Shown: piece by piece, positions 1 to 64,000 of the stretch
Layout of the letters: the number at the start of each line of letters is the position of its first letter
How positions within the stretch are numbered: the stretch's first letter is position 1
Virus record (IMG/VR): IMGVR_UViG_3300022927_000015
Span: 1-64,000 of that record
Source of the DNA: a virus
Direction: 5' to 3' (one strand)
Length of the DNA stretch: 64,000 nucleotides
Made by a program: the position numbers and the translations under genes
Notes under the pieces: model-generated
What the model was told of the DNA's origin: nothing
Databases searched by the model: none
The model's input: only the letters and a program-made list of their open reading frames with translations

Positions 1-385
1 TTGTGGTCCTTGTGGACCAGTTTCACCTTGTGGTCCTTGTGGACCTACGTCTCCTTGTGGTCCTTGTGGTCCAGTTTCACCTTGTGGTCCTTGTGGTCCA
101 GTTTCACCTTGTGGTCCTTGTGGACCTACGTCTCCTTGTGGTCCCTGTGGTCCAGTTTCACCTTGTGGTCCCTGTGGACCTACGTCTCCCTGTGGTCCTT
201 GCGGTCCAGTTTCTCCTTGTGGTCCCTGTGGTCCAGTTTCACCTTGTGGTCCCTGTGGACCTACGTCTCCTTGTGGCCCTTGTGGTCCAGTTTCACCTTG
301 TGGACCCTGTGGTCCAGTTTCACCTTGTGGACCCTGTGGTCCAGTTTCCCCTTGAGGTCCTTGTGGTCCTTGAGGTCCAGTAGCA
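1..385 (-). repeat. Tandem 27-nt (9-codon) collagen repeats GETGPQGPQ / GDVGPQGPQ
   Basis: Repeated ggtccttgtggtccagtttcaccttgt and ggacctacgtctccttgt units are directly visible. Confidence 0.95.
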
Positions 386-1029
386 CCAGTTCCACCACCA
401 CTACCACCAGTAGCACCAACATATCTAAAACCTGTTATATAAAGGTCAAATCCACCTGGGTAATTACCACCACTATTGCTACTTATTGCTGCCTGTAAAT
501 CATTGGCAAGGAATAAGAGACCCATATCATAATTAAATACCCAGCCTACATAACCTGGTGTAGCGTCTTGTTCAGCTGTTGTAGTTATTTCAGCAAATGT
601 ACCAGGTGCTCCACTAGGATCTCCACTATATAGTCTTACGGAATAGCCAACTGATGGGTTACCGTTTGATTGAGGTATAGATGCTGGCTGAATCCAATTT
701 TGCTTTACTCCTGATGATGGGGTATTTAGAGTATTGTAAGCAATCCATGTAGCATCAGCACCAACTGTAACTCTACTTAACTGAACAGCGCTGGCGGCAG
801 CAGATAAGTCTTCTATATTTGTTGGATCTGCTACGGCATTTGATTGAGCTATAGCTAAAGATCCTGCAGAAGGTATTAATGAATAGTCAGTTAAAATTCT
901 CTCAGGTAAAACCTTTGGGCTGAATGATAACTTGGACTCATACCACCTTGCACCAGTATCTGCATCAATAACCCCGCCGGCTTGTACCTTAAAGGTTAGC
1001 TTATTTACATCAGTTGTACTAAATCCCAT
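1..1029 (-). CDS. Collagen-like (Gly-X-Y) virion fibre protein, partial (runs off the window start)
   Basis: Not in the ORF track. ATG at 1029 reads [33 protein letters not shown]... and continues in frame into [18 protein letters not shown] repeats up to base 1. Confidence 0.85.
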
Positions 1030-1069
1030 CTAATTAGTTTTCTTTTTATATTTATTAAGTTTCAATTGC

Positions 1070-3268
1070 TTAACCTGATTGTGATGTCCCGTCGCTAAAT
1101 ACTAATGTAGCCACGATTTGATCAATTCTTACAGCCGGGTTTACTATTTGTATTTCTACATAAAATCCTTCATACGCGTTACTACCACCAAATGTACCTG
1201 TAATAGTATTACTTGGGGTGGTTCCTGTTCTACACTGTGCAGAACCATTCACAGCATCTACGCTAAGTGGTATTGCACCAGCAGGATCATCTGAATAATT
1301 TCCACTATTAAATGCAGCACCATGTAATGAATGAGGAACTGCACTATGACCAACATTAGTTGAAACTGGCGCAGCGGCTTTTCTTATATAGATTCTAATA
1401 TTTTCATTTACTAAATCATTATACGCATTACCGCTTGCAAAAGAACCAGTAAAGGCTAACTCAAAACTTGCTATAACTTTAAGAGGTTGGGTAGTAGTTT
1501 CAAATAATCTGTGATAAGTTGCAGTATCAGTATATCCTGAGTAATTTGGATTTGCCCCACCTTCGTCAGGCTGATATGCAGTTAGGTTATTGATAATTGT
1601 TGCATATGCTGGACTATTTCCATTATCAGCAAAGAATTTATCAGCTCTTATCAGATTACTTCCTACTACACATGCATCATCAAACGGACTAAGTGAGCCT
1701 GTCTGATTTGATATTCCACTACCTAATGCAGGTACTGAATTCCATGTAGTATATGATGAAGATCCTCTTGTTAACCTAAACTCCTCATCATCAAATCTTT
1801 CTCTTAAAGAATTTGAATTACCTGTTGTACTATAAGTATCTACCAGGATAGCATAAGGGCTACTTGAATCTGTTGGGCCAGTGCCCCAAGGATCATATAC
1901 ATTAGCAGTTGCAGTTGCATCAGTATTACGGAATCTCCAATTACTTGAAGTTATAGCCCAATCATTATAATCATAATTAACGTTCTGTACATTATACTGA
2001 TTAGTCCAATTTACCATTGTCCCAACAGAAGGATTCCATGCCTCTAATTGTAAAGTAGGTAATCCCCAATCAGTACCAATTGTTCTAAAGTTCCATAATG
2101 CTGCATTAGCACGACCCTGTGTATTTGCATTAAAGTTATCTATGTCAGTTACATCAAGTAAAAACTTAGACCCAGCTACATAGTATTCTACCCCACTCAA
2201 GTGTTTACTTATAACGCTACCTGCTTTTTCAACAACAGTTATGTTACCATTAATTGCAGGGGTACTTAAGTTAGTATCAAAGAATACATCAGATTGTGTA
2301 TATGAATGAGTACCTCCGCCATCGGTTGCAGTATCAGTTATCATAGAAGCAAATACATGGTATCTTCCACCATCTCTTCCATTACTGGCCAAGATATCTC
2401 CGGCTATAACCGTTATATCAACCTCAGCCTTCCACTTGGATGTATCTGCTGCATAATTTGAAATTTGAACAGTTATATCGCCACTTAGGCTAGTAAAGGT
2501 CTGGTTCTGATATAATGCATTAACAGTAGACGTATCAAATGTCTCTAGTACATTTACTCCATCAGCATCATATACTGTTACTATAATTTTGGCATCTCCA
2601 CTGGCATCTCCACTAAAGCCTGTTACCTGTTGGGCCGTTGAAAATAATATAGACCCGTTTCCTGAAGTATATGCAGGTTGGTTAGTTCCTGCCCAGCCGT
2701 TTGTTGCAAAAGGTGTACCTTCTGTGGTAGGTGAACTAATTCTAACAATTCTCTCTGTTATATTATCAGTCACAGTACCGTTTGTTGTACCATCGGTCTT
2801 ATTAAAGTGAGATGCAAAGGTTGGAGTAGGAATATAAACATTTACCTTCCCTGGTGTACCACTGTCTTCAGCTAATACATCATCTCCTATAAAGTTAATA
2901 GTTTTATATGTACCTACTGCAATACCTTCATCTTGAACATGAACACCGGCAAACGTTAGTTCATTACTTCCATTAATAATTATATTGGTTTGTGAATTAT
3001 CTAAGTTAATTGATACTTGATCATTGGATCCTATAGTTGTAATATCAATACCAGGACCTGCAATAACAGGAGATCCACCACCGCCACCGGTTGAAGATAT
3101 TGTTAAAGTATCACCGCTTGGAGTAGTAACCTTTGTAATAGTAACATTGGATCCGGCAACAAGTGTAGGGTTATACGCAGAGTCTATGAAGTCTTTTAAT
3201 GACGCTTGTGTCATTAAATCTCCAGCCTCAAAAAGTGCCTCTAATTGATATTTTGGTATTACAGCCAT
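1070..3268 (-). CDS. Putative virion structural/fibre-associated protein (732 aa, Gly/Thr/Ser/Asn-rich)
   Basis: Long ORF with beta-rich composition, repeated AGSNVTI/AGPGIDI motifs, adjacent to the collagen gene. Confidence 0.6.
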   Translation of the reverse strand: MAVIPKYQLEALFEAGDLMTQASLKDFIDSAYNPTLVAGSNVTITKVTTPSGDTLTISSTGGGGGSPVIAGPGIDITTIGSNDQVSINLDNSQTNIIINGSNELTFAGVHVQDEGIAVGTYKTINFIGDDVLAEDSGTPGKVNVYIPTPTFASHFNKTDGTTNGTVTDNITERIVRISSPTTEGTPFATNGWAGTNQPAYTSGNGSILFSTAQQVTGFSGDASGDAKIIVTVYDADGVNVLETFDTSTVNALYQNQTFTSLSGDITVQISNYAADTSKWKAEVDITVIAGDILASNGRDGGRYHVFASMITDTATDGGGTHSYTQSDVFFDTNLSTPAINGNITVVEKAGSVISKHLSGVEYYVAGSKFLLDVTDIDNFNANTQGRANAALWNFRTIGTDWGLPTLQLEAWNPSVGTMVNWTNQYNVQNVNYDYNDWAITSSNWRFRNTDATATANVYDPWGTGPTDSSSPYAILVDTYSTTGNSNSLRERFDDEEFRLTRGSSSYTTWNSVPALGSGISNQTGSLSPFDDACVVGSNLIRADKFFADNGNSPAYATIINNLTAYQPDEGGANPNYSGYTDTATYHRLFETTTQPLKVIASFELAFTGSFASGNAYNDLVNENIRIYIRKAAAPVSTNVGHSAVPHSLHGAAFNSGNYSDDPAGAIPLSVDAVNGSAQCRTGTTPSNTITGTFGGSNAYEGFYVEIQIVNPAVRIDQIVATLVFSDGTSQSG

Positions 3269-3279
3269 TTATACCTTAT

Positions 3280-3657
3280 TTATTTTGTTTGAAGAAGATC
3301 CATAAACTTATCAAAGGATAAAAGTAATACTTTCTTCTTCTTTTTCTTTTTTCCTGTTGGGATATCGCCACTACCGACGGTTTGGCTTGCAAAAGAATCC
3401 ATAGAACCAGGATTTCCAGGAAGCTCAACAGCTCCCATACCTTGTACATTCATATTAGGATTTACTGTTACTGCATCCTCGTCTACTTTATCAGGTAAAC
3501 CTTCTTCTTTGGTTTCTGCATAGTCTTTTAAATCTTTCTCTGGTAATTTAGAAAGATCTTTAACTTCATCAGAAACTTCAGATGCAGCAAGCTCCCCACG
3601 TTTAAATTGGAGAGCCAGAGCAAATAGTCTTCTTTGTGCTTTACTTTGTGCCGGCAT
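3280..3657 (-). CDS. DUF3008-like small protein
   Basis: MPAQSKAQRRLFALAL..KRGE...EKDLKDYAETKEEGLPDKV resembles the DUF3008 pattern (MPAKSKAQ...KRGE...FAST K.KGLP). Confidence 0.7.
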   Translation of the reverse strand: MPAQSKAQRRLFALALQFKRGELAASEVSDEVKDLSKLPEKDLKDYAETKEEGLPDKVDEDAVTVNPNMNVQGMGAVELPGNPGSMDSFASQTVGSGDIPTGKKKKKKKVLLLSFDKFMDLLQTK

Positions 3658-4787
3658 TATCTTAAATTTTTCTTAAGCCATTTGGCTACATATTTTTCTA
3701 ACTCTTTATATGCACGAGGTACATCTTCATACTCGGTAGCAGGGCCATTTTTCCAGTCTTCCCAAGCAGCTTTAATACCATTAAGAGGTTCATCAATTTG
3801 CATTAGTTCAATATACTCTTCATTCAATTCCACACTTTCCTCGATGTTAGCATGTTCGTTTAGAGATTTTAAATTTTCCATCTTTTTACTTTCTTTTACT
3901 GGTTGTAGAATATCTTGTAAAGTTTTATAAAAACTATGTATACTCTTTGGTGTCATTTTCTTAAATGTCTTTTCATCATCTATCTTAAGGGCATTACGAA
4001 CTTTGGATGCTGATATGTTATCATCAGTTCTAAAGATTTCGTATCCACTAAAATCTGGATCTACTCCTAACTGCTCTCTATAAGAATCTTTATTGATCAT
4101 TGAATCATACGCATTCTTTCGGTCAGTTCCATAACCCCACATAACCGGTTCATAAGTTGGCCTAGCAGCAGCAAAGAGAGTATCAATTGCGCCATTAGGA
4201 ACCACGATTGCAGTTTCTAGGAAGGGATACTGTTTAGCCATTTTAGCAAACATAGCCTGCTGTAAAGTTTCATCAAAAGGTCTCTTTTCAGGATCTGGGT
4301 TTTTACCTCTTACTAAAAATACAACTACAGGCAAACCGTTTTCCTTATACATTTTTTCAAATACTTTAACATGACCTAAGGTAAAAGGTTGGAATCTTCC
4401 TACAAACATGTTTACCTTTTTCATTCCAGGTTTTGGATGAGGTACCTTTAGTGCTTCATTTATAGTTTCAGTTTTTGTAGCCTTTCTAATTCTATGTCCA
4501 TAGGGAGAAAGTGAATATCTCTTAATACCGCTTTCATCTTCGCTAATATTAAAAAGACCTAAGTTTCTTTTAAGCCATTTCTTATGAGCTTGGATTTCTG
4601 CAAGAATTGTATTAACCTCATCCTCAGTTAAATGACCATCTGCAACCGCATCTAAAATAGCGTTGCGTACTCTTGCTGATGTTGATACATTTTTTGCTGG
4701 ATACTTTTCTGTATACCTTCTCTTAACCGTTACCTTCTTTTCTACTATGAAGTTATCTAATTTATTTAGATTTTTCATTATATGCAT
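3657..4787 (-). CDS. HxGH-class nucleotidyltransferase (cytidyltransferase/NMNAT-like) with N-terminal winged-helix-like domain; start may be 4778
   Basis: FVGRFQPFTLGH motif, GTDR and ISASKVR signatures; the N-terminal ~110 aa ends in YSLSPYG. Confidence 0.8.
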   Translation of the reverse strand: MHIMKNLNKLDNFIVEKKVTVKRRYTEKYPAKNVSTSARVRNAILDAVADGHLTEDEVNTILAEIQAHKKWLKRNLGLFNISEDESGIKRYSLSPYGHRIRKATKTETINEALKVPHPKPGMKKVNMFVGRFQPFTLGHVKVFEKMYKENGLPVVVFLVRGKNPDPEKRPFDETLQQAMFAKMAKQYPFLETAIVVPNGAIDTLFAAARPTYEPVMWGYGTDRKNAYDSMINKDSYREQLGVDPDFSGYEIFRTDDNISASKVRNALKIDDEKTFKKMTPKSIHSFYKTLQDILQPVKESKKMENLKSLNEHANIEESVELNEEYIELMQIDEPLNGIKAAWEDWKNGPATEYEDVPRAYKELEKYVAKWLKKNLR

Positions 4788-4797
4788 ATTTTTTTAT

Positions 4798-7700
4798 TTA
4801 TTTATCATTTACAAACCTTGTTGGTACAGGATTAGAAGGTCGGCCGTCACAACTCCAAGATCCTGCAGAAAATGCAAAATTTAATCTAGCGAGCTTATTT
4901 ACCCCATCTGTTCTATTAACATCAAGACCTTTAGTTTTAGTGTATTTGTATTGTTCATTAACAAACAGCTGTTCATTAACATTTTCATTATACACCGATG
5001 CATACATTTCACCTTGATTAAAATATGACTCCAATTTTTTCTTTAGATTTTCTCTATCTGATCCCTCGCACTTAGGCTTACTAAGAATATTTTCAACAGC
5101 AGAGTTAACTGATTGATCTCTTCTCTTTTTAAAGCCTTCATCATTTAAATCAAAATCATATTTTTCTGCAATTTCTTCGATTCTTTTTGCTGCTTTATCA
5201 ACATCACCGAACATAAGTTCATTATATACTTTATCTTTATCAGATAAATCTGATAAATCATTCTTTATTTCATCAGGACTAATCTTTTCACCTTTCTTAT
5301 TAGTAACTTCATTAAATGAAGATTGATCTGTTTTTACACCAGATGCTGATGCACCACCTGCACCTTTCTTAATAGACCTAGCCTCTACACCGTTATAGAT
5401 TAATTGCATCTTTCGCTGTATTTCTTCTGGTGAATCTTTTTCAAAATCTATTTTCTCGGGAGATATTGATATTATGTCACCTAGTGGATAGTTTGACTGA
5501 GCTGGCATATATACTTCATTACCTTTATTCAATTCACTCATATATGTTACCATTTCAGCAACATCTGCAGTTGCGCTATCAAAAAATGGATCGGCAAACA
5601 TTTCCTCGGTAAGTCTATGCAATTCCTTATCATATTCTTCAGGATCTTTAATATCTTTAAGATTCTTAAAATCATTTAAAATCTTAGTCTGTGATTTTGA
5701 TGGGGCATTTCCTGTCTTTTTAAATTGTTCCTCAAATCCTTCTACTATAGAATCCGCCGTAGCATTTTTTAGCTTATCTCTGTTTTCTGGTGATGAAGGT
5801 GGAGTATTAGGAACCGGTTCTATGATTGACATTTCACCTGACTTAAATGAGTTCATTGCAGAATCAATAATGTTATTTCTTCTCTCTAAAAACTTTTTTG
5901 CCAAATCAGCATCTTCTTTAGAACCATATACCTTTAATAGCTCATCATCTGAAGGTATTTTAGTTTTTTGTATTTTACCACCACCTATTTGAATGCCATC
6001 TTCTAATACTTCAGTTTTTACGTTTACAACTTTTTCTTCACCAAATATTTTAGCAGCTGTCATTTCCTTTCTGCCAATCTTTCCACCTTCAGGTGAGAAG
6101 TTTTCCAATCCAATTTCTTTCATTAAATTGGTTATTTCAGAAGGACTACCAGAACTTGGTACTAAAAGTTTTCTTGGAAGACCTGTTGCTGATGTGTTTA
6201 AATACATTTTTGTAGCCTTTGCAGTTACACTATTTCTTGCAATCAGCCCTGCATCATTTAATGCTTGTATTGCTTCAATCTTATCTTCTTTTGGTGCATT
6301 AGGATCATTAATAACATTTAATGTATCTAATACCTGTTCTGCATTTTCTTTTTTATCTGGATCTTTAATCTTTTCTATTTCATCACCTACTCTATTAGAT
6401 AATTTAGATATCTTTTCACTTGCACCTTCTTGTGGCTGTTCGTCTGCCTCCTTATCTTCTTTACCTTTAGGCTCTACTATTTCATGCTTTTTAGGGTCTG
6501 GATTTTTAACTTCGTACTCATCTCCAGTTTTCTTATTTCTTACTAAGGTTTTGCCATCTTCCTCTACAATAACTCTACCTAAATTGATAAACGAATTGTA
6601 ATTAAGTACCTTTTCCTCAACTATCATTTCTTCAGCTGTTGGTAAAAGAGATTCATTGGTTGACTTAATCTTTAAATAATCATCAAAAGTCTTAAACGAA
6701 TCATCGTCATTTGGTTGTATGACATCAATTACTTTATCTACCATTTGGTTAAAATCATTAATGACAGATGGTGTCATAATGTTTCCTCCGTTTTTTCTTT
6801 TCTTTTTTAATGATCCTAACATTATCTTAAATAGATCTTTAAGTTGTGGATTTTCATTAAGTATATCTTTAGTTCTTTGACTTGGTATTAATTCTACATT
6901 AAGATCAAATTCATCACCTTTTGCAAACTCGGCTTTTTCAATATCAATCTTTGTAATATCCTTACCTCTCTTAGTTACATAGTCATTAAAAATATTTGAC
7001 ACCATTTCAATGTATCTCATATCTTCAGTATCTCCTAAGATCTCATGTTTCTTAATTCCTCTTTCTTCAATAAATGCTAAAAGATCCAATAAGATAATTT
7101 CATTAATATCAGCGGGTGCCTTTCTTAAATCAATAGGTTCCTTATCTTTCATAAGGTTAACTGTATAAGGGTCTATTAGCTTAGCTGCAACGTTTTGTCT
7201 AGTCCCGGCCTTATAGAACTTAAATATTATTGATTCAATTGGTTTCTTTAAATCGTGTTGTAAAGTAGTAGATTGGATAGAAGGATTTAAAATTCTTAAA
7301 AGATATTCTGCAAATGAATTAGTATTAAAGATTTCTGCATGATCCTCTTTAGGTGTATTTAAGAACTCTTTGATTTTTTGTTTCTGATCATCTGTTAGAT
7401 AACCTTTAAATAGAGGCAATAGTGGAGTAACACCTAATGCATTTGACCAGTCATTAATAACTCTAGGATCTTCAATAACTTTCATAACATTACCGCTAGG
7501 TGCCATAACCTTAATATGAGTAAGAACCAGATGATTCTTAGGCATTCTATCATATGTTATTACACTGGGTTGATTATTAACAAAATATTGAAAACAGAAT
7601 TTCCAGTTTTCAGGTATACTATTAAAGTTTTTAGAAACTACCGATTTAATGTAACTGATGGGTTTTTCATAATAGACCATAAGTGTCCTATCAATTAGGT

Positions 7701-7866
7701 TAATAGGTCTTTGGTTTCCACCTTTATAGAATTCCACGCCATCACCCTTTCGTTGAAAAGAAAAAGAAGATCCGGATAATTTTTCTGTTACTACAAGGTA
7801 GTCCTTAAAAAGATCATCTATAAGTTGCTTTCCTGAATCTTTATAAATCTGAGTTAACTCTTTCAT
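4798..7866 (-). CDS. Multidomain protein: degenerate RNA-ligase-like nucleotidyltransferase N-domain plus C-terminal possible PD-(D/E)xK-like domain
   Basis: VVTEKLSG (motif I-like), LGVTPLLPLFKG, PIESIIFK (motif IV-like), AAKLID; C-terminal YPLGDII...SIKKG. Confidence 0.5.
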   Translation of the reverse strand: MKELTQIYKDSGKQLIDDLFKDYLVVTEKLSGSSFSFQRKGDGVEFYKGGNQRPINLIDRTLMVYYEKPISYIKSVVSKNFNSIPENWKFCFQYFVNNQPSVITYDRMPKNHLVLTHIKVMAPSGNVMKVIEDPRVINDWSNALGVTPLLPLFKGYLTDDQKQKIKEFLNTPKEDHAEIFNTNSFAEYLLRILNPSIQSTTLQHDLKKPIESIIFKFYKAGTRQNVAAKLIDPYTVNLMKDKEPIDLRKAPADINEIILLDLLAFIEERGIKKHEILGDTEDMRYIEMVSNIFNDYVTKRGKDITKIDIEKAEFAKGDEFDLNVELIPSQRTKDILNENPQLKDLFKIMLGSLKKKRKNGGNIMTPSVINDFNQMVDKVIDVIQPNDDDSFKTFDDYLKIKSTNESLLPTAEEMIVEEKVLNYNSFINLGRVIVEEDGKTLVRNKKTGDEYEVKNPDPKKHEIVEPKGKEDKEADEQPQEGASEKISKLSNRVGDEIEKIKDPDKKENAEQVLDTLNVINDPNAPKEDKIEAIQALNDAGLIARNSVTAKATKMYLNTSATGLPRKLLVPSSGSPSEITNLMKEIGLENFSPEGGKIGRKEMTAAKIFGEEKVVNVKTEVLEDGIQIGGGKIQKTKIPSDDELLKVYGSKEDADLAKKFLERRNNIIDSAMNSFKSGEMSIIEPVPNTPPSSPENRDKLKNATADSIVEGFEEQFKKTGNAPSKSQTKILNDFKNLKDIKDPEEYDKELHRLTEEMFADPFFDSATADVAEMVTYMSELNKGNEVYMPAQSNYPLGDIISISPEKIDFEKDSPEEIQRKMQLIYNGVEARSIKKGAGGASASGVKTDQSSFNEVTNKKGEKISPDEIKNDLSDLSDKDKVYNELMFGDVDKAAKRIEEIAEKYDFDLNDEGFKKRRDQSVNSAVENILSKPKCEGSDRENLKKKLESYFNQGEMYASVYNENVNEQLFVNEQYKYTKTKGLDVNRTDGVNKLARLNFAFSAGSWSCDGRPSNPVPTRFVNDK

Positions 7867-7918
7867 TTGCTTATTTTTGATTATCAGTTTATATATTCTT
7901 TAGATTATAACCATATAG

Positions 7919-7946
7919 AAAAAGGGCGGTTATGTAGTCGCCCTTT
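7919..7946 (-). terminator. Rho-independent terminator
   Basis: The minus strand reads AAAGGGCG-ACTACATAAC-CGCCCTTT-TT: a GC-rich stem followed by a U-tract, downstream of 8033..9304. Confidence 0.75.
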
Positions 7947-8032
7947 ATCATACTTTATAGCAGTTAGAGTATATACCCAAAACTCAAATGTTGGCTCCCT
8001 CTAGAGGTAAGCAATATAAGAATCCAGTCTAT

Positions 8033-9304
8033 CTATCTTCCGTACTTAATAATACCTAATAATTGATTAAGTGGAGCAAAAGCACCAGTTAATTTATATA
8101 GCTTTCCGTTATATCTAAAGACAATACCTTCGCTTGGATAAATTGAATCAAGGCCACCGATTCGGTCAAGTTTAGCCAATTGGTCTTCAACCTTTTTAAT
8201 TTGATCAACACCGCCACCTTTTCTAATTTTAGTAGTTTCAGTATCAAGATAAGCTCTTAATCTTTGTGCTTCATCAGATGGGTTTGCCGCAACAAAATTA
8301 CTTGCATTCCTAATAATAGTAGCACCAAGCTCCAGGAATAGATCTTCAAAAGGTCTAATGTTTTCTTTATACTTTTTCTTAACATCTTCTTTATCATACT
8401 TCTTAACTAATGCAGCTTCATCTTTTCCGATTTGCTTTTCAAGAGATCTCATATTTAAGCTTTTCTTATCGCCGTACGCCCATCTCCGTAAAAGCCCTTC
8501 CTTAACATCTTGTGAAAGGTTAGGAAAGTCTGCATCAATCAATTCTCTCCACCACATTTCATGGTAACGAGAAACTTCATCACCGTCATTTAAACCATAA
8601 CGATTTTGTAATGCAATAACTTTATCTTCAAACCTTTTCTTATTAGCGCTAAAATCAACATCTCTTTGTAGTTGAAGTATTCTAGGTGGAATAATCTTAA
8701 ATGTTTTACCTATATCAGATTTTACTTTGGCTAAGATTTGTGGAATTTCTTTAGCAGGTCTACTATCCGTATCTAAGATATTCCCATCACCATCTGTTTT
8801 TGTAATATTATGAAATTGAATAACATCAGTATCATAGTTAATTACATTAGGATTTTTAGAATAGATAAGCTCCATATTCATAAAGTTCTTACCATTATCA
8901 AAAATCTCTTCTTGTTTTGGTTTAGGCAATTTAACTAAAAGACTAGCAAGATCTTTAGCAGCAAAAGTAAATGTATCTCTTACCATAGGAACATCATGAG
9001 ATTCAAACTTTGATACGAATTGACTAAGACTCATAGGATCTTTTGTATCACCTGTATTTCTGGCAAACATAACATTACCATCTTTCATAGTAACAAATAA
9101 GTTTTGCCCATCGGTCTTTTCAATAGGATCCTCTTCAAAGTTCAATTCCCCGCGAAGTCCTGCATCAACGATCTTTTTAAAGTCACCGAAGGTTAATCCT
9201 TTATCATCATACGGATGGCTCATATGACCAGCTGCTCCGCCTTCAAAAAGAAATGGCTGGCTTTTATCGGCCAGCCATTCTTCAAACAATTTAATATGTT
9301 TCAT
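8033..9304 (-). CDS. ATP-dependent ligase-fold nucleotidyltransferase (DUF6267-like phage protein)
   Basis: EGGAAGHMSHPYD N-terminus, EKTDG (motif I), MNMELI, SEGIVF (motif IV), LYKLTG (motif V). Confidence 0.7.
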   Translation of the reverse strand: MKHIKLFEEWLADKSQPFLFEGGAAGHMSHPYDDKGLTFGDFKKIVDAGLRGELNFEEDPIEKTDGQNLFVTMKDGNVMFARNTGDTKDPMSLSQFVSKFESHDVPMVRDTFTFAAKDLASLLVKLPKPKQEEIFDNGKNFMNMELIYSKNPNVINYDTDVIQFHNITKTDGDGNILDTDSRPAKEIPQILAKVKSDIGKTFKIIPPRILQLQRDVDFSANKKRFEDKVIALQNRYGLNDGDEVSRYHEMWWRELIDADFPNLSQDVKEGLLRRWAYGDKKSLNMRSLEKQIGKDEAALVKKYDKEDVKKKYKENIRPFEDLFLELGATIIRNASNFVAANPSDEAQRLRAYLDTETTKIRKGGGVDQIKKVEDQLAKLDRIGGLDSIYPSEGIVFRYNGKLYKLTGAFAPLNQLLGIIKYGR

Positions 9305-9318
9305 GTAATTAGTTTATG

Positions 9319-10716
9319 TTATCCCATTGAAGATTGTAACGCCCCAACCATAGCACCGTAATCTCCGCTATACTTAGATTTTAAACCGTCAATAACTTCT
9401 TTTGCTTTGGCTTCATCAAAATCATCGCCGTGAGCATTTTTTAGAATTTCAGTTGCATATTCTTCAAATTCCTTATCAGACTTAATTTCTTTTTCTGATA
9501 CTTTAGCTTCTTCAACAGTTTCCTCTTCTTCAGCTTCTACTTCTTCTTCTTCCTTTACAACAACAGTACCTTGTACATCGGCTTCATCTTTTGCAGTTTC
9601 TGGTGCAGTGGTAATGTTTTGGTCTTTAGTAACCAATTCTTCACCCTTTGAATCAGGCTCTTCTTCAGGCTTACCCATATCCATAATATCACCTGCAATA
9701 CCTGCGGCTGATTCAGGACCGTCACCTTTTGCAACCTTAATCACAATGCCGTTTTGATCAGCCGTTTCATCTTTTAATTCAGGACCGTTATCAACTTCTT
9801 CAGTAACCTCATCTTCATCAGATTCTTCTACCTCTTCGTCTTCTTTAGAACCGTATGCTTCATTAACAAATTTAGAGAAAGACATAATTCTTGATTCGTC
9901 TTTCTTGTGATGCATATCCTCATCCTCTAATTCGTCTTCTTCTTCCTTATCATCAGCAGCATCTTTTTTCAAATCTTCTATATGAGCATAGTCATCTTTT
10001 GCTGCGTCTTTATCATGTTCAATTTCTTCTTCTTCATCTTCTTCAGCTAACGGATCAGCAGAAGCAGCAATAGGAGCAGCGTAATCTTCTGGCTCCTCAT
10101 CATCATCATGATACTTAACATTCTTATTAACAGTAACTTCCTTTTCTTTAATGAAATCTTCAAATGCCATTATTCTACGAGTAGCAGCAGGAGTATCTTC
10201 TTCCTCTTCTACATCAATACCTGATTCTTCGTCATCACCTTCAGCAGGTACTTCATCAGTAACAGGTTGATCATCAGTAACATTTTCACCGGCTTCATCT
10301 TCAACGTCTTTAGGTTCTCCTATTGCATTTACTTCATCCTCGATGTCTTCAGCAGTATCTTCTTCAACTTCATCCTCTTCGGCAACTTCGCCGGTTCCAC
10401 CTACTTCTTTATCTTCTTCTTTTTCGCCTTCTTCGCCTTCTAATGATTTAGGTTCGCCTTTGGCTTTGCTTTCATCTTCAATATCCTCTGCTCTATCTTC
10501 TTCAATTTCATCTTCAGATATATCTTGCTTTGGAGTAAAGTCTTTTAGTAATGCTTCTAATTTAGACAAAAGATTCTTTTCTTTCTTTAATTCTTCGACA
10601 CTTTCGTAACCCATCTTTTTAACAAGATCCATTACGGCGTCTTGATTGACTTTAGCAGATTCATTAAGCGAATCAGTTGCCGTAGCAATCGTTGAAAACT
10701 TTTTGATTGGTTTCAT
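9319..10716 (-). CDS. Highly acidic protein, putative prohead core/internal head protein
   Basis: Extremely D/E-rich 465 aa with internal duplications (EDEIEEDRAEDIEDE..GEPK / EDEVEEDTAEDIEDE..GEPK) and CTS-like motifs. Confidence 0.5.
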   Translation of the reverse strand: MKPIKKFSTIATATDSLNESAKVNQDAVMDLVKKMGYESVEELKKEKNLLSKLEALLKDFTPKQDISEDEIEEDRAEDIEDESKAKGEPKSLEGEEGEKEEDKEVGGTGEVAEEDEVEEDTAEDIEDEVNAIGEPKDVEDEAGENVTDDQPVTDEVPAEGDDEESGIDVEEEEDTPAATRRIMAFEDFIKEKEVTVNKNVKYHDDDEEPEDYAAPIAASADPLAEEDEEEEIEHDKDAAKDDYAHIEDLKKDAADDKEEEDELEDEDMHHKKDESRIMSFSKFVNEAYGSKEDEEVEESDEDEVTEEVDNGPELKDETADQNGIVIKVAKGDGPESAAGIAGDIMDMGKPEEEPDSKGEELVTKDQNITTAPETAKDEADVQGTVVVKEEEEVEAEEEETVEEAKVSEKEIKSDKEFEEYATEILKNAHGDDFDEAKAKEVIDGLKSKYSGDYGAMVGALQSSMG

Positions 10717-10780
10717 GTTAATTTATCTTTTTTTGATTCTTTTTTTATATATCCATGTCCCATGTGAAAGATATTCTATA

Positions 10781-12283
10781 TTAGAATCTAACATTCTGAA
10801 CTTCAAATGGGAATTTTTCTTCTTTATATATTTTTCGGCGTTCCATACCATGACGATAAATGTAATTCATCCAATCATGGTCATCAGCTTTATATCTAAA
10901 GTCATCAATAAAATCATAAATCTTAACAGTATCTTTAGATGCATGCTTTCTTAATCCACGACCAATTGACTGTCTGATAATGACTTCAGATTTAAATGAC
11001 TCGGTAAAAAATATGTTATGTATGTTTTTAATAGAAATACCTGTAGAGAATGTTCCGTATGAAGCTACAATAATAACATCATCATTCTTTTCCATTCTGC
11101 TTTTAAACTCTTCTCTAAAATCAGACTTTACTGAACCATCTACATAATAGACCTTTTTATCGGTTATAGTTCTAAGCTTTTGATATATCTTTTCACCGTA
11201 TGCTATTTTATGGAATAGCACTAATGAGTTGGATGTTGACTTTTTAATTACTTGGCAAATAAAGTCTAATCTTTTTTCACTTTCATTAATAAAGTTCTGT
11301 TCTAGACTAAACAGTTTTTGTCTATCATAAGGGTTTTTAGATAGAGATGAAAATGCTTCCTTTTGCGCATCGGTTGCATATTCCATGTGGATTTGTAGTA
11401 CTTTACATTTTGCAATATAACCTTCATCTTGTAAATGAGCGGCTTTTACTTGAGTAACTAAAGGGCCCATTGCTGACATTAAACTTAGCCTATTAACAGT
11501 TCCTCTTTTAGGAATAGTTCCACTAAGACCAAATCTATAATCACAATGCCAGCACATATCCATAATCTTTTGGATTGAATTTGCTTTGGCTTTATGAGTC
11601 TCATCTACAAAGACCGCATCAAATTGGCTAAAGTATTCTTCATCCTTTTTGGTCAATGACTGATATGTACCAATTACAACATTAGAACTTTTTCGTATCT
11701 TAACGCCTGCGTATATCTGTTGAATCTTAATAGGTACCCTACCTTTATTGTATTCTTCAAAATCACCAGTTGCCTGTACAACCAAACTAACATTAGGCAC
11801 AATCATTAAGATTTTCTTTTTACCTAACTGTTCCATCATGTAAGCAACAACCATAAAAGAGATAAGGGTTTTACCTGCAGATGTAGCTAATTCAGCAAGG
11901 CATCTTCTATACTTAAGAATTTTTAACGCGGCATCAATTTGATAGTCTCGTGGTTTAATATCAGAGTTCTTAAAAAAGTCATCAACCCATTCCCTAAAGA
12001 CATCCTCAGTAATAGAAGTATCAAAGATATCAGTTATTCCATTTAAGGTAAACTGGTAATCATATTCTTTACAAATATCAATAACTTCTTTCCATAAACC
12101 TGCAGGAATTTTATTTCTTTTTATGAATGAGATATTTCCATCCCAAACTTTCTTTTTGACTAATGGGTGGAATCTCCATCCTTCAATCTTCTTTGTAAGA
12201 CTAGATTTTAACTGCTCATATTCCATCTCGGTACATGAGTCAATTACTAAAAACTTTTTATTTTCTGATAACGAAAGTTCCAT
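10781..12283 (-). CDS. uvsW: UvsW-like SF2 DNA helicase
   Basis: PRDYQ, ATSAGKT, DETH, GLSGT, SYGTFSTGISIKNIHN, QSIGRGLR. Confidence 0.93.
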   Translation of the reverse strand: MELSLSENKKFLVIDSCTEMEYEQLKSSLTKKIEGWRFHPLVKKKVWDGNISFIKRNKIPAGLWKEVIDICKEYDYQFTLNGITDIFDTSITEDVFREWVDDFFKNSDIKPRDYQIDAALKILKYRRCLAELATSAGKTLISFMVVAYMMEQLGKKKILMIVPNVSLVVQATGDFEEYNKGRVPIKIQQIYAGVKIRKSSNVVIGTYQSLTKKDEEYFSQFDAVFVDETHKAKANSIQKIMDMCWHCDYRFGLSGTIPKRGTVNRLSLMSAMGPLVTQVKAAHLQDEGYIAKCKVLQIHMEYATDAQKEAFSSLSKNPYDRQKLFSLEQNFINESEKRLDFICQVIKKSTSNSLVLFHKIAYGEKIYQKLRTITDKKVYYVDGSVKSDFREEFKSRMEKNDDVIIVASYGTFSTGISIKNIHNIFFTESFKSEVIIRQSIGRGLRKHASKDTVKIYDFIDDFRYKADDHDWMNYIYRHGMERRKIYKEEKFPFEVQNVRF

Positions 12284-12732
12284 TAAAATTCTTTATCATC
12301 TAAGCTAATACGATTCCTAATAGCAAAGGCCATATTATCCAGCGTTTTGATACATTCATAGTAATAATCAATATGAGATTGTAACATGTCTATTTGGGTC
12401 CTAAGCGAGGCTAAGTCTGCTTTAATGAATTGATTTTTTTCACCGTTGGTTAGCTTAATATCATAGTTAACAGAATATTCTCTATACTGTGATTTGTAAT
12501 ACTTATCCCAAGTAGCGTTTCTTTTATATATTGTTGTCTTAAAATCAGTAACCTTATCTAAGAGTATCTGTCTATAAGATAGCATTCTTACTTGGCATTC
12601 TGATAATTCGTTCATGTTTTTAAGCTTACTTACAAGATCTTTGATCTTTTCTTTCCAATCTTCACGATCTTTAGTTAGTCTTTGTTCTAACTGTTCGTTA
12701 GCTTCTTTAATTTGTGTATCGTCAAATGCCAT
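12283..12732 (-). CDS. uvsY: UvsY-like recombination mediator
   Basis: Helical 149 aa ending ...IKTLDNMAFAIRNRI; adjacent to uvsW as in T4-like phages. Confidence 0.7.
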   Translation of the reverse strand: MAFDDTQIKEANEQLEQRLTKDREDWKEKIKDLVSKLKNMNELSECQVRMLSYRQILLDKVTDFKTTIYKRNATWDKYYKSQYREYSVNYDIKLTNGEKNQFIKADLASLRTQIDMLQSHIDYYYECIKTLDNMAFAIRNRISLDDKEF

Positions 12733-12947
12733 TAAAATATACCTTTATCGTTGTTAGTCTTTTTATAATTCTTAATCTTAGGTTGAAACTTTTTCTTAGG
12801 CTCAGGTAATGTAAAGCTAGTATCAAATGAATCTACTTTCATCTTACCAAATTTAGTAAAGAGTTTAAGTTTCTTTTTTGAAGTTTCAAAGTCTTTGTAA
12901 AAATCATCAAATTGTTCAGTCACAAATTCATTATAATTTTTTATCAT
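12732..12947 (-). CDS. Small hypothetical protein with CTS-like N-terminus
   Basis: 71 aa ORF overlapping both neighbours by 1-4 nt; begins MIKNYNEFVTE. Confidence 0.6.
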   Translation of the reverse strand: MIKNYNEFVTEQFDDFYKDFETSKKKLKLFTKFGKMKVDSFDTSFTLPEPKKKFQPKIKNYKKTNNDKGIF

Positions 12948-14020
12948 ACGAAAATTAAATCTAAATGATTATTTGTAAAATATTTATCCAACTGACTTAG
13001 ACACCCAGTTCTATGTTTGTATTCATACATAACCAGATCGTTTAAGTCTTTAACCTTTTTTGATGGTATTCTAAAATCCTTTAAAAACTTATCCCACATA
13101 AAGACAGTATTACCTGACTTTAGTTTTTCAATCATTCTTGTCTTTCCTTCTATATCATTATCAAAGAAATACCTAACTGTTGGAATATCATTAAAATCCA
13201 GTATTTGCTTTTTTACACCGGTTAAACCGATTGTGTTTGTCATAAACATAGCATCTATAGGACCTTCAAATACAGTAAAGTCTCTACTCATATCTGCAGT
13301 AAGAATTCCAAAGATCATAGATATCTTATTTAGAGAATCCATTTCTTCTTCAGATACATTAAGTGGTTTTTTAAGCCTATCATAAATCCTTTCAATATTC
13401 CAGGTTTTATATTTAGGACCACCACCCTCTCCTGATAAATCCCTAGTCTGAAAACCTATAATCTTATTATCAGAAGTTAAGTTAAAAACATACAGCTCCT
13501 TTCGTCTAGGATCATACCCAAAGTATTCTGTTTTATGATGAAGTAATCTACTCTTAAGATAAGGATATGCTCTGTAGGTAAGAGAGTTAATTGGATAGAC
13601 ATTAAAGCCTAATGCAATTTCATCAAATGTTAATGAGAGATCTTTAATTTTTTCAAAGAGATGAAATTCTAAAGTTTCACCTAATGAGAAGCTTTTTCGG
13701 TTTTCTTTAATGAAGTTTAAAACATCAATACGGTCTTCTCCTTCAAAATTTAAATTATGATCCTTTAGAAAAACATCTAAACTTACATGAGCTGAGCAGT
13801 TGTAACAGTGAATGTATAAATCATTCCAATAAAGGTTACCTCTTTTCTTTCTTTCATTATCAGTAGAATCACCACAGTAAGGGCATGCAAAATTTAAACG
13901 TTCTCTTCCCTCTAAGACTCTTCTTTTTTCAGGATGAGAATGGGTTTGATGAAGAACTCGGACTACCTTATCGATAATCCGAGCCTTCATCTCAGAAGAT
14001 ATTACTCCTTCTGTTCCCAT
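12944..14020 (-). CDS. gp61: DNA primase (T4 gp61-like)
   Basis: Zn finger CPYCGD...HCYNC; TOPRIM motifs VFEGPIDA and FFDND; KDLND. Confidence 0.9.
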   Translation of the reverse strand: MGTEGVISSEMKARIIDKVVRVLHQTHSHPEKRRVLEGRERLNFACPYCGDSTDNERKKRGNLYWNDLYIHCYNCSAHVSLDVFLKDHNLNFEGEDRIDVLNFIKENRKSFSLGETLEFHLFEKIKDLSLTFDEIALGFNVYPINSLTYRAYPYLKSRLLHHKTEYFGYDPRRKELYVFNLTSDNKIIGFQTRDLSGEGGGPKYKTWNIERIYDRLKKPLNVSEEEMDSLNKISMIFGILTADMSRDFTVFEGPIDAMFMTNTIGLTGVKKQILDFNDIPTVRYFFDNDIEGKTRMIEKLKSGNTVFMWDKFLKDFRIPSKKVKDLNDLVMYEYKHRTGCLSQLDKYFTNNHLDLIFV

Positions 14021-14024
14021 AGGA

Positions 14025-14924
14025 TTAAAGATCTAATCCGTTAATGAAATCATCAAAGTCATCTCCACCTGAAGAGCTTTCGGTAGATGAAGCAGTTTCG
14101 GTTACAGCTTCAGCAGCCTTTTCAGCCTTCTTAGGTTCAGGTGCAGCTTGTGGTTTGGTAACAGTTTCAATAGCCTCACCTGGATTACTGAACTGAGAAA
14201 GAACGTTCATAACTTTAGTTCTCTGTTCATCATTCCATGGTCGGTAATCGAAGTTAGCCAATTCAGGTGCATCCTTAACATAATCCAAAATTGCAGTTCT
14301 CCCTGCGTCATCAGCGGTTACAGATTCTCCGTTGATTGTCATAGCAGAACGAGAGCCTTGGAATTTACATGAATCGTAGTTAGGATAACCACCTTTCTTA
14401 GAAATAATCAATTCAAAGTTCTTACCTTCGAATGGATCAAACACTTGTGTAGGTTCATCAAACTGTGGGTTAAGTTCCTCATCAATTTTAGCTTTAATTT
14501 TGTAGCCAAATTTCATTACTTTAATTTGACCTTCAAGCTCCTTGTTTTGTGGATCTTTAACAATTTGTACCAGTGCGTAAAATACTTCTCTACGCTTAAG
14601 TCCCTCTGACATCTTTTTATCTACAGCCGATTCAGAGTTTCTAAGTTTGAAGAACATATCCTGTACCGGACATTTGTCTCCAACGGTAGATGGTGAATCT
14701 GCGTAGAATCCGTTGCCATCTCGGTCTTCTAACCAATAGACATACTTACGAACGAAAGGTTTGCGTGGATTTTTTACGTTAGGTAGAAACCTAATTAATG
14801 AACGGTAGGTACCGTCTTGTCCCTGATCGGGTTTTGGTGAATACAGATCGCTACTTGGTGCGGGTCTGTCTCCAGTGTCAAGGTCATTGACGCTTACACT
14901 GAAAATGTCGAATTCATTTGCCAT
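14025..14924 (-). CDS. gp32: Single-stranded DNA-binding protein (T4 gp32-like)
   Basis: IRFLP, CPV, FDPFEGKNF, NYD.CKF and acidic tail DDFDDFINGLDL. Confidence 0.9.
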   Translation of the reverse strand: MANEFDIFSVSVNDLDTGDRPAPSSDLYSPKPDQGQDGTYRSLIRFLPNVKNPRKPFVRKYVYWLEDRDGNGFYADSPSTVGDKCPVQDMFFKLRNSESAVDKKMSEGLKRREVFYALVQIVKDPQNKELEGQIKVMKFGYKIKAKIDEELNPQFDEPTQVFDPFEGKNFELIISKKGGYPNYDSCKFQGSRSAMTINGESVTADDAGRTAILDYVKDAPELANFDYRPWNDEQRTKVMNVLSQFSNPGEAIETVTKPQAAPEPKKAEKAAEAVTETASSTESSSGGDDFDDFINGLDL

Positions 14925-15033
14925 TTTAATTGCCTTTTTTTAAGTTTTACTTTTTGTTAATTTAAAAGCCATAACTTAGCATTGCCTATTTGCGTGCCCG
15001 GGAATTGCCAATATACTTTGCCTTGTTAGTGCC
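14919..15033 (-). repeat. Periodic GGCA repeats in the gp32 leader
   Basis: TGCC on the plus strand at 14919, 14931, 14983, 14995, 15006, 15019 and 15030. Confidence 0.65.
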
Positions 15034-15069
15034 AGTTTAAAAGTCCCTGAATAATCAGTTCCTTTGTTA

Positions 15070-15099
15070 TTTATATATTCATATCTATACTTAGTTTCA
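15070..15099 (-). promoter_or_regulatory. Bipartite promoter TGAAACTAAGT-N8-GAATATATAAA upstream of gp32
   Basis: Exact 11-mer shared with 16152 and 62957, followed by the recurrent GAATATATAA motif. Confidence 0.6.
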
Positions 15100-15116
15100 C
15101 ACTAACAAGAAAAAAA

Positions 15117-15875
15117 TTAAAAATGCCAAATCCCATCACCGTCTCCTTTAAACGCTAATATTTTCCAATCTAAATCAGTTGATACTATCTCATTTTTCCA
15201 GAGCCAGTATCTAATGATCCTTTCATTACTTTTAGAAGTATTCTGTGTGTTATCTTTAATGTATTCCCAAAACTCTATAAAATCATTAAGTCTATTAATA
15301 CCAAAAGAAAAACAAAAACTCGCAGTCCAATTCATTTCATATTCTGTCTGACCAGGCAACATCATATCAGGATAAGCTAGTATTGTATCATATGGATTAT
15401 CATAATCCCATATTCTCTTAAAGTAAACTCCATCTTTATCATTTAAACCACTACCACAATTATCGCTTAAGTTATATCTACCTGATAGTTTTGTCACAAA
15501 GTCGTATTCCTTTAGTTTATGGCTATAATGATTTAAGAATGTAGAATATAAGACAGCTTCGCAGTGTGATTTATTATGATGTGTATTTATAACCTTGGCG
15601 GCATCTTTATTTAAGTTTTCAATTCTTATACATTCTAAATCTTTATATCCCCAGATATTTATTATAAAAGACAAATGAAGATCAGCAGAAGATTCTTTTA
15701 ATGATCCATCTACTAAATAAACCTTTGCATTTGGATACAGTAAGTAAACTGAATTTATTGCTAATAAAGTCTCTACCATTCTTTCTTTATCAGTTTGAGT
15801 ACTCCTGGTATCCATGTAATCAAATCTCCCTTTACTAGGTGAGACTACAGATCCTATTATAAATACATGTTTCAT
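15117..15875 (-). CDS. Putative glycosyltransferase-like protein
   Basis: 252 aa; KVYLVDGS and FVTKLSGRY resemble GT-A-like phage proteins. Confidence 0.45.
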   Translation of the reverse strand: MKHVFIIGSVVSPSKGRFDYMDTRSTQTDKERMVETLLAINSVYLLYPNAKVYLVDGSLKESSADLHLSFIINIWGYKDLECIRIENLNKDAAKVINTHHNKSHCEAVLYSTFLNHYSHKLKEYDFVTKLSGRYNLSDNCGSGLNDKDGVYFKRIWDYDNPYDTILAYPDMMLPGQTEYEMNWTASFCFSFGINRLNDFIEFWEYIKDNTQNTSKSNERIIRYWLWKNEIVSTDLDWKILAFKGDGDGIWHF

Positions 15876-16144
15876 GAATCAAGAATAATTGCAGTTATAT
15901 CATTCTCACGGATACTGAAAATCTTTTCTCCATTAAACTCAAATTCAGTTCCTGCCATGTCATGAAAGAATACTTTAACACCTACTTTAAAATCACTATC
16001 CTTAACCTCATCGCCTACTGAAATGATTGTACCTGAATACGGTGGAGCATACTGCCCTTCGGTTTTTGGCATGTATATACTTCCGATTTTTTCAGGTTGT
16101 TCATCTTTTTTAAGAAATATTCTATTTTTTATTGCCTTTACCAT
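15872..16144 (-). CDS. groES: GroES-like co-chaperonin
   Basis: KAIKNRIFLK...GSIYMP...GTIISVG...KVGVKVFF...GTEFEFNGEKIFSIRENDI. Confidence 0.9.
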   Translation of the reverse strand: MVKAIKNRIFLKKDEQPEKIGSIYMPKTEGQYAPPYSGTIISVGDEVKDSDFKVGVKVFFHDMAGTEFEFNGEKIFSIRENDITAIILDS

Positions 16145-16151
16145 GATTTTC

Positions 16152-16181
16152 TGAAACTAAGTTCTAAACTCTATATATAAA
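16152..16181 (+). promoter_or_regulatory. Bipartite promoter-like element TGAAACTAAGT-N8-CTATATATAAA on the plus strand, with no downstream ORF
   Basis: Same 11-mer and spacing as the element upstream of gp32, in the opposite orientation. Confidence 0.45.
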
Positions 16182-16273
16182 ATTTAACTGATTGATTGAA
16201 AGAAAAGTATCTATTTACTAGCATTTAAGTATTATGTGGTTTTAGGATTGTGGATTGTAAGTATACTGTGATC

Positions 16274-16933
16274 TCATCCTTTTTCTTTATTTGCATTTAA
16301 AATAAAATACGCATCTATTAAATCATCCAAAGGCTTGGGGATCTTTTCTGAAAAGTCTTTACCTTGAGTCCACTTCCACAATTCAGTTTTTCTCAGGTTC
16401 TTATCATTAAGTACATCATCTTGAAATGCCTTAGCCATATAGTGCTTGTTTGCATTACCTTTACCTGCTAGCTTTTTAATATGAGAAGGTTGGTAAATTG
16501 ATATCTTATTGACACCCCATGCATTAACTAGCCTATTTCTTAAGAATGTGTTATACTGTACAATGTCAATAAATGAATTACCTTTAGAACCGTAAGAGAA
16601 CCCTTCAAGAGAAACTTTATGTGAGTCTGTTCCAAAGAGTGTTATTAAGATATTTCCAATAAGATCGGCTATAGATTGACCGTCTGTCATTTTCTCTCGT
16701 TCTCTAAGTAAAAAATCCTTACTTGCTACATGCCTATAATAAGGAAAGCCTATTATGGTTTTACTGTCCATCAATTCTTTATGAACTGAAAATGCTTTAG
16801 GTATTTTACGGCCTTCTTCATCCCAGATACGATTACCGTAATTAAAGAAAGTTATAAACTTATATTCACCTTGATGGTTCTGTACACAAACACCTGGGCT
16901 ATTGAGAGAAAAATCAATTCCTGTATAAATCAC
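16274..16933 (-). CDS. RuvC-like Holliday junction resolvase
   Basis: IYTGIDFSLNSPG, LEGFSY, PSHIKKLAGKGNANK, DDLIDAY. Confidence 0.8.
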   Translation of the reverse strand: MIYTGIDFSLNSPGVCVQNHQGEYKFITFFNYGNRIWDEEGRKIPKAFSVHKELMDSKTIIGFPYYRHVASKDFLLREREKMTDGQSIADLIGNILITLFGTDSHKVSLEGFSYGSKGNSFIDIVQYNTFLRNRLVNAWGVNKISIYQPSHIKKLAGKGNANKHYMAKAFQDDVLNDKNLRKTELWKWTQGKDFSEKIPKPLDDLIDAYFILNANKEKG

Positions 16934-16943
16934 TTAGATAAGA

Positions 16944-17294
16944 TTAAAGTCTCTTACCAAGAACCGCACCTAATGCAGCTCCTACTAATCGACTGGTTAG
17001 AAGATCATATAGAGCACCCTTCTCAATTCCTAATACTTTAGCAATTGCTTTACCTACCGCCTTTCCTAAAGCAAAACCAGTAAGACCACCTAATACTGAA
17101 CCTAAGATACCCTCATTAACAACTTCTTCCATTACTTCTTCAAGATCACGACCACTTTCATGTTCTTTCATTATGCGATCAACCGCTTCATCGATTGCAG
17201 CTTCCTGCTCGTGGGTTAATGATTCGTTTAACAAAGCCTCAATATCTACTGAGTCATTATGGTTTTCGGTAAGGTAATCTTTAAATGTTTTCAT
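16944..17294 (-). CDS. Small protein with CTS-like N-terminus and C-terminal glycine-zipper hydrophobic helices
   Basis: MKTFKDYLTE...; GILGSVLGGLTGFALGKAVG...LVGAALGAVLG. Confidence 0.7.
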   Translation of the reverse strand: MKTFKDYLTENHNDSVDIEALLNESLTHEQEAAIDEAVDRIMKEHESGRDLEEVMEEVVNEGILGSVLGGLTGFALGKAVGKAIAKVLGIEKGALYDLLTSRLVGAALGAVLGKRL

Positions 17295-17320
17295 TGTACT
17301 CTATTTCCTTTGTTTATATA

Positions 17321-17875
17321 TTAGGTAAGATTAACTGCTATATTAAGTATGTTATATGTGAAGTTAATATCAAAGGTTTGGAATTCTACTGTATTGCTTG
17401 AAAAGTTTAAATCTAATGCACTTACACCGGTCATTATCATATCTTTTAGCTGAACGGTAACAAAAATATTTCCTTCGCCGTCTAACATTTGCAAACCTAC
17501 ACCTTCTGGTACGAACGGATCTTTACCTGATAGCTTATAGTAATAGTCAAAAGTTTCAACAGCCATCCAATAATTTATCCACCCATCAAATGCTTGCATG
17601 GTAACAGTTAAAGTTTTATCAAATAGCTCTTGTGTAGGTAAGCTACTTCTAAAGCTCCTAGTATTACCTGGGAAGTCATTTTGTGTAACAGGATCAAAAG
17701 ATGGGCCTGGTAAATTCATTGACTGTATTCCGTAATTAAAATAGTCAATAGGTTCCTTTATAAGACCACCAGGTATCCTATTTAGATAAGGCCTATACTT
17801 ATTTGAAATTTCCTTTGGAATAAAAGTTCTAGGAAACTCAAACCTAAATTGATTATTTCTTGCGCTTAATATCAT
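17321..17875 (-). CDS. Tail tube-fold protein (gp3 tail terminator / gp19-like)
   Basis: IQSMNLPG, FDKTLTVT, LDLNFS...FDINFTY pattern typical of the tube fold. Confidence 0.55.
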   Translation of the reverse strand: MILSARNNQFRFEFPRTFIPKEISNKYRPYLNRIPGGLIKEPIDYFNYGIQSMNLPGPSFDPVTQNDFPGNTRSFRSSLPTQELFDKTLTVTMQAFDGWINYWMAVETFDYYYKLSGKDPFVPEGVGLQMLDGEGNIFVTVQLKDMIMTGVSALDLNFSSNTVEFQTFDINFTYNILNIAVNLT

Positions 17876-17878
17876 ATC

Positions 17879-18808
17879 TTACTCTGCTATGAACCCGCCG
17901 CTGCCGCTCCTAGATTGGCTAAGACCTGATGCAACATTTAATTTTCCTGTTACTGGAGTTCTTTTAGTATTAAATTCCTGTAAATTATTAGCGGCCTGTT
18001 TGAAGTATCTTTTTTCTTTTTTCTTTGATGTTTGAATTTGTGCCTTTTTCCGTATTGCAGTAACCTGTTCCCTTTTCTTTTTATTTGCATCAGCTAAAGC
18101 CTGGGCTTCTTCCGCTTCCTTTAGAGCCAGTTCAGATTCTGCAGATCCTAGCTTATCGGTAAGAGTTGCTACTTCATTAGTGAGAGATAAGTTAGATGCT
18201 TCTAATGCTTGTATAGTTGCAATTTGTTCTTCATCCAAAGATATCATTTCAGCTAATTGAGTATTAAGCCTTTCTATCTCAGACTGTAATTTAGCAAGTT
18301 CTTGTGAATATAGCAATGCCTGTTCATTTAACTTAGAAGTCATTGTTTGTTTGGCAGCATCATTTAAGCCTAAGAATGTACCTGTGTACAAAACGCTTTC
18401 ATCACTTACACCGCTTTCATCCTCCATTCTTGTAGAGATATAAAAGTTATTATTATCCAATGATAAAATCTTCTTTGAATTTTCTTTATCAATTTTAAAG
18501 AGTACTTGACCCTGGGAAGGATCCACTTCTTGTACCCTTGTAAAATTAGGAATTCTTATTTCATCATTTTCACCAACAAAAACTAAAGTAAGAGTACCTA
18601 CATTACTTAAGTCAATCGGCTTATCCACCAATTCACTATTTTCACCAGTCTCATCAAACAGCGTAAAGATAATGTAATCATCAAATGGTGATATTCTAAT
18701 AACACCATCACCCTGTGGTAACGGCTCGGCCGTAGGATTGAGAGTCGTAAACTTTTTATAGTATTCTCTTTCCTTTTTTGTTACTGATATGTTAGTCTGT
18801 ACTGCCAT
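17879..18808 (-). CDS. Hypothetical virion-module protein with C-terminal coiled coil
   Basis: 309 aa ORF with a heptad-rich C-terminal half. Confidence 0.55.
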   Translation of the reverse strand: MAVQTNISVTKKEREYYKKFTTLNPTAEPLPQGDGVIRISPFDDYIIFTLFDETGENSELVDKPIDLSNVGTLTLVFVGENDEIRIPNFTRVQEVDPSQGQVLFKIDKENSKKILSLDNNNFYISTRMEDESGVSDESVLYTGTFLGLNDAAKQTMTSKLNEQALLYSQELAKLQSEIERLNTQLAEMISLDEEQIATIQALEASNLSLTNEVATLTDKLGSAESELALKEAEEAQALADANKKKREQVTAIRKKAQIQTSKKKEKRYFKQAANNLQEFNTKRTPVTGKLNVASGLSQSRSGSGGFIAE

Positions 18809-20168
18809 CGTCTTCGGTTAATGTTTGTATTTTTGCTGGTGAAATTGCAGCCTTTACATTTAATCTATCCCTAAATGAAGTAACATACTTGGTCTTAACT
18901 ACTAATTGCTCTACAATTTTTTCTGATGTTTCCCCTGGTCTAGTTCCAGAATTTCCATTATTAACTATGATGTTACTTCCATCATCTTTAGATATCTGAT
19001 TATAGACATTTGCAACTGTAGGTACTACACCTAAGTTTATCTTCATTAATCTTCTTCCGTATTTCTTAACATCAAATGAAGTTAAATTTGCTTGTTTAAT
19101 TATCTGTGTATTATCAGCTCTATTATAAAGTCTTAATAAGTAATTTATTGAAAAGGATGCAGCAATTGAACTATTTAGTACAATAGGTCTAAATAGGATA
19201 GGATTATCAAAGTTTGTGGTTTGTGTATATACCTGAGTACTGGTTTTGGTAAAGTTAGTACCTATCTGTTCACTTACATTAATTTCATGGAATACAACAT
19301 AGTCACCACCTGATGAATTAAGTTGTGCAATGAAATTAGAAAAAGTAGAACCGGTCACCATCCCAGTTAGCTCAAAGTAATCTCCACTATCCGATTCAAC
19401 CACACTTGCATAAAGATCATCATAGATGTCTCTGTTTGCAATAGTAACTGAATTAATTTCTTCTACATTATAATAGCTATAACTGTTTTCAACTATAGTT
19501 TCATAAATCCCAGTAGCCTTAAGTGTAATAGTAGGAGTACCTAAAAAGCCTTGTCCTTCTGTTAACTTATAACCTAGACCGTTAGGTACAGCATTATTAA
19601 ATCCATTATTCATAAAGTAAAGAGAAGGTACACGCCATTCAATATAAGTAGCATATAACTTGTCATTAATTAGAATTGGATCAGGATTAAATACAGGTGT
19701 ATCCGTCTTTAAGAAATTTATAGACGATAAGTTTAGCATCTTACCATCTCTTCTAGGAACTAGTGTTTCAAAAATAATTCCATCAAATCCAGTAAAGCTA
19801 AATCCTGAAATAAAATGGACCCTTATCTTATCATATGCAATCAGCTGCTGTGGGCTAAAAGATTGTAAAAGACTTGCACTATCTGTTAAGAGTGGGTCAA
19901 AATCATTATAAGGAACACCTATGTCAGTATCTAAATAAGCATACTGTGTTTTATTTTCATTGATGGCAGCTACAGATATATCACGATAGTTACCCATCTC
20001 AGCTGCAACCGCATCAGTATTAAATAAGTAACTACCACCCGTATGACCATCTCTCATGATCTCAATAGGGTATGTTGCTGTACTAAACTCTGTTGGATTA
20101 GACTGGCTAGTGTAAATATACTCAATAAGTATACCGTCTGATATTTGTATAAACTTAGATGATTCCAT
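18792..20168 (-). CDS. Putative structural protein
   Basis: 458 aa ORF within the structural block. Confidence 0.5.
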   Translation of the reverse strand: MESSKFIQISDGILIEYIYTSQSNPTEFSTATYPIEIMRDGHTGGSYLFNTDAVAAEMGNYRDISVAAINENKTQYAYLDTDIGVPYNDFDPLLTDSASLLQSFSPQQLIAYDKIRVHFISGFSFTGFDGIIFETLVPRRDGKMLNLSSINFLKTDTPVFNPDPILINDKLYATYIEWRVPSLYFMNNGFNNAVPNGLGYKLTEGQGFLGTPTITLKATGIYETIVENSYSYYNVEEINSVTIANRDIYDDLYASVVESDSGDYFELTGMVTGSTFSNFIAQLNSSGGDYVVFHEINVSEQIGTNFTKTSTQVYTQTTNFDNPILFRPIVLNSSIAASFSINYLLRLYNRADNTQIIKQANLTSFDVKKYGRRLMKINLGVVPTVANVYNQISKDDGSNIIVNNGNSGTRPGETSEKIVEQLVVKTKYVTSFRDRLNVKAAISPAKIQTLTEDDGSTD

Positions 20169-20181
20169 TCTAACTATTTAT

Positions 20182-20952
20182 TTACCATTGCAAAAACTTA
20201 GGAGTATAACCTAGACCTATACCTACATACGGTGTAAATCCATTGCTGCCATACCCAACGCCTAGCTGTAATCCAATGCCTAATGTTTTTCTATTTTGTT
20301 TTTGGAGATCTAAAAAACCTTTACTCGTTTGGTCTATTAGTATTCCTTGTGCGCTATTAAAAGTTGTTCCTGGGTAATCAGTTTCAAGATTTACAAAAAC
20401 CTCTTTGGTTTCTCTATCTCTCAATATAGAAGCAGTTAACCAAATGTTCTGGTTAAGATCAATAGTAGCATTACCTAGATCTATTGTACTGTCATGTGCT
20501 TCATAAGGTACAATAATACCAATCTCTCTAGAGCTATTACCCCAAGTAGCAGAGTCCTTAATTTGAAATGCTGAACTAAAATTACCAATGATAGTATCAA
20601 CCACGGTAACAGGTACTTCAACAATAACCTCCTTAATAACAGTCTTGGTTTCTATTATTGTAATAGGTGGTTTATTTTTTTCATACTCAAGTGTTTTCCC
20701 TAGCTCATCAATAGTTAAGGTTAGTGCCATGATCTCAGCTTCAGCATTACCCTTCTCATTAATGTAGTTTTCAATTTCATCCAGTGAAGCTTTCCAATTA
20801 TTCTCTATTCTTGTAGCTTCTCCTTTAGCTTCAGTCGTAGCTTGACACTGTCTTAAAAACAAAATACATAGCACAACAATACCACCTAGTAAAAACATTC
20901 TAGTATTTTTAGGATCAGTAATTACGCTTAATATGTTTTTAAGTATTATCAT
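20182..20952 (-). CDS. Putative spanin-like membrane protein
   Basis: N-terminal TM helix (MFLLGGIVVLCILFL), coiled coil, C-terminal amphipathic beta-hairpin GIGLQLGVGYG..FTPYVGIGLGY. Confidence 0.5.
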   Translation of the reverse strand: MIILKNILSVITDPKNTRMFLLGGIVVLCILFLRQCQATTEAKGEATRIENNWKASLDEIENYINEKGNAEAEIMALTLTIDELGKTLEYEKNKPPITIIETKTVIKEVIVEVPVTVVDTIIGNFSSAFQIKDSATWGNSSREIGIIVPYEAHDSTIDLGNATIDLNQNIWLTASILRDRETKEVFVNLETDYPGTTFNSAQGILIDQTSKGFLDLQKQNRKTLGIGLQLGVGYGSNGFTPYVGIGLGYTPKFLQW

Positions 20953-21191
20953 ATACCCTCTTCATAGATCTGTAATAGCTTATAAGGAGTAACATTACTT
21001 TCTCCGTATTTTTCTATTAAGCTATCCATAAACTTTTTTTCCTTTCCTTTCATTTGCTCAAGCTCAGTAAAAAGACTATCTCTCTTTTCCGCCAAACTTT
21101 CAATACTCTTTTGCATTAGGTCAATAGAAGTTTCAATTTCCTTATACCTGTCTACAAATTCTTTAAGCTCTTTTCTTTCTTTTTTATTCAT
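20949..21191 (-). CDS. Small coiled-coil hypothetical protein
   Basis: 80 aa ORF overlapping both neighbours. Confidence 0.6.
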   Translation of the reverse strand: MNKKERKELKEFVDRYKEIETSIDLMQKSIESLAEKRDSLFTELEQMKGKEKKFMDSLIEKYGESNVTPYKLLQIYEEGI

Positions 21192-24013
21192 TATGGTAAC
21201 ATATATTGTATTGTAAATCTAACACCACTACCATTATTACTAACGGTACTTGCGTATGGGTTCCCGACCCAAATACCACTACCCCATTTAAAGGCTAACC
21301 CATTTGTACCAGCAGCGAAGGCTTCTACTGGCATCATCCGAAATGCATAAGATCCACCTGCACCAGAAAAGAGTGTACCACTTCCGTGTAGAACTGTAAT
21401 GTTGCCTGATGATGGCTTAAGCGGTAATGGCCATATACGCTGAGTAGCATTAGATCCACTAGTCGTAGCAGTTCCGCTAAATGTAACATTACGACCTACT
21501 CTTATCCATTGCCCTGTTATAGAACCTCCACCCGTAATTGTATTAGATGGTCCAAATTCTCCACTTGCAAAAATACCTCTAGTTCTCTCAGGGTTAGATG
21601 CATATAATGGTGTTGAAGGCGGTGTGATCGCGCTGGTGTGATCTATATGAATATTACCTTCCGCATACCAAGTAAACTGTTGCCCATTATAATTAGTGGC
21701 TTCATTAACACCATACGAAAGTAGTTGTAACTTGTCATCATCAGCATCCATTCTTATACCTACAGGTCTGGATTTAGGGGCTATAACTAACCCATTAGTA
21801 CCAGCAGCTGTAGCGGTACCCCTATTAATAATAATGTTATCATTATCATTAGACAGTGGTGAATAATCATCAGTACCTACCTGTGTATGAAATTCTATTG
21901 CTTTATCATCAGTACTATTTGTAAATTTAACAGCACCGTTTCTTGCATCACCTTGTACTGATGAATGATTACTTGATACTGCTAAAGTATAACTTTGCGC
22001 GGTAATTGGAATATCAGCATCAGCTGGTTGTTTGATATAAACCCAACCCCTGCTGGATCCGCTAGAATCACCGAAGTTAACATGGGATGAATACTGATAT
22101 GTAGAGCCATACGGCTCGTACCCCAATATAACTCTACCATTAGACGAAATTGCAGACGCTTTTATACCACCAGATATATAAACATCCCCACCACTTTGTA
22201 AAGCTGTAGCATCACCACCTAAAATAGCTACCTGACGACCTATACCTGATAAACCAAAACCAGTAGCAAGTGAATTTCCTGACCCACCTTTAATAGTTAA
22301 CATATCTCTTGAGGCAGGTGCTGATGAACCAGCTACAGGTCCAATTATTGTAGGCGATGTCGCTGTAGCCGAACCGGGTGTACCAAACTCTATCCATGAA
22401 GCCGTTGCTGCACTTCCTGAGCCTATAGGTTTAATACTCATCACTGACTCAGAATTAATCATGCTTAATCCTGTGCCAGTTTTACCGTAACCAACAAAAA
22501 CACCATTTTGCGTCACAGTTAATCCTCTGGCTTCATTACCTGTATTTTCTACATAAATCTGAATTCTATTGCTTAACCCACTAACCCCAGTCGGTACGTC
22601 TTCTAATGCTATTCTATTATCAACATTACCATCAAAATAGATTCTCTCAATACCTGATCCATCATCACCAATAAACTTATTTCCTGACATGGCTACCAAT
22701 GCACCGGTATCCTGTATTTCCCATGTACTTGATTGTATACCTGCAGTACCATCCCATCTAACTATTCTATTATTAGTGCCAGTATCGGATGTTAAGCTTG
22801 TGCCGTTCCAGCCTAGTATACCTGGGCTAAAACTACCACCTGTTGATAGTGTTCCTAGTTTACCACTAGAACTTATACCTAATAAACCGGCTGGTGTAAT
22901 AGGCACAGATTGAAGTCCTGGGAAATTCCACTCACCACTTAAAGATTCTATATTAACTAGGTCTTTTGCTATTAGCTTCACCTTACCACTATCAAGTACA
23001 ATGCTACCTTCTTTAAGTGTTGCGACTGGCAACGTAACATTACCTGCAGAAATAGATGCATCCTTGCTACCTAAAATATTCATTTCATATTTAGGAAGCT
23101 TAGATGAATTAACCACATTTAGATTAATAGTAAAATCAGATACATCAAGCGGACCTGTAAGAGTAGGCCCCAGAGTACCAGTAGTAAATGAAATTGATCT
23201 ACCTGCCCTAAAACTTTGTCCTTTTTGTAAAGTATAGAGGTTAAATCCATAAGTATCTTGTAAAGATCCAATTGTTCCTGTAACAGATTTAGGTACATTT
23301 ATAACAATAGAATCATCAATACCTAAACCTATTGAAGATAGATTAGCTAAAGCCGATTGTTCATAATTATCAGCAGCAACTGCCCCACCACCCATAAATT
23401 TAATCGCAGACGCCGAACTATCTTTTTGATGAACTAGCATACTTACGACAGATGCATCGATACTACCAGCCATTGTATTGTTAAGCTGGAATGCAGGAGT
23501 AAATGGAATTCCTGGATTAGCAGAAACATCGCCTGGGCCAACCGCGCCTATTAGAGTAGCAGCAACACCTTGGTTACTAACTGTTATTCCTGTTGTTATT
23601 GGAGCTGGGTATAAAACATTTTGGTAAGTAGCTGCATAATTAGGATATGGGTTATTTCCAAACTGTGACCACCCAACTGATGCACCAGAAGGACCAGCTG
23701 GTCCTACTAGGTTTATTCCAGTATTAGTCCAAGTTAATCCTGTAAATTCCCATACATCACCGTTACTCTGTAAGTAGTAATCAGCAGTTAGCGGGGTTAA
23801 AGTAGGTGGCACAACATTAGGATCGGCAGTACCTTCATACCACTCAGTTCCTCTTTCTCCTCTACCGCCTATAGGTCCTGGAGGTCCTAACGGTCCAGCA
23901 GGTCCAACTGGCCCACCGCCGTTAAGTAGTAATTGATCAAAGTTAAAATTGATCTTATCAACTACTTGCGAAATAGTATCGGAGGCAAGTAATTCCTGTA
24001 TTGTTATTGCCAT
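21191..24013 (-). CDS. Tail fibre/baseplate-attached fibre with short collagen segments
   Basis: N-terminal DTISQVVDKINFNFDQL (gp9/gp10-like anchor), GPVGPAGPLGPPGPIG collagen stretch, Gly/Ser-rich body. Confidence 0.7.
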   Translation of the reverse strand: MAITIQELLASDTISQVVDKINFNFDQLLLNGGGPVGPAGPLGPPGPIGGRGERGTEWYEGTADPNVVPPTLTPLTADYYLQSNGDVWEFTGLTWTNTGINLVGPAGPSGASVGWSQFGNNPYPNYAATYQNVLYPAPITTGITVSNQGVAATLIGAVGPGDVSANPGIPFTPAFQLNNTMAGSIDASVVSMLVHQKDSSASAIKFMGGGAVAADNYEQSALANLSSIGLGIDDSIVINVPKSVTGTIGSLQDTYGFNLYTLQKGQSFRAGRSISFTTGTLGPTLTGPLDVSDFTINLNVVNSSKLPKYEMNILGSKDASISAGNVTLPVATLKEGSIVLDSGKVKLIAKDLVNIESLSGEWNFPGLQSVPITPAGLLGISSSGKLGTLSTGGSFSPGILGWNGTSLTSDTGTNNRIVRWDGTAGIQSSTWEIQDTGALVAMSGNKFIGDDGSGIERIYFDGNVDNRIALEDVPTGVSGLSNRIQIYVENTGNEARGLTVTQNGVFVGYGKTGTGLSMINSESVMSIKPIGSGSAATASWIEFGTPGSATATSPTIIGPVAGSSAPASRDMLTIKGGSGNSLATGFGLSGIGRQVAILGGDATALQSGGDVYISGGIKASAISSNGRVILGYEPYGSTYQYSSHVNFGDSSGSSRGWVYIKQPADADIPITAQSYTLAVSSNHSSVQGDARNGAVKFTNSTDDKAIEFHTQVGTDDYSPLSNDNDNIIINRGTATAAGTNGLVIAPKSRPVGIRMDADDDKLQLLSYGVNEATNYNGQQFTWYAEGNIHIDHTSAITPPSTPLYASNPERTRGIFASGEFGPSNTITGGGSITGQWIRVGRNVTFSGTATTSGSNATQRIWPLPLKPSSGNITVLHGSGTLFSGAGGSYAFRMMPVEAFAAGTNGLAFKWGSGIWVGNPYASTVSNNGSGVRFTIQYMLP

Positions 24014-24020
24014 TTTGTTC

Positions 24021-27000
24021 TTATTTTTTAACTATAGTTATACTAAACCCAAATGATTCAGTAAACCCTGTCCTTTTGTTATATATTAGGCTCAGATCAA
24101 ATAGGTTGGTATTAAGTAGCTTTGATCCAACCGCCGTGTTAATAGTTAATCCGCTGGCTGCCTTTTCCGAATTTGTTAATGCAGCAGTTGAATAATTTAA
24201 CGGTAGATTTTCTCTAGTACTCTTAACGTAAAAATCAACATTTGCTATTTTGTATAATTGTAAGATATTTTGTCTAATGTATCTTTCAACATCATCATCT
24301 AAAGTTTCAATATCTGCATAACTAAATTCAGGCTTAATATACTTTTTAAACTGTTCTTTAATAGGTCCAAAGAGATACTCAATTAGTCTCTTCTGAATAA
24401 ACATATAGAACTTAACATAAGTATCATTTTCCTCTGTCATAAAGTTACCTTCTATAAGAGACGGTTGTTTAATAGCATCTTTAATAAATTCCTCAGAATG
24501 TATAAAAGTTTCAAGTTCAATTTGTTGTGGGACCTTTAAATACTTAGAACCAAAGAATGATTTTCTTTCAGTCATTGCTCTTGTACCAATAACTGATTGT
24601 ATTTGGGATTTATCAATACTCTTTCTAAAATATGCAGGTTCCCAGTTTGAAGAGAATGTATAAAAATCTCTACTAAAAATACCTACTTCATTAATAAGTG
24701 GATATAAACTTAAGTATGCGCTATCAGTAGAAAGCTCTAATACTGTTGAAGGATCTTCCTCATTAACTTTATGATAAAAAAGATTTCTAATTTGTCCAAA
24801 CCTTTCAGTGTCGCTACTATTGAATTGTGTGTTTGCATATCTACACAACTCCATAACTTTATACTTGTAAACTTCATCAGGTATTGGACCACCTGTACTA
24901 CCCGTTCCAGTACTACCCGTTCCAGTGCTACCTGTTCCAGTAGATGTATCAAAGTCAATATTAATATAAGGGTCTCTAAAGAAGAATATATCTAACGAAG
25001 TTGGCTCATAATAACCGGCATGTCTACCAATAGGTGTAACTCTAGGTTTAGTTTGTAATGATAAGTCATATCCAATAATATCAGTCAAGTTAAACACTGT
25101 AGGTTTGGCAGGATCCGGTAAGACACCAATGTATACAGATTTAATAATATCTTCTTGTGCTCTAAGTTCAATAGAAAATGTTTGTGCTAAATCTCCATTA
25201 TTATCTAGGATCCTATTACCTTCTTTATCAATAGTTTCATAGACAATATTAGGTGCACCTTGATTAACATTTTTAAAAATAGAAGCAAAGCCAACATCGG
25301 TTAATCTAGACGTATATGCATTAAAACCGCCGCCGACCGTAAAGTAACTTGATTCTAATAACTCCAACGAACTAGGGGTTGGGCCACCAGGTATATAAGG
25401 GGACCCGTTAAGAGTAATGGTTGTAGCAAAAAACTGTGAATCAGAAACAACCCTCTGTATTCCACTAATCTCATATATGTCGGATCCAATTTCAAATTTT
25501 ATTGGATTAAATTGTCCATCACTACCTATTGTAATATCACGCAAAAATCTAGGAGGTATACCATTTACATCAACCACACCCTGTACAAGATAGGCTTGTA
25601 CCGTAGGATTAAATGAAGTAGCTAAAAAGCTTATTGCACCCTGTACGATACCACGCTCATATAAATATCCTTGTCCTGATACCTGGATAGGTTGGCAGTC
25701 TTGTGTTTGATAATCACTTTCAAATGAATACAAAACCGTTCTATCAATACTCTGTGAACCCTTATTAACACACTTGTTTTCTAGTGTAAGAAAGATTAAC
25801 ATTACAACAGTTTTCCACTTATCATTCTTGATAAATTTAATTTGTGTCTCAGGCTTATCAGGTGCATTTGGTATAAGCATTACCGAAAACCTATAATCAT
25901 TAAATCTACCATCATTAACATATGATAATGATTTTGCATTAAAGTTAGGTTTCTTGTTTATATCTGCTTTTGGTTTTGCAATTATTCTAACACCTCTTAA
26001 AAAAGCTTCAGCAAAATTCTTTTCATCGCCTCCACTAAATCTCCCATATCTAAGTTGCTTATCTATTAAGTTTATCTGACCGCCGGTAGTAAACTTATCA
26101 ACTATAAAGTAATCATTAAAGTAATCCTTGTCAATTTTCTGGAATGTACCTGGTGAATATACTGAACCTGTGAAAGGATTTTCTTCAGTAGAATCTACTG
26201 GTGCATTATCTATATAACTCCATGAACTCTTAATGGCTTCATTATCAAAATAATCAGGAAACTCACATAAGTAATACCATTCATGTGTGAAGCCTAGTGG
26301 ATCTTGCCCTATAGAATATTTTGACGGCGCAAAATTATTTTGCCCGAATGCTTCGCTTAAGTTTAAACTATACGGAAGATTTCTAACATTCTTACCGTCA
26401 TTTAAGTATGACCATTTGTTTATGTAAGGGATTACTCTAGATGCAACGGCCTGTTGTTTTAAATAGTTTTCTTCAAGCCTATCATACTCAGAATTAATAA
26501 TAGAATCAAAAGATTGATCTGGATCTGAGTCTTTTAGCAATCCTATAAGTGTAGCAAAGCCACCATCATCATAATAAAACTCTCTAATTTCAGGATTACT
26601 TCGCCCAAATAAGCTATTTTTGTAGTAGTATTCTTCATAAGATAGCTCACCCATTTGGCTAAACATTGTGCTATAGAAATCATAGTCAAAATCTCTTATA
26701 GGAAATATTGAAAATCTACCAAACGAAGGTCTATAATCAGAATACAGTGCAACTTGACCACTTCGCGTAGTTTCAATTTGATTATCGTTAAGAGTTATAA
26801 TTACATTCGTGTCAATATTATTATAACCAATAATTTTACCACTACTGTTTTTTATCGGCTCCTCTAAATAAGGCACCCAATCACCTATCTGGGCAAATCC
26901 ATCTTTAGACTGAACATAGTTACCTTTTACGAACCGATCCTGATCTCCTGCTGTAACTTTAAGTAAAGAACCGGTTACGTCATTTCCACCTACAAAGTTT

Positions 27001-28652
27001 TCATTAGGATTATTTACCGATGTTGATGGGTAGGTTGATATAGCATTAACCATTAACGGATAATCAGTAAAATCTAATTCAAAATTAAGTCTATTAAATC
27101 TTGATCCACTAAATCTTGACTCTACATAAACCGTATCATTATTATATGAAGCTTCAAAGAATCTCTTCTCTTTAGGTATACCTATATTTATAGCATTTGT
27201 TATGGCTTTTGCAATTTCTTGCGGGGTTCCATTAGGATTAAAGAAATGATATTTACTTTGTCCTACATTAGGTACTTCGATTGAACTAGCAGCCACTTCA
27301 CCAACTCTATTATTGCTATCATAAAAAGTAATCTTAAAACCATCCACTAATTCATTAGTAATCTTAAAGCTACATGTTGATTGCCCTTTTCTCTGTATTA
27401 TGCTAGCATTGGCATAGGTATCAGGTGTTTTAAACCCTGCAAGTTTTGATATATCAATTGTTTTGTCAAACAATCTTATTTGATTATTTCCCCAAGTTGA
27501 ACCCTTCTTGATAGTATGAAAGTCGTTATTCTTATCTTTAACATAAAATATGGATTCAACTTCATTAACTCTATTAGGGGTGGGTAGACCAGTAACGGTT
27601 GTAGTTTTTGAAGGGTCAAGAAAAACTAATACACCGTTACTATTTTCAATCTCAAACGGCGTGTTTAATTGTTCAGATACTTCTTGGATAGTTTTAATTT
27701 TCGGTAGCTGTGTCTTTTCGGTATTCTTAAAGAAGCCTTCTCCTGATATATCAAACCTACCTTCTTCTACTTCATTTACATATAATCCAAAATATCTATT
27801 AATAGAATAATCAGGCGCGTCTTTATCGGAAAACAAAAATTCAAGGTTAATTAAGTTTGCTAAAAGAACACCGTTTCTTTCAAATCCTTGAGTAAAGAAA
27901 AATTCATTTTGAATAATCGTTGAATCCTGTGCAACAAGATCATCGTATGAATAGCTACCTGCTGAGGTAAAGCCACCTTTCTTATAATTAATACCATTCC
28001 ACTGTATCGGTTCATCCTTTCTCCAGCTAACGGTCAACGGCGACTTAGGGAACGATTCTAGGTTACGGTAATTTCTAATATAAGATCCAAGTAAACTATT
28101 AGAGCTTAAGTCAAATGTTTTAATTGCTGTACAATTCTCTAATACATTTTTTGTAAAATTAGCTGATGTTTGTGCATTAAGATAATCTGCGTTTTCTAAT
28201 TCAGCATTAATGTTATTAACGGCTGCAGGATTATCAATTCTAAATACAACAAAGTAATTGGGTATTTGTTCATTTAGCCATAAAGGCGCTAACATACCTA
28301 GATCCTCAGTATATGCCAATGAAGACACTGATCTTGTACCGGCTGAATAGAACATTTCATATTGATTCTGATACTGAGATAAGACCGAAACGTCTTGATA
28401 TTCTTGGAAAACTTCGTAAGCTAAATCGGTAGGAAATTTACCGCCTTGAAAAAATCTAAAGACATCTTTATCATAAGTATCCTTTCCACTTATCTTAAAT
28501 GCTTTAAATGTAGAAGATGCCAATTCAGTATTTGCACTGAATGATTCTAAGTAAAGATTATCGCCGTTACTAACTAACTTAACATTAGCTGTTAATTTAG
28601 GATTAGTTCTAACAATACTATACGATGCTTTGTCAAAAAGTCTTTCGGCCAT
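24021..28652 (-). CDS. Large putative baseplate/structural protein (1543 aa)
   Basis: Long ORF in the baseplate block; contains a TGSTG linker repeat. Confidence 0.55.
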   Translation of the reverse strand: MAERLFDKASYSIVRTNPKLTANVKLVSNGDNLYLESFSANTELASSTFKAFKISGKDTYDKDVFRFFQGGKFPTDLAYEVFQEYQDVSVLSQYQNQYEMFYSAGTRSVSSLAYTEDLGMLAPLWLNEQIPNYFVVFRIDNPAAVNNINAELENADYLNAQTSANFTKNVLENCTAIKTFDLSSNSLLGSYIRNYRNLESFPKSPLTVSWRKDEPIQWNGINYKKGGFTSAGSYSYDDLVAQDSTIIQNEFFFTQGFERNGVLLANLINLEFLFSDKDAPDYSINRYFGLYVNEVEEGRFDISGEGFFKNTEKTQLPKIKTIQEVSEQLNTPFEIENSNGVLVFLDPSKTTTVTGLPTPNRVNEVESIFYVKDKNNDFHTIKKGSTWGNNQIRLFDKTIDISKLAGFKTPDTYANASIIQRKGQSTCSFKITNELVDGFKITFYDSNNRVGEVAASSIEVPNVGQSKYHFFNPNGTPQEIAKAITNAINIGIPKEKRFFEASYNNDTVYVESRFSGSRFNRLNFELDFTDYPLMVNAISTYPSTSVNNPNENFVGGNDVTGSLLKVTAGDQDRFVKGNYVQSKDGFAQIGDWVPYLEEPIKNSSGKIIGYNNIDTNVIITLNDNQIETTRSGQVALYSDYRPSFGRFSIFPIRDFDYDFYSTMFSQMGELSYEEYYYKNSLFGRSNPEIREFYYDDGGFATLIGLLKDSDPDQSFDSIINSEYDRLEENYLKQQAVASRVIPYINKWSYLNDGKNVRNLPYSLNLSEAFGQNNFAPSKYSIGQDPLGFTHEWYYLCEFPDYFDNEAIKSSWSYIDNAPVDSTEENPFTGSVYSPGTFQKIDKDYFNDYFIVDKFTTGGQINLIDKQLRYGRFSGGDEKNFAEAFLRGVRIIAKPKADINKKPNFNAKSLSYVNDGRFNDYRFSVMLIPNAPDKPETQIKFIKNDKWKTVVMLIFLTLENKCVNKGSQSIDRTVLYSFESDYQTQDCQPIQVSGQGYLYERGIVQGAISFLATSFNPTVQAYLVQGVVDVNGIPPRFLRDITIGSDGQFNPIKFEIGSDIYEISGIQRVVSDSQFFATTITLNGSPYIPGGPTPSSLELLESSYFTVGGGFNAYTSRLTDVGFASIFKNVNQGAPNIVYETIDKEGNRILDNNGDLAQTFSIELRAQEDIIKSVYIGVLPDPAKPTVFNLTDIIGYDLSLQTKPRVTPIGRHAGYYEPTSLDIFFFRDPYINIDFDTSTGTGSTGTGSTGTGSTGGPIPDEVYKYKVMELCRYANTQFNSSDTERFGQIRNLFYHKVNEEDPSTVLELSTDSAYLSLYPLINEVGIFSRDFYTFSSNWEPAYFRKSIDKSQIQSVIGTRAMTERKSFFGSKYLKVPQQIELETFIHSEEFIKDAIKQPSLIEGNFMTEENDTYVKFYMFIQKRLIEYLFGPIKEQFKKYIKPEFSYADIETLDDDVERYIRQNILQLYKIANVDFYVKSTRENLPLNYSTAALTNSEKAASGLTINTAVGSKLLNTNLFDLSLIYNKRTGFTESFGFSITIVKK

Positions 28653-28702
28653 TTAATTTTCACTTTTTTTATTTATTCACCAAGATGGAAGTGAAAATCA
28701 AA
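28652..28702 (-). promoter_or_regulatory. 14-bp RNA hairpin covering the translation start, with promoter motif GAATAAATAAA in the loop
   Basis: Arms UUUGAUUUUCACUU / AAGUGAAAAUUAAA (one G-U); the 3' arm ends on the A of AUG. Confidence 0.65.
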
Positions 28703-28704
28703 GA

Positions 28705-31700
28705 TTAAAAGGAACTGCCTTCTTGCGCAAACCCTTGCGTTATACCACCACGGCTAGAAGATCCACCAGATCTAACAACATCATTTACTCTAGTGGCAGT
28801 AACAGAAGGGCTTAACTTAGTTAAAACTTTTTCTAAATCATTTAAACCTTTGGTAACTGTCTTTGATGGGAATACATCTAAATTAAGGTTATCTGAACGG
28901 AATTTAGCAAACACCTCAACATCATATTGATAGACATCCTGATTATCAGGGAATATATCAAATCCTATTCTTTTTGCATAAGTAACATTAACCGTTGAAC
29001 CTGTACTATCACCTGCAATATTTCCAAATCCACCTGCACTACCAGAACCAGTTCCAAAGTAATCGGTCATTCTATATTGAAATACCATCGGGATATTTAT
29101 AGAATTCTGTTGACCAAATCCAACAATCGTAGCAGACTGTATTGAATCACCACCTACTTGAATATTGTTATGGTCATCTGAAGAAATGAACAGATAAGAT
29201 CCGCAACTTTCTTTACCTAAAGTATATTGATCAAATGTTTCAAACGCAGTTTTAACATTTCTACTATACCCAGCGCCGCCATTAACACTTTTTAATGCAA
29301 TAAGAGATGATGCGGTCAATGAAGGGCTAGGTTGAATTAATTGACCTGTTGTAAAGCTTTGCCCAGCTAAAGCACCTGTAGTTGTTAATGTTTCTAATTC
29401 AACAATATTTTCATTTAGGTAAATTGCCTGTTGCTTCCCCTTTGCCTGATCAGACTGTAATGGAATAAATTTTGAATGTCTAAATAAAACATTAGCAGTA
29501 CCATTACCGTTAGAAGTACAATCTAAAGCACCTGGTATAGGGTCTCCTACATTTCCTAATGTTGTAGTATCTCCTGTAAATTGGATATATGCAGCTCTAA
29601 ATGCATCCAAATTTTGTATATATGGGTGAGTAATATGAATCTCTAGTGTTTCGTCACCAGTAGCAATTGGGTAAGTCCCTGCGGTTGTTGGTGCACCAGT
29701 AGCATCAAACCCACCACCCCAAATAAATTCAGCCGGATCAATTGAAACTGTCCCTGTATCTCTACCGTAGAAATTTTCAGCAGAATCTAAATTAAATGTA
29801 AAGTCATTGTCTGGGTTGCGGTAATTGTAAAAGTTTTCCTCAGAAGAAACATCGCTATATCTACTATTAATAAATTGATTTTTATTCTGTGTTGATTGGA
29901 AAGGTGCTAAAGATGTGGTCTGACCGTAACTCCAGTTACCATCCACAGTAGGATTAGTCAAAAGAACCGGTGTTAGGTCATATTTTCTAACAGTATTATA
30001 ATCAGCATCGTCTGAAGTAAACGTTGCAACACCACTACTTTGATTAACCGAACTGTTATCTAACCATGAATAAGTAGCAGGTAAAATAGTACTACCCCCA
30101 GTTACCTCACTTATTGTGTAATTAGGATTTTCTGATTGTTTAACCATGCGGCCTCTGTTACCGGCAATCCTAGAAATTAATCTTAGTCCAGTTTGTTCAT
30201 TATTGGCTAAGTTAATAAAGAATGTTTTAGATATAATAGCCCCTCTAGGATCATCTAGGTTAGATACTTCTTGGGAATAAAAACCAGCAAAAACTTTAGT
30301 TAAAGAATTTCTCTTAAGGTTAGTTACATTACCTTGATCATCAATTAAAGTAACAACCAAATTACCTTGAGCATTTCTAAGTATTTCAGCAAACTCGTCT
30401 AAACGATTTTGCATTTCTTGTAGCTTAGTAAATAGATCAATTGGCGTTTGGTTCTCAGATAAGAAACCTGATGCAATAACCGGTGTTGAGTGAGCAAAAT
30501 AAGTTTCGTTTGCAGTAAATGAACTACTTAAATGCTGGTCAATACCTTTTGCATTTAGATCTTCTTCAAGACTTACTTTAGCCAAATCTTGTTGGTTCTG
30601 ATTTAGTATTGCCTCGGTTGCATTATCCGAACTTAAGTCAGCTGGGAATTGAATTATAACTGGATTAGACCAAGAACTCTCTAATGGGTTTGATGGCCAT
30701 CCTGCTTCACTTATTGATTTAACCTGTACCTCTACCTGTTCACCCTTTCTAATTGGTATGTCTAACTGGTTAATATTTACTGAATCTGCATTATCTGCAT
30801 CAATTGCAATCCATTCATATGTACCTGTGATTGGGTTTCTTTCTCTAGGCCTAAGGGTACTTTCAACTATATTATAATTAGAAAATGCACCTTGGCTTTT
30901 TCCAGACCCATCAGTAAAAGTAAACTGATCTACCGGGTTGGCTGCACCATCACTTGATAGGTATCGGTATCTTATCTTAAACTTAACGATTGACTGTGTA
31001 CCGGTAGCTGGTGTAGATTTTTCCTGTGGCATTGGCCAAAAACCTCTAGCCCTATATTTAGGTGTTATGCTTGATACTGAATTATCTTTAGATTTAGCAT
31101 CTATCTCCTTTACAACGGATGAATACAGTTGCGCCTGCGAAGATCTCTCTGTAATTAAACCTTGTAATGCATTCTTATCAGCATCTCTTTCAACCTCAGT
31201 AGAATAATTAGTTGTTTGTATCTTTGTTCTACTCTGTGCTATAGCACCATCTAATTCTTTAAGAGTAGCTTCAATGGTATTCTTTTGATTATTTAAATCT
31301 GTTAATTCTATAATTGCTGGAGAATCACTAACTTGCCCATTAATTAACTTAACATTAAAATCGTCAATCGTCAATTCAGGCGCATTTGGAATAATACCCT
31401 CCCTTGTTGTTGGAATCTTATCATCAGCAAAAGATAATAGCATCGAACCAAAATCAATTGCACTCTGTTGGTAATATTCAGCTAAAGTCTGTTCTACACC
31501 TGCGGCATTTATGGTAGTTAATGTATTTGTATAAAATGCACTACCCGGTGACCAATTAACAGATGGAATTTTTGAATCTGGATCTATAGGCTTAACGAAA
31601 GTAACACATCTTTCATTAAATCCTACCGTTACATCAACCTGTACATTATCTTCTAATGCAGAAGATATTTTTAAAATGTCAGCACCAATTCTAATAGGCT

Positions 31701-32589
31701 CGGATCCTTCAACCAATTCCAATATAACTGTATTTGTACTAGAATCAATTTTAGTAATTCTATATCTTGTATTAATAGGATCGGTAATAACCTCAAGACT
31801 ATCTCCTACTGCAAGCTGTACCGTGTCGTCAAAATCGGCCTCTGCATCAGTATAAAAAAGTTTATTTAGTTTATATTGTTTCTTTTGAGAAGTGACCGTA
31901 ACACCGTTAATTTCCTCTGTAACAGTGGCATCTGATATTCTAACGACGCTGAAGTTGCCAGTATATCTTTTAACTCTAGGTGGTAGATCAACAACAGCTT
32001 CATCCAATACATATGAAATATTTCTCTCTACAATTTGTTGTAAAAAGGTATCATAATTAATGTCTGCCCGACCTTCAAAATTATTAGTAAAGTAATTAAC
32101 TTTAGCTTGTGTATTGGTATTAAGAATAAATCTTTGTATGATTGCTCTTTCAGTATCAATAGGTACCTGTCCAGTTAAATCAAATGAAATGTATAAGAGT
32201 GGGTTGATTAACTCTTCAAAAAACCAATTAGGTTTAATGTTAAAGTTTTCAATTGAATTAATAGATGTTAAGCTATTTGCTTCTGTTGGTAACTTTGCTA
32301 AAACTAATTTTCTAAATGTACCATCGGAAAGTCTAATTGAACTGTTCGAACCATTGACATTAGTAATTGTATTAATATTAGATTGAAGTCTATCTACAGA
32401 GTTCTTAAGAAAACCGAAACTAGGAATAGTAACCCTGGAATTTGTACCATCATTATTTTGAATATTGATAGTAACCGATTCATTACTAGAAGTAATGGCC
32501 TGATTAACCTTCTCAAAACTTTCTAAAGAATTATTGAATAACCTTAAAAGTTCAGGTAAGAGAGTTGATATAGAATTATTTTCAGCCAT
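28705..32589 (-). CDS. Large putative structural protein (1294 aa) with coiled-coil and FN3-like segments
   Basis: Long ORF; ..EVQVKSISEAGWPSNPLESSWS.. is FN3-like; lies in the baseplate block. Confidence 0.55.
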   Translation of the reverse strand: MAENNSISTLLPELLRLFNNSLESFEKVNQAITSSNESVTINIQNNDGTNSRVTIPSFGFLKNSVDRLQSNINTITNVNGSNSSIRLSDGTFRKLVLAKLPTEANSLTSINSIENFNIKPNWFFEELINPLLYISFDLTGQVPIDTERAIIQRFILNTNTQAKVNYFTNNFEGRADINYDTFLQQIVERNISYVLDEAVVDLPPRVKRYTGNFSVVRISDATVTEEINGVTVTSQKKQYKLNKLFYTDAEADFDDTVQLAVGDSLEVITDPINTRYRITKIDSSTNTVILELVEGSEPIRIGADILKISSALEDNVQVDVTVGFNERCVTFVKPIDPDSKIPSVNWSPGSAFYTNTLTTINAAGVEQTLAEYYQQSAIDFGSMLLSFADDKIPTTREGIIPNAPELTIDDFNVKLINGQVSDSPAIIELTDLNNQKNTIEATLKELDGAIAQSRTKIQTTNYSTEVERDADKNALQGLITERSSQAQLYSSVVKEIDAKSKDNSVSSITPKYRARGFWPMPQEKSTPATGTQSIVKFKIRYRYLSSDGAANPVDQFTFTDGSGKSQGAFSNYNIVESTLRPRERNPITGTYEWIAIDADNADSVNINQLDIPIRKGEQVEVQVKSISEAGWPSNPLESSWSNPVIIQFPADLSSDNATEAILNQNQQDLAKVSLEEDLNAKGIDQHLSSSFTANETYFAHSTPVIASGFLSENQTPIDLFTKLQEMQNRLDEFAEILRNAQGNLVVTLIDDQGNVTNLKRNSLTKVFAGFYSQEVSNLDDPRGAIISKTFFINLANNEQTGLRLISRIAGNRGRMVKQSENPNYTISEVTGGSTILPATYSWLDNSSVNQSSGVATFTSDDADYNTVRKYDLTPVLLTNPTVDGNWSYGQTTSLAPFQSTQNKNQFINSRYSDVSSEENFYNYRNPDNDFTFNLDSAENFYGRDTGTVSIDPAEFIWGGGFDATGAPTTAGTYPIATGDETLEIHITHPYIQNLDAFRAAYIQFTGDTTTLGNVGDPIPGALDCTSNGNGTANVLFRHSKFIPLQSDQAKGKQQAIYLNENIVELETLTTTGALAGQSFTTGQLIQPSPSLTASSLIALKSVNGGAGYSRNVKTAFETFDQYTLGKESCGSYLFISSDDHNNIQVGGDSIQSATIVGFGQQNSINIPMVFQYRMTDYFGTGSGSAGGFGNIAGDSTGSTVNVTYAKRIGFDIFPDNQDVYQYDVEVFAKFRSDNLNLDVFPSKTVTKGLNDLEKVLTKLSPSVTATRVNDVVRSGGSSSRGGITQGFAQEGSSF

Positions 32590-32614
32590 TATTATCTTTA
32601 CGTTCTTTTATTAT

Positions 32615-34732
32615 TTATTTAATGATATCATATACGAAATTCAGAGTACCTTGTTCTGTACATATAAATTCAATTATAGGTTTCTCTGTAATATCAGAGT
32701 TTGTAATGACTCCCATAGATACTCCAAATGAACCGTTATTTAGTCTACTTGGTGCATCAGTCCAAACACGAATATTCCTAGAACCTATATTAAGATTATT
32801 ATTGAATGTTAATCTAAGAGTTTGACCAGTCTTCCATTGTATATCAGTATCATCAATGTAAATATTCAAATCACCGCCTGCTTGATTTACAGTATCTAAT
32901 CTTAACATATTAGTATAAGTAACTAAATCAGCAAATACTTGTGGAATTGCTTGATTAAGATCAAGAGGGTTAGCAGTTGTTATAGTAACCTCATCTGCGT
33001 TGTAAGGTATCATAAAATTGTATTCCTGTGTTGCTAATGAAATAGTAACAAGATTAGGTGTGTTAGTATCAACCTTAATACCAGTACCTTGTCTAATTAC
33101 ATCAGTGTTATACTGTAAAGTAATTGGTACATTACCTGTAGCCAATGCCTGTATTTCATCTGAGTTTTTAGCAATAAGATCTAACAAAACAGTATCATTA
33201 GCAAAAGCAAGATTAGCTGCATCCAATTGATCCTGGACACTGTTAATCTGAGCCTGTAATGAAGTCACATCGGATACGTTGGCAATTTGATTTTCTAGAG
33301 ATTGTACCTTTTGGTCAATCTTTGATATTTCTAATTGCTGCGTCTGGAATATTTTTGCAGATTCTTGTAATTGTGCAGTCGCTTCACTGAAGAGCTGCAT
33401 TGAAAATGTATTATAGTCATTAACGATTGTGTCGATACCGGCCGTTCCTGGTGAAGCATCAAATCGTAAATTAATTTTAAATCCATAACTGTTTCCGTTT
33501 TGCCCGGTAACTTTATTTGGTTTAAACTTAGGATATCTCTGAATGTAACCACCATCAGTTGTTGGAGTAATGTTATCAACAAGAAGAATACCGTATAGGT
33601 TAGTAACCGTATTTGAAGTATTACTTGTATCAACTAAATCATAATAGACCAACACGGTATTAAATTCAAATGTACCTGCAAGATCAGTTCCATTAAATTG
33701 TGCAATAGTAGATATTGTAGGGTCCGATGCAATTTGCTCATAATCACCTGGTGTGAAGTCTACTGAGATACCATCAAGCTCAGATCTAACGTAAGCAGAT
33801 CCACTATATCCAGCAGGACTTCCATAATCTGCCGGGTATTTTCTAATGTTAGCATTGTTAGCACTAATAAACGAACCAGGTTCAGTAAAATATGAATCTG
33901 TTGATGTTGGCGGATTAGGCTCATTCATCCAGTTTGCATTGGGATCGGTATACCCACCGTTAATACCTGGGCCTAAGAGAGGTTGATCATAATCATAGAA
34001 TGCATTAATACTTAACCCTTGTGGATGTATTGTACTAGCATTTCTACCTAATATAAATTCATCCTTGCCTTGTATTCTTAAACTAGGCTGGTAATTTAAA
34101 TCTGAAATTGAGTCAAACAAAACAGTTGGAGTTTTACCAACTTCAGTAGGAACATTAATATAAAGTTCAGTGTAAGCTTCTCCTGCTTTATCAACATTAT
34201 TAACAATATCAATATCTCCTATGTATTGTACAACCTTTCTATATTGTCTAGGTCCTGTTAACTGTTGATCTTCTTCAACAAATAAAGGCCTTGTAATACT
34301 TGGTGTTTTTTCAAGATTAGTGGCTTCTCTAAATCGGATAGCACCAGTTTCTTTTAGCCACTTAAAGAAAACACGTTCGGCAACAGATCTTTGGATAGTA
34401 TTATCATATCCTGCATCACTTATAATTAACTCTTCTAAATTTAGCGCATAATTTTGAAGGCTTTCTGTAAAGTTAACATTAGGATCTCCTTTTAACCCAC
34501 CACTTGCAATCATACCGTCTATGGTATCAAATTGCATATAGTTTTCATAATTACTAAATGTATTAGGATCAAGTCTATCAAAGTCAGGCAAATTCAAAAG
34601 CACAAACTTAGAAAAGACTAACTTAAGGCTGTCATTATTAAGTGTCTTTGATAAATCTCGTGCAGAAGAAGAGAAGGTGTAAAAAGTACCTCCTTCAGCC
34701 TGCGGCGTTTTAATTAAAGGCGTGGTTGCCAT
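32615..34732 (-). CDS. Putative structural protein (705 aa)
   Basis: Long ORF with a coiled-coil segment, in the baseplate block. Confidence 0.55.
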   Translation of the reverse strand: MATTPLIKTPQAEGGTFYTFSSSARDLSKTLNNDSLKLVFSKFVLLNLPDFDRLDPNTFSNYENYMQFDTIDGMIASGGLKGDPNVNFTESLQNYALNLEELIISDAGYDNTIQRSVAERVFFKWLKETGAIRFREATNLEKTPSITRPLFVEEDQQLTGPRQYRKVVQYIGDIDIVNNVDKAGEAYTELYINVPTEVGKTPTVLFDSISDLNYQPSLRIQGKDEFILGRNASTIHPQGLSINAFYDYDQPLLGPGINGGYTDPNANWMNEPNPPTSTDSYFTEPGSFISANNANIRKYPADYGSPAGYSGSAYVRSELDGISVDFTPGDYEQIASDPTISTIAQFNGTDLAGTFEFNTVLVYYDLVDTSNTSNTVTNLYGILLVDNITPTTDGGYIQRYPKFKPNKVTGQNGNSYGFKINLRFDASPGTAGIDTIVNDYNTFSMQLFSEATAQLQESAKIFQTQQLEISKIDQKVQSLENQIANVSDVTSLQAQINSVQDQLDAANLAFANDTVLLDLIAKNSDEIQALATGNVPITLQYNTDVIRQGTGIKVDTNTPNLVTISLATQEYNFMIPYNADEVTITTANPLDLNQAIPQVFADLVTYTNMLRLDTVNQAGGDLNIYIDDTDIQWKTGQTLRLTFNNNLNIGSRNIRVWTDAPSRLNNGSFGVSMGVITNSDITEKPIIEFICTEQGTLNFVYDIIK

Positions 34733-34749
34733 GTATTACTTTCTTTTTA

Positions 34750-35397
34750 TTAACTAATTGTATATCCTACTCCACCAACTAAGTACCAATCACCATTTCC
34801 TGTTCCATCATCAACACATACAAGGTGAACCGATTGACCTTGAGCATCTAATGTCAAGGTTGGTGTACCGCCTGCACCAGGAAGAATTAAAGGATTAACT
34901 GCACCTTTAATATCTACTGCTCCAGTTTGTGCTTCAGAATAGACAAAGAATATTTCTTGACCAATGACACCATCATTAAGTAAAACTGTAATAGCTGTAC
35001 CTGTGGAATTACCTACTCTTTCAATAGTATACGGTGGAACTGCTGTGCTTGTTCCAACATTAATAGGTGATCCTCCAGCAAAAGTATCATTTAATGTTTG
35101 TGGATCCACATCGTTTCTAACCAAACCTCCACCGTTAAGGTTAAGATTTCCTGTCATATTAACATTGGTTAAAACATCAAAGGTGGATGCATTAATGTCT
35201 AAGTAGATTGTACTCAAACCAACTCTTAATGATTCTGTTTTAAGATCATTAAGATTAGTAATAGTACCAGCAGTTGGGTTAAAGTAAACCTCCATTGCAT
35301 TAATCTCACTTGTCAAGATATTAAAGTTATCGTTTAATACCAGTCTAGATCCGGATAATGAATCTGTTCCAAGAATTTCTGTTACGCTAATTGCCAT
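34750..35397 (-). CDS. Baseplate/fibre connector protein (gp9/gp10-like N-terminus)
   Basis: GTDSLSGSRLVLNDNFNIL is similar to the N-terminus of 21191..24013. Confidence 0.55.
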   Translation of the reverse strand: MAISVTEILGTDSLSGSRLVLNDNFNILTSEINAMEVYFNPTAGTITNLNDLKTESLRVGLSTIYLDINASTFDVLTNVNMTGNLNLNGGGLVRNDVDPQTLNDTFAGGSPINVGTSTAVPPYTIERVGNSTGTAITVLLNDGVIGQEIFFVYSEAQTGAVDIKGAVNPLILPGAGGTPTLTLDAQGQSVHLVCVDDGTGNGDWYLVGGVGYTIS

Positions 35398-35404
35398 TTC
35401 TTTG

Positions 35405-38400
35405 TTATTTTATTACCAGGATATTCCTACCCTTTTTATATTTATTCCCGTTCGTGTCTGTAAGTTCAAGAGTGATCTCATATTTACCTGGATGCTTAAA
35501 CAGATAAGTCAAGTATTTACTCTCAAAATATATATCGGCCACTCTAGAGTTAGTAGTATTCTTAATTATCCATCTAGGATTAGCCTTACCAGGTATCTTA
35601 CATTTATCATAAACAAACATCAACCAAGTCATCTTAGGTAATGTCTTTCCGTTATTTATAAACTTAGCAGTATTCCATGTTGGGTTACTTGCTTTATGTA
35701 ATCCTTTTCTATAAATTAAACTAGGACACCCAGTAGATCCAGTAGATCCAGTTGATCCAGTATTTCCTGTAGATGGGCATACTCTACTACCATCTGCATA
35801 TACAATATCAATGTATGTCCAATCACCATGTACTCCAAAATATCTACATACAGCTTGTATAAATTTTTGATTATTGCTTGCATCATATACTACATTATAA
35901 ACATACTTATTAATGATAGGATCTTTACTAACATTTAAACTTGATGCAGCTTGTGCCAATGTAGTAGTACTTAAATCAAAATAATGCTCGGCAGTATTAC
36001 CTTTAGTGTCAGTGATCTTAAGATAAGTATCAGGTATTACTTCAGAAAATTGGAAAAACGCCGGTGTATCCCCGGTTGTACTAGTCATATCCCACCATAA
36101 GTGATAGGTATCATTCCAACCTCCTATATCTAAGTTATCCCAGAAATACGGTCCTGAAAAACTAGCCTTACCATCATCTTGGTAATTAAGTAATTGGAAG
36201 TCAGGAGATGACCCTAATCCAAAATTATTCAGTATAGCATTAACACGATCTAACGATTCATATAGGCTAGGAGTTTCTTCTTCCCAAGTAATTGCAGGCT
36301 CTATAGGCAAATTCCAGTATGAACCATAATCATTCCACTTAAATTTTCCTTCGCTTGACCATGTATAATTTTCTTTACGTGATTGATACCAACCTGAGTA
36401 TTCAACCTCCCTGCTTTCAACACAAATAAAATCAGTCTTAACCTTAGAAGATATGTTATTATACAAATCATATAATTTCATTTCAACCGTATAGGTTCCT
36501 ACATAAGGTAAGATTACAGGTAATTTGCTATAGTCTGCAATAGGTCCTCTTATGACTTCAAAATATGCAGGAGATATATCAGTCTCGTCTTTAAATATAG
36601 TCCATTCTATTTCATCAAAATTTCCACGCTCAATAGCATCCCAGGTAAATAAAGTCTCCCCTGGTAACTGCTTAAATAATAATTGTGATCCAACAACAGA
36701 TTGACATGTTACTTTTAATCTATCTACGTTTTGGCCGAATACTCTAACCACATCACCAGTAACAGTATTCTCTTTACTTATATCCCAAAATACCCAAGGA
36801 TCAACAAATGAAGTTTTAAGAGCAATCAATTGACTATATAAATTATTAACTACATCAGTATCAGTATCTCCACCAACAGCAGTATATGTTGCACCTGTAT
36901 TAGTGTCAGGATCATTGATTGTAAATATGTCACCTGCTGCTATACCTTGTGGGTCTATATCAAATGAAAAGAATTTATTGGCATCATTTAATTGATTCCA
37001 TGTTAAGTCAATATTGTTCCATGTTAATGTATTAAATGAAGTATTCTCTAATGTTGTTAATGCACCAACAGGAATTCCAGGTTTGTCAGGTAGATACCAA
37101 GAAGATTCGCCATCGGGCCATGCACCTATTTTATTTAACTTAGGGGCATACCTAGTAAAGTATCCAACGAAGGCATCAGCCAATGCTTGCACTGTTACAT
37201 TGGCTCCATCAAACGGTGCTCCCATAGGATCATTAAAATCAGGTCCTATAGGCGGTGGTGGGTATATAGTTCCAGTGTTAACTGGGCCTGCTATAATATT
37301 TCTACCAACACCAGTTGTGAAAGGGGCTACATAAGCATTACAGAAATTAACAATGGCTTCATCTACTATTGCTTCACTTCCCAAACAAAAAGAAGAAAAA
37401 CTTCTAAGATCTTCTATGTAAATACAATCATCAGTTGACAGTTTAAAATTTGCATCTATACCAGCAACTATTTCTCTCTTATCATTTCTACTTATTGTAT
37501 TTACTACCTCCAATAAACCAAAGAAATCTGCCTCACCAGTAATATCCTTAATATGAGCATTAAGTGGTAAGAATTCTTTTTCTAATTTTTTCTTAAGACC
37601 GAATAGCTTAATTAAGATTTCTTCAATAGTAAAATCAAAGTTTTCTTCAGTTATTGGTAAATCTTCAATATCATATTTATCAGGTACAATATTATTGATT
37701 CTATAAACAAGACTAAATAGGCTAGTTTTTCTAAACCTCTTATTAGGTAAAGTTATACTCTTGTCATTATAATTAACAGTTGGATCAAATACACTAATGT
37801 TATTACCTTGAACATATTTTCCAAACTGTGGAGAATTTGCATCTACATTTTTCCAGAATTCTTTTACTTGTAATGTATCATAACCAAAAAACTTAATAGC
37901 ATTTACCAAACCTTTATATGAACCTATGAAAGGGTATACATTAGAACCTTCTAACATTATCTCCTTTCTCTTTAGGTTAACCTCCATGTAATCAGGTAAT
38001 AGTTCTTTAATGTTAGTATCTCTAAATACACTACTATCAGATTCCAATATATTATAACCCATATTCTGTGTCATAACCTTTAAGCGCTCATCTTCTCCAA
38101 CAGTTTCACCCCATACTAAAATTTCTGCAATAACTGCATCAGTACACTTATCCTTAATTAAAAGAGTTCTTTTAAAAGTATTTTCAGTTTCAGATCTGAT
38201 TGCAAAATTAATTTGTAATGCCTCTGATGTAATCTTATCTGTAATGGTTAATCCGCTTGGGTCTACTGTTTCTGTAGGATCATAATCTAATGGAATGTCT
38301 AATGCACTTATGATTTCTAGTGGTGGCCCATCCTGTTCCATCTCTAATGATGTCTGGGTTCCGGTATCAAAATCCATATCAAACTGGAATAAAAAGATTT

Positions 38401-38689
38401 CCGTTGGGTCTGATGTTTGCCATTCAGCTACCCATTCACAAACGCCATTAGTTGCACCTGTAGTTCCACTAGGTACTTCAATACCATGAGGGAATCCGAA
38501 TTTCTTAGTGCTTGTATTTGAATCTATAAATTCTTCAAGTATAAATAATTGACCCACTTCAAATAACCCGATAGATACCTCAGGAAGGTAAACGGTACCA
38601 GTCCATTTATCTGAAGAAGCATCATAATCAAAATTATAATACTTCCCATTCTTATCAAAGAAATTTAAATATTGCCAATTATTAGCCAT
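35405..38689 (-). CDS. Baseplate wedge-like protein with PKD/Ig-like domains (1094 aa)
   Basis: IGSYKGLVNAIKFFGY (wedge-like); YVGTYTVEMKLYD and FKHPGKYEITLELTD are PKD-like. Confidence 0.6.
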   Translation of the reverse strand: MANNWQYLNFFDKNGKYYNFDYDASSDKWTGTVYLPEVSIGLFEVGQLFILEEFIDSNTSTKKFGFPHGIEVPSGTTGATNGVCEWVAEWQTSDPTEIFLFQFDMDFDTGTQTSLEMEQDGPPLEIISALDIPLDYDPTETVDPSGLTITDKITSEALQINFAIRSETENTFKRTLLIKDKCTDAVIAEILVWGETVGEDERLKVMTQNMGYNILESDSSVFRDTNIKELLPDYMEVNLKRKEIMLEGSNVYPFIGSYKGLVNAIKFFGYDTLQVKEFWKNVDANSPQFGKYVQGNNISVFDPTVNYNDKSITLPNKRFRKTSLFSLVYRINNIVPDKYDIEDLPITEENFDFTIEEILIKLFGLKKKLEKEFLPLNAHIKDITGEADFFGLLEVVNTISRNDKREIVAGIDANFKLSTDDCIYIEDLRSFSSFCLGSEAIVDEAIVNFCNAYVAPFTTGVGRNIIAGPVNTGTIYPPPPIGPDFNDPMGAPFDGANVTVQALADAFVGYFTRYAPKLNKIGAWPDGESSWYLPDKPGIPVGALTTLENTSFNTLTWNNIDLTWNQLNDANKFFSFDIDPQGIAAGDIFTINDPDTNTGATYTAVGGDTDTDVVNNLYSQLIALKTSFVDPWVFWDISKENTVTGDVVRVFGQNVDRLKVTCQSVVGSQLLFKQLPGETLFTWDAIERGNFDEIEWTIFKDETDISPAYFEVIRGPIADYSKLPVILPYVGTYTVEMKLYDLYNNISSKVKTDFICVESREVEYSGWYQSRKENYTWSSEGKFKWNDYGSYWNLPIEPAITWEEETPSLYESLDRVNAILNNFGLGSSPDFQLLNYQDDGKASFSGPYFWDNLDIGGWNDTYHLWWDMTSTTGDTPAFFQFSEVIPDTYLKITDTKGNTAEHYFDLSTTTLAQAASSLNVSKDPIINKYVYNVVYDASNNQKFIQAVCRYFGVHGDWTYIDIVYADGSRVCPSTGNTGSTGSTGSTGCPSLIYRKGLHKASNPTWNTAKFINNGKTLPKMTWLMFVYDKCKIPGKANPRWIIKNTTNSRVADIYFESKYLTYLFKHPGKYEITLELTDTNGNKYKKGRNILVIK

Positions 38690-38690
38690 C

Positions 38691-38960
38691 TTAATTTATT
38701 TTTTGATAGTCTTTAGGTACACCAAAGTTATAATAGATTCTAAGGTACTTTACTTTGTTTATCCAAAACAGCATAATAGGTCCTAAGTAATCATTTAAGA
38801 AATCGGCTAATCTATGATTCCTAAACATGTAATTTGAAAAGGAATTTTTCATTAAGTTTTCGTTATAGTCATTACCTAAATTTTTTAGATCCCACCCTTC
38901 TTCATAAGTAGCTTTATAAACACTAGGCATTCCCTTTCTTCTTTCTGTAAATGTATTCAT
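38691..38960 (-). CDS. Hypothetical protein
   Basis: 89 aa ORF tightly packed between baseplate genes. Confidence 0.6.
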   Translation of the reverse strand: MNTFTERRKGMPSVYKATYEEGWDLKNLGNDYNENLMKNSFSNYMFRNHRLADFLNDYLGPIMLFWINKVKYLRIYYNFGVPKDYQKIN

Positions 38961-38961
38961 A

Positions 38962-40818
38962 TTACTTTCCTCTTATAGCTTTCAATGTTGGGCTATCCTG
39001 TAGCCTTCCAGTATTTGTACTTCTTGCATTACGTGAAGTTGCAATTGTAGTTCCACGAGTTCGCTTAAGATCATTAAACTTGCTCTGTTGTGTTTTATTG
39101 TATAGGTTATTTGGAATAGCGCCTTTAAAGAATATGTTAAGCGAACTTATAGTATTCTTTTGTGGAATAGGTTCATAGTAAGTTCCATTACGATCTTCCC
39201 ACCCACCTCTGATTATTGCTAAATCATCAGGGCCTATAACCACATCGCCAAATTCATCTAACCCTAATTGTGGATCTTCACCTTCTGCTAATGGTACCTT
39301 TTTATTTTCAATAAGTACCTTTTGGTCAGTTACAGGATCGGTACCATAAACTGGAACTACATAAAAGCCATCGGTAATTGCCTTTTCATTTTCTGCTGAT
39401 ATAAAGAATACATTAACAGAGTCAACACCATCCACATTTTCAATAATTGAAATTATATCAGATCTAGGAATACGATCCCTTCTATTGATTATCATAAAGT
39501 AAGTACTAAGATTTTCTCTAATCTCTGCATGAATCTCTTCTTTATCAAAACCGTCTACGTATCTTAATACAATATTAAGAGCATACTTTTTAATTATAGG
39601 ATCATTTATTCTAACCTCAGCTGTAACAATCTGCCTGCCGCTTTGGTTAAGAATATCATATACCATTTCTTTTTCATCTGCTGTCATAACAAATTCATCC
39701 TCAGATACACTAAAGTAATCTGTGTCACTTGTTATCTTTTTAGCAATATCAGGGATTAAGAAAAGGTAAACAATATTGTCATCATCTAAATACTGATCAT
39801 CTTTAGTATTATATGCATCTATAAAAGAAAAGTAATCATACTTGCTTAAATAGTAAATGTAATTATTAGGGTTAGCCAATACAAAAGAATTACTTTGATA
39901 TGGGGCTATTAGTCTGGTAAATGCAGGATCTTCACTATCTGATCCAAACATTGGATTTCTTACAATGTTTAATGATAGGACTTCATTAAGATCTACGTCG
40001 TTACCTTGTGGATCGGTACCAGGTTCTTTAAACTTAAGACCTAAATTTTTACCTCCAATGTTACCAGCAGTACCTCTTGTCTTTATATATGTTACCTTAA
40101 TTATTGAACCTAATGCAGGCGGTTGACCAAATTGATTATTACCAAAGAAAACAGTTAAGCCACCGTTTACACTAGTTTTAACCATAGCAGCTTCTTCACC
40201 GTTATTCATATCATAAAGAGAATCTACCTTTTTCCATTTTTTACCATCTACATAAACCTCAACCATGTATTGATCAGTAGGCTCCTTTGTGGTTAAGTTA
40301 TAACTCTGTAATGCCAATCCGGTACCAGTAAAGGTTTGGTCTTCTAGTTCTCCTTGTATTAGCTGAACATTAGTAAACTGCCGAGTGGTCTTTTCTAATC
40401 TAATATAATCACTGTCAAATTTTATAAAATAAGAAAGGCCATTCTGAGAAATTTCAAGAGGAGCCATATTTAATATCTGTACATAATCTCCTTCTACGAG
40501 GGTTGATGCCGAGGTGTTTAGTCTTAAACCAATTATTCCTTGTGCAGATATCCCTCTCGTAGGATCGTGACCAGTTAACCTAGAAAGACCATAGATTGAT
40601 TCAATGTTACGTGCTCTTGATATATTAAGCTCTGTTGCAACAGCTTCAATGTAAAACATTATAAGCTCGCCTAAGTTAGCAACTACAGTAAGTATCTGAC
40701 CAAACGGGGACGCAGGCGTAAACACTTCACCGGCCTGGTCGTATTGTCTTTGGAGATATTCAAATGCGTCATAGAATAACTCCGTTGCTTTTATTCTTGT
40801 TTTACTGAAGAATGACAT
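38962..40818 (-). CDS. gp6: Baseplate wedge protein (T4 gp6-like)
   Basis: ARNIESIYGLSRLTGHDP, FFGNNQFG..P, YIKTRGTAGN, GSDSED....LIAP, VDGVDSV. Confidence 0.85.
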   Translation of the reverse strand: MSFFSKTRIKATELFYDAFEYLQRQYDQAGEVFTPASPFGQILTVVANLGELIMFYIEAVATELNISRARNIESIYGLSRLTGHDPTRGISAQGIIGLRLNTSASTLVEGDYVQILNMAPLEISQNGLSYFIKFDSDYIRLEKTTRQFTNVQLIQGELEDQTFTGTGLALQSYNLTTKEPTDQYMVEVYVDGKKWKKVDSLYDMNNGEEAAMVKTSVNGGLTVFFGNNQFGQPPALGSIIKVTYIKTRGTAGNIGGKNLGLKFKEPGTDPQGNDVDLNEVLSLNIVRNPMFGSDSEDPAFTRLIAPYQSNSFVLANPNNYIYYLSKYDYFSFIDAYNTKDDQYLDDDNIVYLFLIPDIAKKITSDTDYFSVSEDEFVMTADEKEMVYDILNQSGRQIVTAEVRINDPIIKKYALNIVLRYVDGFDKEEIHAEIRENLSTYFMIINRRDRIPRSDIISIIENVDGVDSVNVFFISAENEKAITDGFYVVPVYGTDPVTDQKVLIENKKVPLAEGEDPQLGLDEFGDVVIGPDDLAIIRGGWEDRNGTYYEPIPQKNTISSLNIFFKGAIPNNLYNKTQQSKFNDLKRTRGTTIATSRNARSTNTGRLQDSPTLKAIRGK

Positions 40819-40832
40819 TCACTATCATATTT

Positions 40833-41198
40833 TTAAAATAGAGCACCAATTACTCTTTGTTCATTAATGTAAATATCTACTAAAGCACCATTTCTTTCAA
40901 CCGTGCTATAGAACTGTACTCTAGTATCTACTCCAAAACTTCCATCGCTACTGTTTAAGCAATAGGTTTGGATCTGTGTATTGATTCGTTGAGCAATAAC
41001 AGATTCATTTAGCACTAAAGAAAAGATAAGATCATCAAGATTACACCCTACATTAGGGGCTCCTAATACATCACCTCTCCTAGTAAATAATACATTCTCT
41101 ATTTTAAGGATAAGTTGCTGTAGCTTATCAGTCACTTCGATAATGTCATCATTATACTTAGGTGCATCTATGTCTCTACTATAAATTTCCTTAATCAT
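40833..41198 (-). CDS. gp25: Baseplate wedge gp25-like protein
   Basis: IENVLFTRRGDVLGAPNVGCNLDDLIF matches the gp25 pattern; adjacent to gp6. Confidence 0.8.
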   Translation of the reverse strand: MIKEIYSRDIDAPKYNDDIIEVTDKLQQLILKIENVLFTRRGDVLGAPNVGCNLDDLIFSLVLNESVIAQRINTQIQTYCLNSSDGSFGVDTRVQFYSTVERNGALVDIYINEQRVIGALF

Positions 41199-41199
41199 G

Positions 41200-41226
41200 G
41201 AGAATATTCTTTTATTATATATTCTC
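41200..41226 (-). promoter_or_regulatory. 8-bp hairpin overlapping the promoter motif GAATATATAAT just upstream of the gp25 start
   Basis: GAGAATAT / ATATTCTC inverted repeat; motif at 41214..41224. Confidence 0.5.
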
Positions 41227-41253
41227 TACATTTTTTGAGGGTCTTAGATTATA

Positions 41254-42105
41254 TTAACCGGTGAAGAAGTAGTCAACACCTTCGTCGCCTTTAATCTCTT
41301 CAACAATCCTATCAATCTCTTCACGCCCCTCTCCAGCTATTAAATCGTAGTTTATAGTAATATTACCAGGTAGGTTAAATTGGAAAGTTCCTAGTATTCT
41401 AGATAGCTGTATTTTGGCCATACCGATACAGTAACGGATAAAGGCTTCATCTTGAAATAAATTACAATCAGGAATAGTATTGTAAACCTGGAAAACACAA
41501 GCTCCTCGATCCGGTAATTTTCCCATAAATCTAAGCTTCTTTGTTAACCTATTATAGTTATAGGAAATCTGAGCCTGTAAAACCTGTCTAGCATTATCAA
41601 TAAACTTAGAATTAATTACATAATACATAAGTTCTTCCGAACCGATACCAGCACCATAGACATCAGAGTATATAAATTTATCTAATGCAAAATCTGGGTC
41701 CATACCAGAAAAAGAATAATCCCCAAAGCCGCCATCTTCACCAGAAAAACCGTTCAATTCAAAAACATTATTAACTGCCCATATAGTATCTGGCATTTTA
41801 ACCACACCTCTTGAGTTATTTACATCTGCTTCTGATAAAGTATTACCTCCACTATTATGGCTGATTCCTTGTCTAAAATCCTTTTCGGCCCAAGCAGATG
41901 CAGGTAAAGCAATAAACATTTCTTCTACACTATCTTCATAGATTTTATAAAAGTAATCCTTTGCCCTATCTATAATTCTAGCCAATTCTTTTTTAGGAAC
42001 TGTAAAAGGTATTTGACAACCTACAGTTAAGTCATCATTAATCTGTTTGATCAAAGCATCTAAACATTCAGCCGCATCCGGGTTACACCAACTTTTGTTT
42101 GCCAT
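41254..42105 (-). CDS. gp13: Neck protein (T4 gp13-like)
   Basis: IIDRAKDYFY, AKIQLSRILGTFQFNLPGNITIN, EGREEIDRIVEE...FFTG. Confidence 0.8.
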   Translation of the reverse strand: MANKSWCNPDAAECLDALIKQINDDLTVGCQIPFTVPKKELARIIDRAKDYFYKIYEDSVEEMFIALPASAWAEKDFRQGISHNSGGNTLSEADVNNSRGVVKMPDTIWAVNNVFELNGFSGEDGGFGDYSFSGMDPDFALDKFIYSDVYGAGIGSEELMYYVINSKFIDNARQVLQAQISYNYNRLTKKLRFMGKLPDRGACVFQVYNTIPDCNLFQDEAFIRYCIGMAKIQLSRILGTFQFNLPGNITINYDLIAGEGREEIDRIVEEIKGDEGVDYFFTG

Positions 42106-42107
42106 CT

Positions 42108-43406
42108 TTATTTAATTTTTTCTATCTCTATTACTTCAGTATCTTTACTGAATCTTGCAAAATTTGTAGCTCTACCTTGTCTAAATATGCCACCTACCAT
42201 CTCACCGCTAAATACACCTCTTTTACCAAAGACGTAACTATCTTCACATACTACATTTTTGCTAACATAAGATTCCTCAATTTTACAATCCTCAACTACA
42301 GTAGCTCCAAATAAGTTAGATTCAAATACTGAGCTATTTTTAATGTCACATCCAAAGATATCACAGTTAATTATATTACCTTGAATAACAGAATCTACAA
42401 TATCAATTCCTTTAACTTCAAAGCATCTCATAAGCTTGGCATCCTTAATTTGTATTCTACCACTATCGGCGTCATAATTAATTAAACCTTCTTTCATATC
42501 GGCTTTAGTTAATAGCTCAAATATCTTTTCTCTTATGCGAGGATAAAACATTTCCACTATTTGGTCTTCTGTTTTAAGATCAATCATTAAATGAATATCT
42601 GGGAACTTTTCCTTGAATGCCTTATATGTCTTATAGGACTCTATTACATGTCTGTGTTTTTCTAATACAGAATCCAAAAGCTTCAAATCATCTTCAGTGT
42701 AATTAGGATTAACAAGAGTTTCATAGAGTGAGGTAATAAAATGCTCGGTCATTGAAAGTATAGTGGAATACTTCTTTTCATAATCCTTTCCACCTAAATA
42801 CCTAAACTCAATATACCCTTTAGGTATCTTAGTAAAGTTTATACCATAATACTTGTCATTAACAAATGCGTAATTTCTCCAAATGTTTTTACCTGGTGAT
42901 GACTGTGTCATTCCACTTAAAGGTACAATAAACTTTATTGACTTTGCATAAACAGAATCCTTTCTATTAGGAAAGGCTTCATAAACACGGTCTTCATCAA
43001 AATTAAGAACAAATTTACCAATATCTAATTTAGACATATTGGTAATAGGTCCTAATTTTTTACCGTCAAACGCAAGATTGACATGGATAGAACACCTTTC
43101 ATTAGTAGTACCGTTTTCTCTTATCCACTTTAATGTTTTGGCCATTATTAATTTTGCCTCAACAAAAGGTAAAGGCCCTGTGACCAATTCAATCATCCCT
43201 GTACCACCAGAGTTATCCGGCTCCATTTTAAAGACATCCTCGGTTGGAGCAAAATCACTATGGGCTTTTTCCTCTATTCTAATTTTCTTATTAAGAGTTC
43301 TAGAAAGACTCTCTTTGGCTGAATCTATACTTTCATTTGCAAAAAATTCAAATTCAAATCCAACCTTAGAGGAATGAATAGCATTAAGTTCTTCGTTAGA
43401 ATACAT
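42108..43406 (-). CDS. Putative amidoligase (COOH-NH2 ligase) with C-terminal beta-helix-like repeats
   Basis: GFEFEF, PDNS, IELVTGPL, CSIHVN, KYYGIN, IEFR; C-terminal I/V-x-[DN]-[SC] repeats. Confidence 0.8.
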   Translation of the reverse strand: MYSNEELNAIHSSKVGFEFEFFANESIDSAKESLSRTLNKKIRIEEKAHSDFAPTEDVFKMEPDNSGGTGMIELVTGPLPFVEAKLIMAKTLKWIRENGTTNERCSIHVNLAFDGKKLGPITNMSKLDIGKFVLNFDEDRVYEAFPNRKDSVYAKSIKFIVPLSGMTQSSPGKNIWRNYAFVNDKYYGINFTKIPKGYIEFRYLGGKDYEKKYSTILSMTEHFITSLYETLVNPNYTEDDLKLLDSVLEKHRHVIESYKTYKAFKEKFPDIHLMIDLKTEDQIVEMFYPRIREKIFELLTKADMKEGLINYDADSGRIQIKDAKLMRCFEVKGIDIVDSVIQGNIINCDIFGCDIKNSSVFESNLFGATVVEDCKIEESYVSKNVVCEDSYVFGKRGVFSGEMVGGIFRQGRATNFARFSKDTEVIEIEKIK

Positions 43407-43407
43407 A

Positions 43408-43446
43408 TTTATCCTGATTTGTTTATATATTCCAAACCAGGATAAA
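43408..43446 (-). promoter_or_regulatory. 14-bp RNA hairpin abutting the amidoligase start; its 11-nt loop is exactly the promoter motif GAATATATAAA
   Basis: Arms UUUAUCCUGGUUUG / CAAAUCAGGAUAAA (one G-U); loop at 43422..43432. Confidence 0.7.
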
Positions 43447-43448
43447 GG

Positions 43449-44621
43449 TTATACTAAGTTCATTGTAATCTTACGATCTGCTGTATTGATACTTTGGATC
43501 TTAACTTGAAGCATGTCTCCTTTAGTAACTTCAGTATCTTTAAGTTTGGTTTTATGTATAAGTCCACTAATACCTTTTTCCAATTCAACAAATGCGCCGT
43601 ACTTAGTAACCTTGGTAACTTTACCTTCAGTAACCATCATTGGTTTATACTTTTCTTCAGCACCGTCCCATAGATCAACCTTAGGACCTTGTTGACTTAA
43701 AATGATTTTCTTTTCTGAAATAATTTCTTTAGTCCAAAAACTAATTTCATCACCCGGTTTAATTTCACGGTTTTCAAATTTGGCTAAAGTCTCTTCATCT
43801 ATTTCATTTTTAGGAATTAATCCAGTGAGGCATTCATTAAATTCAGCAAAGATACCAAATTTAGTGGTACCTGTGACAAAGCCGGTAATATGATCTTTGA
43901 TATTTTCTCTTAACGACTCAACAGTGGAAGGTATCATAGTTCTTAAATATTCTCTATGAGAAACTACGATAGTTTGTTTTTCGTTTGAATATGTAATAGG
44001 CATTACAATAAGCTCTTTACCAACCAATACATTAAAGTCATAAAGCTTATTTAATCCACCTAAGGATCCTGGCATAAAACATTGGATTCCACCAACTTCA
44101 ACCCAGTAACCACCATGTATTAGTTCTTTGACATAACCAGTAAATCCTACTGTCTTATCTCCTATTGCAGCATAGATTTCATTTCTCTTAACTTCATCTA
44201 ATGCATCTGCAATTGAAGCATAAAGAACCCCTCTTGATTGTCTCTTTACTTTTATATCAACAGACATCCCAACCTCTAATTGGTCTACGATTTCTTTAGG
44301 TTCTTTTGTTAACACACAAACAGCAGTATTCTTCTGTGAAATATCAATAAGTGCTTCAATTTTAGTTTCAACTTCCACATCATCTATGATTTGCTTAATC
44401 TTCTTAATGTGGACTATTTCACCTTGTGTTATGTAATTATTTGCTTCTTCTGATTTTTGAAGTCGGACAACTTCCTCATCGGCTAGTTGATACATTTTAA
44501 TAGCCTCAGCTGTATATGATTCGTTACATAATAGTTTTGTGCCTTTAGGTACCTGTACCTTTACTGTCTTTGTGTCAAATGGATCGTCGCTAAGCTGGAT
44601 CGTGATTTCTTGTTCAATCAT
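43449..44621 (-). CDS. rpsA: Ribosomal protein bS1-like multi-S1-domain protein
   Basis: GYVKELIHGGYWVEVGGIQCFMPGS, GFVTGTTKFGIFAEF..LTGLI, GKVTKVTKYGAFVELEKGISGLIH, plus a degenerate first domain. Confidence 0.85.
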   Translation of the reverse strand: MIEQEITIQLSDDPFDTKTVKVQVPKGTKLLCNESYTAEAIKMYQLADEEVVRLQKSEEANNYITQGEIVHIKKIKQIIDDVEVETKIEALIDISQKNTAVCVLTKEPKEIVDQLEVGMSVDIKVKRQSRGVLYASIADALDEVKRNEIYAAIGDKTVGFTGYVKELIHGGYWVEVGGIQCFMPGSLGGLNKLYDFNVLVGKELIVMPITYSNEKQTIVVSHREYLRTMIPSTVESLRENIKDHITGFVTGTTKFGIFAEFNECLTGLIPKNEIDEETLAKFENREIKPGDEISFWTKEIISEKKIILSQQGPKVDLWDGAEEKYKPMMVTEGKVTKVTKYGAFVELEKGISGLIHKTKLKDTEVTKGDMLQVKIQSINTADRKITMNLV

Positions 44622-44703
44622 TTATTTTTTATTAAAGCGTGATTATAGATTATATATTACTCTGTTGACTTATAATAGTTATACACCTAAGTATTCTAAT
44701 TGT

Positions 44704-45006
44704 TTAAACAATGATAGCAGGTGGTGATGGTGCTGTTGTGGCACCGGCTTGAGCAGCAGGGCTACCTGCAGTAGCAACGGCTTGTCCTGGTGGTATAGTA
44801 ATTGTTTGAGATCTTATATATGCATCAATAGCAGGTGTAGCTAATTTAGCAAACACAACAGATGAAGAAGTAACTGCTGCTGTTAGGTTAGCCGCGCCTG
44901 AATCCAAACCTAATGGGTTAGCTTTAATAACAGCAATAAAGTCGGTTAATGCTGCTGCATATGCTGCAGTCAATGCGGTTTCTAAAGTTGGGGGTACTAA
45001 TGCCAT
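44704..45006 (-). CDS. Small Ala-rich protein following the spike gene (possible spike-associated)
   Basis: 100 aa ORF with its own upstream promoter motif. Confidence 0.5.
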   Translation of the reverse strand: MALVPPTLETALTAAYAAALTDFIAVIKANPLGLDSGAANLTAAVTSSSVVFAKLATPAIDAYIRSQTITIPPGQAVATAGSPAAQAGATTAPSPPAIIV

Positions 45007-45031
45007 AATGTATTGTTTATCAGTTTATATA

Positions 45032-45949
45032 TTAGTCAGTAGTATTCTTCTTGCTATATGCAGGTTCAGGTGACGGTACCATGGGAGGACTAGTTGGAGC
45101 ACCTAAATTACCAACGTGAGTATGACTATCAACCCAAGCTCTAAAAGTATCACCTTTAATAACAGACTCGGCAGCGGCTTCACCTAACTTGATTCTAGGT
45201 GAATTAACATGTGTTTCACCAGACGCATTAATCTTAGCATCAATACAATTAACAACAGTATTCGTATCTGCATTAATTACAGTATCTGCTCCACTATTAA
45301 TTGTAAATTGAGCTGAATGTGTAAATGTAATATTACCGTCATTAAGCATTACGATAGAGTCACCGTTTGCATTAATAATCTCAACCGAGTTATCGGGTTT
45401 AATGTTAACTGTAGTTGGACCTTCTGTGGTTGTATAATCCATCATCAGTCCCTTTTCCTCAGTAAAGAAAACCTTTATATGTTCACCTTCTCTTTCATTT
45501 GTTACCTCAGGGTTCCCAGATTGTAGGTCAGCAGTTAAACCAAATGCTGTATCATATATTAATACATGGGAGTTAGGATAAGCGGCCTCTATCTCCGCCT
45601 TCGTCTCATCAGAAGGGTATAGGGACTCATGATACACGGGTGAATAGTAATTACCGTTATCAAAAGTTACCCTTAATATGGTGCCGAGTTTAGGTACCGA
45701 AAATGTACCACTTCCTGAATTACTTCCACCTGAAGATGCAACTGATGGCCTAGCCCACGGCAAAGAAGCAGTTGGCATAATGTAAGCGCTCTGTGGATCT
45801 TCTGGGTCTTGGCGTTGATCCATTTTACCGAAGACTCTAATCTTAATCCTCCCTTCAAATAGATCATCGTTAGTATCCTCAACGATACCAACCCAATTGC
45901 TCCCTTTAAGATTATCAGCTTTTAAATCCCTTGTGGTTAATTTACCCAT
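45032..45949 (-). CDS. gp5: Baseplate central spike (gp5/VgrG OB-fold), no lysozyme domain
   Basis: WVGIVEDTNDDLFEGRIKIRVFG, LPWARP, FSVPKLG; beta-helix repeats; C-terminal HTH (His-x-His) metal motif. Confidence 0.85.
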   Translation of the reverse strand: MGKLTTRDLKADNLKGSNWVGIVEDTNDDLFEGRIKIRVFGKMDQRQDPEDPQSAYIMPTASLPWARPSVASSGGSNSGSGTFSVPKLGTILRVTFDNGNYYSPVYHESLYPSDETKAEIEAAYPNSHVLIYDTAFGLTADLQSGNPEVTNEREGEHIKVFFTEEKGLMMDYTTTEGPTTVNIKPDNSVEIINANGDSIVMLNDGNITFTHSAQFTINSGADTVINADTNTVVNCIDAKINASGETHVNSPRIKLGEAAAESVIKGDTFRAWVDSHTHVGNLGAPTSPPMVPSPEPAYSKKNTTD

Positions 45950-45952
45950 ATG

Positions 45953-47323
45953 TTATCCAAATATATTAGTTGAATTGAGCGGTGGTCCAGAAGGCTGTGG
46001 TGAAAATAATGTTGTTGAATTTAATCCTCCTGTAAATGAAGGGGTTTGTCCAGCAAAAATATTATCATCAATACTTTGGTTAATACCTTGCGCAGATTGA
46101 CCAGCAAAAGCTTGTATTGCGGCACCATTCAATGAATTAATTAAACCTTGCGGATTACTAACAGTATTAACTAAATCATTTCTTAGACCAAAGACATTAC
46201 CTAAAGCTAGCCCTTGTGTAAATGAATTAACCGTTCTCTCTGCAAAATTCTTAAATCCTTTAACCGCATTATCCTTAAGGTTTTCAAATTTAGATTCCGC
46301 TAATCCACCTAATGATTGCTTCTCTAATAGTTTATTCTTAGTACTTATTTGACCATCTAAAGTTTTAGGTTGAAGATTTGCAGTATCTTTTAATGCAGAG
46401 TCATAACCAGAGAACTGGGATTCTACTTCAACATTACCATAAGACCATTTCATTGAAGATGTAGCAAAAGCAGCACCTCCTCCACTAACATTAGTAACAT
46501 TTGCAAATACAGTACCGCTTGCAGTGGCATCCCATTTACATTCTGTAAACTTAAATGTTATCATTGATGTATTTTCATTTACAAATTTAGTTAAGTCATT
46601 CTCTGGTGAATTAGGATTACCTGCAGTAGCAGCTTTTCTAACTTTATGAAATTTTCTAATCTCTAATACATCTACATAAACATTAAAATACATTAAGTTT
46701 ATCGGCAATACCGTTCTTCTATATTTAACATCATAACATGCAGCTTTATATAGACTAAAGAGAGCAGACATTTTTAAATCTATAGCCTCAAGTAAACCTA
46801 CAGTAATACCTTCTCCATCGGCAGACCCAACAAAGGGTGTCATTGTAACTGTCTTATTCCACGCTTCAGTAATACCTTCTATTGTTTGGAAGTAATAAGG
46901 TCTCTTCTTTTCAATTTCTCTCATACCTTGAATAAATCCTCTAAGATAGGTTGCTCTAGTAGTTTCACCAACCGTTTCTAAATACCCAACAGCTGATTCG
47001 CCATTAGGAGTATTAATTTGTCCTGCTTCTGGTGCACCACCTGAACCAGCAGTATTAGGTACCGATGGGCTACCTTCTTCAGCACCGTTGAATAATGGGC
47101 TATGTGCATCAAATCTTATATTAAAACCTAAGTATGTTGGATCATCTAAAGTAGTAACACCATTACCTCCACCCTGTGCATTAGTTGCAGGAGTAACAAA
47201 AGTTTTGGCAAAATCATAAGAACTAGGAAATTGGCCAGTAATGTTACCTAACCTATCGGCATTAAGGTAATCCTGCGGTACCCCCTGTGGATTCAATGGG
47301 TTATATAACTCTAATGTAGGCAT
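45953..47323 (-). CDS. Putative baseplate/tail tube-associated protein
   Basis: 456 aa ORF in the hub cluster with a tube-like central region. Confidence 0.45.
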   Translation of the reverse strand: MPTLELYNPLNPQGVPQDYLNADRLGNITGQFPSSYDFAKTFVTPATNAQGGGNGVTTLDDPTYLGFNIRFDAHSPLFNGAEEGSPSVPNTAGSGGAPEAGQINTPNGESAVGYLETVGETTRATYLRGFIQGMREIEKKRPYYFQTIEGITEAWNKTVTMTPFVGSADGEGITVGLLEAIDLKMSALFSLYKAACYDVKYRRTVLPINLMYFNVYVDVLEIRKFHKVRKAATAGNPNSPENDLTKFVNENTSMITFKFTECKWDATASGTVFANVTNVSGGGAAFATSSMKWSYGNVEVESQFSGYDSALKDTANLQPKTLDGQISTKNKLLEKQSLGGLAESKFENLKDNAVKGFKNFAERTVNSFTQGLALGNVFGLRNDLVNTVSNPQGLINSLNGAAIQAFAGQSAQGINQSIDDNIFAGQTPSFTGGLNSTTLFSPQPSGPPLNSTNIFG

Positions 47324-47346
47324 ATAAGATTTATTTTATTTATTCA

Positions 47347-48828
47347 TTAAGTAGATGGAACCACTTCTCTTCTACGTAAATGTAATCTCTGTCTAAGACC
47401 ACCTGGTTTTGTAAGTATATACTCAATCCCTGTTATAACATAAAAGCCTGTAAGATATTCATTAATAATTCCGTTTTGGCTAGTCTTATCACTTGCTACA
47501 TTATCAGGTGATTCCTTTCTTCTTTGTGAATCATTAGGTACATCCTCGTCATTCTCTGGGGCAGTAAGAGTACTTTTAACATTTGAAGCAAACTCTAAGA
47601 TTTGACAATAAATTCTACTATACCTTAACATAGCAGGATTGATTGTATCTAACTCTAAGACCATTCCAAATTTATTCATTTCTGCTAAGTTTTGAAAATT
47701 TAAGATAGATGCATAGTAATAGTTTCCATGAACATTATCACCCTGTGTTCCTAAATACTTAAACTTAACTTGATCATTTCTTGGTCCTTCTACTTCACCA
47801 TTAATAACTCTGCCTTTTGTTGCAGGTATCATACCGGGTGTATCGTTTGTTAGCGGATCAACAAATTCACTAACAAATTCCTTTGCTTCTAAATCCCAAT
47901 ACTGTGTATATCTTTTATAGCCATTATTTTTACTAATCTGACCGCTCTTATTTACCTGCTGATATTTTGAAATGTATCTAGCGGTTCCTTGAAACTGTAT
48001 CATATTACTAAGCATATTAGGAAATTCATAATCGCTTTCAGCTTCATCACCACTTCCCATCGTATCCATTGCATTTTGGCTAAACATTTGACTGGTTTCT
48101 AAATCATCTTCTTGACCAAACAACTTATTAGCATTAACAAAGGTTAAGTAATAGTAAGGATCAATATATGCTGTAAAGAAAGAATCATCATTAAGATATG
48201 AATTAGATGTAATATCTTGTATGAAAGTTTCAGCAGTATCATATGGGTTTGTCCAGGTTTGTTGATCTGCAGTATCTTCTTCATTTGATGCAAAACCTAA
48301 TTGTAATTCTTCTGCTACAGAAAGTAAAGAATTCCAACTAGTGTTATCTTGAAACTGAACCTTCTCTGTAAATAGGTTAGGTACATGCATTCTACCTTCA
48401 ATCATTAATTGTGAAGCTGTATTCGTAGATCCTCCACCACCTAATGGCTTAATATCTTCAACCGTAAAATCAATTCTTATTGGTTTAAATGTGGTTTCAT
48501 TACCCTGTGATCTAATGTATACCTGAATAATATCACCATCCTTTGGATAATACCTTGCAGTAAACATACCGTCCCTATCATAAAAAGAAAATCTACATGT
48601 AGGATAAAAACCAGTACAGCTAAGCTCAAACATTTCCAATCTATCCCCCTGTACATCATAACCATTTACTCTAATGATAGGTATCATTGAAGTAAACTTT
48701 GTAGGTTTTTCTTTCATTGATGTTCCTTGTGAGTTTTCAGTACCACTTTCTACATCAATAACTTCTAATTCATCAAGTTCTATTGTCGGTTCTATGACCG
48801 TTAATATGTTTCTTTCTACCGCTGACAT
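47347..48828 (-). CDS. Putative baseplate hub protein (gp27/gpD-like)
   Basis: Lies between the gp53-like and gp5 genes; C-terminal LTGFYVITGIEY...LHLRRRE is typical of hub proteins. Confidence 0.6.
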   Translation of the reverse strand: MSAVERNILTVIEPTIELDELEVIDVESGTENSQGTSMKEKPTKFTSMIPIIRVNGYDVQGDRLEMFELSCTGFYPTCRFSFYDRDGMFTARYYPKDGDIIQVYIRSQGNETTFKPIRIDFTVEDIKPLGGGGSTNTASQLMIEGRMHVPNLFTEKVQFQDNTSWNSLLSVAEELQLGFASNEEDTADQQTWTNPYDTAETFIQDITSNSYLNDDSFFTAYIDPYYYLTFVNANKLFGQEDDLETSQMFSQNAMDTMGSGDEAESDYEFPNMLSNMIQFQGTARYISKYQQVNKSGQISKNNGYKRYTQYWDLEAKEFVSEFVDPLTNDTPGMIPATKGRVINGEVEGPRNDQVKFKYLGTQGDNVHGNYYYASILNFQNLAEMNKFGMVLELDTINPAMLRYSRIYCQILEFASNVKSTLTAPENDEDVPNDSQRRKESPDNVASDKTSQNGIINEYLTGFYVITGIEYILTKPGGLRQRLHLRRREVVPST

Positions 48829-48829
48829 A

Positions 48830-49369
48830 TTAGTTTGCTTTAGTGTTTCTACTGTTTAGGTTAGTTCCTAACTTAATCTTACCGCCTTCATACTGTTTGG
48901 TTTCTTGACCAGGCTGTAACATATTAGGAGGCATAGGTTGTTTAACACCAGCTTTACTAGTCTTTGCTTTTTCAATAAGTCTCTGCATTCTTCCTTGATC
49001 CTTTTCGCTCTGTCTACCTGTATCAATATAAGCTTCTTGTGTTGAATTAGGTCTGGATGCAGGATTAGGTCTAGAGTAAACAAGATCTTGTCTAGATAAA
49101 TTAGGTATGACAAGAATATCACCTTCGGCAATAGTAAAAGGGTTAAAGATATTGTTAACTACACAAATAGCATCTATGAATTCACCGCTACCAAAATAGA
49201 GTTCCGATATCTTATCAATTCTACCTACTTGGTCAATCTGTACATAATGCAATGCCTTAACACCTAAGTCTGCGTTATATGTAAATGACGGTGCAGTTAG
49301 GTCATAATAAAACTCACCAGTTCTTTCCTCTGTCAATTTATTCTTTAATGCTAACGATTTAATATTCAT
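48830..49369 (-). CDS. Baseplate wedge gp53/LysM-like protein
   Basis: GRIDKISELYFGS...ICVVNNIFNPFTIAEGDILVIP. Confidence 0.7.
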   Translation of the reverse strand: MNIKSLALKNKLTEERTGEFYYDLTAPSFTYNADLGVKALHYVQIDQVGRIDKISELYFGSGEFIDAICVVNNIFNPFTIAEGDILVIPNLSRQDLVYSRPNPASRPNSTQEAYIDTGRQSEKDQGRMQRLIEKAKTSKAGVKQPMPPNMLQPGQETKQYEGGKIKLGTNLNSRNTKAN

Positions 49370-49370
49370 A

Positions 49371-51167
49371 TTACGAGTCTATCATCATACTAACCAGATT
49401 AGAAGTATATGCAGCATCATCATCGGTGAAAATGTTTGCATTTGATTGCTTCTTAATGTTAGATATTTTATCATTTTTTATATCAGCAGCTTGATTCCCT
49501 TGTGTAGGGGATAAGCTAACGTTACCAGCCTTAACCGATCCGTATGTTGCTACATCTTGTCCTGCTAGGTTAAGAATATCTTCTTCGCCTGCAGCAGATG
49601 CATATATTCTACCACGCCCAGCATTAAACATATTTTCTATATCACCTTTATCTCTAGGCTTACCGTGTTTAAGGGTTACTTCAAATTTAACCTCCATCGG
49701 AAAATCATCATATCCTAAACCATGTCCTAGAGTCATAGTAGCATTATCACAGAACATATTACCCATCATAACAATTGGATTAAGAGGATTTCCCACAGTT
49801 ACATGCCAATCGCCAGTAGGCTCTCCGCTTACAAAGGTTTTAGTAGCTTGTGTACCTGAAACAGCTCCTACATTTTCACTTAAGAATCCACCTAACATGT
49901 TACCTAATAATGTTTTACCAACTTTAAGTAAACCATCTAATCCATTTTCTAAATTAAATTCACCGGTACCTCCACCGAATACATTTTTAAAACCAGTCTC
50001 CACATCAGTAACAACACTTCCAATATAACCGCTAAAGTCACCTTGCTTAAGTTTATTAATATCACCAAACTGACTGGCAACGGCACCTGCACTACCATAG
50101 TACCTTTGGCCACCACCAAAGAATTGACCGTTATTATAAGTCATGGTTAACATATTACTTATAATATCAATCATTGCAATTTTAGGATTAACATAGTTAA
50201 GAGATTTGAGCTCATATTCAAAATTAAGCTTCATATCTTGACTAAAGTTTAAACCTCTATCCCTAATATTAGTTTTATTAACAACATTAACAGGACCTAT
50301 TACAAAGTTAGCATAAGTAGTTCCTAGCTGATCACCGGTACTATTTAACTGACTTGCAAATTTTTGTCTTGAACTAATTCCTTTGAACGCATCAGCGGTT
50401 GCTCTACCAATACCTCCCATCTTACTATAAAAAGGCTGCTGTGTATATCCACCATCACCACTGTCTACGGATTCCATCTCATTGGTGATTTCTTTATAGG
50501 TTAAACCATAAGACATGGTTAAGAGGTCTTCTAATTTATTACCAGCCTTTTCTCCCATATAAGTAACTGCAGTTACACCTGCTGTTTGCGTTGCATCAAC
50601 TGCCTCAGAGGTAGTAGCGGTATTGCCATCTTTTGAACCTGGTGTTTTACTTAGGTCAAAAATATTGTCTTCTACAGGAACTGGGAATCTTCTTAGCGTA
50701 ACTAAATGATTTACAGGAATCTGCTTATAGTATTTATTGTATAAAAAGTCCTGTGGCTTATATGATATTCTTGGATAGTTTTCATTATAGAATTCCATCA
50801 TCTTTGCAATGGATATATTCTTTGCATCAGTTCCACCCATTAATGAATTATTGGGGCTATCAAAAAAGTCTTTACTAACATCACCGGTTAAACCACCATA
50901 CATACCTCTGAAATTAAATAGAGCAAACCTATTAAATATAGATCTAGGTATTTCAATGTTTTGCATACCCTCAGAAACACCAAACTGGTCAGGGAGTGCC
51001 CTACCTGAAAAAAACGTCTTAGCAGTTTCTAGCTCTATTTCATGAGCCATGCCAACAGACTCCCCACCATAAACTCCTAATCTAACCGCACTGGGCGAAT
51101 TAGGGTTAGGTGGAGTATTTGCATTTACACTACTATTACTTAAAGTTTCGGTCTTGTATGATGACAT
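49371..51167 (-). CDS. Putative baseplate/tail tube initiator protein (gp48/gp54-like)
   Basis: 598 aa; WHVTVGNP..P...NMFCD...DDFPMEVKFEVTLKHG tube-fold pattern; position in the hub cluster. Confidence 0.5.
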   Translation of the reverse strand: MSSYKTETLSNSSVNANTPPNPNSPSAVRLGVYGGESVGMAHEIELETAKTFFSGRALPDQFGVSEGMQNIEIPRSIFNRFALFNFRGMYGGLTGDVSKDFFDSPNNSLMGGTDAKNISIAKMMEFYNENYPRISYKPQDFLYNKYYKQIPVNHLVTLRRFPVPVEDNIFDLSKTPGSKDGNTATTSEAVDATQTAGVTAVTYMGEKAGNKLEDLLTMSYGLTYKEITNEMESVDSGDGGYTQQPFYSKMGGIGRATADAFKGISSRQKFASQLNSTGDQLGTTYANFVIGPVNVVNKTNIRDRGLNFSQDMKLNFEYELKSLNYVNPKIAMIDIISNMLTMTYNNGQFFGGGQRYYGSAGAVASQFGDINKLKQGDFSGYIGSVVTDVETGFKNVFGGGTGEFNLENGLDGLLKVGKTLLGNMLGGFLSENVGAVSGTQATKTFVSGEPTGDWHVTVGNPLNPIVMMGNMFCDNATMTLGHGLGYDDFPMEVKFEVTLKHGKPRDKGDIENMFNAGRGRIYASAAGEEDILNLAGQDVATYGSVKAGNVSLSPTQGNQAADIKNDKISNIKKQSNANIFTDDDAAYTSNLVSMMIDS

Positions 51168-51175
51168 ATAGGGAG

Positions 51176-51200
51176 ACTATTTTTTGTATATATTCAGCCT
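51176..51200 (-). promoter_or_regulatory. 25-bp promoter-containing segment identical to 57708..57732
   Basis: actattttttgtatatattcagcct occurs exactly at both sites. Confidence 0.7.
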
Positions 51201-51757
51201 AAGCTGTTTAGATACTTATCAATGTCAATATCTCCTTTTTGGAATTTATCAGTCCATCCTTTTTTAAACCGTACATCAAATTCTTGTGTACTATCAGTTG
51301 ATAAAGAACCCTTAAAAAATGGCCTAGCTGAAGTCTCTCTAATTTCTTTAAGATTTTTTGATATGATATAAAACTGAACCTTTTCAAACAGATCCTTTAA
51401 ATCATTCTTAGTCTTTTTACACATCACAGATTCTACAATTACATAAAATCTTTCACGGTCTTTTTCGTCAAACCGCTCCTCTAAAGATCGTGTATTTGTA
51501 AAGTCTTCTTTTTTAAGTGGCATCTTTCTAGCACGGTTATCAAACTCATATTTAAAATTCATATCAAAGAAATACCTTTTTAGATATTTCATGTTATCAT
51601 ACATTTTAATAATGCGAATCTTATAGAGTGGATTAACTGGATCCCATGATGTATCTACAATAAGACCTTTTATTGGCAATAAAATATTAGGCCTACTATG
51701 AGATGATAGTAGGCAGTATACAGTTTGACCCTTTGTAAATATGCGGTGTGCTTTCAT
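51194..51757 (-). CDS. Hypothetical protein
   Basis: 187 aa ORF overlapping the upstream gene by 4 nt. Confidence 0.6.
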   Translation of the reverse strand: MKAHRIFTKGQTVYCLLSSHSRPNILLPIKGLIVDTSWDPVNPLYKIRIIKMYDNMKYLKRYFFDMNFKYEFDNRARKMPLKKEDFTNTRSLEERFDEKDRERFYVIVESVMCKKTKNDLKDLFEKVQFYIISKNLKEIRETSARPFFKGSLSTDSTQEFDVRFKKGWTDKFQKGDIDIDKYLNSLG

Positions 51758-52143
51758 TCAAATTCTACCACGTTCTCAAATAACTTTGCTGCCCCGTTTA
51801 CATTGATATCAGGTGAATGATAAATGTTATATTCTATATCTCTATCTGTTAAGGTTTCAACATAATTTTTTACACCTACTACAGTTCTTTCATTAAGATT
51901 ACCTAATACATAAAACACTGATGTAGTTGTAGTCCTTTCTAAAATAGTCTGTAACTGTTTCATAAGATAGGAAGATACTACTGCATCAGATGGTTCAAAT
52001 TGGTAAAAGTCGTTTTTAGTTAGCTTATTAAAAATATCCATGTAATTAATACATTCAATATTTCTAGGCACCTTTCCTAAAAAACTTTTAATCCTAACGG
52101 CATCTTTAGAATATATGAAATTAAATTCTATCCTTGTTTCCAT
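51754..52143 (-). CDS. Hypothetical protein
   Basis: 129 aa ORF in a coupled operon. Confidence 0.6.
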   Translation of the reverse strand: METRIEFNFIYSKDAVRIKSFLGKVPRNIECINYMDIFNKLTKNDFYQFEPSDAVVSSYLMKQLQTILERTTTTSVFYVLGNLNERTVVGVKNYVETLTDRDIEYNIYHSPDINVNGAAKLFENVVEFE

Positions 52144-52457
52144 TCCTTTAGCAAATCAATCTCAGCCTGGAGCTCTCTTATTTTACTCTCTACTTCCTTT
52201 TTGTTAGGCTCATAGTGAGTTCCCCAAACCGTATCAAACTGCAGGACATTCTTGTCAAATTTATTACCACACTCTAAACCTAAGTCTTCACAAAGTTCAA
52301 AGAAGAATTTCATGATGTACTCATATCTATTTGAGTCTGAATCTGATTCTTCATAAACATCGGTTGAAGTCCACTGTTCTTTACCTCCACCATGATTATC
52401 ATCAATGACTCTCTTTATGACACCATTTCTAGCTGGTTCTAGAACTATCTTAACCAT
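52128..52457 (-). CDS. Hypothetical protein (probable start MVKIVLEP at 52457)
   Basis: ORF in a coupled operon; this ATG overlaps the end of the upstream gene. Confidence 0.6.
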   Translation of the reverse strand: MVKIVLEPARNGVIKRVIDDNHGGGKEQWTSTDVYEESDSDSNRYEYIMKFFFELCEDLGLECGNKFDKNVLQFDTVWGTHYEPNKKEVESKIRELQAEIDLLKEWKQG

Positions 52458-52656
52458 TGGCCTCCTTTTGGTCTTGTTCTTCACCTTGTGCGGATATAGC
52501 GCGATCTACATTAGCTGCATGGATTTCTTTTCCTGCTTTAATGTTTTCACGAACATATTCTGCCCATTCTTTGAGTGATGCTTTTGACTTGGCTTTAAGT
52601 ATACCTTGATACTTTAACATTTGTCTGCGCTGTCTACGATTTGGAATCTGTGTCAT
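52450..52656 (-). CDS. Small basic hypothetical protein
   Basis: 68 aa with NRRQRR; promoter motif 13 nt upstream. Confidence 0.6.
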   Translation of the reverse strand: MTQIPNRRQRRQMLKYQGILKAKSKASLKEWAEYVRENIKAGKEIHAANVDRAISAQGEEQDQKEANG

Positions 52657-52684
52657 ATGATTAATTTTATTATATATTACTATG

Positions 52685-53176
52685 CTAGTCGGCCTGGTAT
52701 CTGGACTTAATCAGTTGCTTAATACTTTCAAATAAGCTATCCTTTACTAGATCTTCTGATATTTGATCTTTAATATAAGATTCTAATTCTTCATTAACTT
52801 CATCCAAGTCAAATGATGTGCTAATAATTTCATATATAGCTTTTTTAGGTACATCTATTGGAAACGTAAGATTAAGCTTTACACCATCATTCTTTTTCTG
52901 TTTATCAAAAAGAGTTCTAATAGGTGATGTTACTTTAGGTTGTGTAGTTACCTTTTCTTTATAAGTCTCGGCAGCTTTAGTTAATGCCGGGTTTGGTGGA
53001 TTAAAGTCAAGAGGTTCACCATCAATTGGCATTAAGAATTCACTAATAAGAGATGTTGCAATCCTAGAGCCACTTTCAAAAGTAGTCCATTCACCATCAT
53101 TTCCACTAATGACTTCAACAGTACCTATCTTATCACCCTTTATCCACTGAAGCTGTTCCTTTTCCAAATTATCCAT
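52685..53176 (-). CDS. Hypothetical protein
   Basis: 163 aa ORF preceded by TATAAT and AAAGGA. Confidence 0.6.
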   Translation of the reverse strand: MDNLEKEQLQWIKGDKIGTVEVISGNDGEWTTFESGSRIATSLISEFLMPIDGEPLDFNPPNPALTKAAETYKEKVTTQPKVTSPIRTLFDKQKKNDGVKLNLTFPIDVPKKAIYEIISTSFDLDEVNEELESYIKDQISEDLVKDSLFESIKQLIKSRYQAD

Positions 53177-53227
53177 ACTATTATCCTTTAGTAATTATTA
53201 TACTAGGAAAAAGAAAATTGTTTACGA

Positions 53228-56200
53228 TTAAAGAGGGTTGTCTTCAGCCCATAGCTTCCAAACTAAACTCCAAGGCTCAGTACTAGCAATATCTCCAGTA
53301 CCAGCCCACCCAATAACAAGCCTATCATTAACAGCGCTAGTGATTGTGCCTGGTGTAAATGTTAAAGTATCACACTTATACCAAAGGGCATCATTTTGGT
53401 TTGTCCAGTTTCCGGTATTATCTGTCGATCCTATTTGGCTTAATTGGAAATCATTACCACTACTAAACTGACCACATGTCCACTTAAATAAACCTACATA
53501 AAGATTAGGTGGATTTGTAGTACCAACATGAGTACCTGTTATTCTTAACTTATAAACAGTACCATCTGCACCAATATCGTTAATTATTGGTATCATATGA
53601 GTTCCGTACGATCTACTTAATACTGGCGGAACCCCTGATAGAGAAGGAATTGCATTAGTCCAATCGTATGCACTCCAACCTTCCGCAGCACCACCACCTG
53701 ATTGGAAACTTATACCACCTGTATACGGAGTTACTCCACTTTTAAAATAAATAGCCCCTTCTGCGATTGGGTTTTCATCTCCATAGGTTGAACCGCCAGA
53801 TCCTGCAGGACCAGTGGCTCCAATAGGTCCTTGTGGCCCTTGCGGTCCGGTTACACCTGTACCAATTGGCCCTTGTGGCCCTTGAACACCTTGTATACCT
53901 TGTGGTCCTTGTGGACCTTGAACACCAGTGGCTCCAGTAGGTCCAGTTGCACCGCTCTTAGCTACACAGTAAATAGTTTCAGTGGAAGTAGTAAATGTTT
54001 GGTTAGGTCCGGCTGCATGAGAGACTGTTAAAATAATTGCACCTGGCGAACCTCCAATTGGAGTAATCGCAGTAACATCATATGTATCAGGATTACTTGT
54101 TCCTTGGGTAAGAGATACAATATCTCCAGGTAAAGGAAGTTCATTAGTTGATCCTGCTGAATTACTTATAAAGATTTGAGTTACGCCTGATGCCGTAGAA
54201 CTATTGACCGCAAATGTACCAGCAACAGATCCACCAACCCTAAAGACTGATGATGGAATTACTTCACAACCTGCACTAACTATTTGAGCACCAGCTGCTC
54301 CAGTTGGTCCTTGTGGTCCTTGCGGTCCAGTTTCACCTTGTGGTCCCTGTGGTCCAGTTTCACCCTGTGGTCCTTGTGGTCCAGTTTCACCCTGTGGTCC
54401 TTGTGGTCCAGTTTCACCTTGTGGTCCTTGTGGTCCTTGTTCTCCCTGCGGTCCTTGAATTCCTCTTGGACCTTGCGGCCCAGCTTCACCTTGTGGTCCT
54501 TGTGGCCCTTGAATACCAGTAGCTCCTATTGAACCTTGTGGTCCTTGTGGCCCTTGAACACCAGTAGCTCCAGTTTCACCACCCGGTCCTTGAACACCAG
54601 TTGCTCCTATTGAACCTTGTGGTCCTTGAGGTCCTTGAGGTCCTTGAATACCGGTGGCACCAGTTTCACCTATACCGGTAGCACCTATTGATCCTTGAGG
54701 TCCTTGAACACCTGTTGCCCCTATAGGTCCTTGAACACCAGTAGCACCTGCACCAGTAGCTCCAACTGGTCCTTGAACACCAGTAGCACCAGTTAATCCA
54801 TTACCTACAACTTTAGTTAGGTTAAAATTAATATTATGACTCGTTAATGCAGGAGTTCCACTATCAACTTTAAATCTTAAATCAATAACATCACCTGCAG
54901 TTAAGTCCACTAAATCAGTAGTTGAAAATGAACCTATACTATTATTAGACATTGAACGACTAGAAACAGTTGATGAAATTGGATTACCGTTTTTATGTAC
55001 GGCAACCGTTAGCTTGGCATTTGCATTAAGAGAAACTGTATAAGCAGCAGATATTTGATATACTCCACCTTCTCCTGCTGAAATAACCAGTGTATCACCT
55101 TGCGGTGGTCCACTAGATGCTACATAAGACATTTGATTTAGTTCACCCTGTATTGCTTCATCCCAGCCTACATAAGAAGTACTTAAGTTAAGAGTATTAG
55201 CGCCCTCAGGATCTACTTGGTACATTTCACCATAAGCAATTGATCCGCTTATTACACCAGCAGGCCCAGTAGCACCAGTAGGTCCTTGAGGACCTTGAAT
55301 ACCAGTAGCCCCATCTGCACCAGTAGCACCAATTGAACCAATCCCGGTTGCCCCTATAGGACCCTGTTCACCCTGTGGTCCTTGAACACCTTGAATACCT
55401 TGTGGTCCTTGTGGTCCTTGCGGTCCAGTTGCTCCAATTTCACCAACACCAGTAGCACCGGTTAGACCTTGTGGTCCTTGGATACCAGTGGCACCAATTC
55501 CTCCAGCACCAGTGGCACCAATTGGTCCTTGCGGTCCTTGCGGTCCAGTTGCTCCAATTCCACCAGCACCAGTGGCCCCAGTTAAACCCGTAGCACCAGT
55601 AGCTCCAGTTTCTCCCTTATCACCAGTTACAACAAATGAAACAATTACTTCTTCATCCATAGTAAACGGTGAAGATGCTGTAGATGCAATTGGAACTACG
55701 TCTATTTCCCACCATCCGGTATTATCAGTAAGATCACTTATTTGAAATAATATAAATTCTGTTGCATCAGCAGAAGAGCTAATTCTAACATGCCCTTTTG
55801 GTATTGATGTTGATGCATCTATTGTTTGTAAGAATGTTGAAATATCTCCACCACCAGTATATGCCGTATCGTTGATAGACATTATAGTAGAGGTATTTTG
55901 TGTTGCATTATTTAATGACACATACCCAAACCCAGGATCTGCTACAGATGTAACAGTATTAAAGTCATATGTAAATGAAGCTCCGCCAAAAGTACCATCT
56001 GCACCAGTAGCACCAGTAAGACCAGTAGCACCTGGAGGCCCATCAACACCTGGAGGCCCTTGCGGACCATTACCACCTATTTCTCCCTGTGGTCCCTGTG
56101 GTCCCTGTGGTCCATCAACACCAGTAGCTCCAGTTTCACCTATGCCAGTAGCACCAATAGGTCCTTGGGGTCCTTGAACACCAGTGGCTCCAGTTGGACC

Positions 56201-57097
56201 TTGGACACCAGTAGCCCCAAACCCGGTAGCTCCAACTGGCCCAGTAGCACCAGCTGGTCCTTGTGGCCCAGTGGCACCAGTATCTCCAGTTAACCCAGCT
56301 GCAGCAGGTGATATGTTTATCCAATTACTTCCATTCCATTGTAAGATATCGGAATTTGATGGTGAAGGTGCATTAACATTAGAAAGCATACTTATAGTAG
56401 GAGATCCACTGTTAAGGTTAGCTAAATCTACTTCACTTTCATCAAAATTATAAACTACATTATTATTAACCCCATCTAAATTAGCGGTTAGCGGAGTTCC
56501 TGTTGTATTAGTAGCAGTTAATCCTCTAAAAGTTAGTGTAGTGCCGGACATACCAGCAAAAAGATTATTACCACCAACCCCAATATTAGTACCTTGGTTA
56601 ACTTCACCGCTTGCACCTGTGTTTATAAGCTTTATAGAGTTTGTCGTGGTATCATATTGTAAACTCATACCAGGACCTGCAATTAATCTAAATGTGTCAT
56701 TAGGTGTTGTTGAAAAAAGAGTCCCATCATCGGTTGTTTGAAAAGACCCTGTTGCTCCAGTATAGTTAAGTACAACTTTACCAAACCCTGGGCTAGCTCC
56801 TACTGTAATATCTCCGGATCCAATACCTCCAATGATATCCCATTCATTTTGATCAAATACACCTCTCGTGGTTCTCTTATTAGCTCTCCACCAAACTAAA
56901 GCTTCTGATGATACACTTGTACCGCCAGTAGGTTCAATGACCTCTACTGGGTGATATACAATATGACCTTCTTCATAAGTTCTATCGTCAACCCACGGGT
57001 TTGCTACTGCTTTAAAATTATCATCCACTTCTCCGTTAAAAAGTTCTCTTTTAACTTCTGTTCTATAGATGATATATTCTTTTAAATTGAATGCCAT
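53228..57097 (-). CDS. Collagen-like fibre protein with several Gly-X-Y tracts separated by globular domains
   Basis: [12 protein letters not shown] tracts; internal C1q/TNF-like (BclA-C-like) module GVYQISAAY...[12 protein letters not shown]. Confidence 0.85.
54290..54800 (-). repeat. Collagen tandem repeats including GETGPQGPQ x4, near-identical to 1..385
   Basis: ggtccagtttcacc(c/t)tgtggtcc(c/t)tgt units visible. Confidence 0.9.
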
Positions 57098-57117
57098 TTA
57101 CTTTAGTCTTTTTTTAT

Positions 57118-57699
57118 TTATTCTGGCGGTTCATTAATAATGTTAGCATCATCATAAGGAAATTCTGCTACATTATTATTAGAAGTTAACGCTAATCTTA
57201 GTTGGTTGAGATACCATGTACCTTCCGACCAACCAGGCTCGGCATAACACGGTGAATAAATCCCAGTTTTATATATCCTATAAATTTCATTATAGTACTT
57301 CCTATAGTCCTGTACTGCTTTATCAATGAAAGCTTTTTGTCTCTTAGTTAAAACTGCTCTTTGTGTATTTCTCTGTAAATCAAAGTCTGAACCTGTAGTA
57401 AGTCTAAAGTCACCTGTTAAATCAGAGGCTCTGTATTCTGTAATAAAGTCATACAAATCACTAGCGGCTAAAAATAACTCAATTGAAACTATGTCACCAA
57501 CAAAACAGTTATCAAAAGGAATGTAATGCTCCTGGTAAAAAGCATTCAATTCCTCTACACTGTTAAAGTCAGTGAATTCTGTTTTTTGACTAGCCTCATC
57601 ATAAAAGCCTAGTCTAGTCTTTGACATATTGATCCTATTCTTCTTTAAGTAAACAAAAAAGTCTAGGGTTAATTTAAAAGTTAATGCTTCAACGACCAA
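57118..57699 (-). CDS. Hypothetical protein (TTG start)
   Basis: 193 aa ORF with the promoter motif 18 nt upstream. Confidence 0.6.
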   Translation of the reverse strand: MVVEALTFKLTLDFFVYLKKNRINMSKTRLGFYDEASQKTEFTDFNSVEELNAFYQEHYIPFDNCFVGDIVSIELFLAASDLYDFITEYRASDLTGDFRLTTGSDFDLQRNTQRAVLTKRQKAFIDKAVQDYRKYYNEIYRIYKTGIYSPCYAEPGWSEGTWYLNQLRLALTSNNNVAEFPYDDANIINEPPE

Positions 57700-57707
57700 G
57701 AGGACAT

Positions 57708-57732
57708 ACTATTTTTTGTATATATTCAGCCC
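57708..57732 (-). promoter_or_regulatory. 25-bp promoter-containing segment identical to 51176..51200
   Basis: Exact duplicate containing GAATATATACA. Confidence 0.7.
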
Positions 57733-58199
57733 TTTATAGAATGGTAGTCGTTTATAAGTTTAGAAATATTTCCGTGTGTGATGTTGCATCTATCAAAGAT
57801 TACTAAATGATCCATGTCTCGGTAATCATCAATCCAATATACATGTTTAAATCCAGCATTTACTAGGATCTTTGTACACATCTTACATGGGGAGAGGGTA
57901 AGCAGAATGATATAGTTTTCAGGATCATATTCCTTAAACTTAGCAATCATATTTACCTCAGCATGGATAAACCCACTTTCACCAGGTGTGAGAGACTCTT
58001 CTTCTGTTCCTGTTACATCATTAATGCCAGCTCCGCTATAAGATCCATTATAACCAAAGCTAGCAATTTTACTAAAGTCTTTTCTTAATGCCATACACCC
58101 AACCTTTGTTGTGGATGAATTAGATAAATTCCTAATACTCTTAAGAATATCAGTAAATGCTTCTATCTTTATTTGAAGTCGTCGAATTTTGGTATCCAT
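57726..58199 (-). CDS. dCMP deaminase
   Basis: KVGC, GYNG, HAEVN, LSPCKMC zinc-deaminase motifs. Confidence 0.9.
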   Translation of the reverse strand: MDTKIRRLQIKIEAFTDILKSIRNLSNSSTTKVGCMALRKDFSKIASFGYNGSYSGAGINDVTGTEEESLTPGESGFIHAEVNMIAKFKEYDPENYIILLTLSPCKMCTKILVNAGFKHVYWIDDYRDMDHLVIFDRCNITHGNISKLINDYHSIKG

Positions 58200-58756
58200 T
58201 TCTGCTTAATTAGAGTGGCGTCCATTTTAATGTCTTTATTCTCTCTTGCCAACCTTTTTGCAATATTGACATTTTCCTTATCATCATCAAAGAAGGTAAA
58301 GTTTCTAAAGCCCATTTGGACAAATTTCATAAAGGCTTCTTTTTTCTTTTGGGCAGTAGATCCAGTAAAACCTAGATTAGGATCATTAATAGCAAATATG
58401 TAATCTGGGTTAATGTTAATTCCATGATGAGATAAGAAATCATAGATGAGGTCAGCACTATCCCTTGCTGTGATAATACCTACTGGCTTACCTTTTGCTA
58501 TTGTTCTTTTTAAAATATTGAACACCCATTCAATAATCATACCACCTTTAAGTATATTAGGATTTTGAAAATCAGAAAAATCCATCTTATCATTAGGCCT
58601 CTGCTGAAATGTATTGAATTCTTGTGGTGTAAGCTCTGTAGAAAAACCGGTTTTAGGATTATGAACTTTAATCTTGCTCTTAGTTACAACAAGAGTATCA
58701 TCAACATCAAATATAGTGATGTCTTTATTGTTCATATATCCTTCATATAGTTTCAT
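58169..58756 (-). CDS. HAD-superfamily phosphatase
   Basis: IFDVDDTL (motif I), IITAR (motif II), KK, FFDDDKEN (motif IV). Confidence 0.85.
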   Translation of the reverse strand: MKLYEGYMNNKDITIFDVDDTLVVTKSKIKVHNPKTGFSTELTPQEFNTFQQRPNDKMDFSDFQNPNILKGGMIIEWVFNILKRTIAKGKPVGIITARDSADLIYDFLSHHGININPDYIFAINDPNLGFTGSTAQKKKEAFMKFVQMGFRNFTFFDDDKENVNIAKRLARENKDIKMDATLIKQKWIPKFDDFK

Positions 58757-58817
58757 ACAATATATTTATTAGTGCGTAAGTGTTCTCCCACCAGAGGTGA
58801 GATATGGTATAGACCGG

Positions 58818-60140
58818 TTAACAGTCTCTACCATTCTCGTATATGTGTTTCACTACCGGGAAGCGGAGCGAATAACCACCCATCTGATTTTGCGATTCCT
58901 CAAAGTATTGAACAGTTACAGTCTTACCGATGAGTTCATCATGGCGAGTAAGATAGTATTCTCGTTGTTCTTTAGAGAACCCAGATCCTACTGATACCCG
59001 GTACCCTTTATGTTCAATAATGATATTACTTAGACCTTCCTTTTCAATCTGTTGACCGTTTTCAGTCCATCTCATGGTGCCGTTAGCACATTCCAATACC
59101 GTGTATTCAGCATCATGGAATTTCTTAACCTTCAGTAGGTTGTGGCTTCTCTTACCTTCATAACCGATATCCTTACGAACCATGATACCTTCAAACCCAG
59201 CCTCTTCGGCTTCTTTGACCATTTCGGTAAACTGTTCTTCGGTAGTCAATTGAACCTGTGGTAAGAATTCCAACATATCAGAGTTAATATTTTCTGGTAG
59301 GCGGTCATATCCGTTGCGGAGTCTTTCAGTAAGAGGTGTGGTACCAACCTTATCATCAAATTCATCTAAGGTTAAGTAATCAAATACAAAGAACTTAGGA
59401 TTTTCAATTTGATGATTCTTCTTTCGGATCTGTTTCATAATTCCTTGGAAGTCTTCATTACCATCTTTATCCACCATACAGATTTCTCCATCTAGGATAA
59501 AGTCTCCACCTATCTTAGAAATTTCATCGGCAAGTTTACCTAGAGTTTCAAATTCTTTTCCGTTCCTTGAGAAGAATGTAACTGTGTTCATTTCCTTACG
59601 GCAGATACAACGGACACCATCCAATTTTCTAGAACCGTACCATTCTCCACTTTGAAAATCCACTCTGTTTGGGTTGTAGGCATTTGCCAAAGCCACCTTA
59701 AAGGTAGGAATAAGTTCTGGGTGGATTGCCTTATTGATAGAGGTAGTGCCACAGCCCATATTCAGATCCCGGTTAAGAATTGAATAAATAACGGTCTCCC
59801 ATTCTGGCCATTCTTGAATGAAGCGGTTTACATTAGCAATTGCAGAGTGACCAGTACAGACCCGGTTTCTAAGATCGTCTAATAATGTGAAGATACTACC
59901 GTAAGTAAAGCGATGTCCTAGAAGATCCGAATTCTTTCTACAGTTCTTTGGGGTAACATTGTACTTATAGTAAGGATTGTAGGTATAGAAGAAAACCTTT
60001 TGAAGAAATTCTCTATCCTCATTCTCCTCAGAATTGTCAGCATATTTTTTGAGGGTTGCAATTTTATGATTCCCTGAAGAAGATGATTGCATTTCTTCTA
60101 GGAAGGATTGCAGATAATTGAGATTTGTGTATTCAGTCAT
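58818..60140 (-). CDS. gp30: ATP-dependent DNA ligase
   Basis: SRKLDGVR, FSRNGK, LDGEI, FVFD, EGIMVR, LLKVKK, VGSGFS, SLRFP. Confidence 0.95.
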   Translation of the reverse strand: MTEYTNLNYLQSFLEEMQSSSSGNHKIATLKKYADNSEENEDREFLQKVFFYTYNPYYKYNVTPKNCRKNSDLLGHRFTYGSIFTLLDDLRNRVCTGHSAIANVNRFIQEWPEWETVIYSILNRDLNMGCGTTSINKAIHPELIPTFKVALANAYNPNRVDFQSGEWYGSRKLDGVRCICRKEMNTVTFFSRNGKEFETLGKLADEISKIGGDFILDGEICMVDKDGNEDFQGIMKQIRKKNHQIENPKFFVFDYLTLDEFDDKVGTTPLTERLRNGYDRLPENINSDMLEFLPQVQLTTEEQFTEMVKEAEEAGFEGIMVRKDIGYEGKRSHNLLKVKKFHDAEYTVLECANGTMRWTENGQQIEKEGLSNIIIEHKGYRVSVGSGFSKEQREYYLTRHDELIGKTVTVQYFEESQNQMGGYSLRFPVVKHIYENGRDC

Positions 60141-60223
60141 ATTCCGTTTAAATTTGTATATTATAAATATAATACAAATAATTGGGAATTGAAAATTTTT
60201 CTAGGACTTTTTTCAAAAAGTTA

Positions 60224-61099
60224 TTAACAATTTTCAACTAAGTCTTTTATTCCATCCTTATACAAAACATCAAGTAAATGCAAATCTTTTTTAGCTTGGT
60301 TAAAGTTATGTATGATCGCAGGCATACAGGAATCGTAATATTCTTTTGTCAATTTATTACTTGTTAAAATATCATAAATCTCATTAACGTTCTGAAAAAA
60401 TATCATACCAGAAGTATCGTAATGTTCCCACTGTGGGTGGTGTTCCGTTGACCATATAATAGGAATGGTACCAGTTAAAAAACTATCATTGCATTTTTCT
60501 GTTATAATAAATGAATCTTCGTTGTCTATTACCACTTCATACATATAATCTTTTAAGCCATCGATCTTTTCTTTAGGATTATTAAATTCTATTAAGTTAG
60601 ATCTATCGGCACTAACTAGGTTTCTTATTTCTTGTCTAAGAGTATGTCCAGTTAGACCAAAGTTCTTATGAGACCAAATAGCAGTAACTAACTTAGTTTT
60701 ATTGTAAATTTTTTGATCATTTTCACTAATCCATGTTTCACCGCTTAGTTTATAGTATTTATGTTTTTTGTAACTATCACTCCACCTAAACATTGCAGGA
60801 TAATGACTAAAGATAAGATCAAATATATCACCGTTATAATGTACCCATCTATAAAAATCTATCATTAACGGCTGCGGTTCAAGCATAACTAAAACATTAT
60901 GTTTATGCCCTAATGATTTAACATACTCTCCTAGTTTTTGTGGGGTATTAATTGGGTGAGAAGGTATTCCATAATCAATAAAGATACCTAAGTCTACTTT
61001 TTCATTAGTAAAATCAATATACTTGCTTTCATGCTTATATGACCATGCTCTTTCTATTACTGATGGCCAATATAAATTTGCTTTAATCTTTTTATCCAT
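60224..61099 (-). CDS. Glycosyltransferase family 10 (fucosyltransferase)-like protein
   Basis: EKIDGLKDYMYEVVIDN..FIITEKCNDSFLTGTIPIIW is a divergent GT10 C-terminal motif. Confidence 0.65.
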   Translation of the reverse strand: MDKKIKANLYWPSVIERAWSYKHESKYIDFTNEKVDLGIFIDYGIPSHPINTPQKLGEYVKSLGHKHNVLVMLEPQPLMIDFYRWVHYNGDIFDLIFSHYPAMFRWSDSYKKHKYYKLSGETWISENDQKIYNKTKLVTAIWSHKNFGLTGHTLRQEIRNLVSADRSNLIEFNNPKEKIDGLKDYMYEVVIDNEDSFIITEKCNDSFLTGTIPIIWSTEHHPQWEHYDTSGMIFFQNVNEIYDILTSNKLTKEYYDSCMPAIIHNFNQAKKDLHLLDVLYKDGIKDLVENC

Positions 61100-61343
61100 T
61101 TTTCAGTTGATCTTGTATATCTTTTATCTTAGCACATCTTTCATAGTCTTCCTTTTCTTCAAAGTGTTTTAAGATTCTATCTAAACTATGGATCTTATGC
61201 TTAGCAGTTTTTTCATCGTAGTGCAATACTTGGTCAGGAAACATAGTGATTACATTGTAACATAAGATCATATAATGGTCCCAGTCTCCATGTTCAAGTT
61301 GAGCCAATAGGGCTTTTAGAAATTCATCATCATTAAATGCCAT
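61092..61343 (-). CDS. UvrB/UvrC (UVR) motif small protein
   Basis: FEEKEDYERCAKIKDI matches the UVR coiled-coil motif. Confidence 0.65.
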   Translation of the reverse strand: MAFNDDEFLKALLAQLEHGDWDHYMILCYNVITMFPDQVLHYDEKTAKHKIHSLDRILKHFEEKEDYERCAKIKDIQDQLKNG

Positions 61344-62145
61344 CTTGTATATCTTTCATTCTTTTAACTAACTCCTCTTGTTCTTCTGTTAAGCTTTGTG
61401 GTATATCAACTAAAACATTAACAAAGAAGTCACCATATACGTTAGGATTATGATAACTAGGAAAACCTTTACTTTTAATTCTTAGCATTGTTCCATTCCT
61501 TACACACTTAGGTATAGTATAGCTTATGGTTTTGTCAAATACTTTAATCTCGTCTTTCGTTCCTAGTAAAGCATCATAAAGATTTACGTGCTTTATTGTA
61601 TGTAAGCCTTTTTGGTCCAGGTAAAAATTTGGATCATCTTGGATAAGAACAGTTAAGATAAGATCCCCGTTCTGCTCTTCTGTCATTCCTCTTTGGCCTA
61701 ATCCTTTAAGCCTCATCTTTTGACCTGGCTTAACACCACGACTAATATTAACACTTACTGTTTTTGTACCTAGTCTTATTTCTCTCCTAGTACCTAAATA
61801 AGCTTCTTCTAATGTAATATAGACTTGAGCATTTACATTACCCCCTTTACCATTAAAGCCATACCTCTGATTGAACATATCAGAAAACCCACCACCGTTT
61901 GCATTCCTAACAAACTCATCAAAGAATGCATCGTCAAAACTGCTAAAAGGGTTTGAATTAAATCTTGCTTTTTTCTTAGGGTCAGTTAATACATCATAAG
62001 CCTCAGCTATATCTTTAAACTTAGACTCGTCACCACCTCTATCAGGGTGATGCTCTTTTGCTAATTGCCTATATGCTTTTTTAATATCTGCATCAGATGC
62101 ATCTCTGCTAATTCCTAGTATTTGATAAGGATCTTTCATTTCCAA
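61333..62145 (-). CDS. dnaJ: DnaJ/CbpA-like class B J-domain chaperone
   Basis: DPYQILG, IKKAYRQLAKEHHPD, G/F-rich linker, C-terminal substrate domains, no Zn finger. Confidence 0.92.
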   Translation of the reverse strand: MEMKDPYQILGISRDASDADIKKAYRQLAKEHHPDRGGDESKFKDIAEAYDVLTDPKKKARFNSNPFSSFDDAFFDEFVRNANGGGFSDMFNQRYGFNGKGGNVNAQVYITLEEAYLGTRREIRLGTKTVSVNISRGVKPGQKMRLKGLGQRGMTEEQNGDLILTVLIQDDPNFYLDQKGLHTIKHVNLYDALLGTKDEIKVFDKTISYTIPKCVRNGTMLRIKSKGFPSYHNPNVYGDFFVNVLVDIPQSLTEEQEELVKRMKDIQDGI

Positions 62146-62480
62146 AATATCTGTACACAGACCAAAGCCATCGCTAAAAGTAGAGACACTATTGTTTTTA
62201 AGTTAATACCTTCACCTAGAAAAATGTAAGTGCATAAAGCAAAGACAACTATTCCACTTGAAAACCCAATAAACCTACCAGGCCAAAGCACCCCACCGAA
62301 ATGGGTAACCACAGCTGCTGTTGCTTTAATAAAAATGTAACTAGCCAAAGTCCCAAATATGATTGAGATAGTCCATGGGTTTTCTTTAAACCAAGGCCAC
62401 ACAAATTGACCGTTAGATTGGAACCATATTAGACATTGTCCAATAAAGAAAAGAATAAATGCAAGTATTAAATTATTCAT
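62136..62480 (-). CDS. Small four-TM membrane protein (DMT/SMR-like); probable start 62480
   Basis: Four hydrophobic segments; FLGEGINLKTIVSLLL is DMT-like. Confidence 0.6.
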   Translation of the reverse strand: MNNLILAFILFFIGQCLIWFQSNGQFVWPWFKENPWTISIIFGTLASYIFIKATAAVVTHFGGVLWPGRFIGFSSGIVVFALCTYIFLGEGINLKTIVSLLLAMALVCVQIFWK

Positions 62481-62751
62481 TAGTGTAATATTTGTAGCCG
62501 TCACGTTCTGCATGACTTAACCACATATCTAAGTCTTTGGCAGTTATCCAACTTGAGTTACTAAAATCATTATCTCCTTTTTTCTCTGACCTATAGATGT
62601 TCATAAACCATCTTTCATCAGGATCCTTTTTATCTATCTCCCACCAATACCACACTCTTTGCCAAGATCTAGGTTTCTTTAGGTAGCATTTTTTACCTTC
62701 ATCTAAAGCTTTAAGAAATTCCTCCTTACTTATCGGACTGTCTTTCTTCAT
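62473..62751 (-). CDS. Trp-rich hypothetical protein
   Basis: 92 aa ORF in a coupled operon. Confidence 0.55.
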   Translation of the reverse strand: MKKDSPISKEEFLKALDEGKKCYLKKPRSWQRVWYWWEIDKKDPDERWFMNIYRSEKKGDNDFSNSSWITAKDLDMWLSHAERDGYKYYTNE

Positions 62752-62923
62752 TGAGCTTTTTCATTTGTAATGTTTTAAGCTTTTCATCAAGCTTAAACTT
62801 CTTTTCTTCTAATAGGTTAGCCTTTTCCATCTGAGAACTAATCTTTTCCAAAACAGACACGAGTTTAGGAATATCCGATTCGTAGTATTTTCGGCCCATT
62901 GAGGTTCTAAAAAAATCTGACAT
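62726..62923 (-). CDS. Small hypothetical protein (MSDFFRTSMGRKYYESDIPKL...)
   Basis: ATG at 62923 with an A-rich leader and upstream TGAAACTAAGT element; the longer ORF call overlaps a plus-strand gene. Confidence 0.65.
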   Translation of the reverse strand: MSDFFRTSMGRKYYESDIPKLVSVLEKISSQMEKANLLEEKKFKLDEKLKTLQMKKLNEERQSDK

Positions 62924-62936
62924 AATAAGTTGTTTA

Positions 62937-62979
62937 TTTTTATATGTTATTTCATGACTTAGTTTCATGAATATATAAT
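62937..62979. promoter_or_regulatory. Divergent promoter region: minus-strand TGAAACTAAGT...CATATAAA and plus-strand GAATATATAAT
   Basis: Strand switch point; 11-mer at 62957..62967; GAATATATAAT at 62969..62979, 16 nt before the plus-strand ATG. Confidence 0.65.
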
Positions 62980-62994
62980 CAAAATAACTATCAT

Positions 62995-63498
62995 ATGAAA
63001 AAAGTACCATTATTTGAAGATTTTGTACCGGTAGGATTTGGTGGAGATAATGCTGCATCGTTTTCTTTAGGCGGTGTAAACAATGTAGAGACCGGATATA
63101 ACATGGATGCCATCGTAGGTCCTGTGGATCAATGCTGTAACCATGTAGCTGAACAGGCAAATATGTATGAGACAAATGATAACCCAGATCATACAGCAGA
63201 ATCTTACATTAAAGAAGCCAAGAAACACATTAACGATAAGATTGATGAAGCATGTGAAAACTATAGTGCAACTAATGAAGGTACTATTAATGAAGGTACT
63301 GATATTGGTTCTTGGAATCAAGGTGGAGTTAGAGGTAACGAAAATGTTTTAGTAACTACTTTTGCTGGCCCTAAAGATATTGAAGATTTTGGCTTAGGTA
63401 GAAAATGTATGCAAATAAATGTAGGGAGAAGCTATGTACAATTAAACCCAGCAGATATTGTAGAACTAAAAGAACTTCTTAAAAACTATAAAGTGTAA
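62995..63498 (+). CDS. Hypothetical protein with CTS-like N-terminus
   Basis: MKKVPLFEDFV; internal TNEG/INEG sites; promoter motif upstream. Confidence 0.7.
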   Translation: MKKVPLFEDFVPVGFGGDNAASFSLGGVNNVETGYNMDAIVGPVDQCCNHVAEQANMYETNDNPDHTAESYIKEAKKHINDKIDEACENYSATNEGTINEGTDIGSWNQGGVRGNENVLVTTFAGPKDIEDFGLGRKCMQINVGRSYVQLNPADIVELKELLKNYKV

Positions 63499-63500
63499 TT

Positions 63501-63698
63501 ATGAGCATACCTAAATTTAATGAATATGTAAACGAAGCAATGGTTCAGGTTGCTGGTGATAAGAAACCTGCAGGTGCAAAGATTTTAGCAAGTGAAATTG
63601 TTGATAAATTAGAAAGCGCAAAAATGCTTAAACCTGGTGCTAATATCAACGCTGTTAAAAACGCAGTACAAATGATCATCATGGATACAACATTTTAA
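63501..63698 (+). CDS. Small hypothetical protein with CTS-like N-terminus
   Basis: Begins MSIPKFNEYVNEA. Confidence 0.7.
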   Translation: MSIPKFNEYVNEAMVQVAGDKKPAGAKILASEIVDKLESAKMLKPGANINAVKNAVQMIIMDTTF

Positions 63699-63701
63699 GA
63701 G

Positions 63702-64000
63702 ATGGCATTTAGAAGAATATCATATACAAACGGAGACCCATTAATCAACGAAAACTGGGCATACTACTTTTCTGAATCTTCTGAGGGTGCGGAGTATGAA
63801 ATTTTATATGAAGATACCGCCAACACCTTAATTAATACAAACTCGGATTTAGTTCTAAATAAGTATCAAGATTTCTATAACTCACTATCACCCGGTTTAA
63901 GTGTTTTGTTAATTGGTTACGGTATTGGTAACCCGGTAGATACAATTGCAGCTAATGGTTGTACTCTAACAATCATGGAGAAATATCAAGCGGTGATAGA
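63702..64000 (+). CDS. Class I SAM-dependent methyltransferase/spermidine-synthase-like protein, partial
   Basis: Not in the ORF track. MAFRRISYTNG...SVLLIGYGIG...TLTIMEKY gives a GxGxG motif plus an acidic residue after strand 2; open to the window end. Confidence 0.6.
   Translation, partial: MAFRRISYTNGDPLINENWAYYFSESSEGAEYEILYEDTANTLINTNSDLVLNKYQDFYNSLSPGLSVLLIGYGIGNPVDTIAANGCTLTIMEKYQAVI

Follow-up and report, generated by a model that had tools for sequence, protein, structure and literature searches.

A putative conserved phage module of two ligase-fold enzymes and a HIGH-superfamily nucleotidyltransferase

Three neighbouring phage genes encode two proteins with predicted ligase folds, g4 and the N-terminal domain of g3, and a nucleotidyltransferase (NTase), g2; from their arrangement in related viruses they form one conserved module. 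In the reading that we propose, and whose chances we judge to be about even, the module handles nucleic-acid ends, most likely those of RNA, and its proteins are made late and packaged in the phage head. The predicted ligase and NTase folds are very probably correct, activity on RNA or nucleic-acid ends is somewhat favoured, and packaging in the head is held only tentatively. What our computational analyses showed, as described below, is the predicted folds, the conservation of catalytic residues, and how the genes are ordered and fused.

Gene order and gene fusions

The locus comes from a giant marine phage, uncultured and related to T4. We analysed a window of 64,000 nucleotides, in which a sequence-only reading had described five co-oriented genes with characteristic motifs at 3280-10716. 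ORF calls and translations confirmed this description: all five genes lie on the minus strand and the motifs are where they were said to be.

g5, 9319..10716, minus strand: 465 aa, very acidic protein
g4, 8033..9304, minus strand: 423 aa, predicted RNA-ligase-fold enzyme of an unannotated family
g3, 4798-7866, minus strand: 1022 aa
g3 N-domain (residues 1-400), 6667..7866, minus strand: predicted Rnl2-like RNA-ligase fold, then a helical region
g3 C-terminal extension (residues 401-1022), 4798..6666, minus strand: lineage-specific
g2, 3657-4787, minus strand: 376 aa
g2 N-terminal module (residues 1-105), 4473..4787, minus strand: separate conserved module
g2 core (residues 106-330), 3798..4472, minus strand: HIGH-superfamily nucleotidyltransferase by its motifs, GRFQPFTLGH and ISASKVR
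g2 C-terminal tail (residues 331-376), 3657..3797, minus strand: opens with the tag-like motif MENLKSLNE... (from translation and consensus)
g1, 3280..3657, minus strand: 125 aa, DUF3008 protein

We compared 47 related viral contigs or loci encoding a g4 homolog of at least 49% identity. Among the 47, tblastn detected UvsW and the NTase in 43 each and the g3 N-domain in 45, and UvsW, g4, the g3 N-domain and the NTase followed one another in a single order and orientation in 43-45 loci. By contrast, the acidic body of g5 was found in 4 of the 47, the C-terminal extension of g3 in 2 and DUF3008, downstream of the module, in 18. Conservation as a unit thus applies to g4, the N-domain of g3 and the NTase but not to the other three parts, which are variable companions outside the module core. 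The g5 body and the 600-residue g3 tail are confined to the closest relatives, and g1 is a loose neighbour that also occurs in LR756500. As had been claimed, g1 matches Pfam DUF3008 (PF11450, E 1.9e-7, 31.6 bits against a cut-off of 24); a search of the PDB returned no relative of it.

Recurrent gene fusions strengthen the link that synteny makes among g4, the g3 N-domain and the NTase. In most of the 47 related contigs the NTase is fused to a g3-type ligase, and the g3 N-domain and NTase form a single protein in LR756500, in a further related locus (L013) and in 8 of 53 homologs (Pfam). The NTase and the g4 domain are likewise one protein in Microcystis phage Mel-JY01, and among 33 more distant loci this fusion was seen in all 28 complete ORFs, the other five being cut by contig ends. 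The HIGH motif occurs in 96 of 131 long representatives, and hhalign aligns the NTase domains from both fusion types (E 3.9e-5). Among 33 long g4-family proteins, further fusion partners are P-loop kinases of the Zeta-toxin (4 proteins) or AAA_33 type (3) and, in one protein each, a CCA-adding or poly(A) polymerase head and an ADP-ribosyltransferase; these partners favour a link of the module to RNA. Against the proposed reading, relatives also encode canonical RNA ligases, in LR756500 (beside an AAA_33 kinase) and in a second genome (G002), so that simple tRNA repair may already fall to other genes, and a search of the window found no tRNA or tmRNA genes.

Like the polyvalent proteins of phages and conjugative elements (Iyer et al. 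2017, PMC5512222), for which co-delivery with DNA has been proposed, relatives are phage proteins with several domains, up to 1985 residues long, in which enzymes such as kinases and ARTs are joined. In a term search of that paper HxGH and cytidylyltransferase were absent, and the word "ligase" appeared three times, never for a combination of ligase and NTase.

Predicted folds and catalytic residues

The sequence of g4 has no match in Pfam, PHROG, NCBIfam or the PDB, and its very large family (1860 clusters at 50% identity) is covered by no Pfam or PHROG model. Its translation reads, in order, a 21-residue leader, a GGxxGHxxHP motif, EKTDG at residues 62-66 (motif I), a helical insert at ~218-382, EGIVF at 392-396 and YKL at 403-405, which contains K404. 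For the AF2 model (pLDDT 90.1) both VIA and Foldseek returned ligases, bearing out the earlier description of an intact ligase-fold protein. The best 49 VIA matches are ligases or capping enzymes throughout, with RNA ligases on top (Z 8.1-9.5), and the best 42 Foldseek matches are all ligases (top E 2.1e-3). VIA Z scores were 9.5 to NgrRnl, 8.7 to Trl1-LIG and 8.6 to T4 Rnl1; these tie within 1, so that no clade can be assigned. At Z 9.5 and a top Foldseek E of 2.1e-3 the fold match is middling; the tool itself notes that Z of 7-8 is common among unrelated models. Like NgrRnl (Rnl5 of Naegleria gruberi), the fungal Trl1 ligase domain and T4 Rnl1, g4 has a predicted nucleotidyltransferase fold (184-201 residues aligned), in which motif I (EKxDG) supplies a lysine, motif III an acidic residue, motif IV EG and motif V a further lysine. 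All are invariant in its family, in which E62, K63, D65, G66, R82, E145, Y157, E392, G393, K404, T406 and G407 are shared by 50 of 50 members. Unlike these enzymes, g4 matches no ligase family in sequence, has, where they carry a C- or N-terminal accessory domain, a helical insert of ~165 residues that separates motif IV from the motif III region, carries the near-invariant GGxxGHxxHP (45-47 of 50) upstream of motif I, and is of a type mostly found as the C-terminal part of a HIGH NTase fusion. We predict with confidence that g4 has the ATP-dependent RNA-ligase fold, and we regard it as an enzyme of a new type.

The N-domain of g3, with EKLSG at residues 28-32 and ESIIFK at 211-216, is likewise predicted with confidence to be a divergent Rnl2-like RNA-ligase fold. 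The best fold match of its AF2 model (pLDDT 83) is to T4 RNA ligase 2 (gp24.1) and Trypanosoma REL1; the comparison with T4 Rnl2 gave a Foldseek E of 7.3e-8 and a VIA Z of 11.4 to 1s68 (192 residues, rmsd 4.1). Motif I, EK(L/I)xG(S/T), aligns with EKIHGTN of T4 Rnl2, and the domain lies near uvsW, as does rnlB in T4. Pfam RNA_ligase (PF09414) is matched by 6 of 30 relatives, but g3 itself, unlike T4 Rnl2 and REL1, falls below the threshold. It further differs from them in having one motif V lysine rather than two, in the helical region after the fold, and in being mostly fused to a HIGH NTase or, in this phage, to the 600-residue tail. All 30 of 30 family members share E28, K29, D59, R60, Y66, E67 and K229. 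At position 93, however, 21 of the 30 have Q and 7 have E, so that a conserved motif III glutamate is lacking, another difference from T4 Rnl2 and REL1, and in the LR756500 copy Asn replaces the motif I lysine; the domain may therefore be catalytically weakened. Of the earlier label "degenerate ligase-fold paralog" the ligase fold stood; "degenerate" is only partly right, since the catalytic lysine is invariant in 30 of 30, and paralogy was not detectable by BLASTP between g3 and g4 (E 2.2). In profile-profile comparison of g3-type with g4-type proteins only the NTase parts aligned, and by sequence the two are separate ligase-fold families, not close paralogs. The C-terminal extension of g3 has no family match in Pfam or PHROG, and its Atlas matches, all below 0.9, are viral hypothetical proteins.

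Judged by its motifs, GRFQPFTLGH at residues 130-139 and the second nucleotide-binding motif ISASKVR, and by its match to Pfam CTP_transf_like (PF01467, E 1e-6), g2 is a HIGH-superfamily nucleotidyltransferase, in agreement with its first description as an HxGH enzyme. The core also matches phrog_3041 and phrog_395, "cytidyltransferase". Of the 47 loci, 42 have the N-terminal module of g2; in 39 of these it lies downstream of the NTase rather than ahead of it.

Candidate tags, expression signals and head packaging

In phage T4, the protease gp21 cleaves after (L/I)xE. T4 IPII and IPIII begin with MKTYQEFIAE and IPI with MKTFKEFTSTTTPVSTITE; g4 begins with MKHIKLFEEWLAD... and g5 with MKPIKKFSTIATATDSLNE, both resembling T4 internal proteins and the latter the IPI leader. 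The claim that all five proteins carry motifs like capsid targeting sequences stood for g4 and g5 and, more weakly, for g2; in g1 the motif is C-terminal only, and in g3 it is internal (~residue 420) because the N-terminus belongs to the ligase fold. Across the 55 ORFs of the window a strict tag motif was counted 9 times, where shuffles gave 3.7 +/- 1.8, a modest enrichment. In 119 of 119 close full-length homologs of g4 the 21-residue leader has [LIVMF]xE directly before GG, fused forms have comparable junctions, INES or LLxE, ahead of the domain, and additional small ORFs in the island begin with MKxxKLFExF[LV]NE. Peptidase_S77, the T4 gp21-type prohead protease, scored above cut-off in 4 of 5 related records and was not found in the window's own 72-kb record (26% complete). 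The T4-like N-termini, [L/I]xE at module borders and the T4-type head protease in relatives make packaging of the module in the head plausible, and to this extent they favour the earlier proposal of a pre-packaged counter-defence module, in which packaging and counter-defence are both inferences. Like T4 IPI, IPII, IPIII and Alt, the proteins g4 and g5 and the neighbouring small ORFs have N-termini resembling MKTYQEFIAE and MKTFKEFTS..., with tags that end at [L/I]xE. Unlike them, the would-be cargo consists of large enzymes and modular multi-part proteins. Against packaging it counts that the [L/I]xE motif is short and the proteins are Glu-rich.

The description of g5 as very acidic was accurate: 163 of its 465 residues are D or E (35%), with a pI of 4.05. 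It has internal tag-like motifs at residues 185 and 280 and no Pfam or PHROG match. Its conserved part is the last ~60 residues only (~400-465), found in 30 further loci and always directly upstream of g4.

Candidate expression signals in the locus are as follows.

Promoter-like word ATATATAAA, 10744..10752, minus strand: 36 nt ahead of the g5 start codon, putative function
Promoter-like word ATATATAAA, 7888..7896, minus strand: 30 nt ahead of the g3 start codon
Putative intrinsic terminator, 7913..7953, minus strand: hairpin then U5, after g4

The same word stands 21-35 nt before the starts of g3, of ORF 16944-17294 and of two baseplate-cluster ORFs; the T4 late-promoter word was not enriched (9 found, 13.8 expected). 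The hairpin (-14.3 kcal/mol, z -4.45) was equalled by 0 of 200 shuffles and is present in the four closest loci with differing stem letters.

We propose that the proteins would be made late from ATATATAAA-type promoters, loaded into the prohead by T4-style N-terminal tags and trimmed at [L/I]xE sites, g4 being cut after LFE21 to expose GGAAGH.... Entering the host with the DNA, they could then repair or modify RNA as soon as infection begins. Each ligase would form a lysyl-NMP intermediate, g4 at K63 and g3 at K29, and seal 5'-phosphate/3'-OH breaks, and g2 would act in the same pathway, transferring a nucleotide to a substrate that bears a phosphate.

Alternative readings of the module

The same enzymes might instead never be packaged and act in cytoplasmic RNA repair or processing, as T4 Rnl1 and Rnl2 do, their tags being lineage-typical N-terminal helices or linkers. 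The RNA ligases of T4 itself are not known to be packaged by means of a capsid targeting sequence, and T4 rnlB lies ~3 kb from uvsW, so the position of g3 beside UvsW may be plain inheritance. The untagged N-terminus of g3, the modest motif enrichment and the protease not found in the window's own record fit this account as well. However, the g4 leader is conserved in every close homolog and poorly predicted (pLDDT 55-60 over residues 1-30), as fits a removable peptide, small ORFs nearby hold near-copies of the T4 IP leader, and relatives encode the head protease. We regard a purely cytoplasmic role as rather unlikely.

A role at the level of DNA, with the ligases sealing nicks or joining or capping injected genome ends and the NTase nucleotidylating a DNA end, is improbable. 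Injected enzymes would meet incoming DNA first, and DNA ligases appear in the VIA lists (Z 6-7.5 for g4, 7-9 for g3), but RNA ligases rank above them for both models, and family and fold searches detected none of the OB or DNA-binding domains that typify DNA ligases. The phage, moreover, already has the canonical ATP-dependent DNA ligase that had been noted at 58818 (58818-60140, phrog_114 E 1.3e-77). It is very improbable that either ligase fold, or both, has lost catalysis and acts as a scaffold or binding module for head assembly or for the NTase; the variable motif III position of g3 and the Asn in LR756500 suggest it, but even divergent members keep the lysines and the residues of motifs IV and V without exception (50 of 50 for g4, 30 of 30 for g3), which is not expected of dead enzymes. 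Finally, it had been suggested that g2, as an NMN adenylyltransferase, regenerates NAD+ that Thoeris-, DSR- or SIR2-type systems deplete. It shares GRFQPF(T/H)xGH and ISxSxxR with archaeal NMNAT, NadM and NadR domains, and its best weak matches are archaeal NMNAT (1f9a, the top PDB match, E 0.15) and NMNAT models (E 2.7e-6 to 7.5e-5); yet it scores 22-27 bits against cut-offs of 127-181, below every NMNAT model. Unlike those enzymes it has no Nudix or ribosylnicotinamide-kinase partner domain, and its constant partners are ligase-fold domains, a fusion that plays no part in NAD+ salvage. According to PMC9503650, every NadM-bearing phage also has NadV, whereas NAPRTase/NadV was not found in four of the five records searched, all four partial. 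The NAD+ proposal is thus poorly supported and, in our judgement, quite improbable. Some sources automatically name g2 homologs NMNAT. In LR756500, NAPRTase/NadV sits 220 kb from the module.

Gene layout beside UvsW

The five genes lie on the minus strand next to a UvsW-type helicase gene, in a T4-like layout that elsewhere in the window includes a primase, baseplate proteins, tail fibres and an ATP-dependent DNA ligase. Downstream of them are a protein of 732 aa that matches no family and another with collagen repeats.

The helicase gene and the five genes
10781-12283, upstream of the five genes: UvsW-type helicase (ResIII, E 4e-27; UvsW_N, E 2e-6)
9319-10716, minus strand: g5, acidic protein, 465 aa
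8033-9304, minus strand: g4, RNA-ligase-fold enzyme, 423 aa
4798-7866, minus strand: g3, Rnl2-like N-domain and long tail, 1022 aa
3657-4787, minus strand: g2, HIGH-superfamily nucleotidyltransferase (NTase), 376 aa
3280-3657, minus strand: g1, DUF3008 protein, 125 aa

The source viral record comprises 72,312 bases at an estimated completeness of 26%; because related records extend to 212 kb (76% complete), we extrapolate a full genome of ~280 kb. Every motif that a sequence-only reading had quoted for the five genes was found in their translations. Its calls of a DUF3008 protein (g1, PF11450 at residues 3-58, 31.6 bits against a gathering threshold of 24, E 1.9e-7), a very acidic protein (g5, 35% Asp+Glu, pI 4.05) and a separate DNA ligase in the phage (phrog_114, E 1.3e-77) also held. 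No Pfam, PHROG or NCBIfam family matched g3, g4 or g5, the region had no megablast hit among 50,697 phage records, and no tRNA or tmRNA gene was found in the window. A long collagen-like Gly-X-Y tract was seen in a 3'-open ORF at 1-1029, with further such tracts in a 1289-aa tail-fibre protein at 53228-57097.

Two ligase folds and a HIGH-superfamily nucleotidyltransferase

Among the enzyme families of aquatic phages that lack annotation, the g4-type domain is one of the larger. An exhaustive phmmer search of 1.84 billion representatives, with family clusters counted at 50% identity, yielded 1860 matches at E <= 1e-3 and 574 at E <= 1e-30, and a word-indexed search yielded 1585 relatives. The AlphaFold2 model of g4, built on a 50-sequence alignment, has a pLDDT of 90.1 and a pTM of 0.86 and is uncertain only at residues 1-30. 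Foldseek returned nothing at E <= 1e-3; the first 42 rows listed are ligases throughout, the best being Trl1 (E 2.1e-3) and T4 Rnl1 (E 4.4e-3). In structure comparison by VIA-align, the first 49 rows are covalent nucleotidyltransferase superfamily members throughout, and it is this uniform list, together with the motifs, that carries the fold argument.

VIA-align comparison of the g4 model with known structures (chance Z of 7-8 is common)
Naegleria NgrRnl (6vt3): Z 9.5, rmsd 3.7, 184 residues
Trl1-LIG: Z 8.7
T4 Rnl1: Z 8.6
REL1: Z 8.3
T4 Rnl2: Z 8.2
DNA ligases: Z 5.0-7.5
Capping enzymes: Z 5.1-5.5

Residues E62, K63, D65, G66, R82, E145, Y157, E392, G393, K404, T406 and G407 are invariant in 50/50 sequences, and the motif I lysine (KxDG), an acidic motif III residue, the EG of motif IV and the motif V lysine are likewise present in all 50; judging from order and spacing, E145 would be motif III and K404 motif V. 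The family is unusual in having a nearly invariant GGxxGHxxHP upstream of motif I and, in the model, a helical block at about residues 218-382 between the motif III region and motif IV. The ligase fold that had been proposed for g4 is thus borne out by a structure comparison led by RNA ligases and by the invariant superfamily residues: as modeled, g4 is an RNA-ligase-fold protein of a family without annotation. Sequence searches of the PDB with g4 and g1 gave nothing useful, nor did profiles A2 and A3, the best A2 match (ribosomal protein eS6, E 0.02) being judged chance. A single-protein search of bacterial and archaeal genomes, whose reach is close relatives so that viral confinement is not implied, found no close relative.

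The first ~400 residues of g3 have 53 relatives within the length range searched. The model of this N-domain (pLDDT 83) matched T4 Rnl2 by Foldseek at E 7.3e-8, with only ligases among the 23 matches at E <= 1e-3, and aligned by VIA to 1s68 with a Z of 11.4 over 192 residues, in agreement with the ligase fold expected of it. Pfam RNA_ligase (PF09414) was matched by 6/30 family members at E <= 0.01 (best 2.7e-5); g3 itself had no match at E <= 0.1. E28-K29, D59-R60, Y66-E67, E/D211 and K229 are invariant (30/30), and the domain shares with covalent nucleotidyltransferases both their fold and their residues of motifs I, IV and V. K29 aligned, weakly (E 0.0065), with the motif I lysine of T4 Rnl2, and the copy in the related virus LR756500 has ENLDG at motif I. 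The family lacks a conserved motif III glutamate: candidate position 93 is occupied by Q in 21 of the 30 sequences, by E in 7 and by D and Y in 1 each, and there is no invariant Glu close by. g3 had been described as a degenerate paralog of g4. "Degenerate" fits the motif III glutamate but not E28-K29, E/D211 and K229, and "paralog" is unsupported because neither BLASTP nor hhalign detects a relationship between the two ligase domains. On the strength of its model, the g3 N-domain is a second ligase fold, different from g4. ESM Atlas hits to the g3 tail were all <0.9 and were viral hypothetical proteins. Three relatives of the N-domain (P0273, P0294 and P0295) have a different C-terminal partner where the NTase is expected, P0273 with a precomputed match to a PD-(D/E)XK nuclease family (PF12705).

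Residues 106-330 of g2 are a HIGH-superfamily NTase, with TLGH at residues 136-139 and ISASKVR. The protein matches PF01467 (CTP_transf_like) at 29.4 bits (cut-off 21; E 1e-6) and is a "cytidyltransferase" in PHROGs (E 1.6e-16), so that the HxGH nucleotidyltransferase call stands. Its nearest relatives are, weakly, archaeal NMNATs (PDB 1f9a, E 0.15), and we considered whether it is an NMN adenylyltransferase of the NadM, NadR or archaeal type. All the model cut-offs were missed: NF002243 at 27.1 bits against 127, TIGR01527 at 22.3 against 181.2 and NF003786 at 19.9 against 397. Because these relatives are weak and the scores are 22-27 bits against cut-offs of 127-181, we do not file g2 as an NMNAT. 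NadV (PF04095) is present in LR756500, distant from the module, and was not found in 4/5 records, all four of them (G000-G003) partial at 26-76% complete. With g2 under the NMNAT cut-offs and NadV missing from those four partial records, the earlier suggestion of NAD+ regeneration was overstated. A complex prediction for g4 and the g2 core scored 0.00 without controls and was counted neither way.

Linkage and fusion of the module genes

The g4 profile retrieved 80 viral loci, 47 with g4 at >=49% identity and 33 at ~40-44%. Among the 47, UvsW was found in 43, the g3 N-domain in 45 and the NTase in 43, always in the same order and orientation, and the absences come from loci that a contig end interrupts. 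The g3 N-domain and NTase abut as a single gene at most of the 47 loci, a fusion seen directly in LR756500 (653 aa) and in a second locus, L013 (614 aa). Of the other 33 loci, 28 have a complete ORF, in each case with a HIGH motif at the start (GGFKPxTGAH or GRFQPMGxHH) and the g4 domain at the end, and 5 have a truncated one; phage Mel-JY01 has the same NTase-g4-domain fusion, annotated as a "cytidylyltransferase like protein". The NTase domains of both fusion types are mutually alignable. Across the best 150 representatives, the ligase domain is at the extreme C-terminus in 128, and 131 exceed 450 aa in length, a HIGH motif being present in 96 of them. Other domains fused in 33 long g4-family members are Zeta_toxin (4), AAA_33 (3), DUF5661 (2), a poly(A)/CCA polymerase head (1) and ART (1); partners of the kinase and CCA-adding kinds suggest a link to RNA ends. 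DUF6267 was not among the Pfam domains matched by these 33 proteins or by 30 members of the g3 family.

Collectively, these data indicate that g4, the g3 N-domain and the NTase are one module that is real, conserved and uncharacterised. The five genes had been presented as one system. Synteny in relatives supports g4, the g3 N-domain and the NTase but not the rest: the acidic g5 body recurs in 4 loci, the g3 tail in 2 and DUF3008 in 18, so these are not core and a five-gene system was an overstatement. The last ~60 residues of g5 recur in 30 further loci, and residues 1-105 of g2 form a mobile module, located downstream of the NTase in 39 loci.

Possible head packaging, expression and function

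In T4, internal proteins IPII and IPIII begin MKTYQEFIAE and IPI begins MKTFKEFTSTTTPVSTITE; the gp21 protease cuts after (L/I)xE. CTS-like motifs had been reported for all five genes. The claim holds for g4, which begins MKHIKLFEEWLADKSQPFLFE directly before GG, and g5, which begins MKPIKKFSTIATATDSLNE, the only ones with a T4-IP-like N-terminal peptide ending at [L/I]xE; the motif is weaker in g2, missing from the g3 N-terminus and present only at the C-terminus of g1. All 119 close full-length homologs of g4 retain its leader, which always ends in [LIVMF]xE before GG, and fused relatives often have ..INES..LLxE before GG at the corresponding place. A T4 gp21-type prohead protease scored above cut-off in 4/5 related records and was not found in the window's own 72-kb fragment (26% complete). 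The T4 leader directs proteins to the head core, according to the portion consulted of a paper that describes the targeting sequence without printing its letters (PMC3012670). Together, these observations make head packaging of the module proteins plausible; a literature search found neither a paper on Mel-JY01 nor a virion proteome. Elsewhere in the window, ORFs 16944-17294 (116 aa, N-terminus MKTFKDYLTEN) and 12732-12947 (71 aa, N-terminus MIKNYNEFVTEQ) start very like T4 internal protein leaders (MKTYQEFIAE, MKTFKEFTS) and are candidate internal head proteins. An extra small ORF starting MKxxKLFE(E/Q)F(L/V)NE lies between the g4 and g3 homologs in nine loci (L011, L014, L018, L021, L022, L028, L034, L036 and L047), and the junction looks as if modules were gained and lost at the tag.

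A promoter-like word recurs in the window, 21-36 nt ahead of the start codon at five sites, and may be the late-promoter word of the lineage.

Sites of the word ATATATAAA
7888-7896, minus strand: upstream of the g3 start
10744-10752, minus strand: upstream of the g5 start
17313-17321, minus strand: upstream of ORF 16944-17294
43422-43430 and 45024-45032, minus strand: upstream of two baseplate-cluster ORFs

From these signals we infer late co-expression of the module with structural genes. The T4 late-promoter word TATAAATA is not enriched in the window (9 found against 13.8 expected) and is not upstream of module genes, and a sigma-70-type scan found fewer sites than in shuffles. g4 is followed by a hairpin with a U5 tail (-14.3 kcal/mol, z -4.45); conservation of this terminator and of the promoter-like word is limited to the 4 closest loci.

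Our preferred reading of the module, a new variation on known RNA-ligase systems, is a kit for joining or healing nucleic-acid ends that may be delivered from the head. In the parts consulted of three comparative-genomics papers (PMC5512222, PMC9503650, PMC7824862), HIGH NTases occur only in NAD+ or sugar-nucleotide synthesis, RNA ligases occur only with kinase, 2H, KptA or RlaP partners, and a pairing of a g4-type ligase with a HIGH NTase is not described; as far as these parts go, the constant pairing has no counterpart among RNA-repair systems. Literature searches found nothing on DUF3008 or on a phage RNA ligase-cytidylyltransferase fusion. A more specific scheme, which we consider improbable, would split the chemistry: the NTase would nucleotidylate an RNA (or DNA) 5'-phosphate directly or prepare a special donor of nucleotides, joining would fall to the ligase folds, one of which is partly degenerate, and the whole kit would be loaded into the capsid, freed by the head protease and injected. 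If this were true, the phage would mend or re-cap nucleic acids before its own gene expression, using a class of virion-delivered machinery for RNA repair or modification that was not known before and that spans ~1900 protein clusters in aquatic phages. If the enzymes of the end-joining or healing kit are active, the RNA ligases would gain one or more new clades, whose substrate rules may also be new; this would help in explaining how phages counter RNA-cutting immunity and would supply ligases for laboratory use. If they are packaged, the concept of T4-type internal proteins would widen from small inhibitors to include repair enzymes.

The module is not simply the sole RNA-repair system of its relatives, because canonical RNA ligases occur elsewhere in their genomes. 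In LR756500.1 (462 kb), a canonical Pfam RNA_ligase gene adjoins an AAA_33 kinase gene at 24570-26197, a classical repair pair ~240 kb from the module copy. In T4, rnlB (RNA ligase 2) lies ~3 kb from uvsW, with hoc and the head-protein gene inh between them (2637-8441 of the T4 locus), a proximity that echoes the Rnl2-like g3 beside UvsW in the window.
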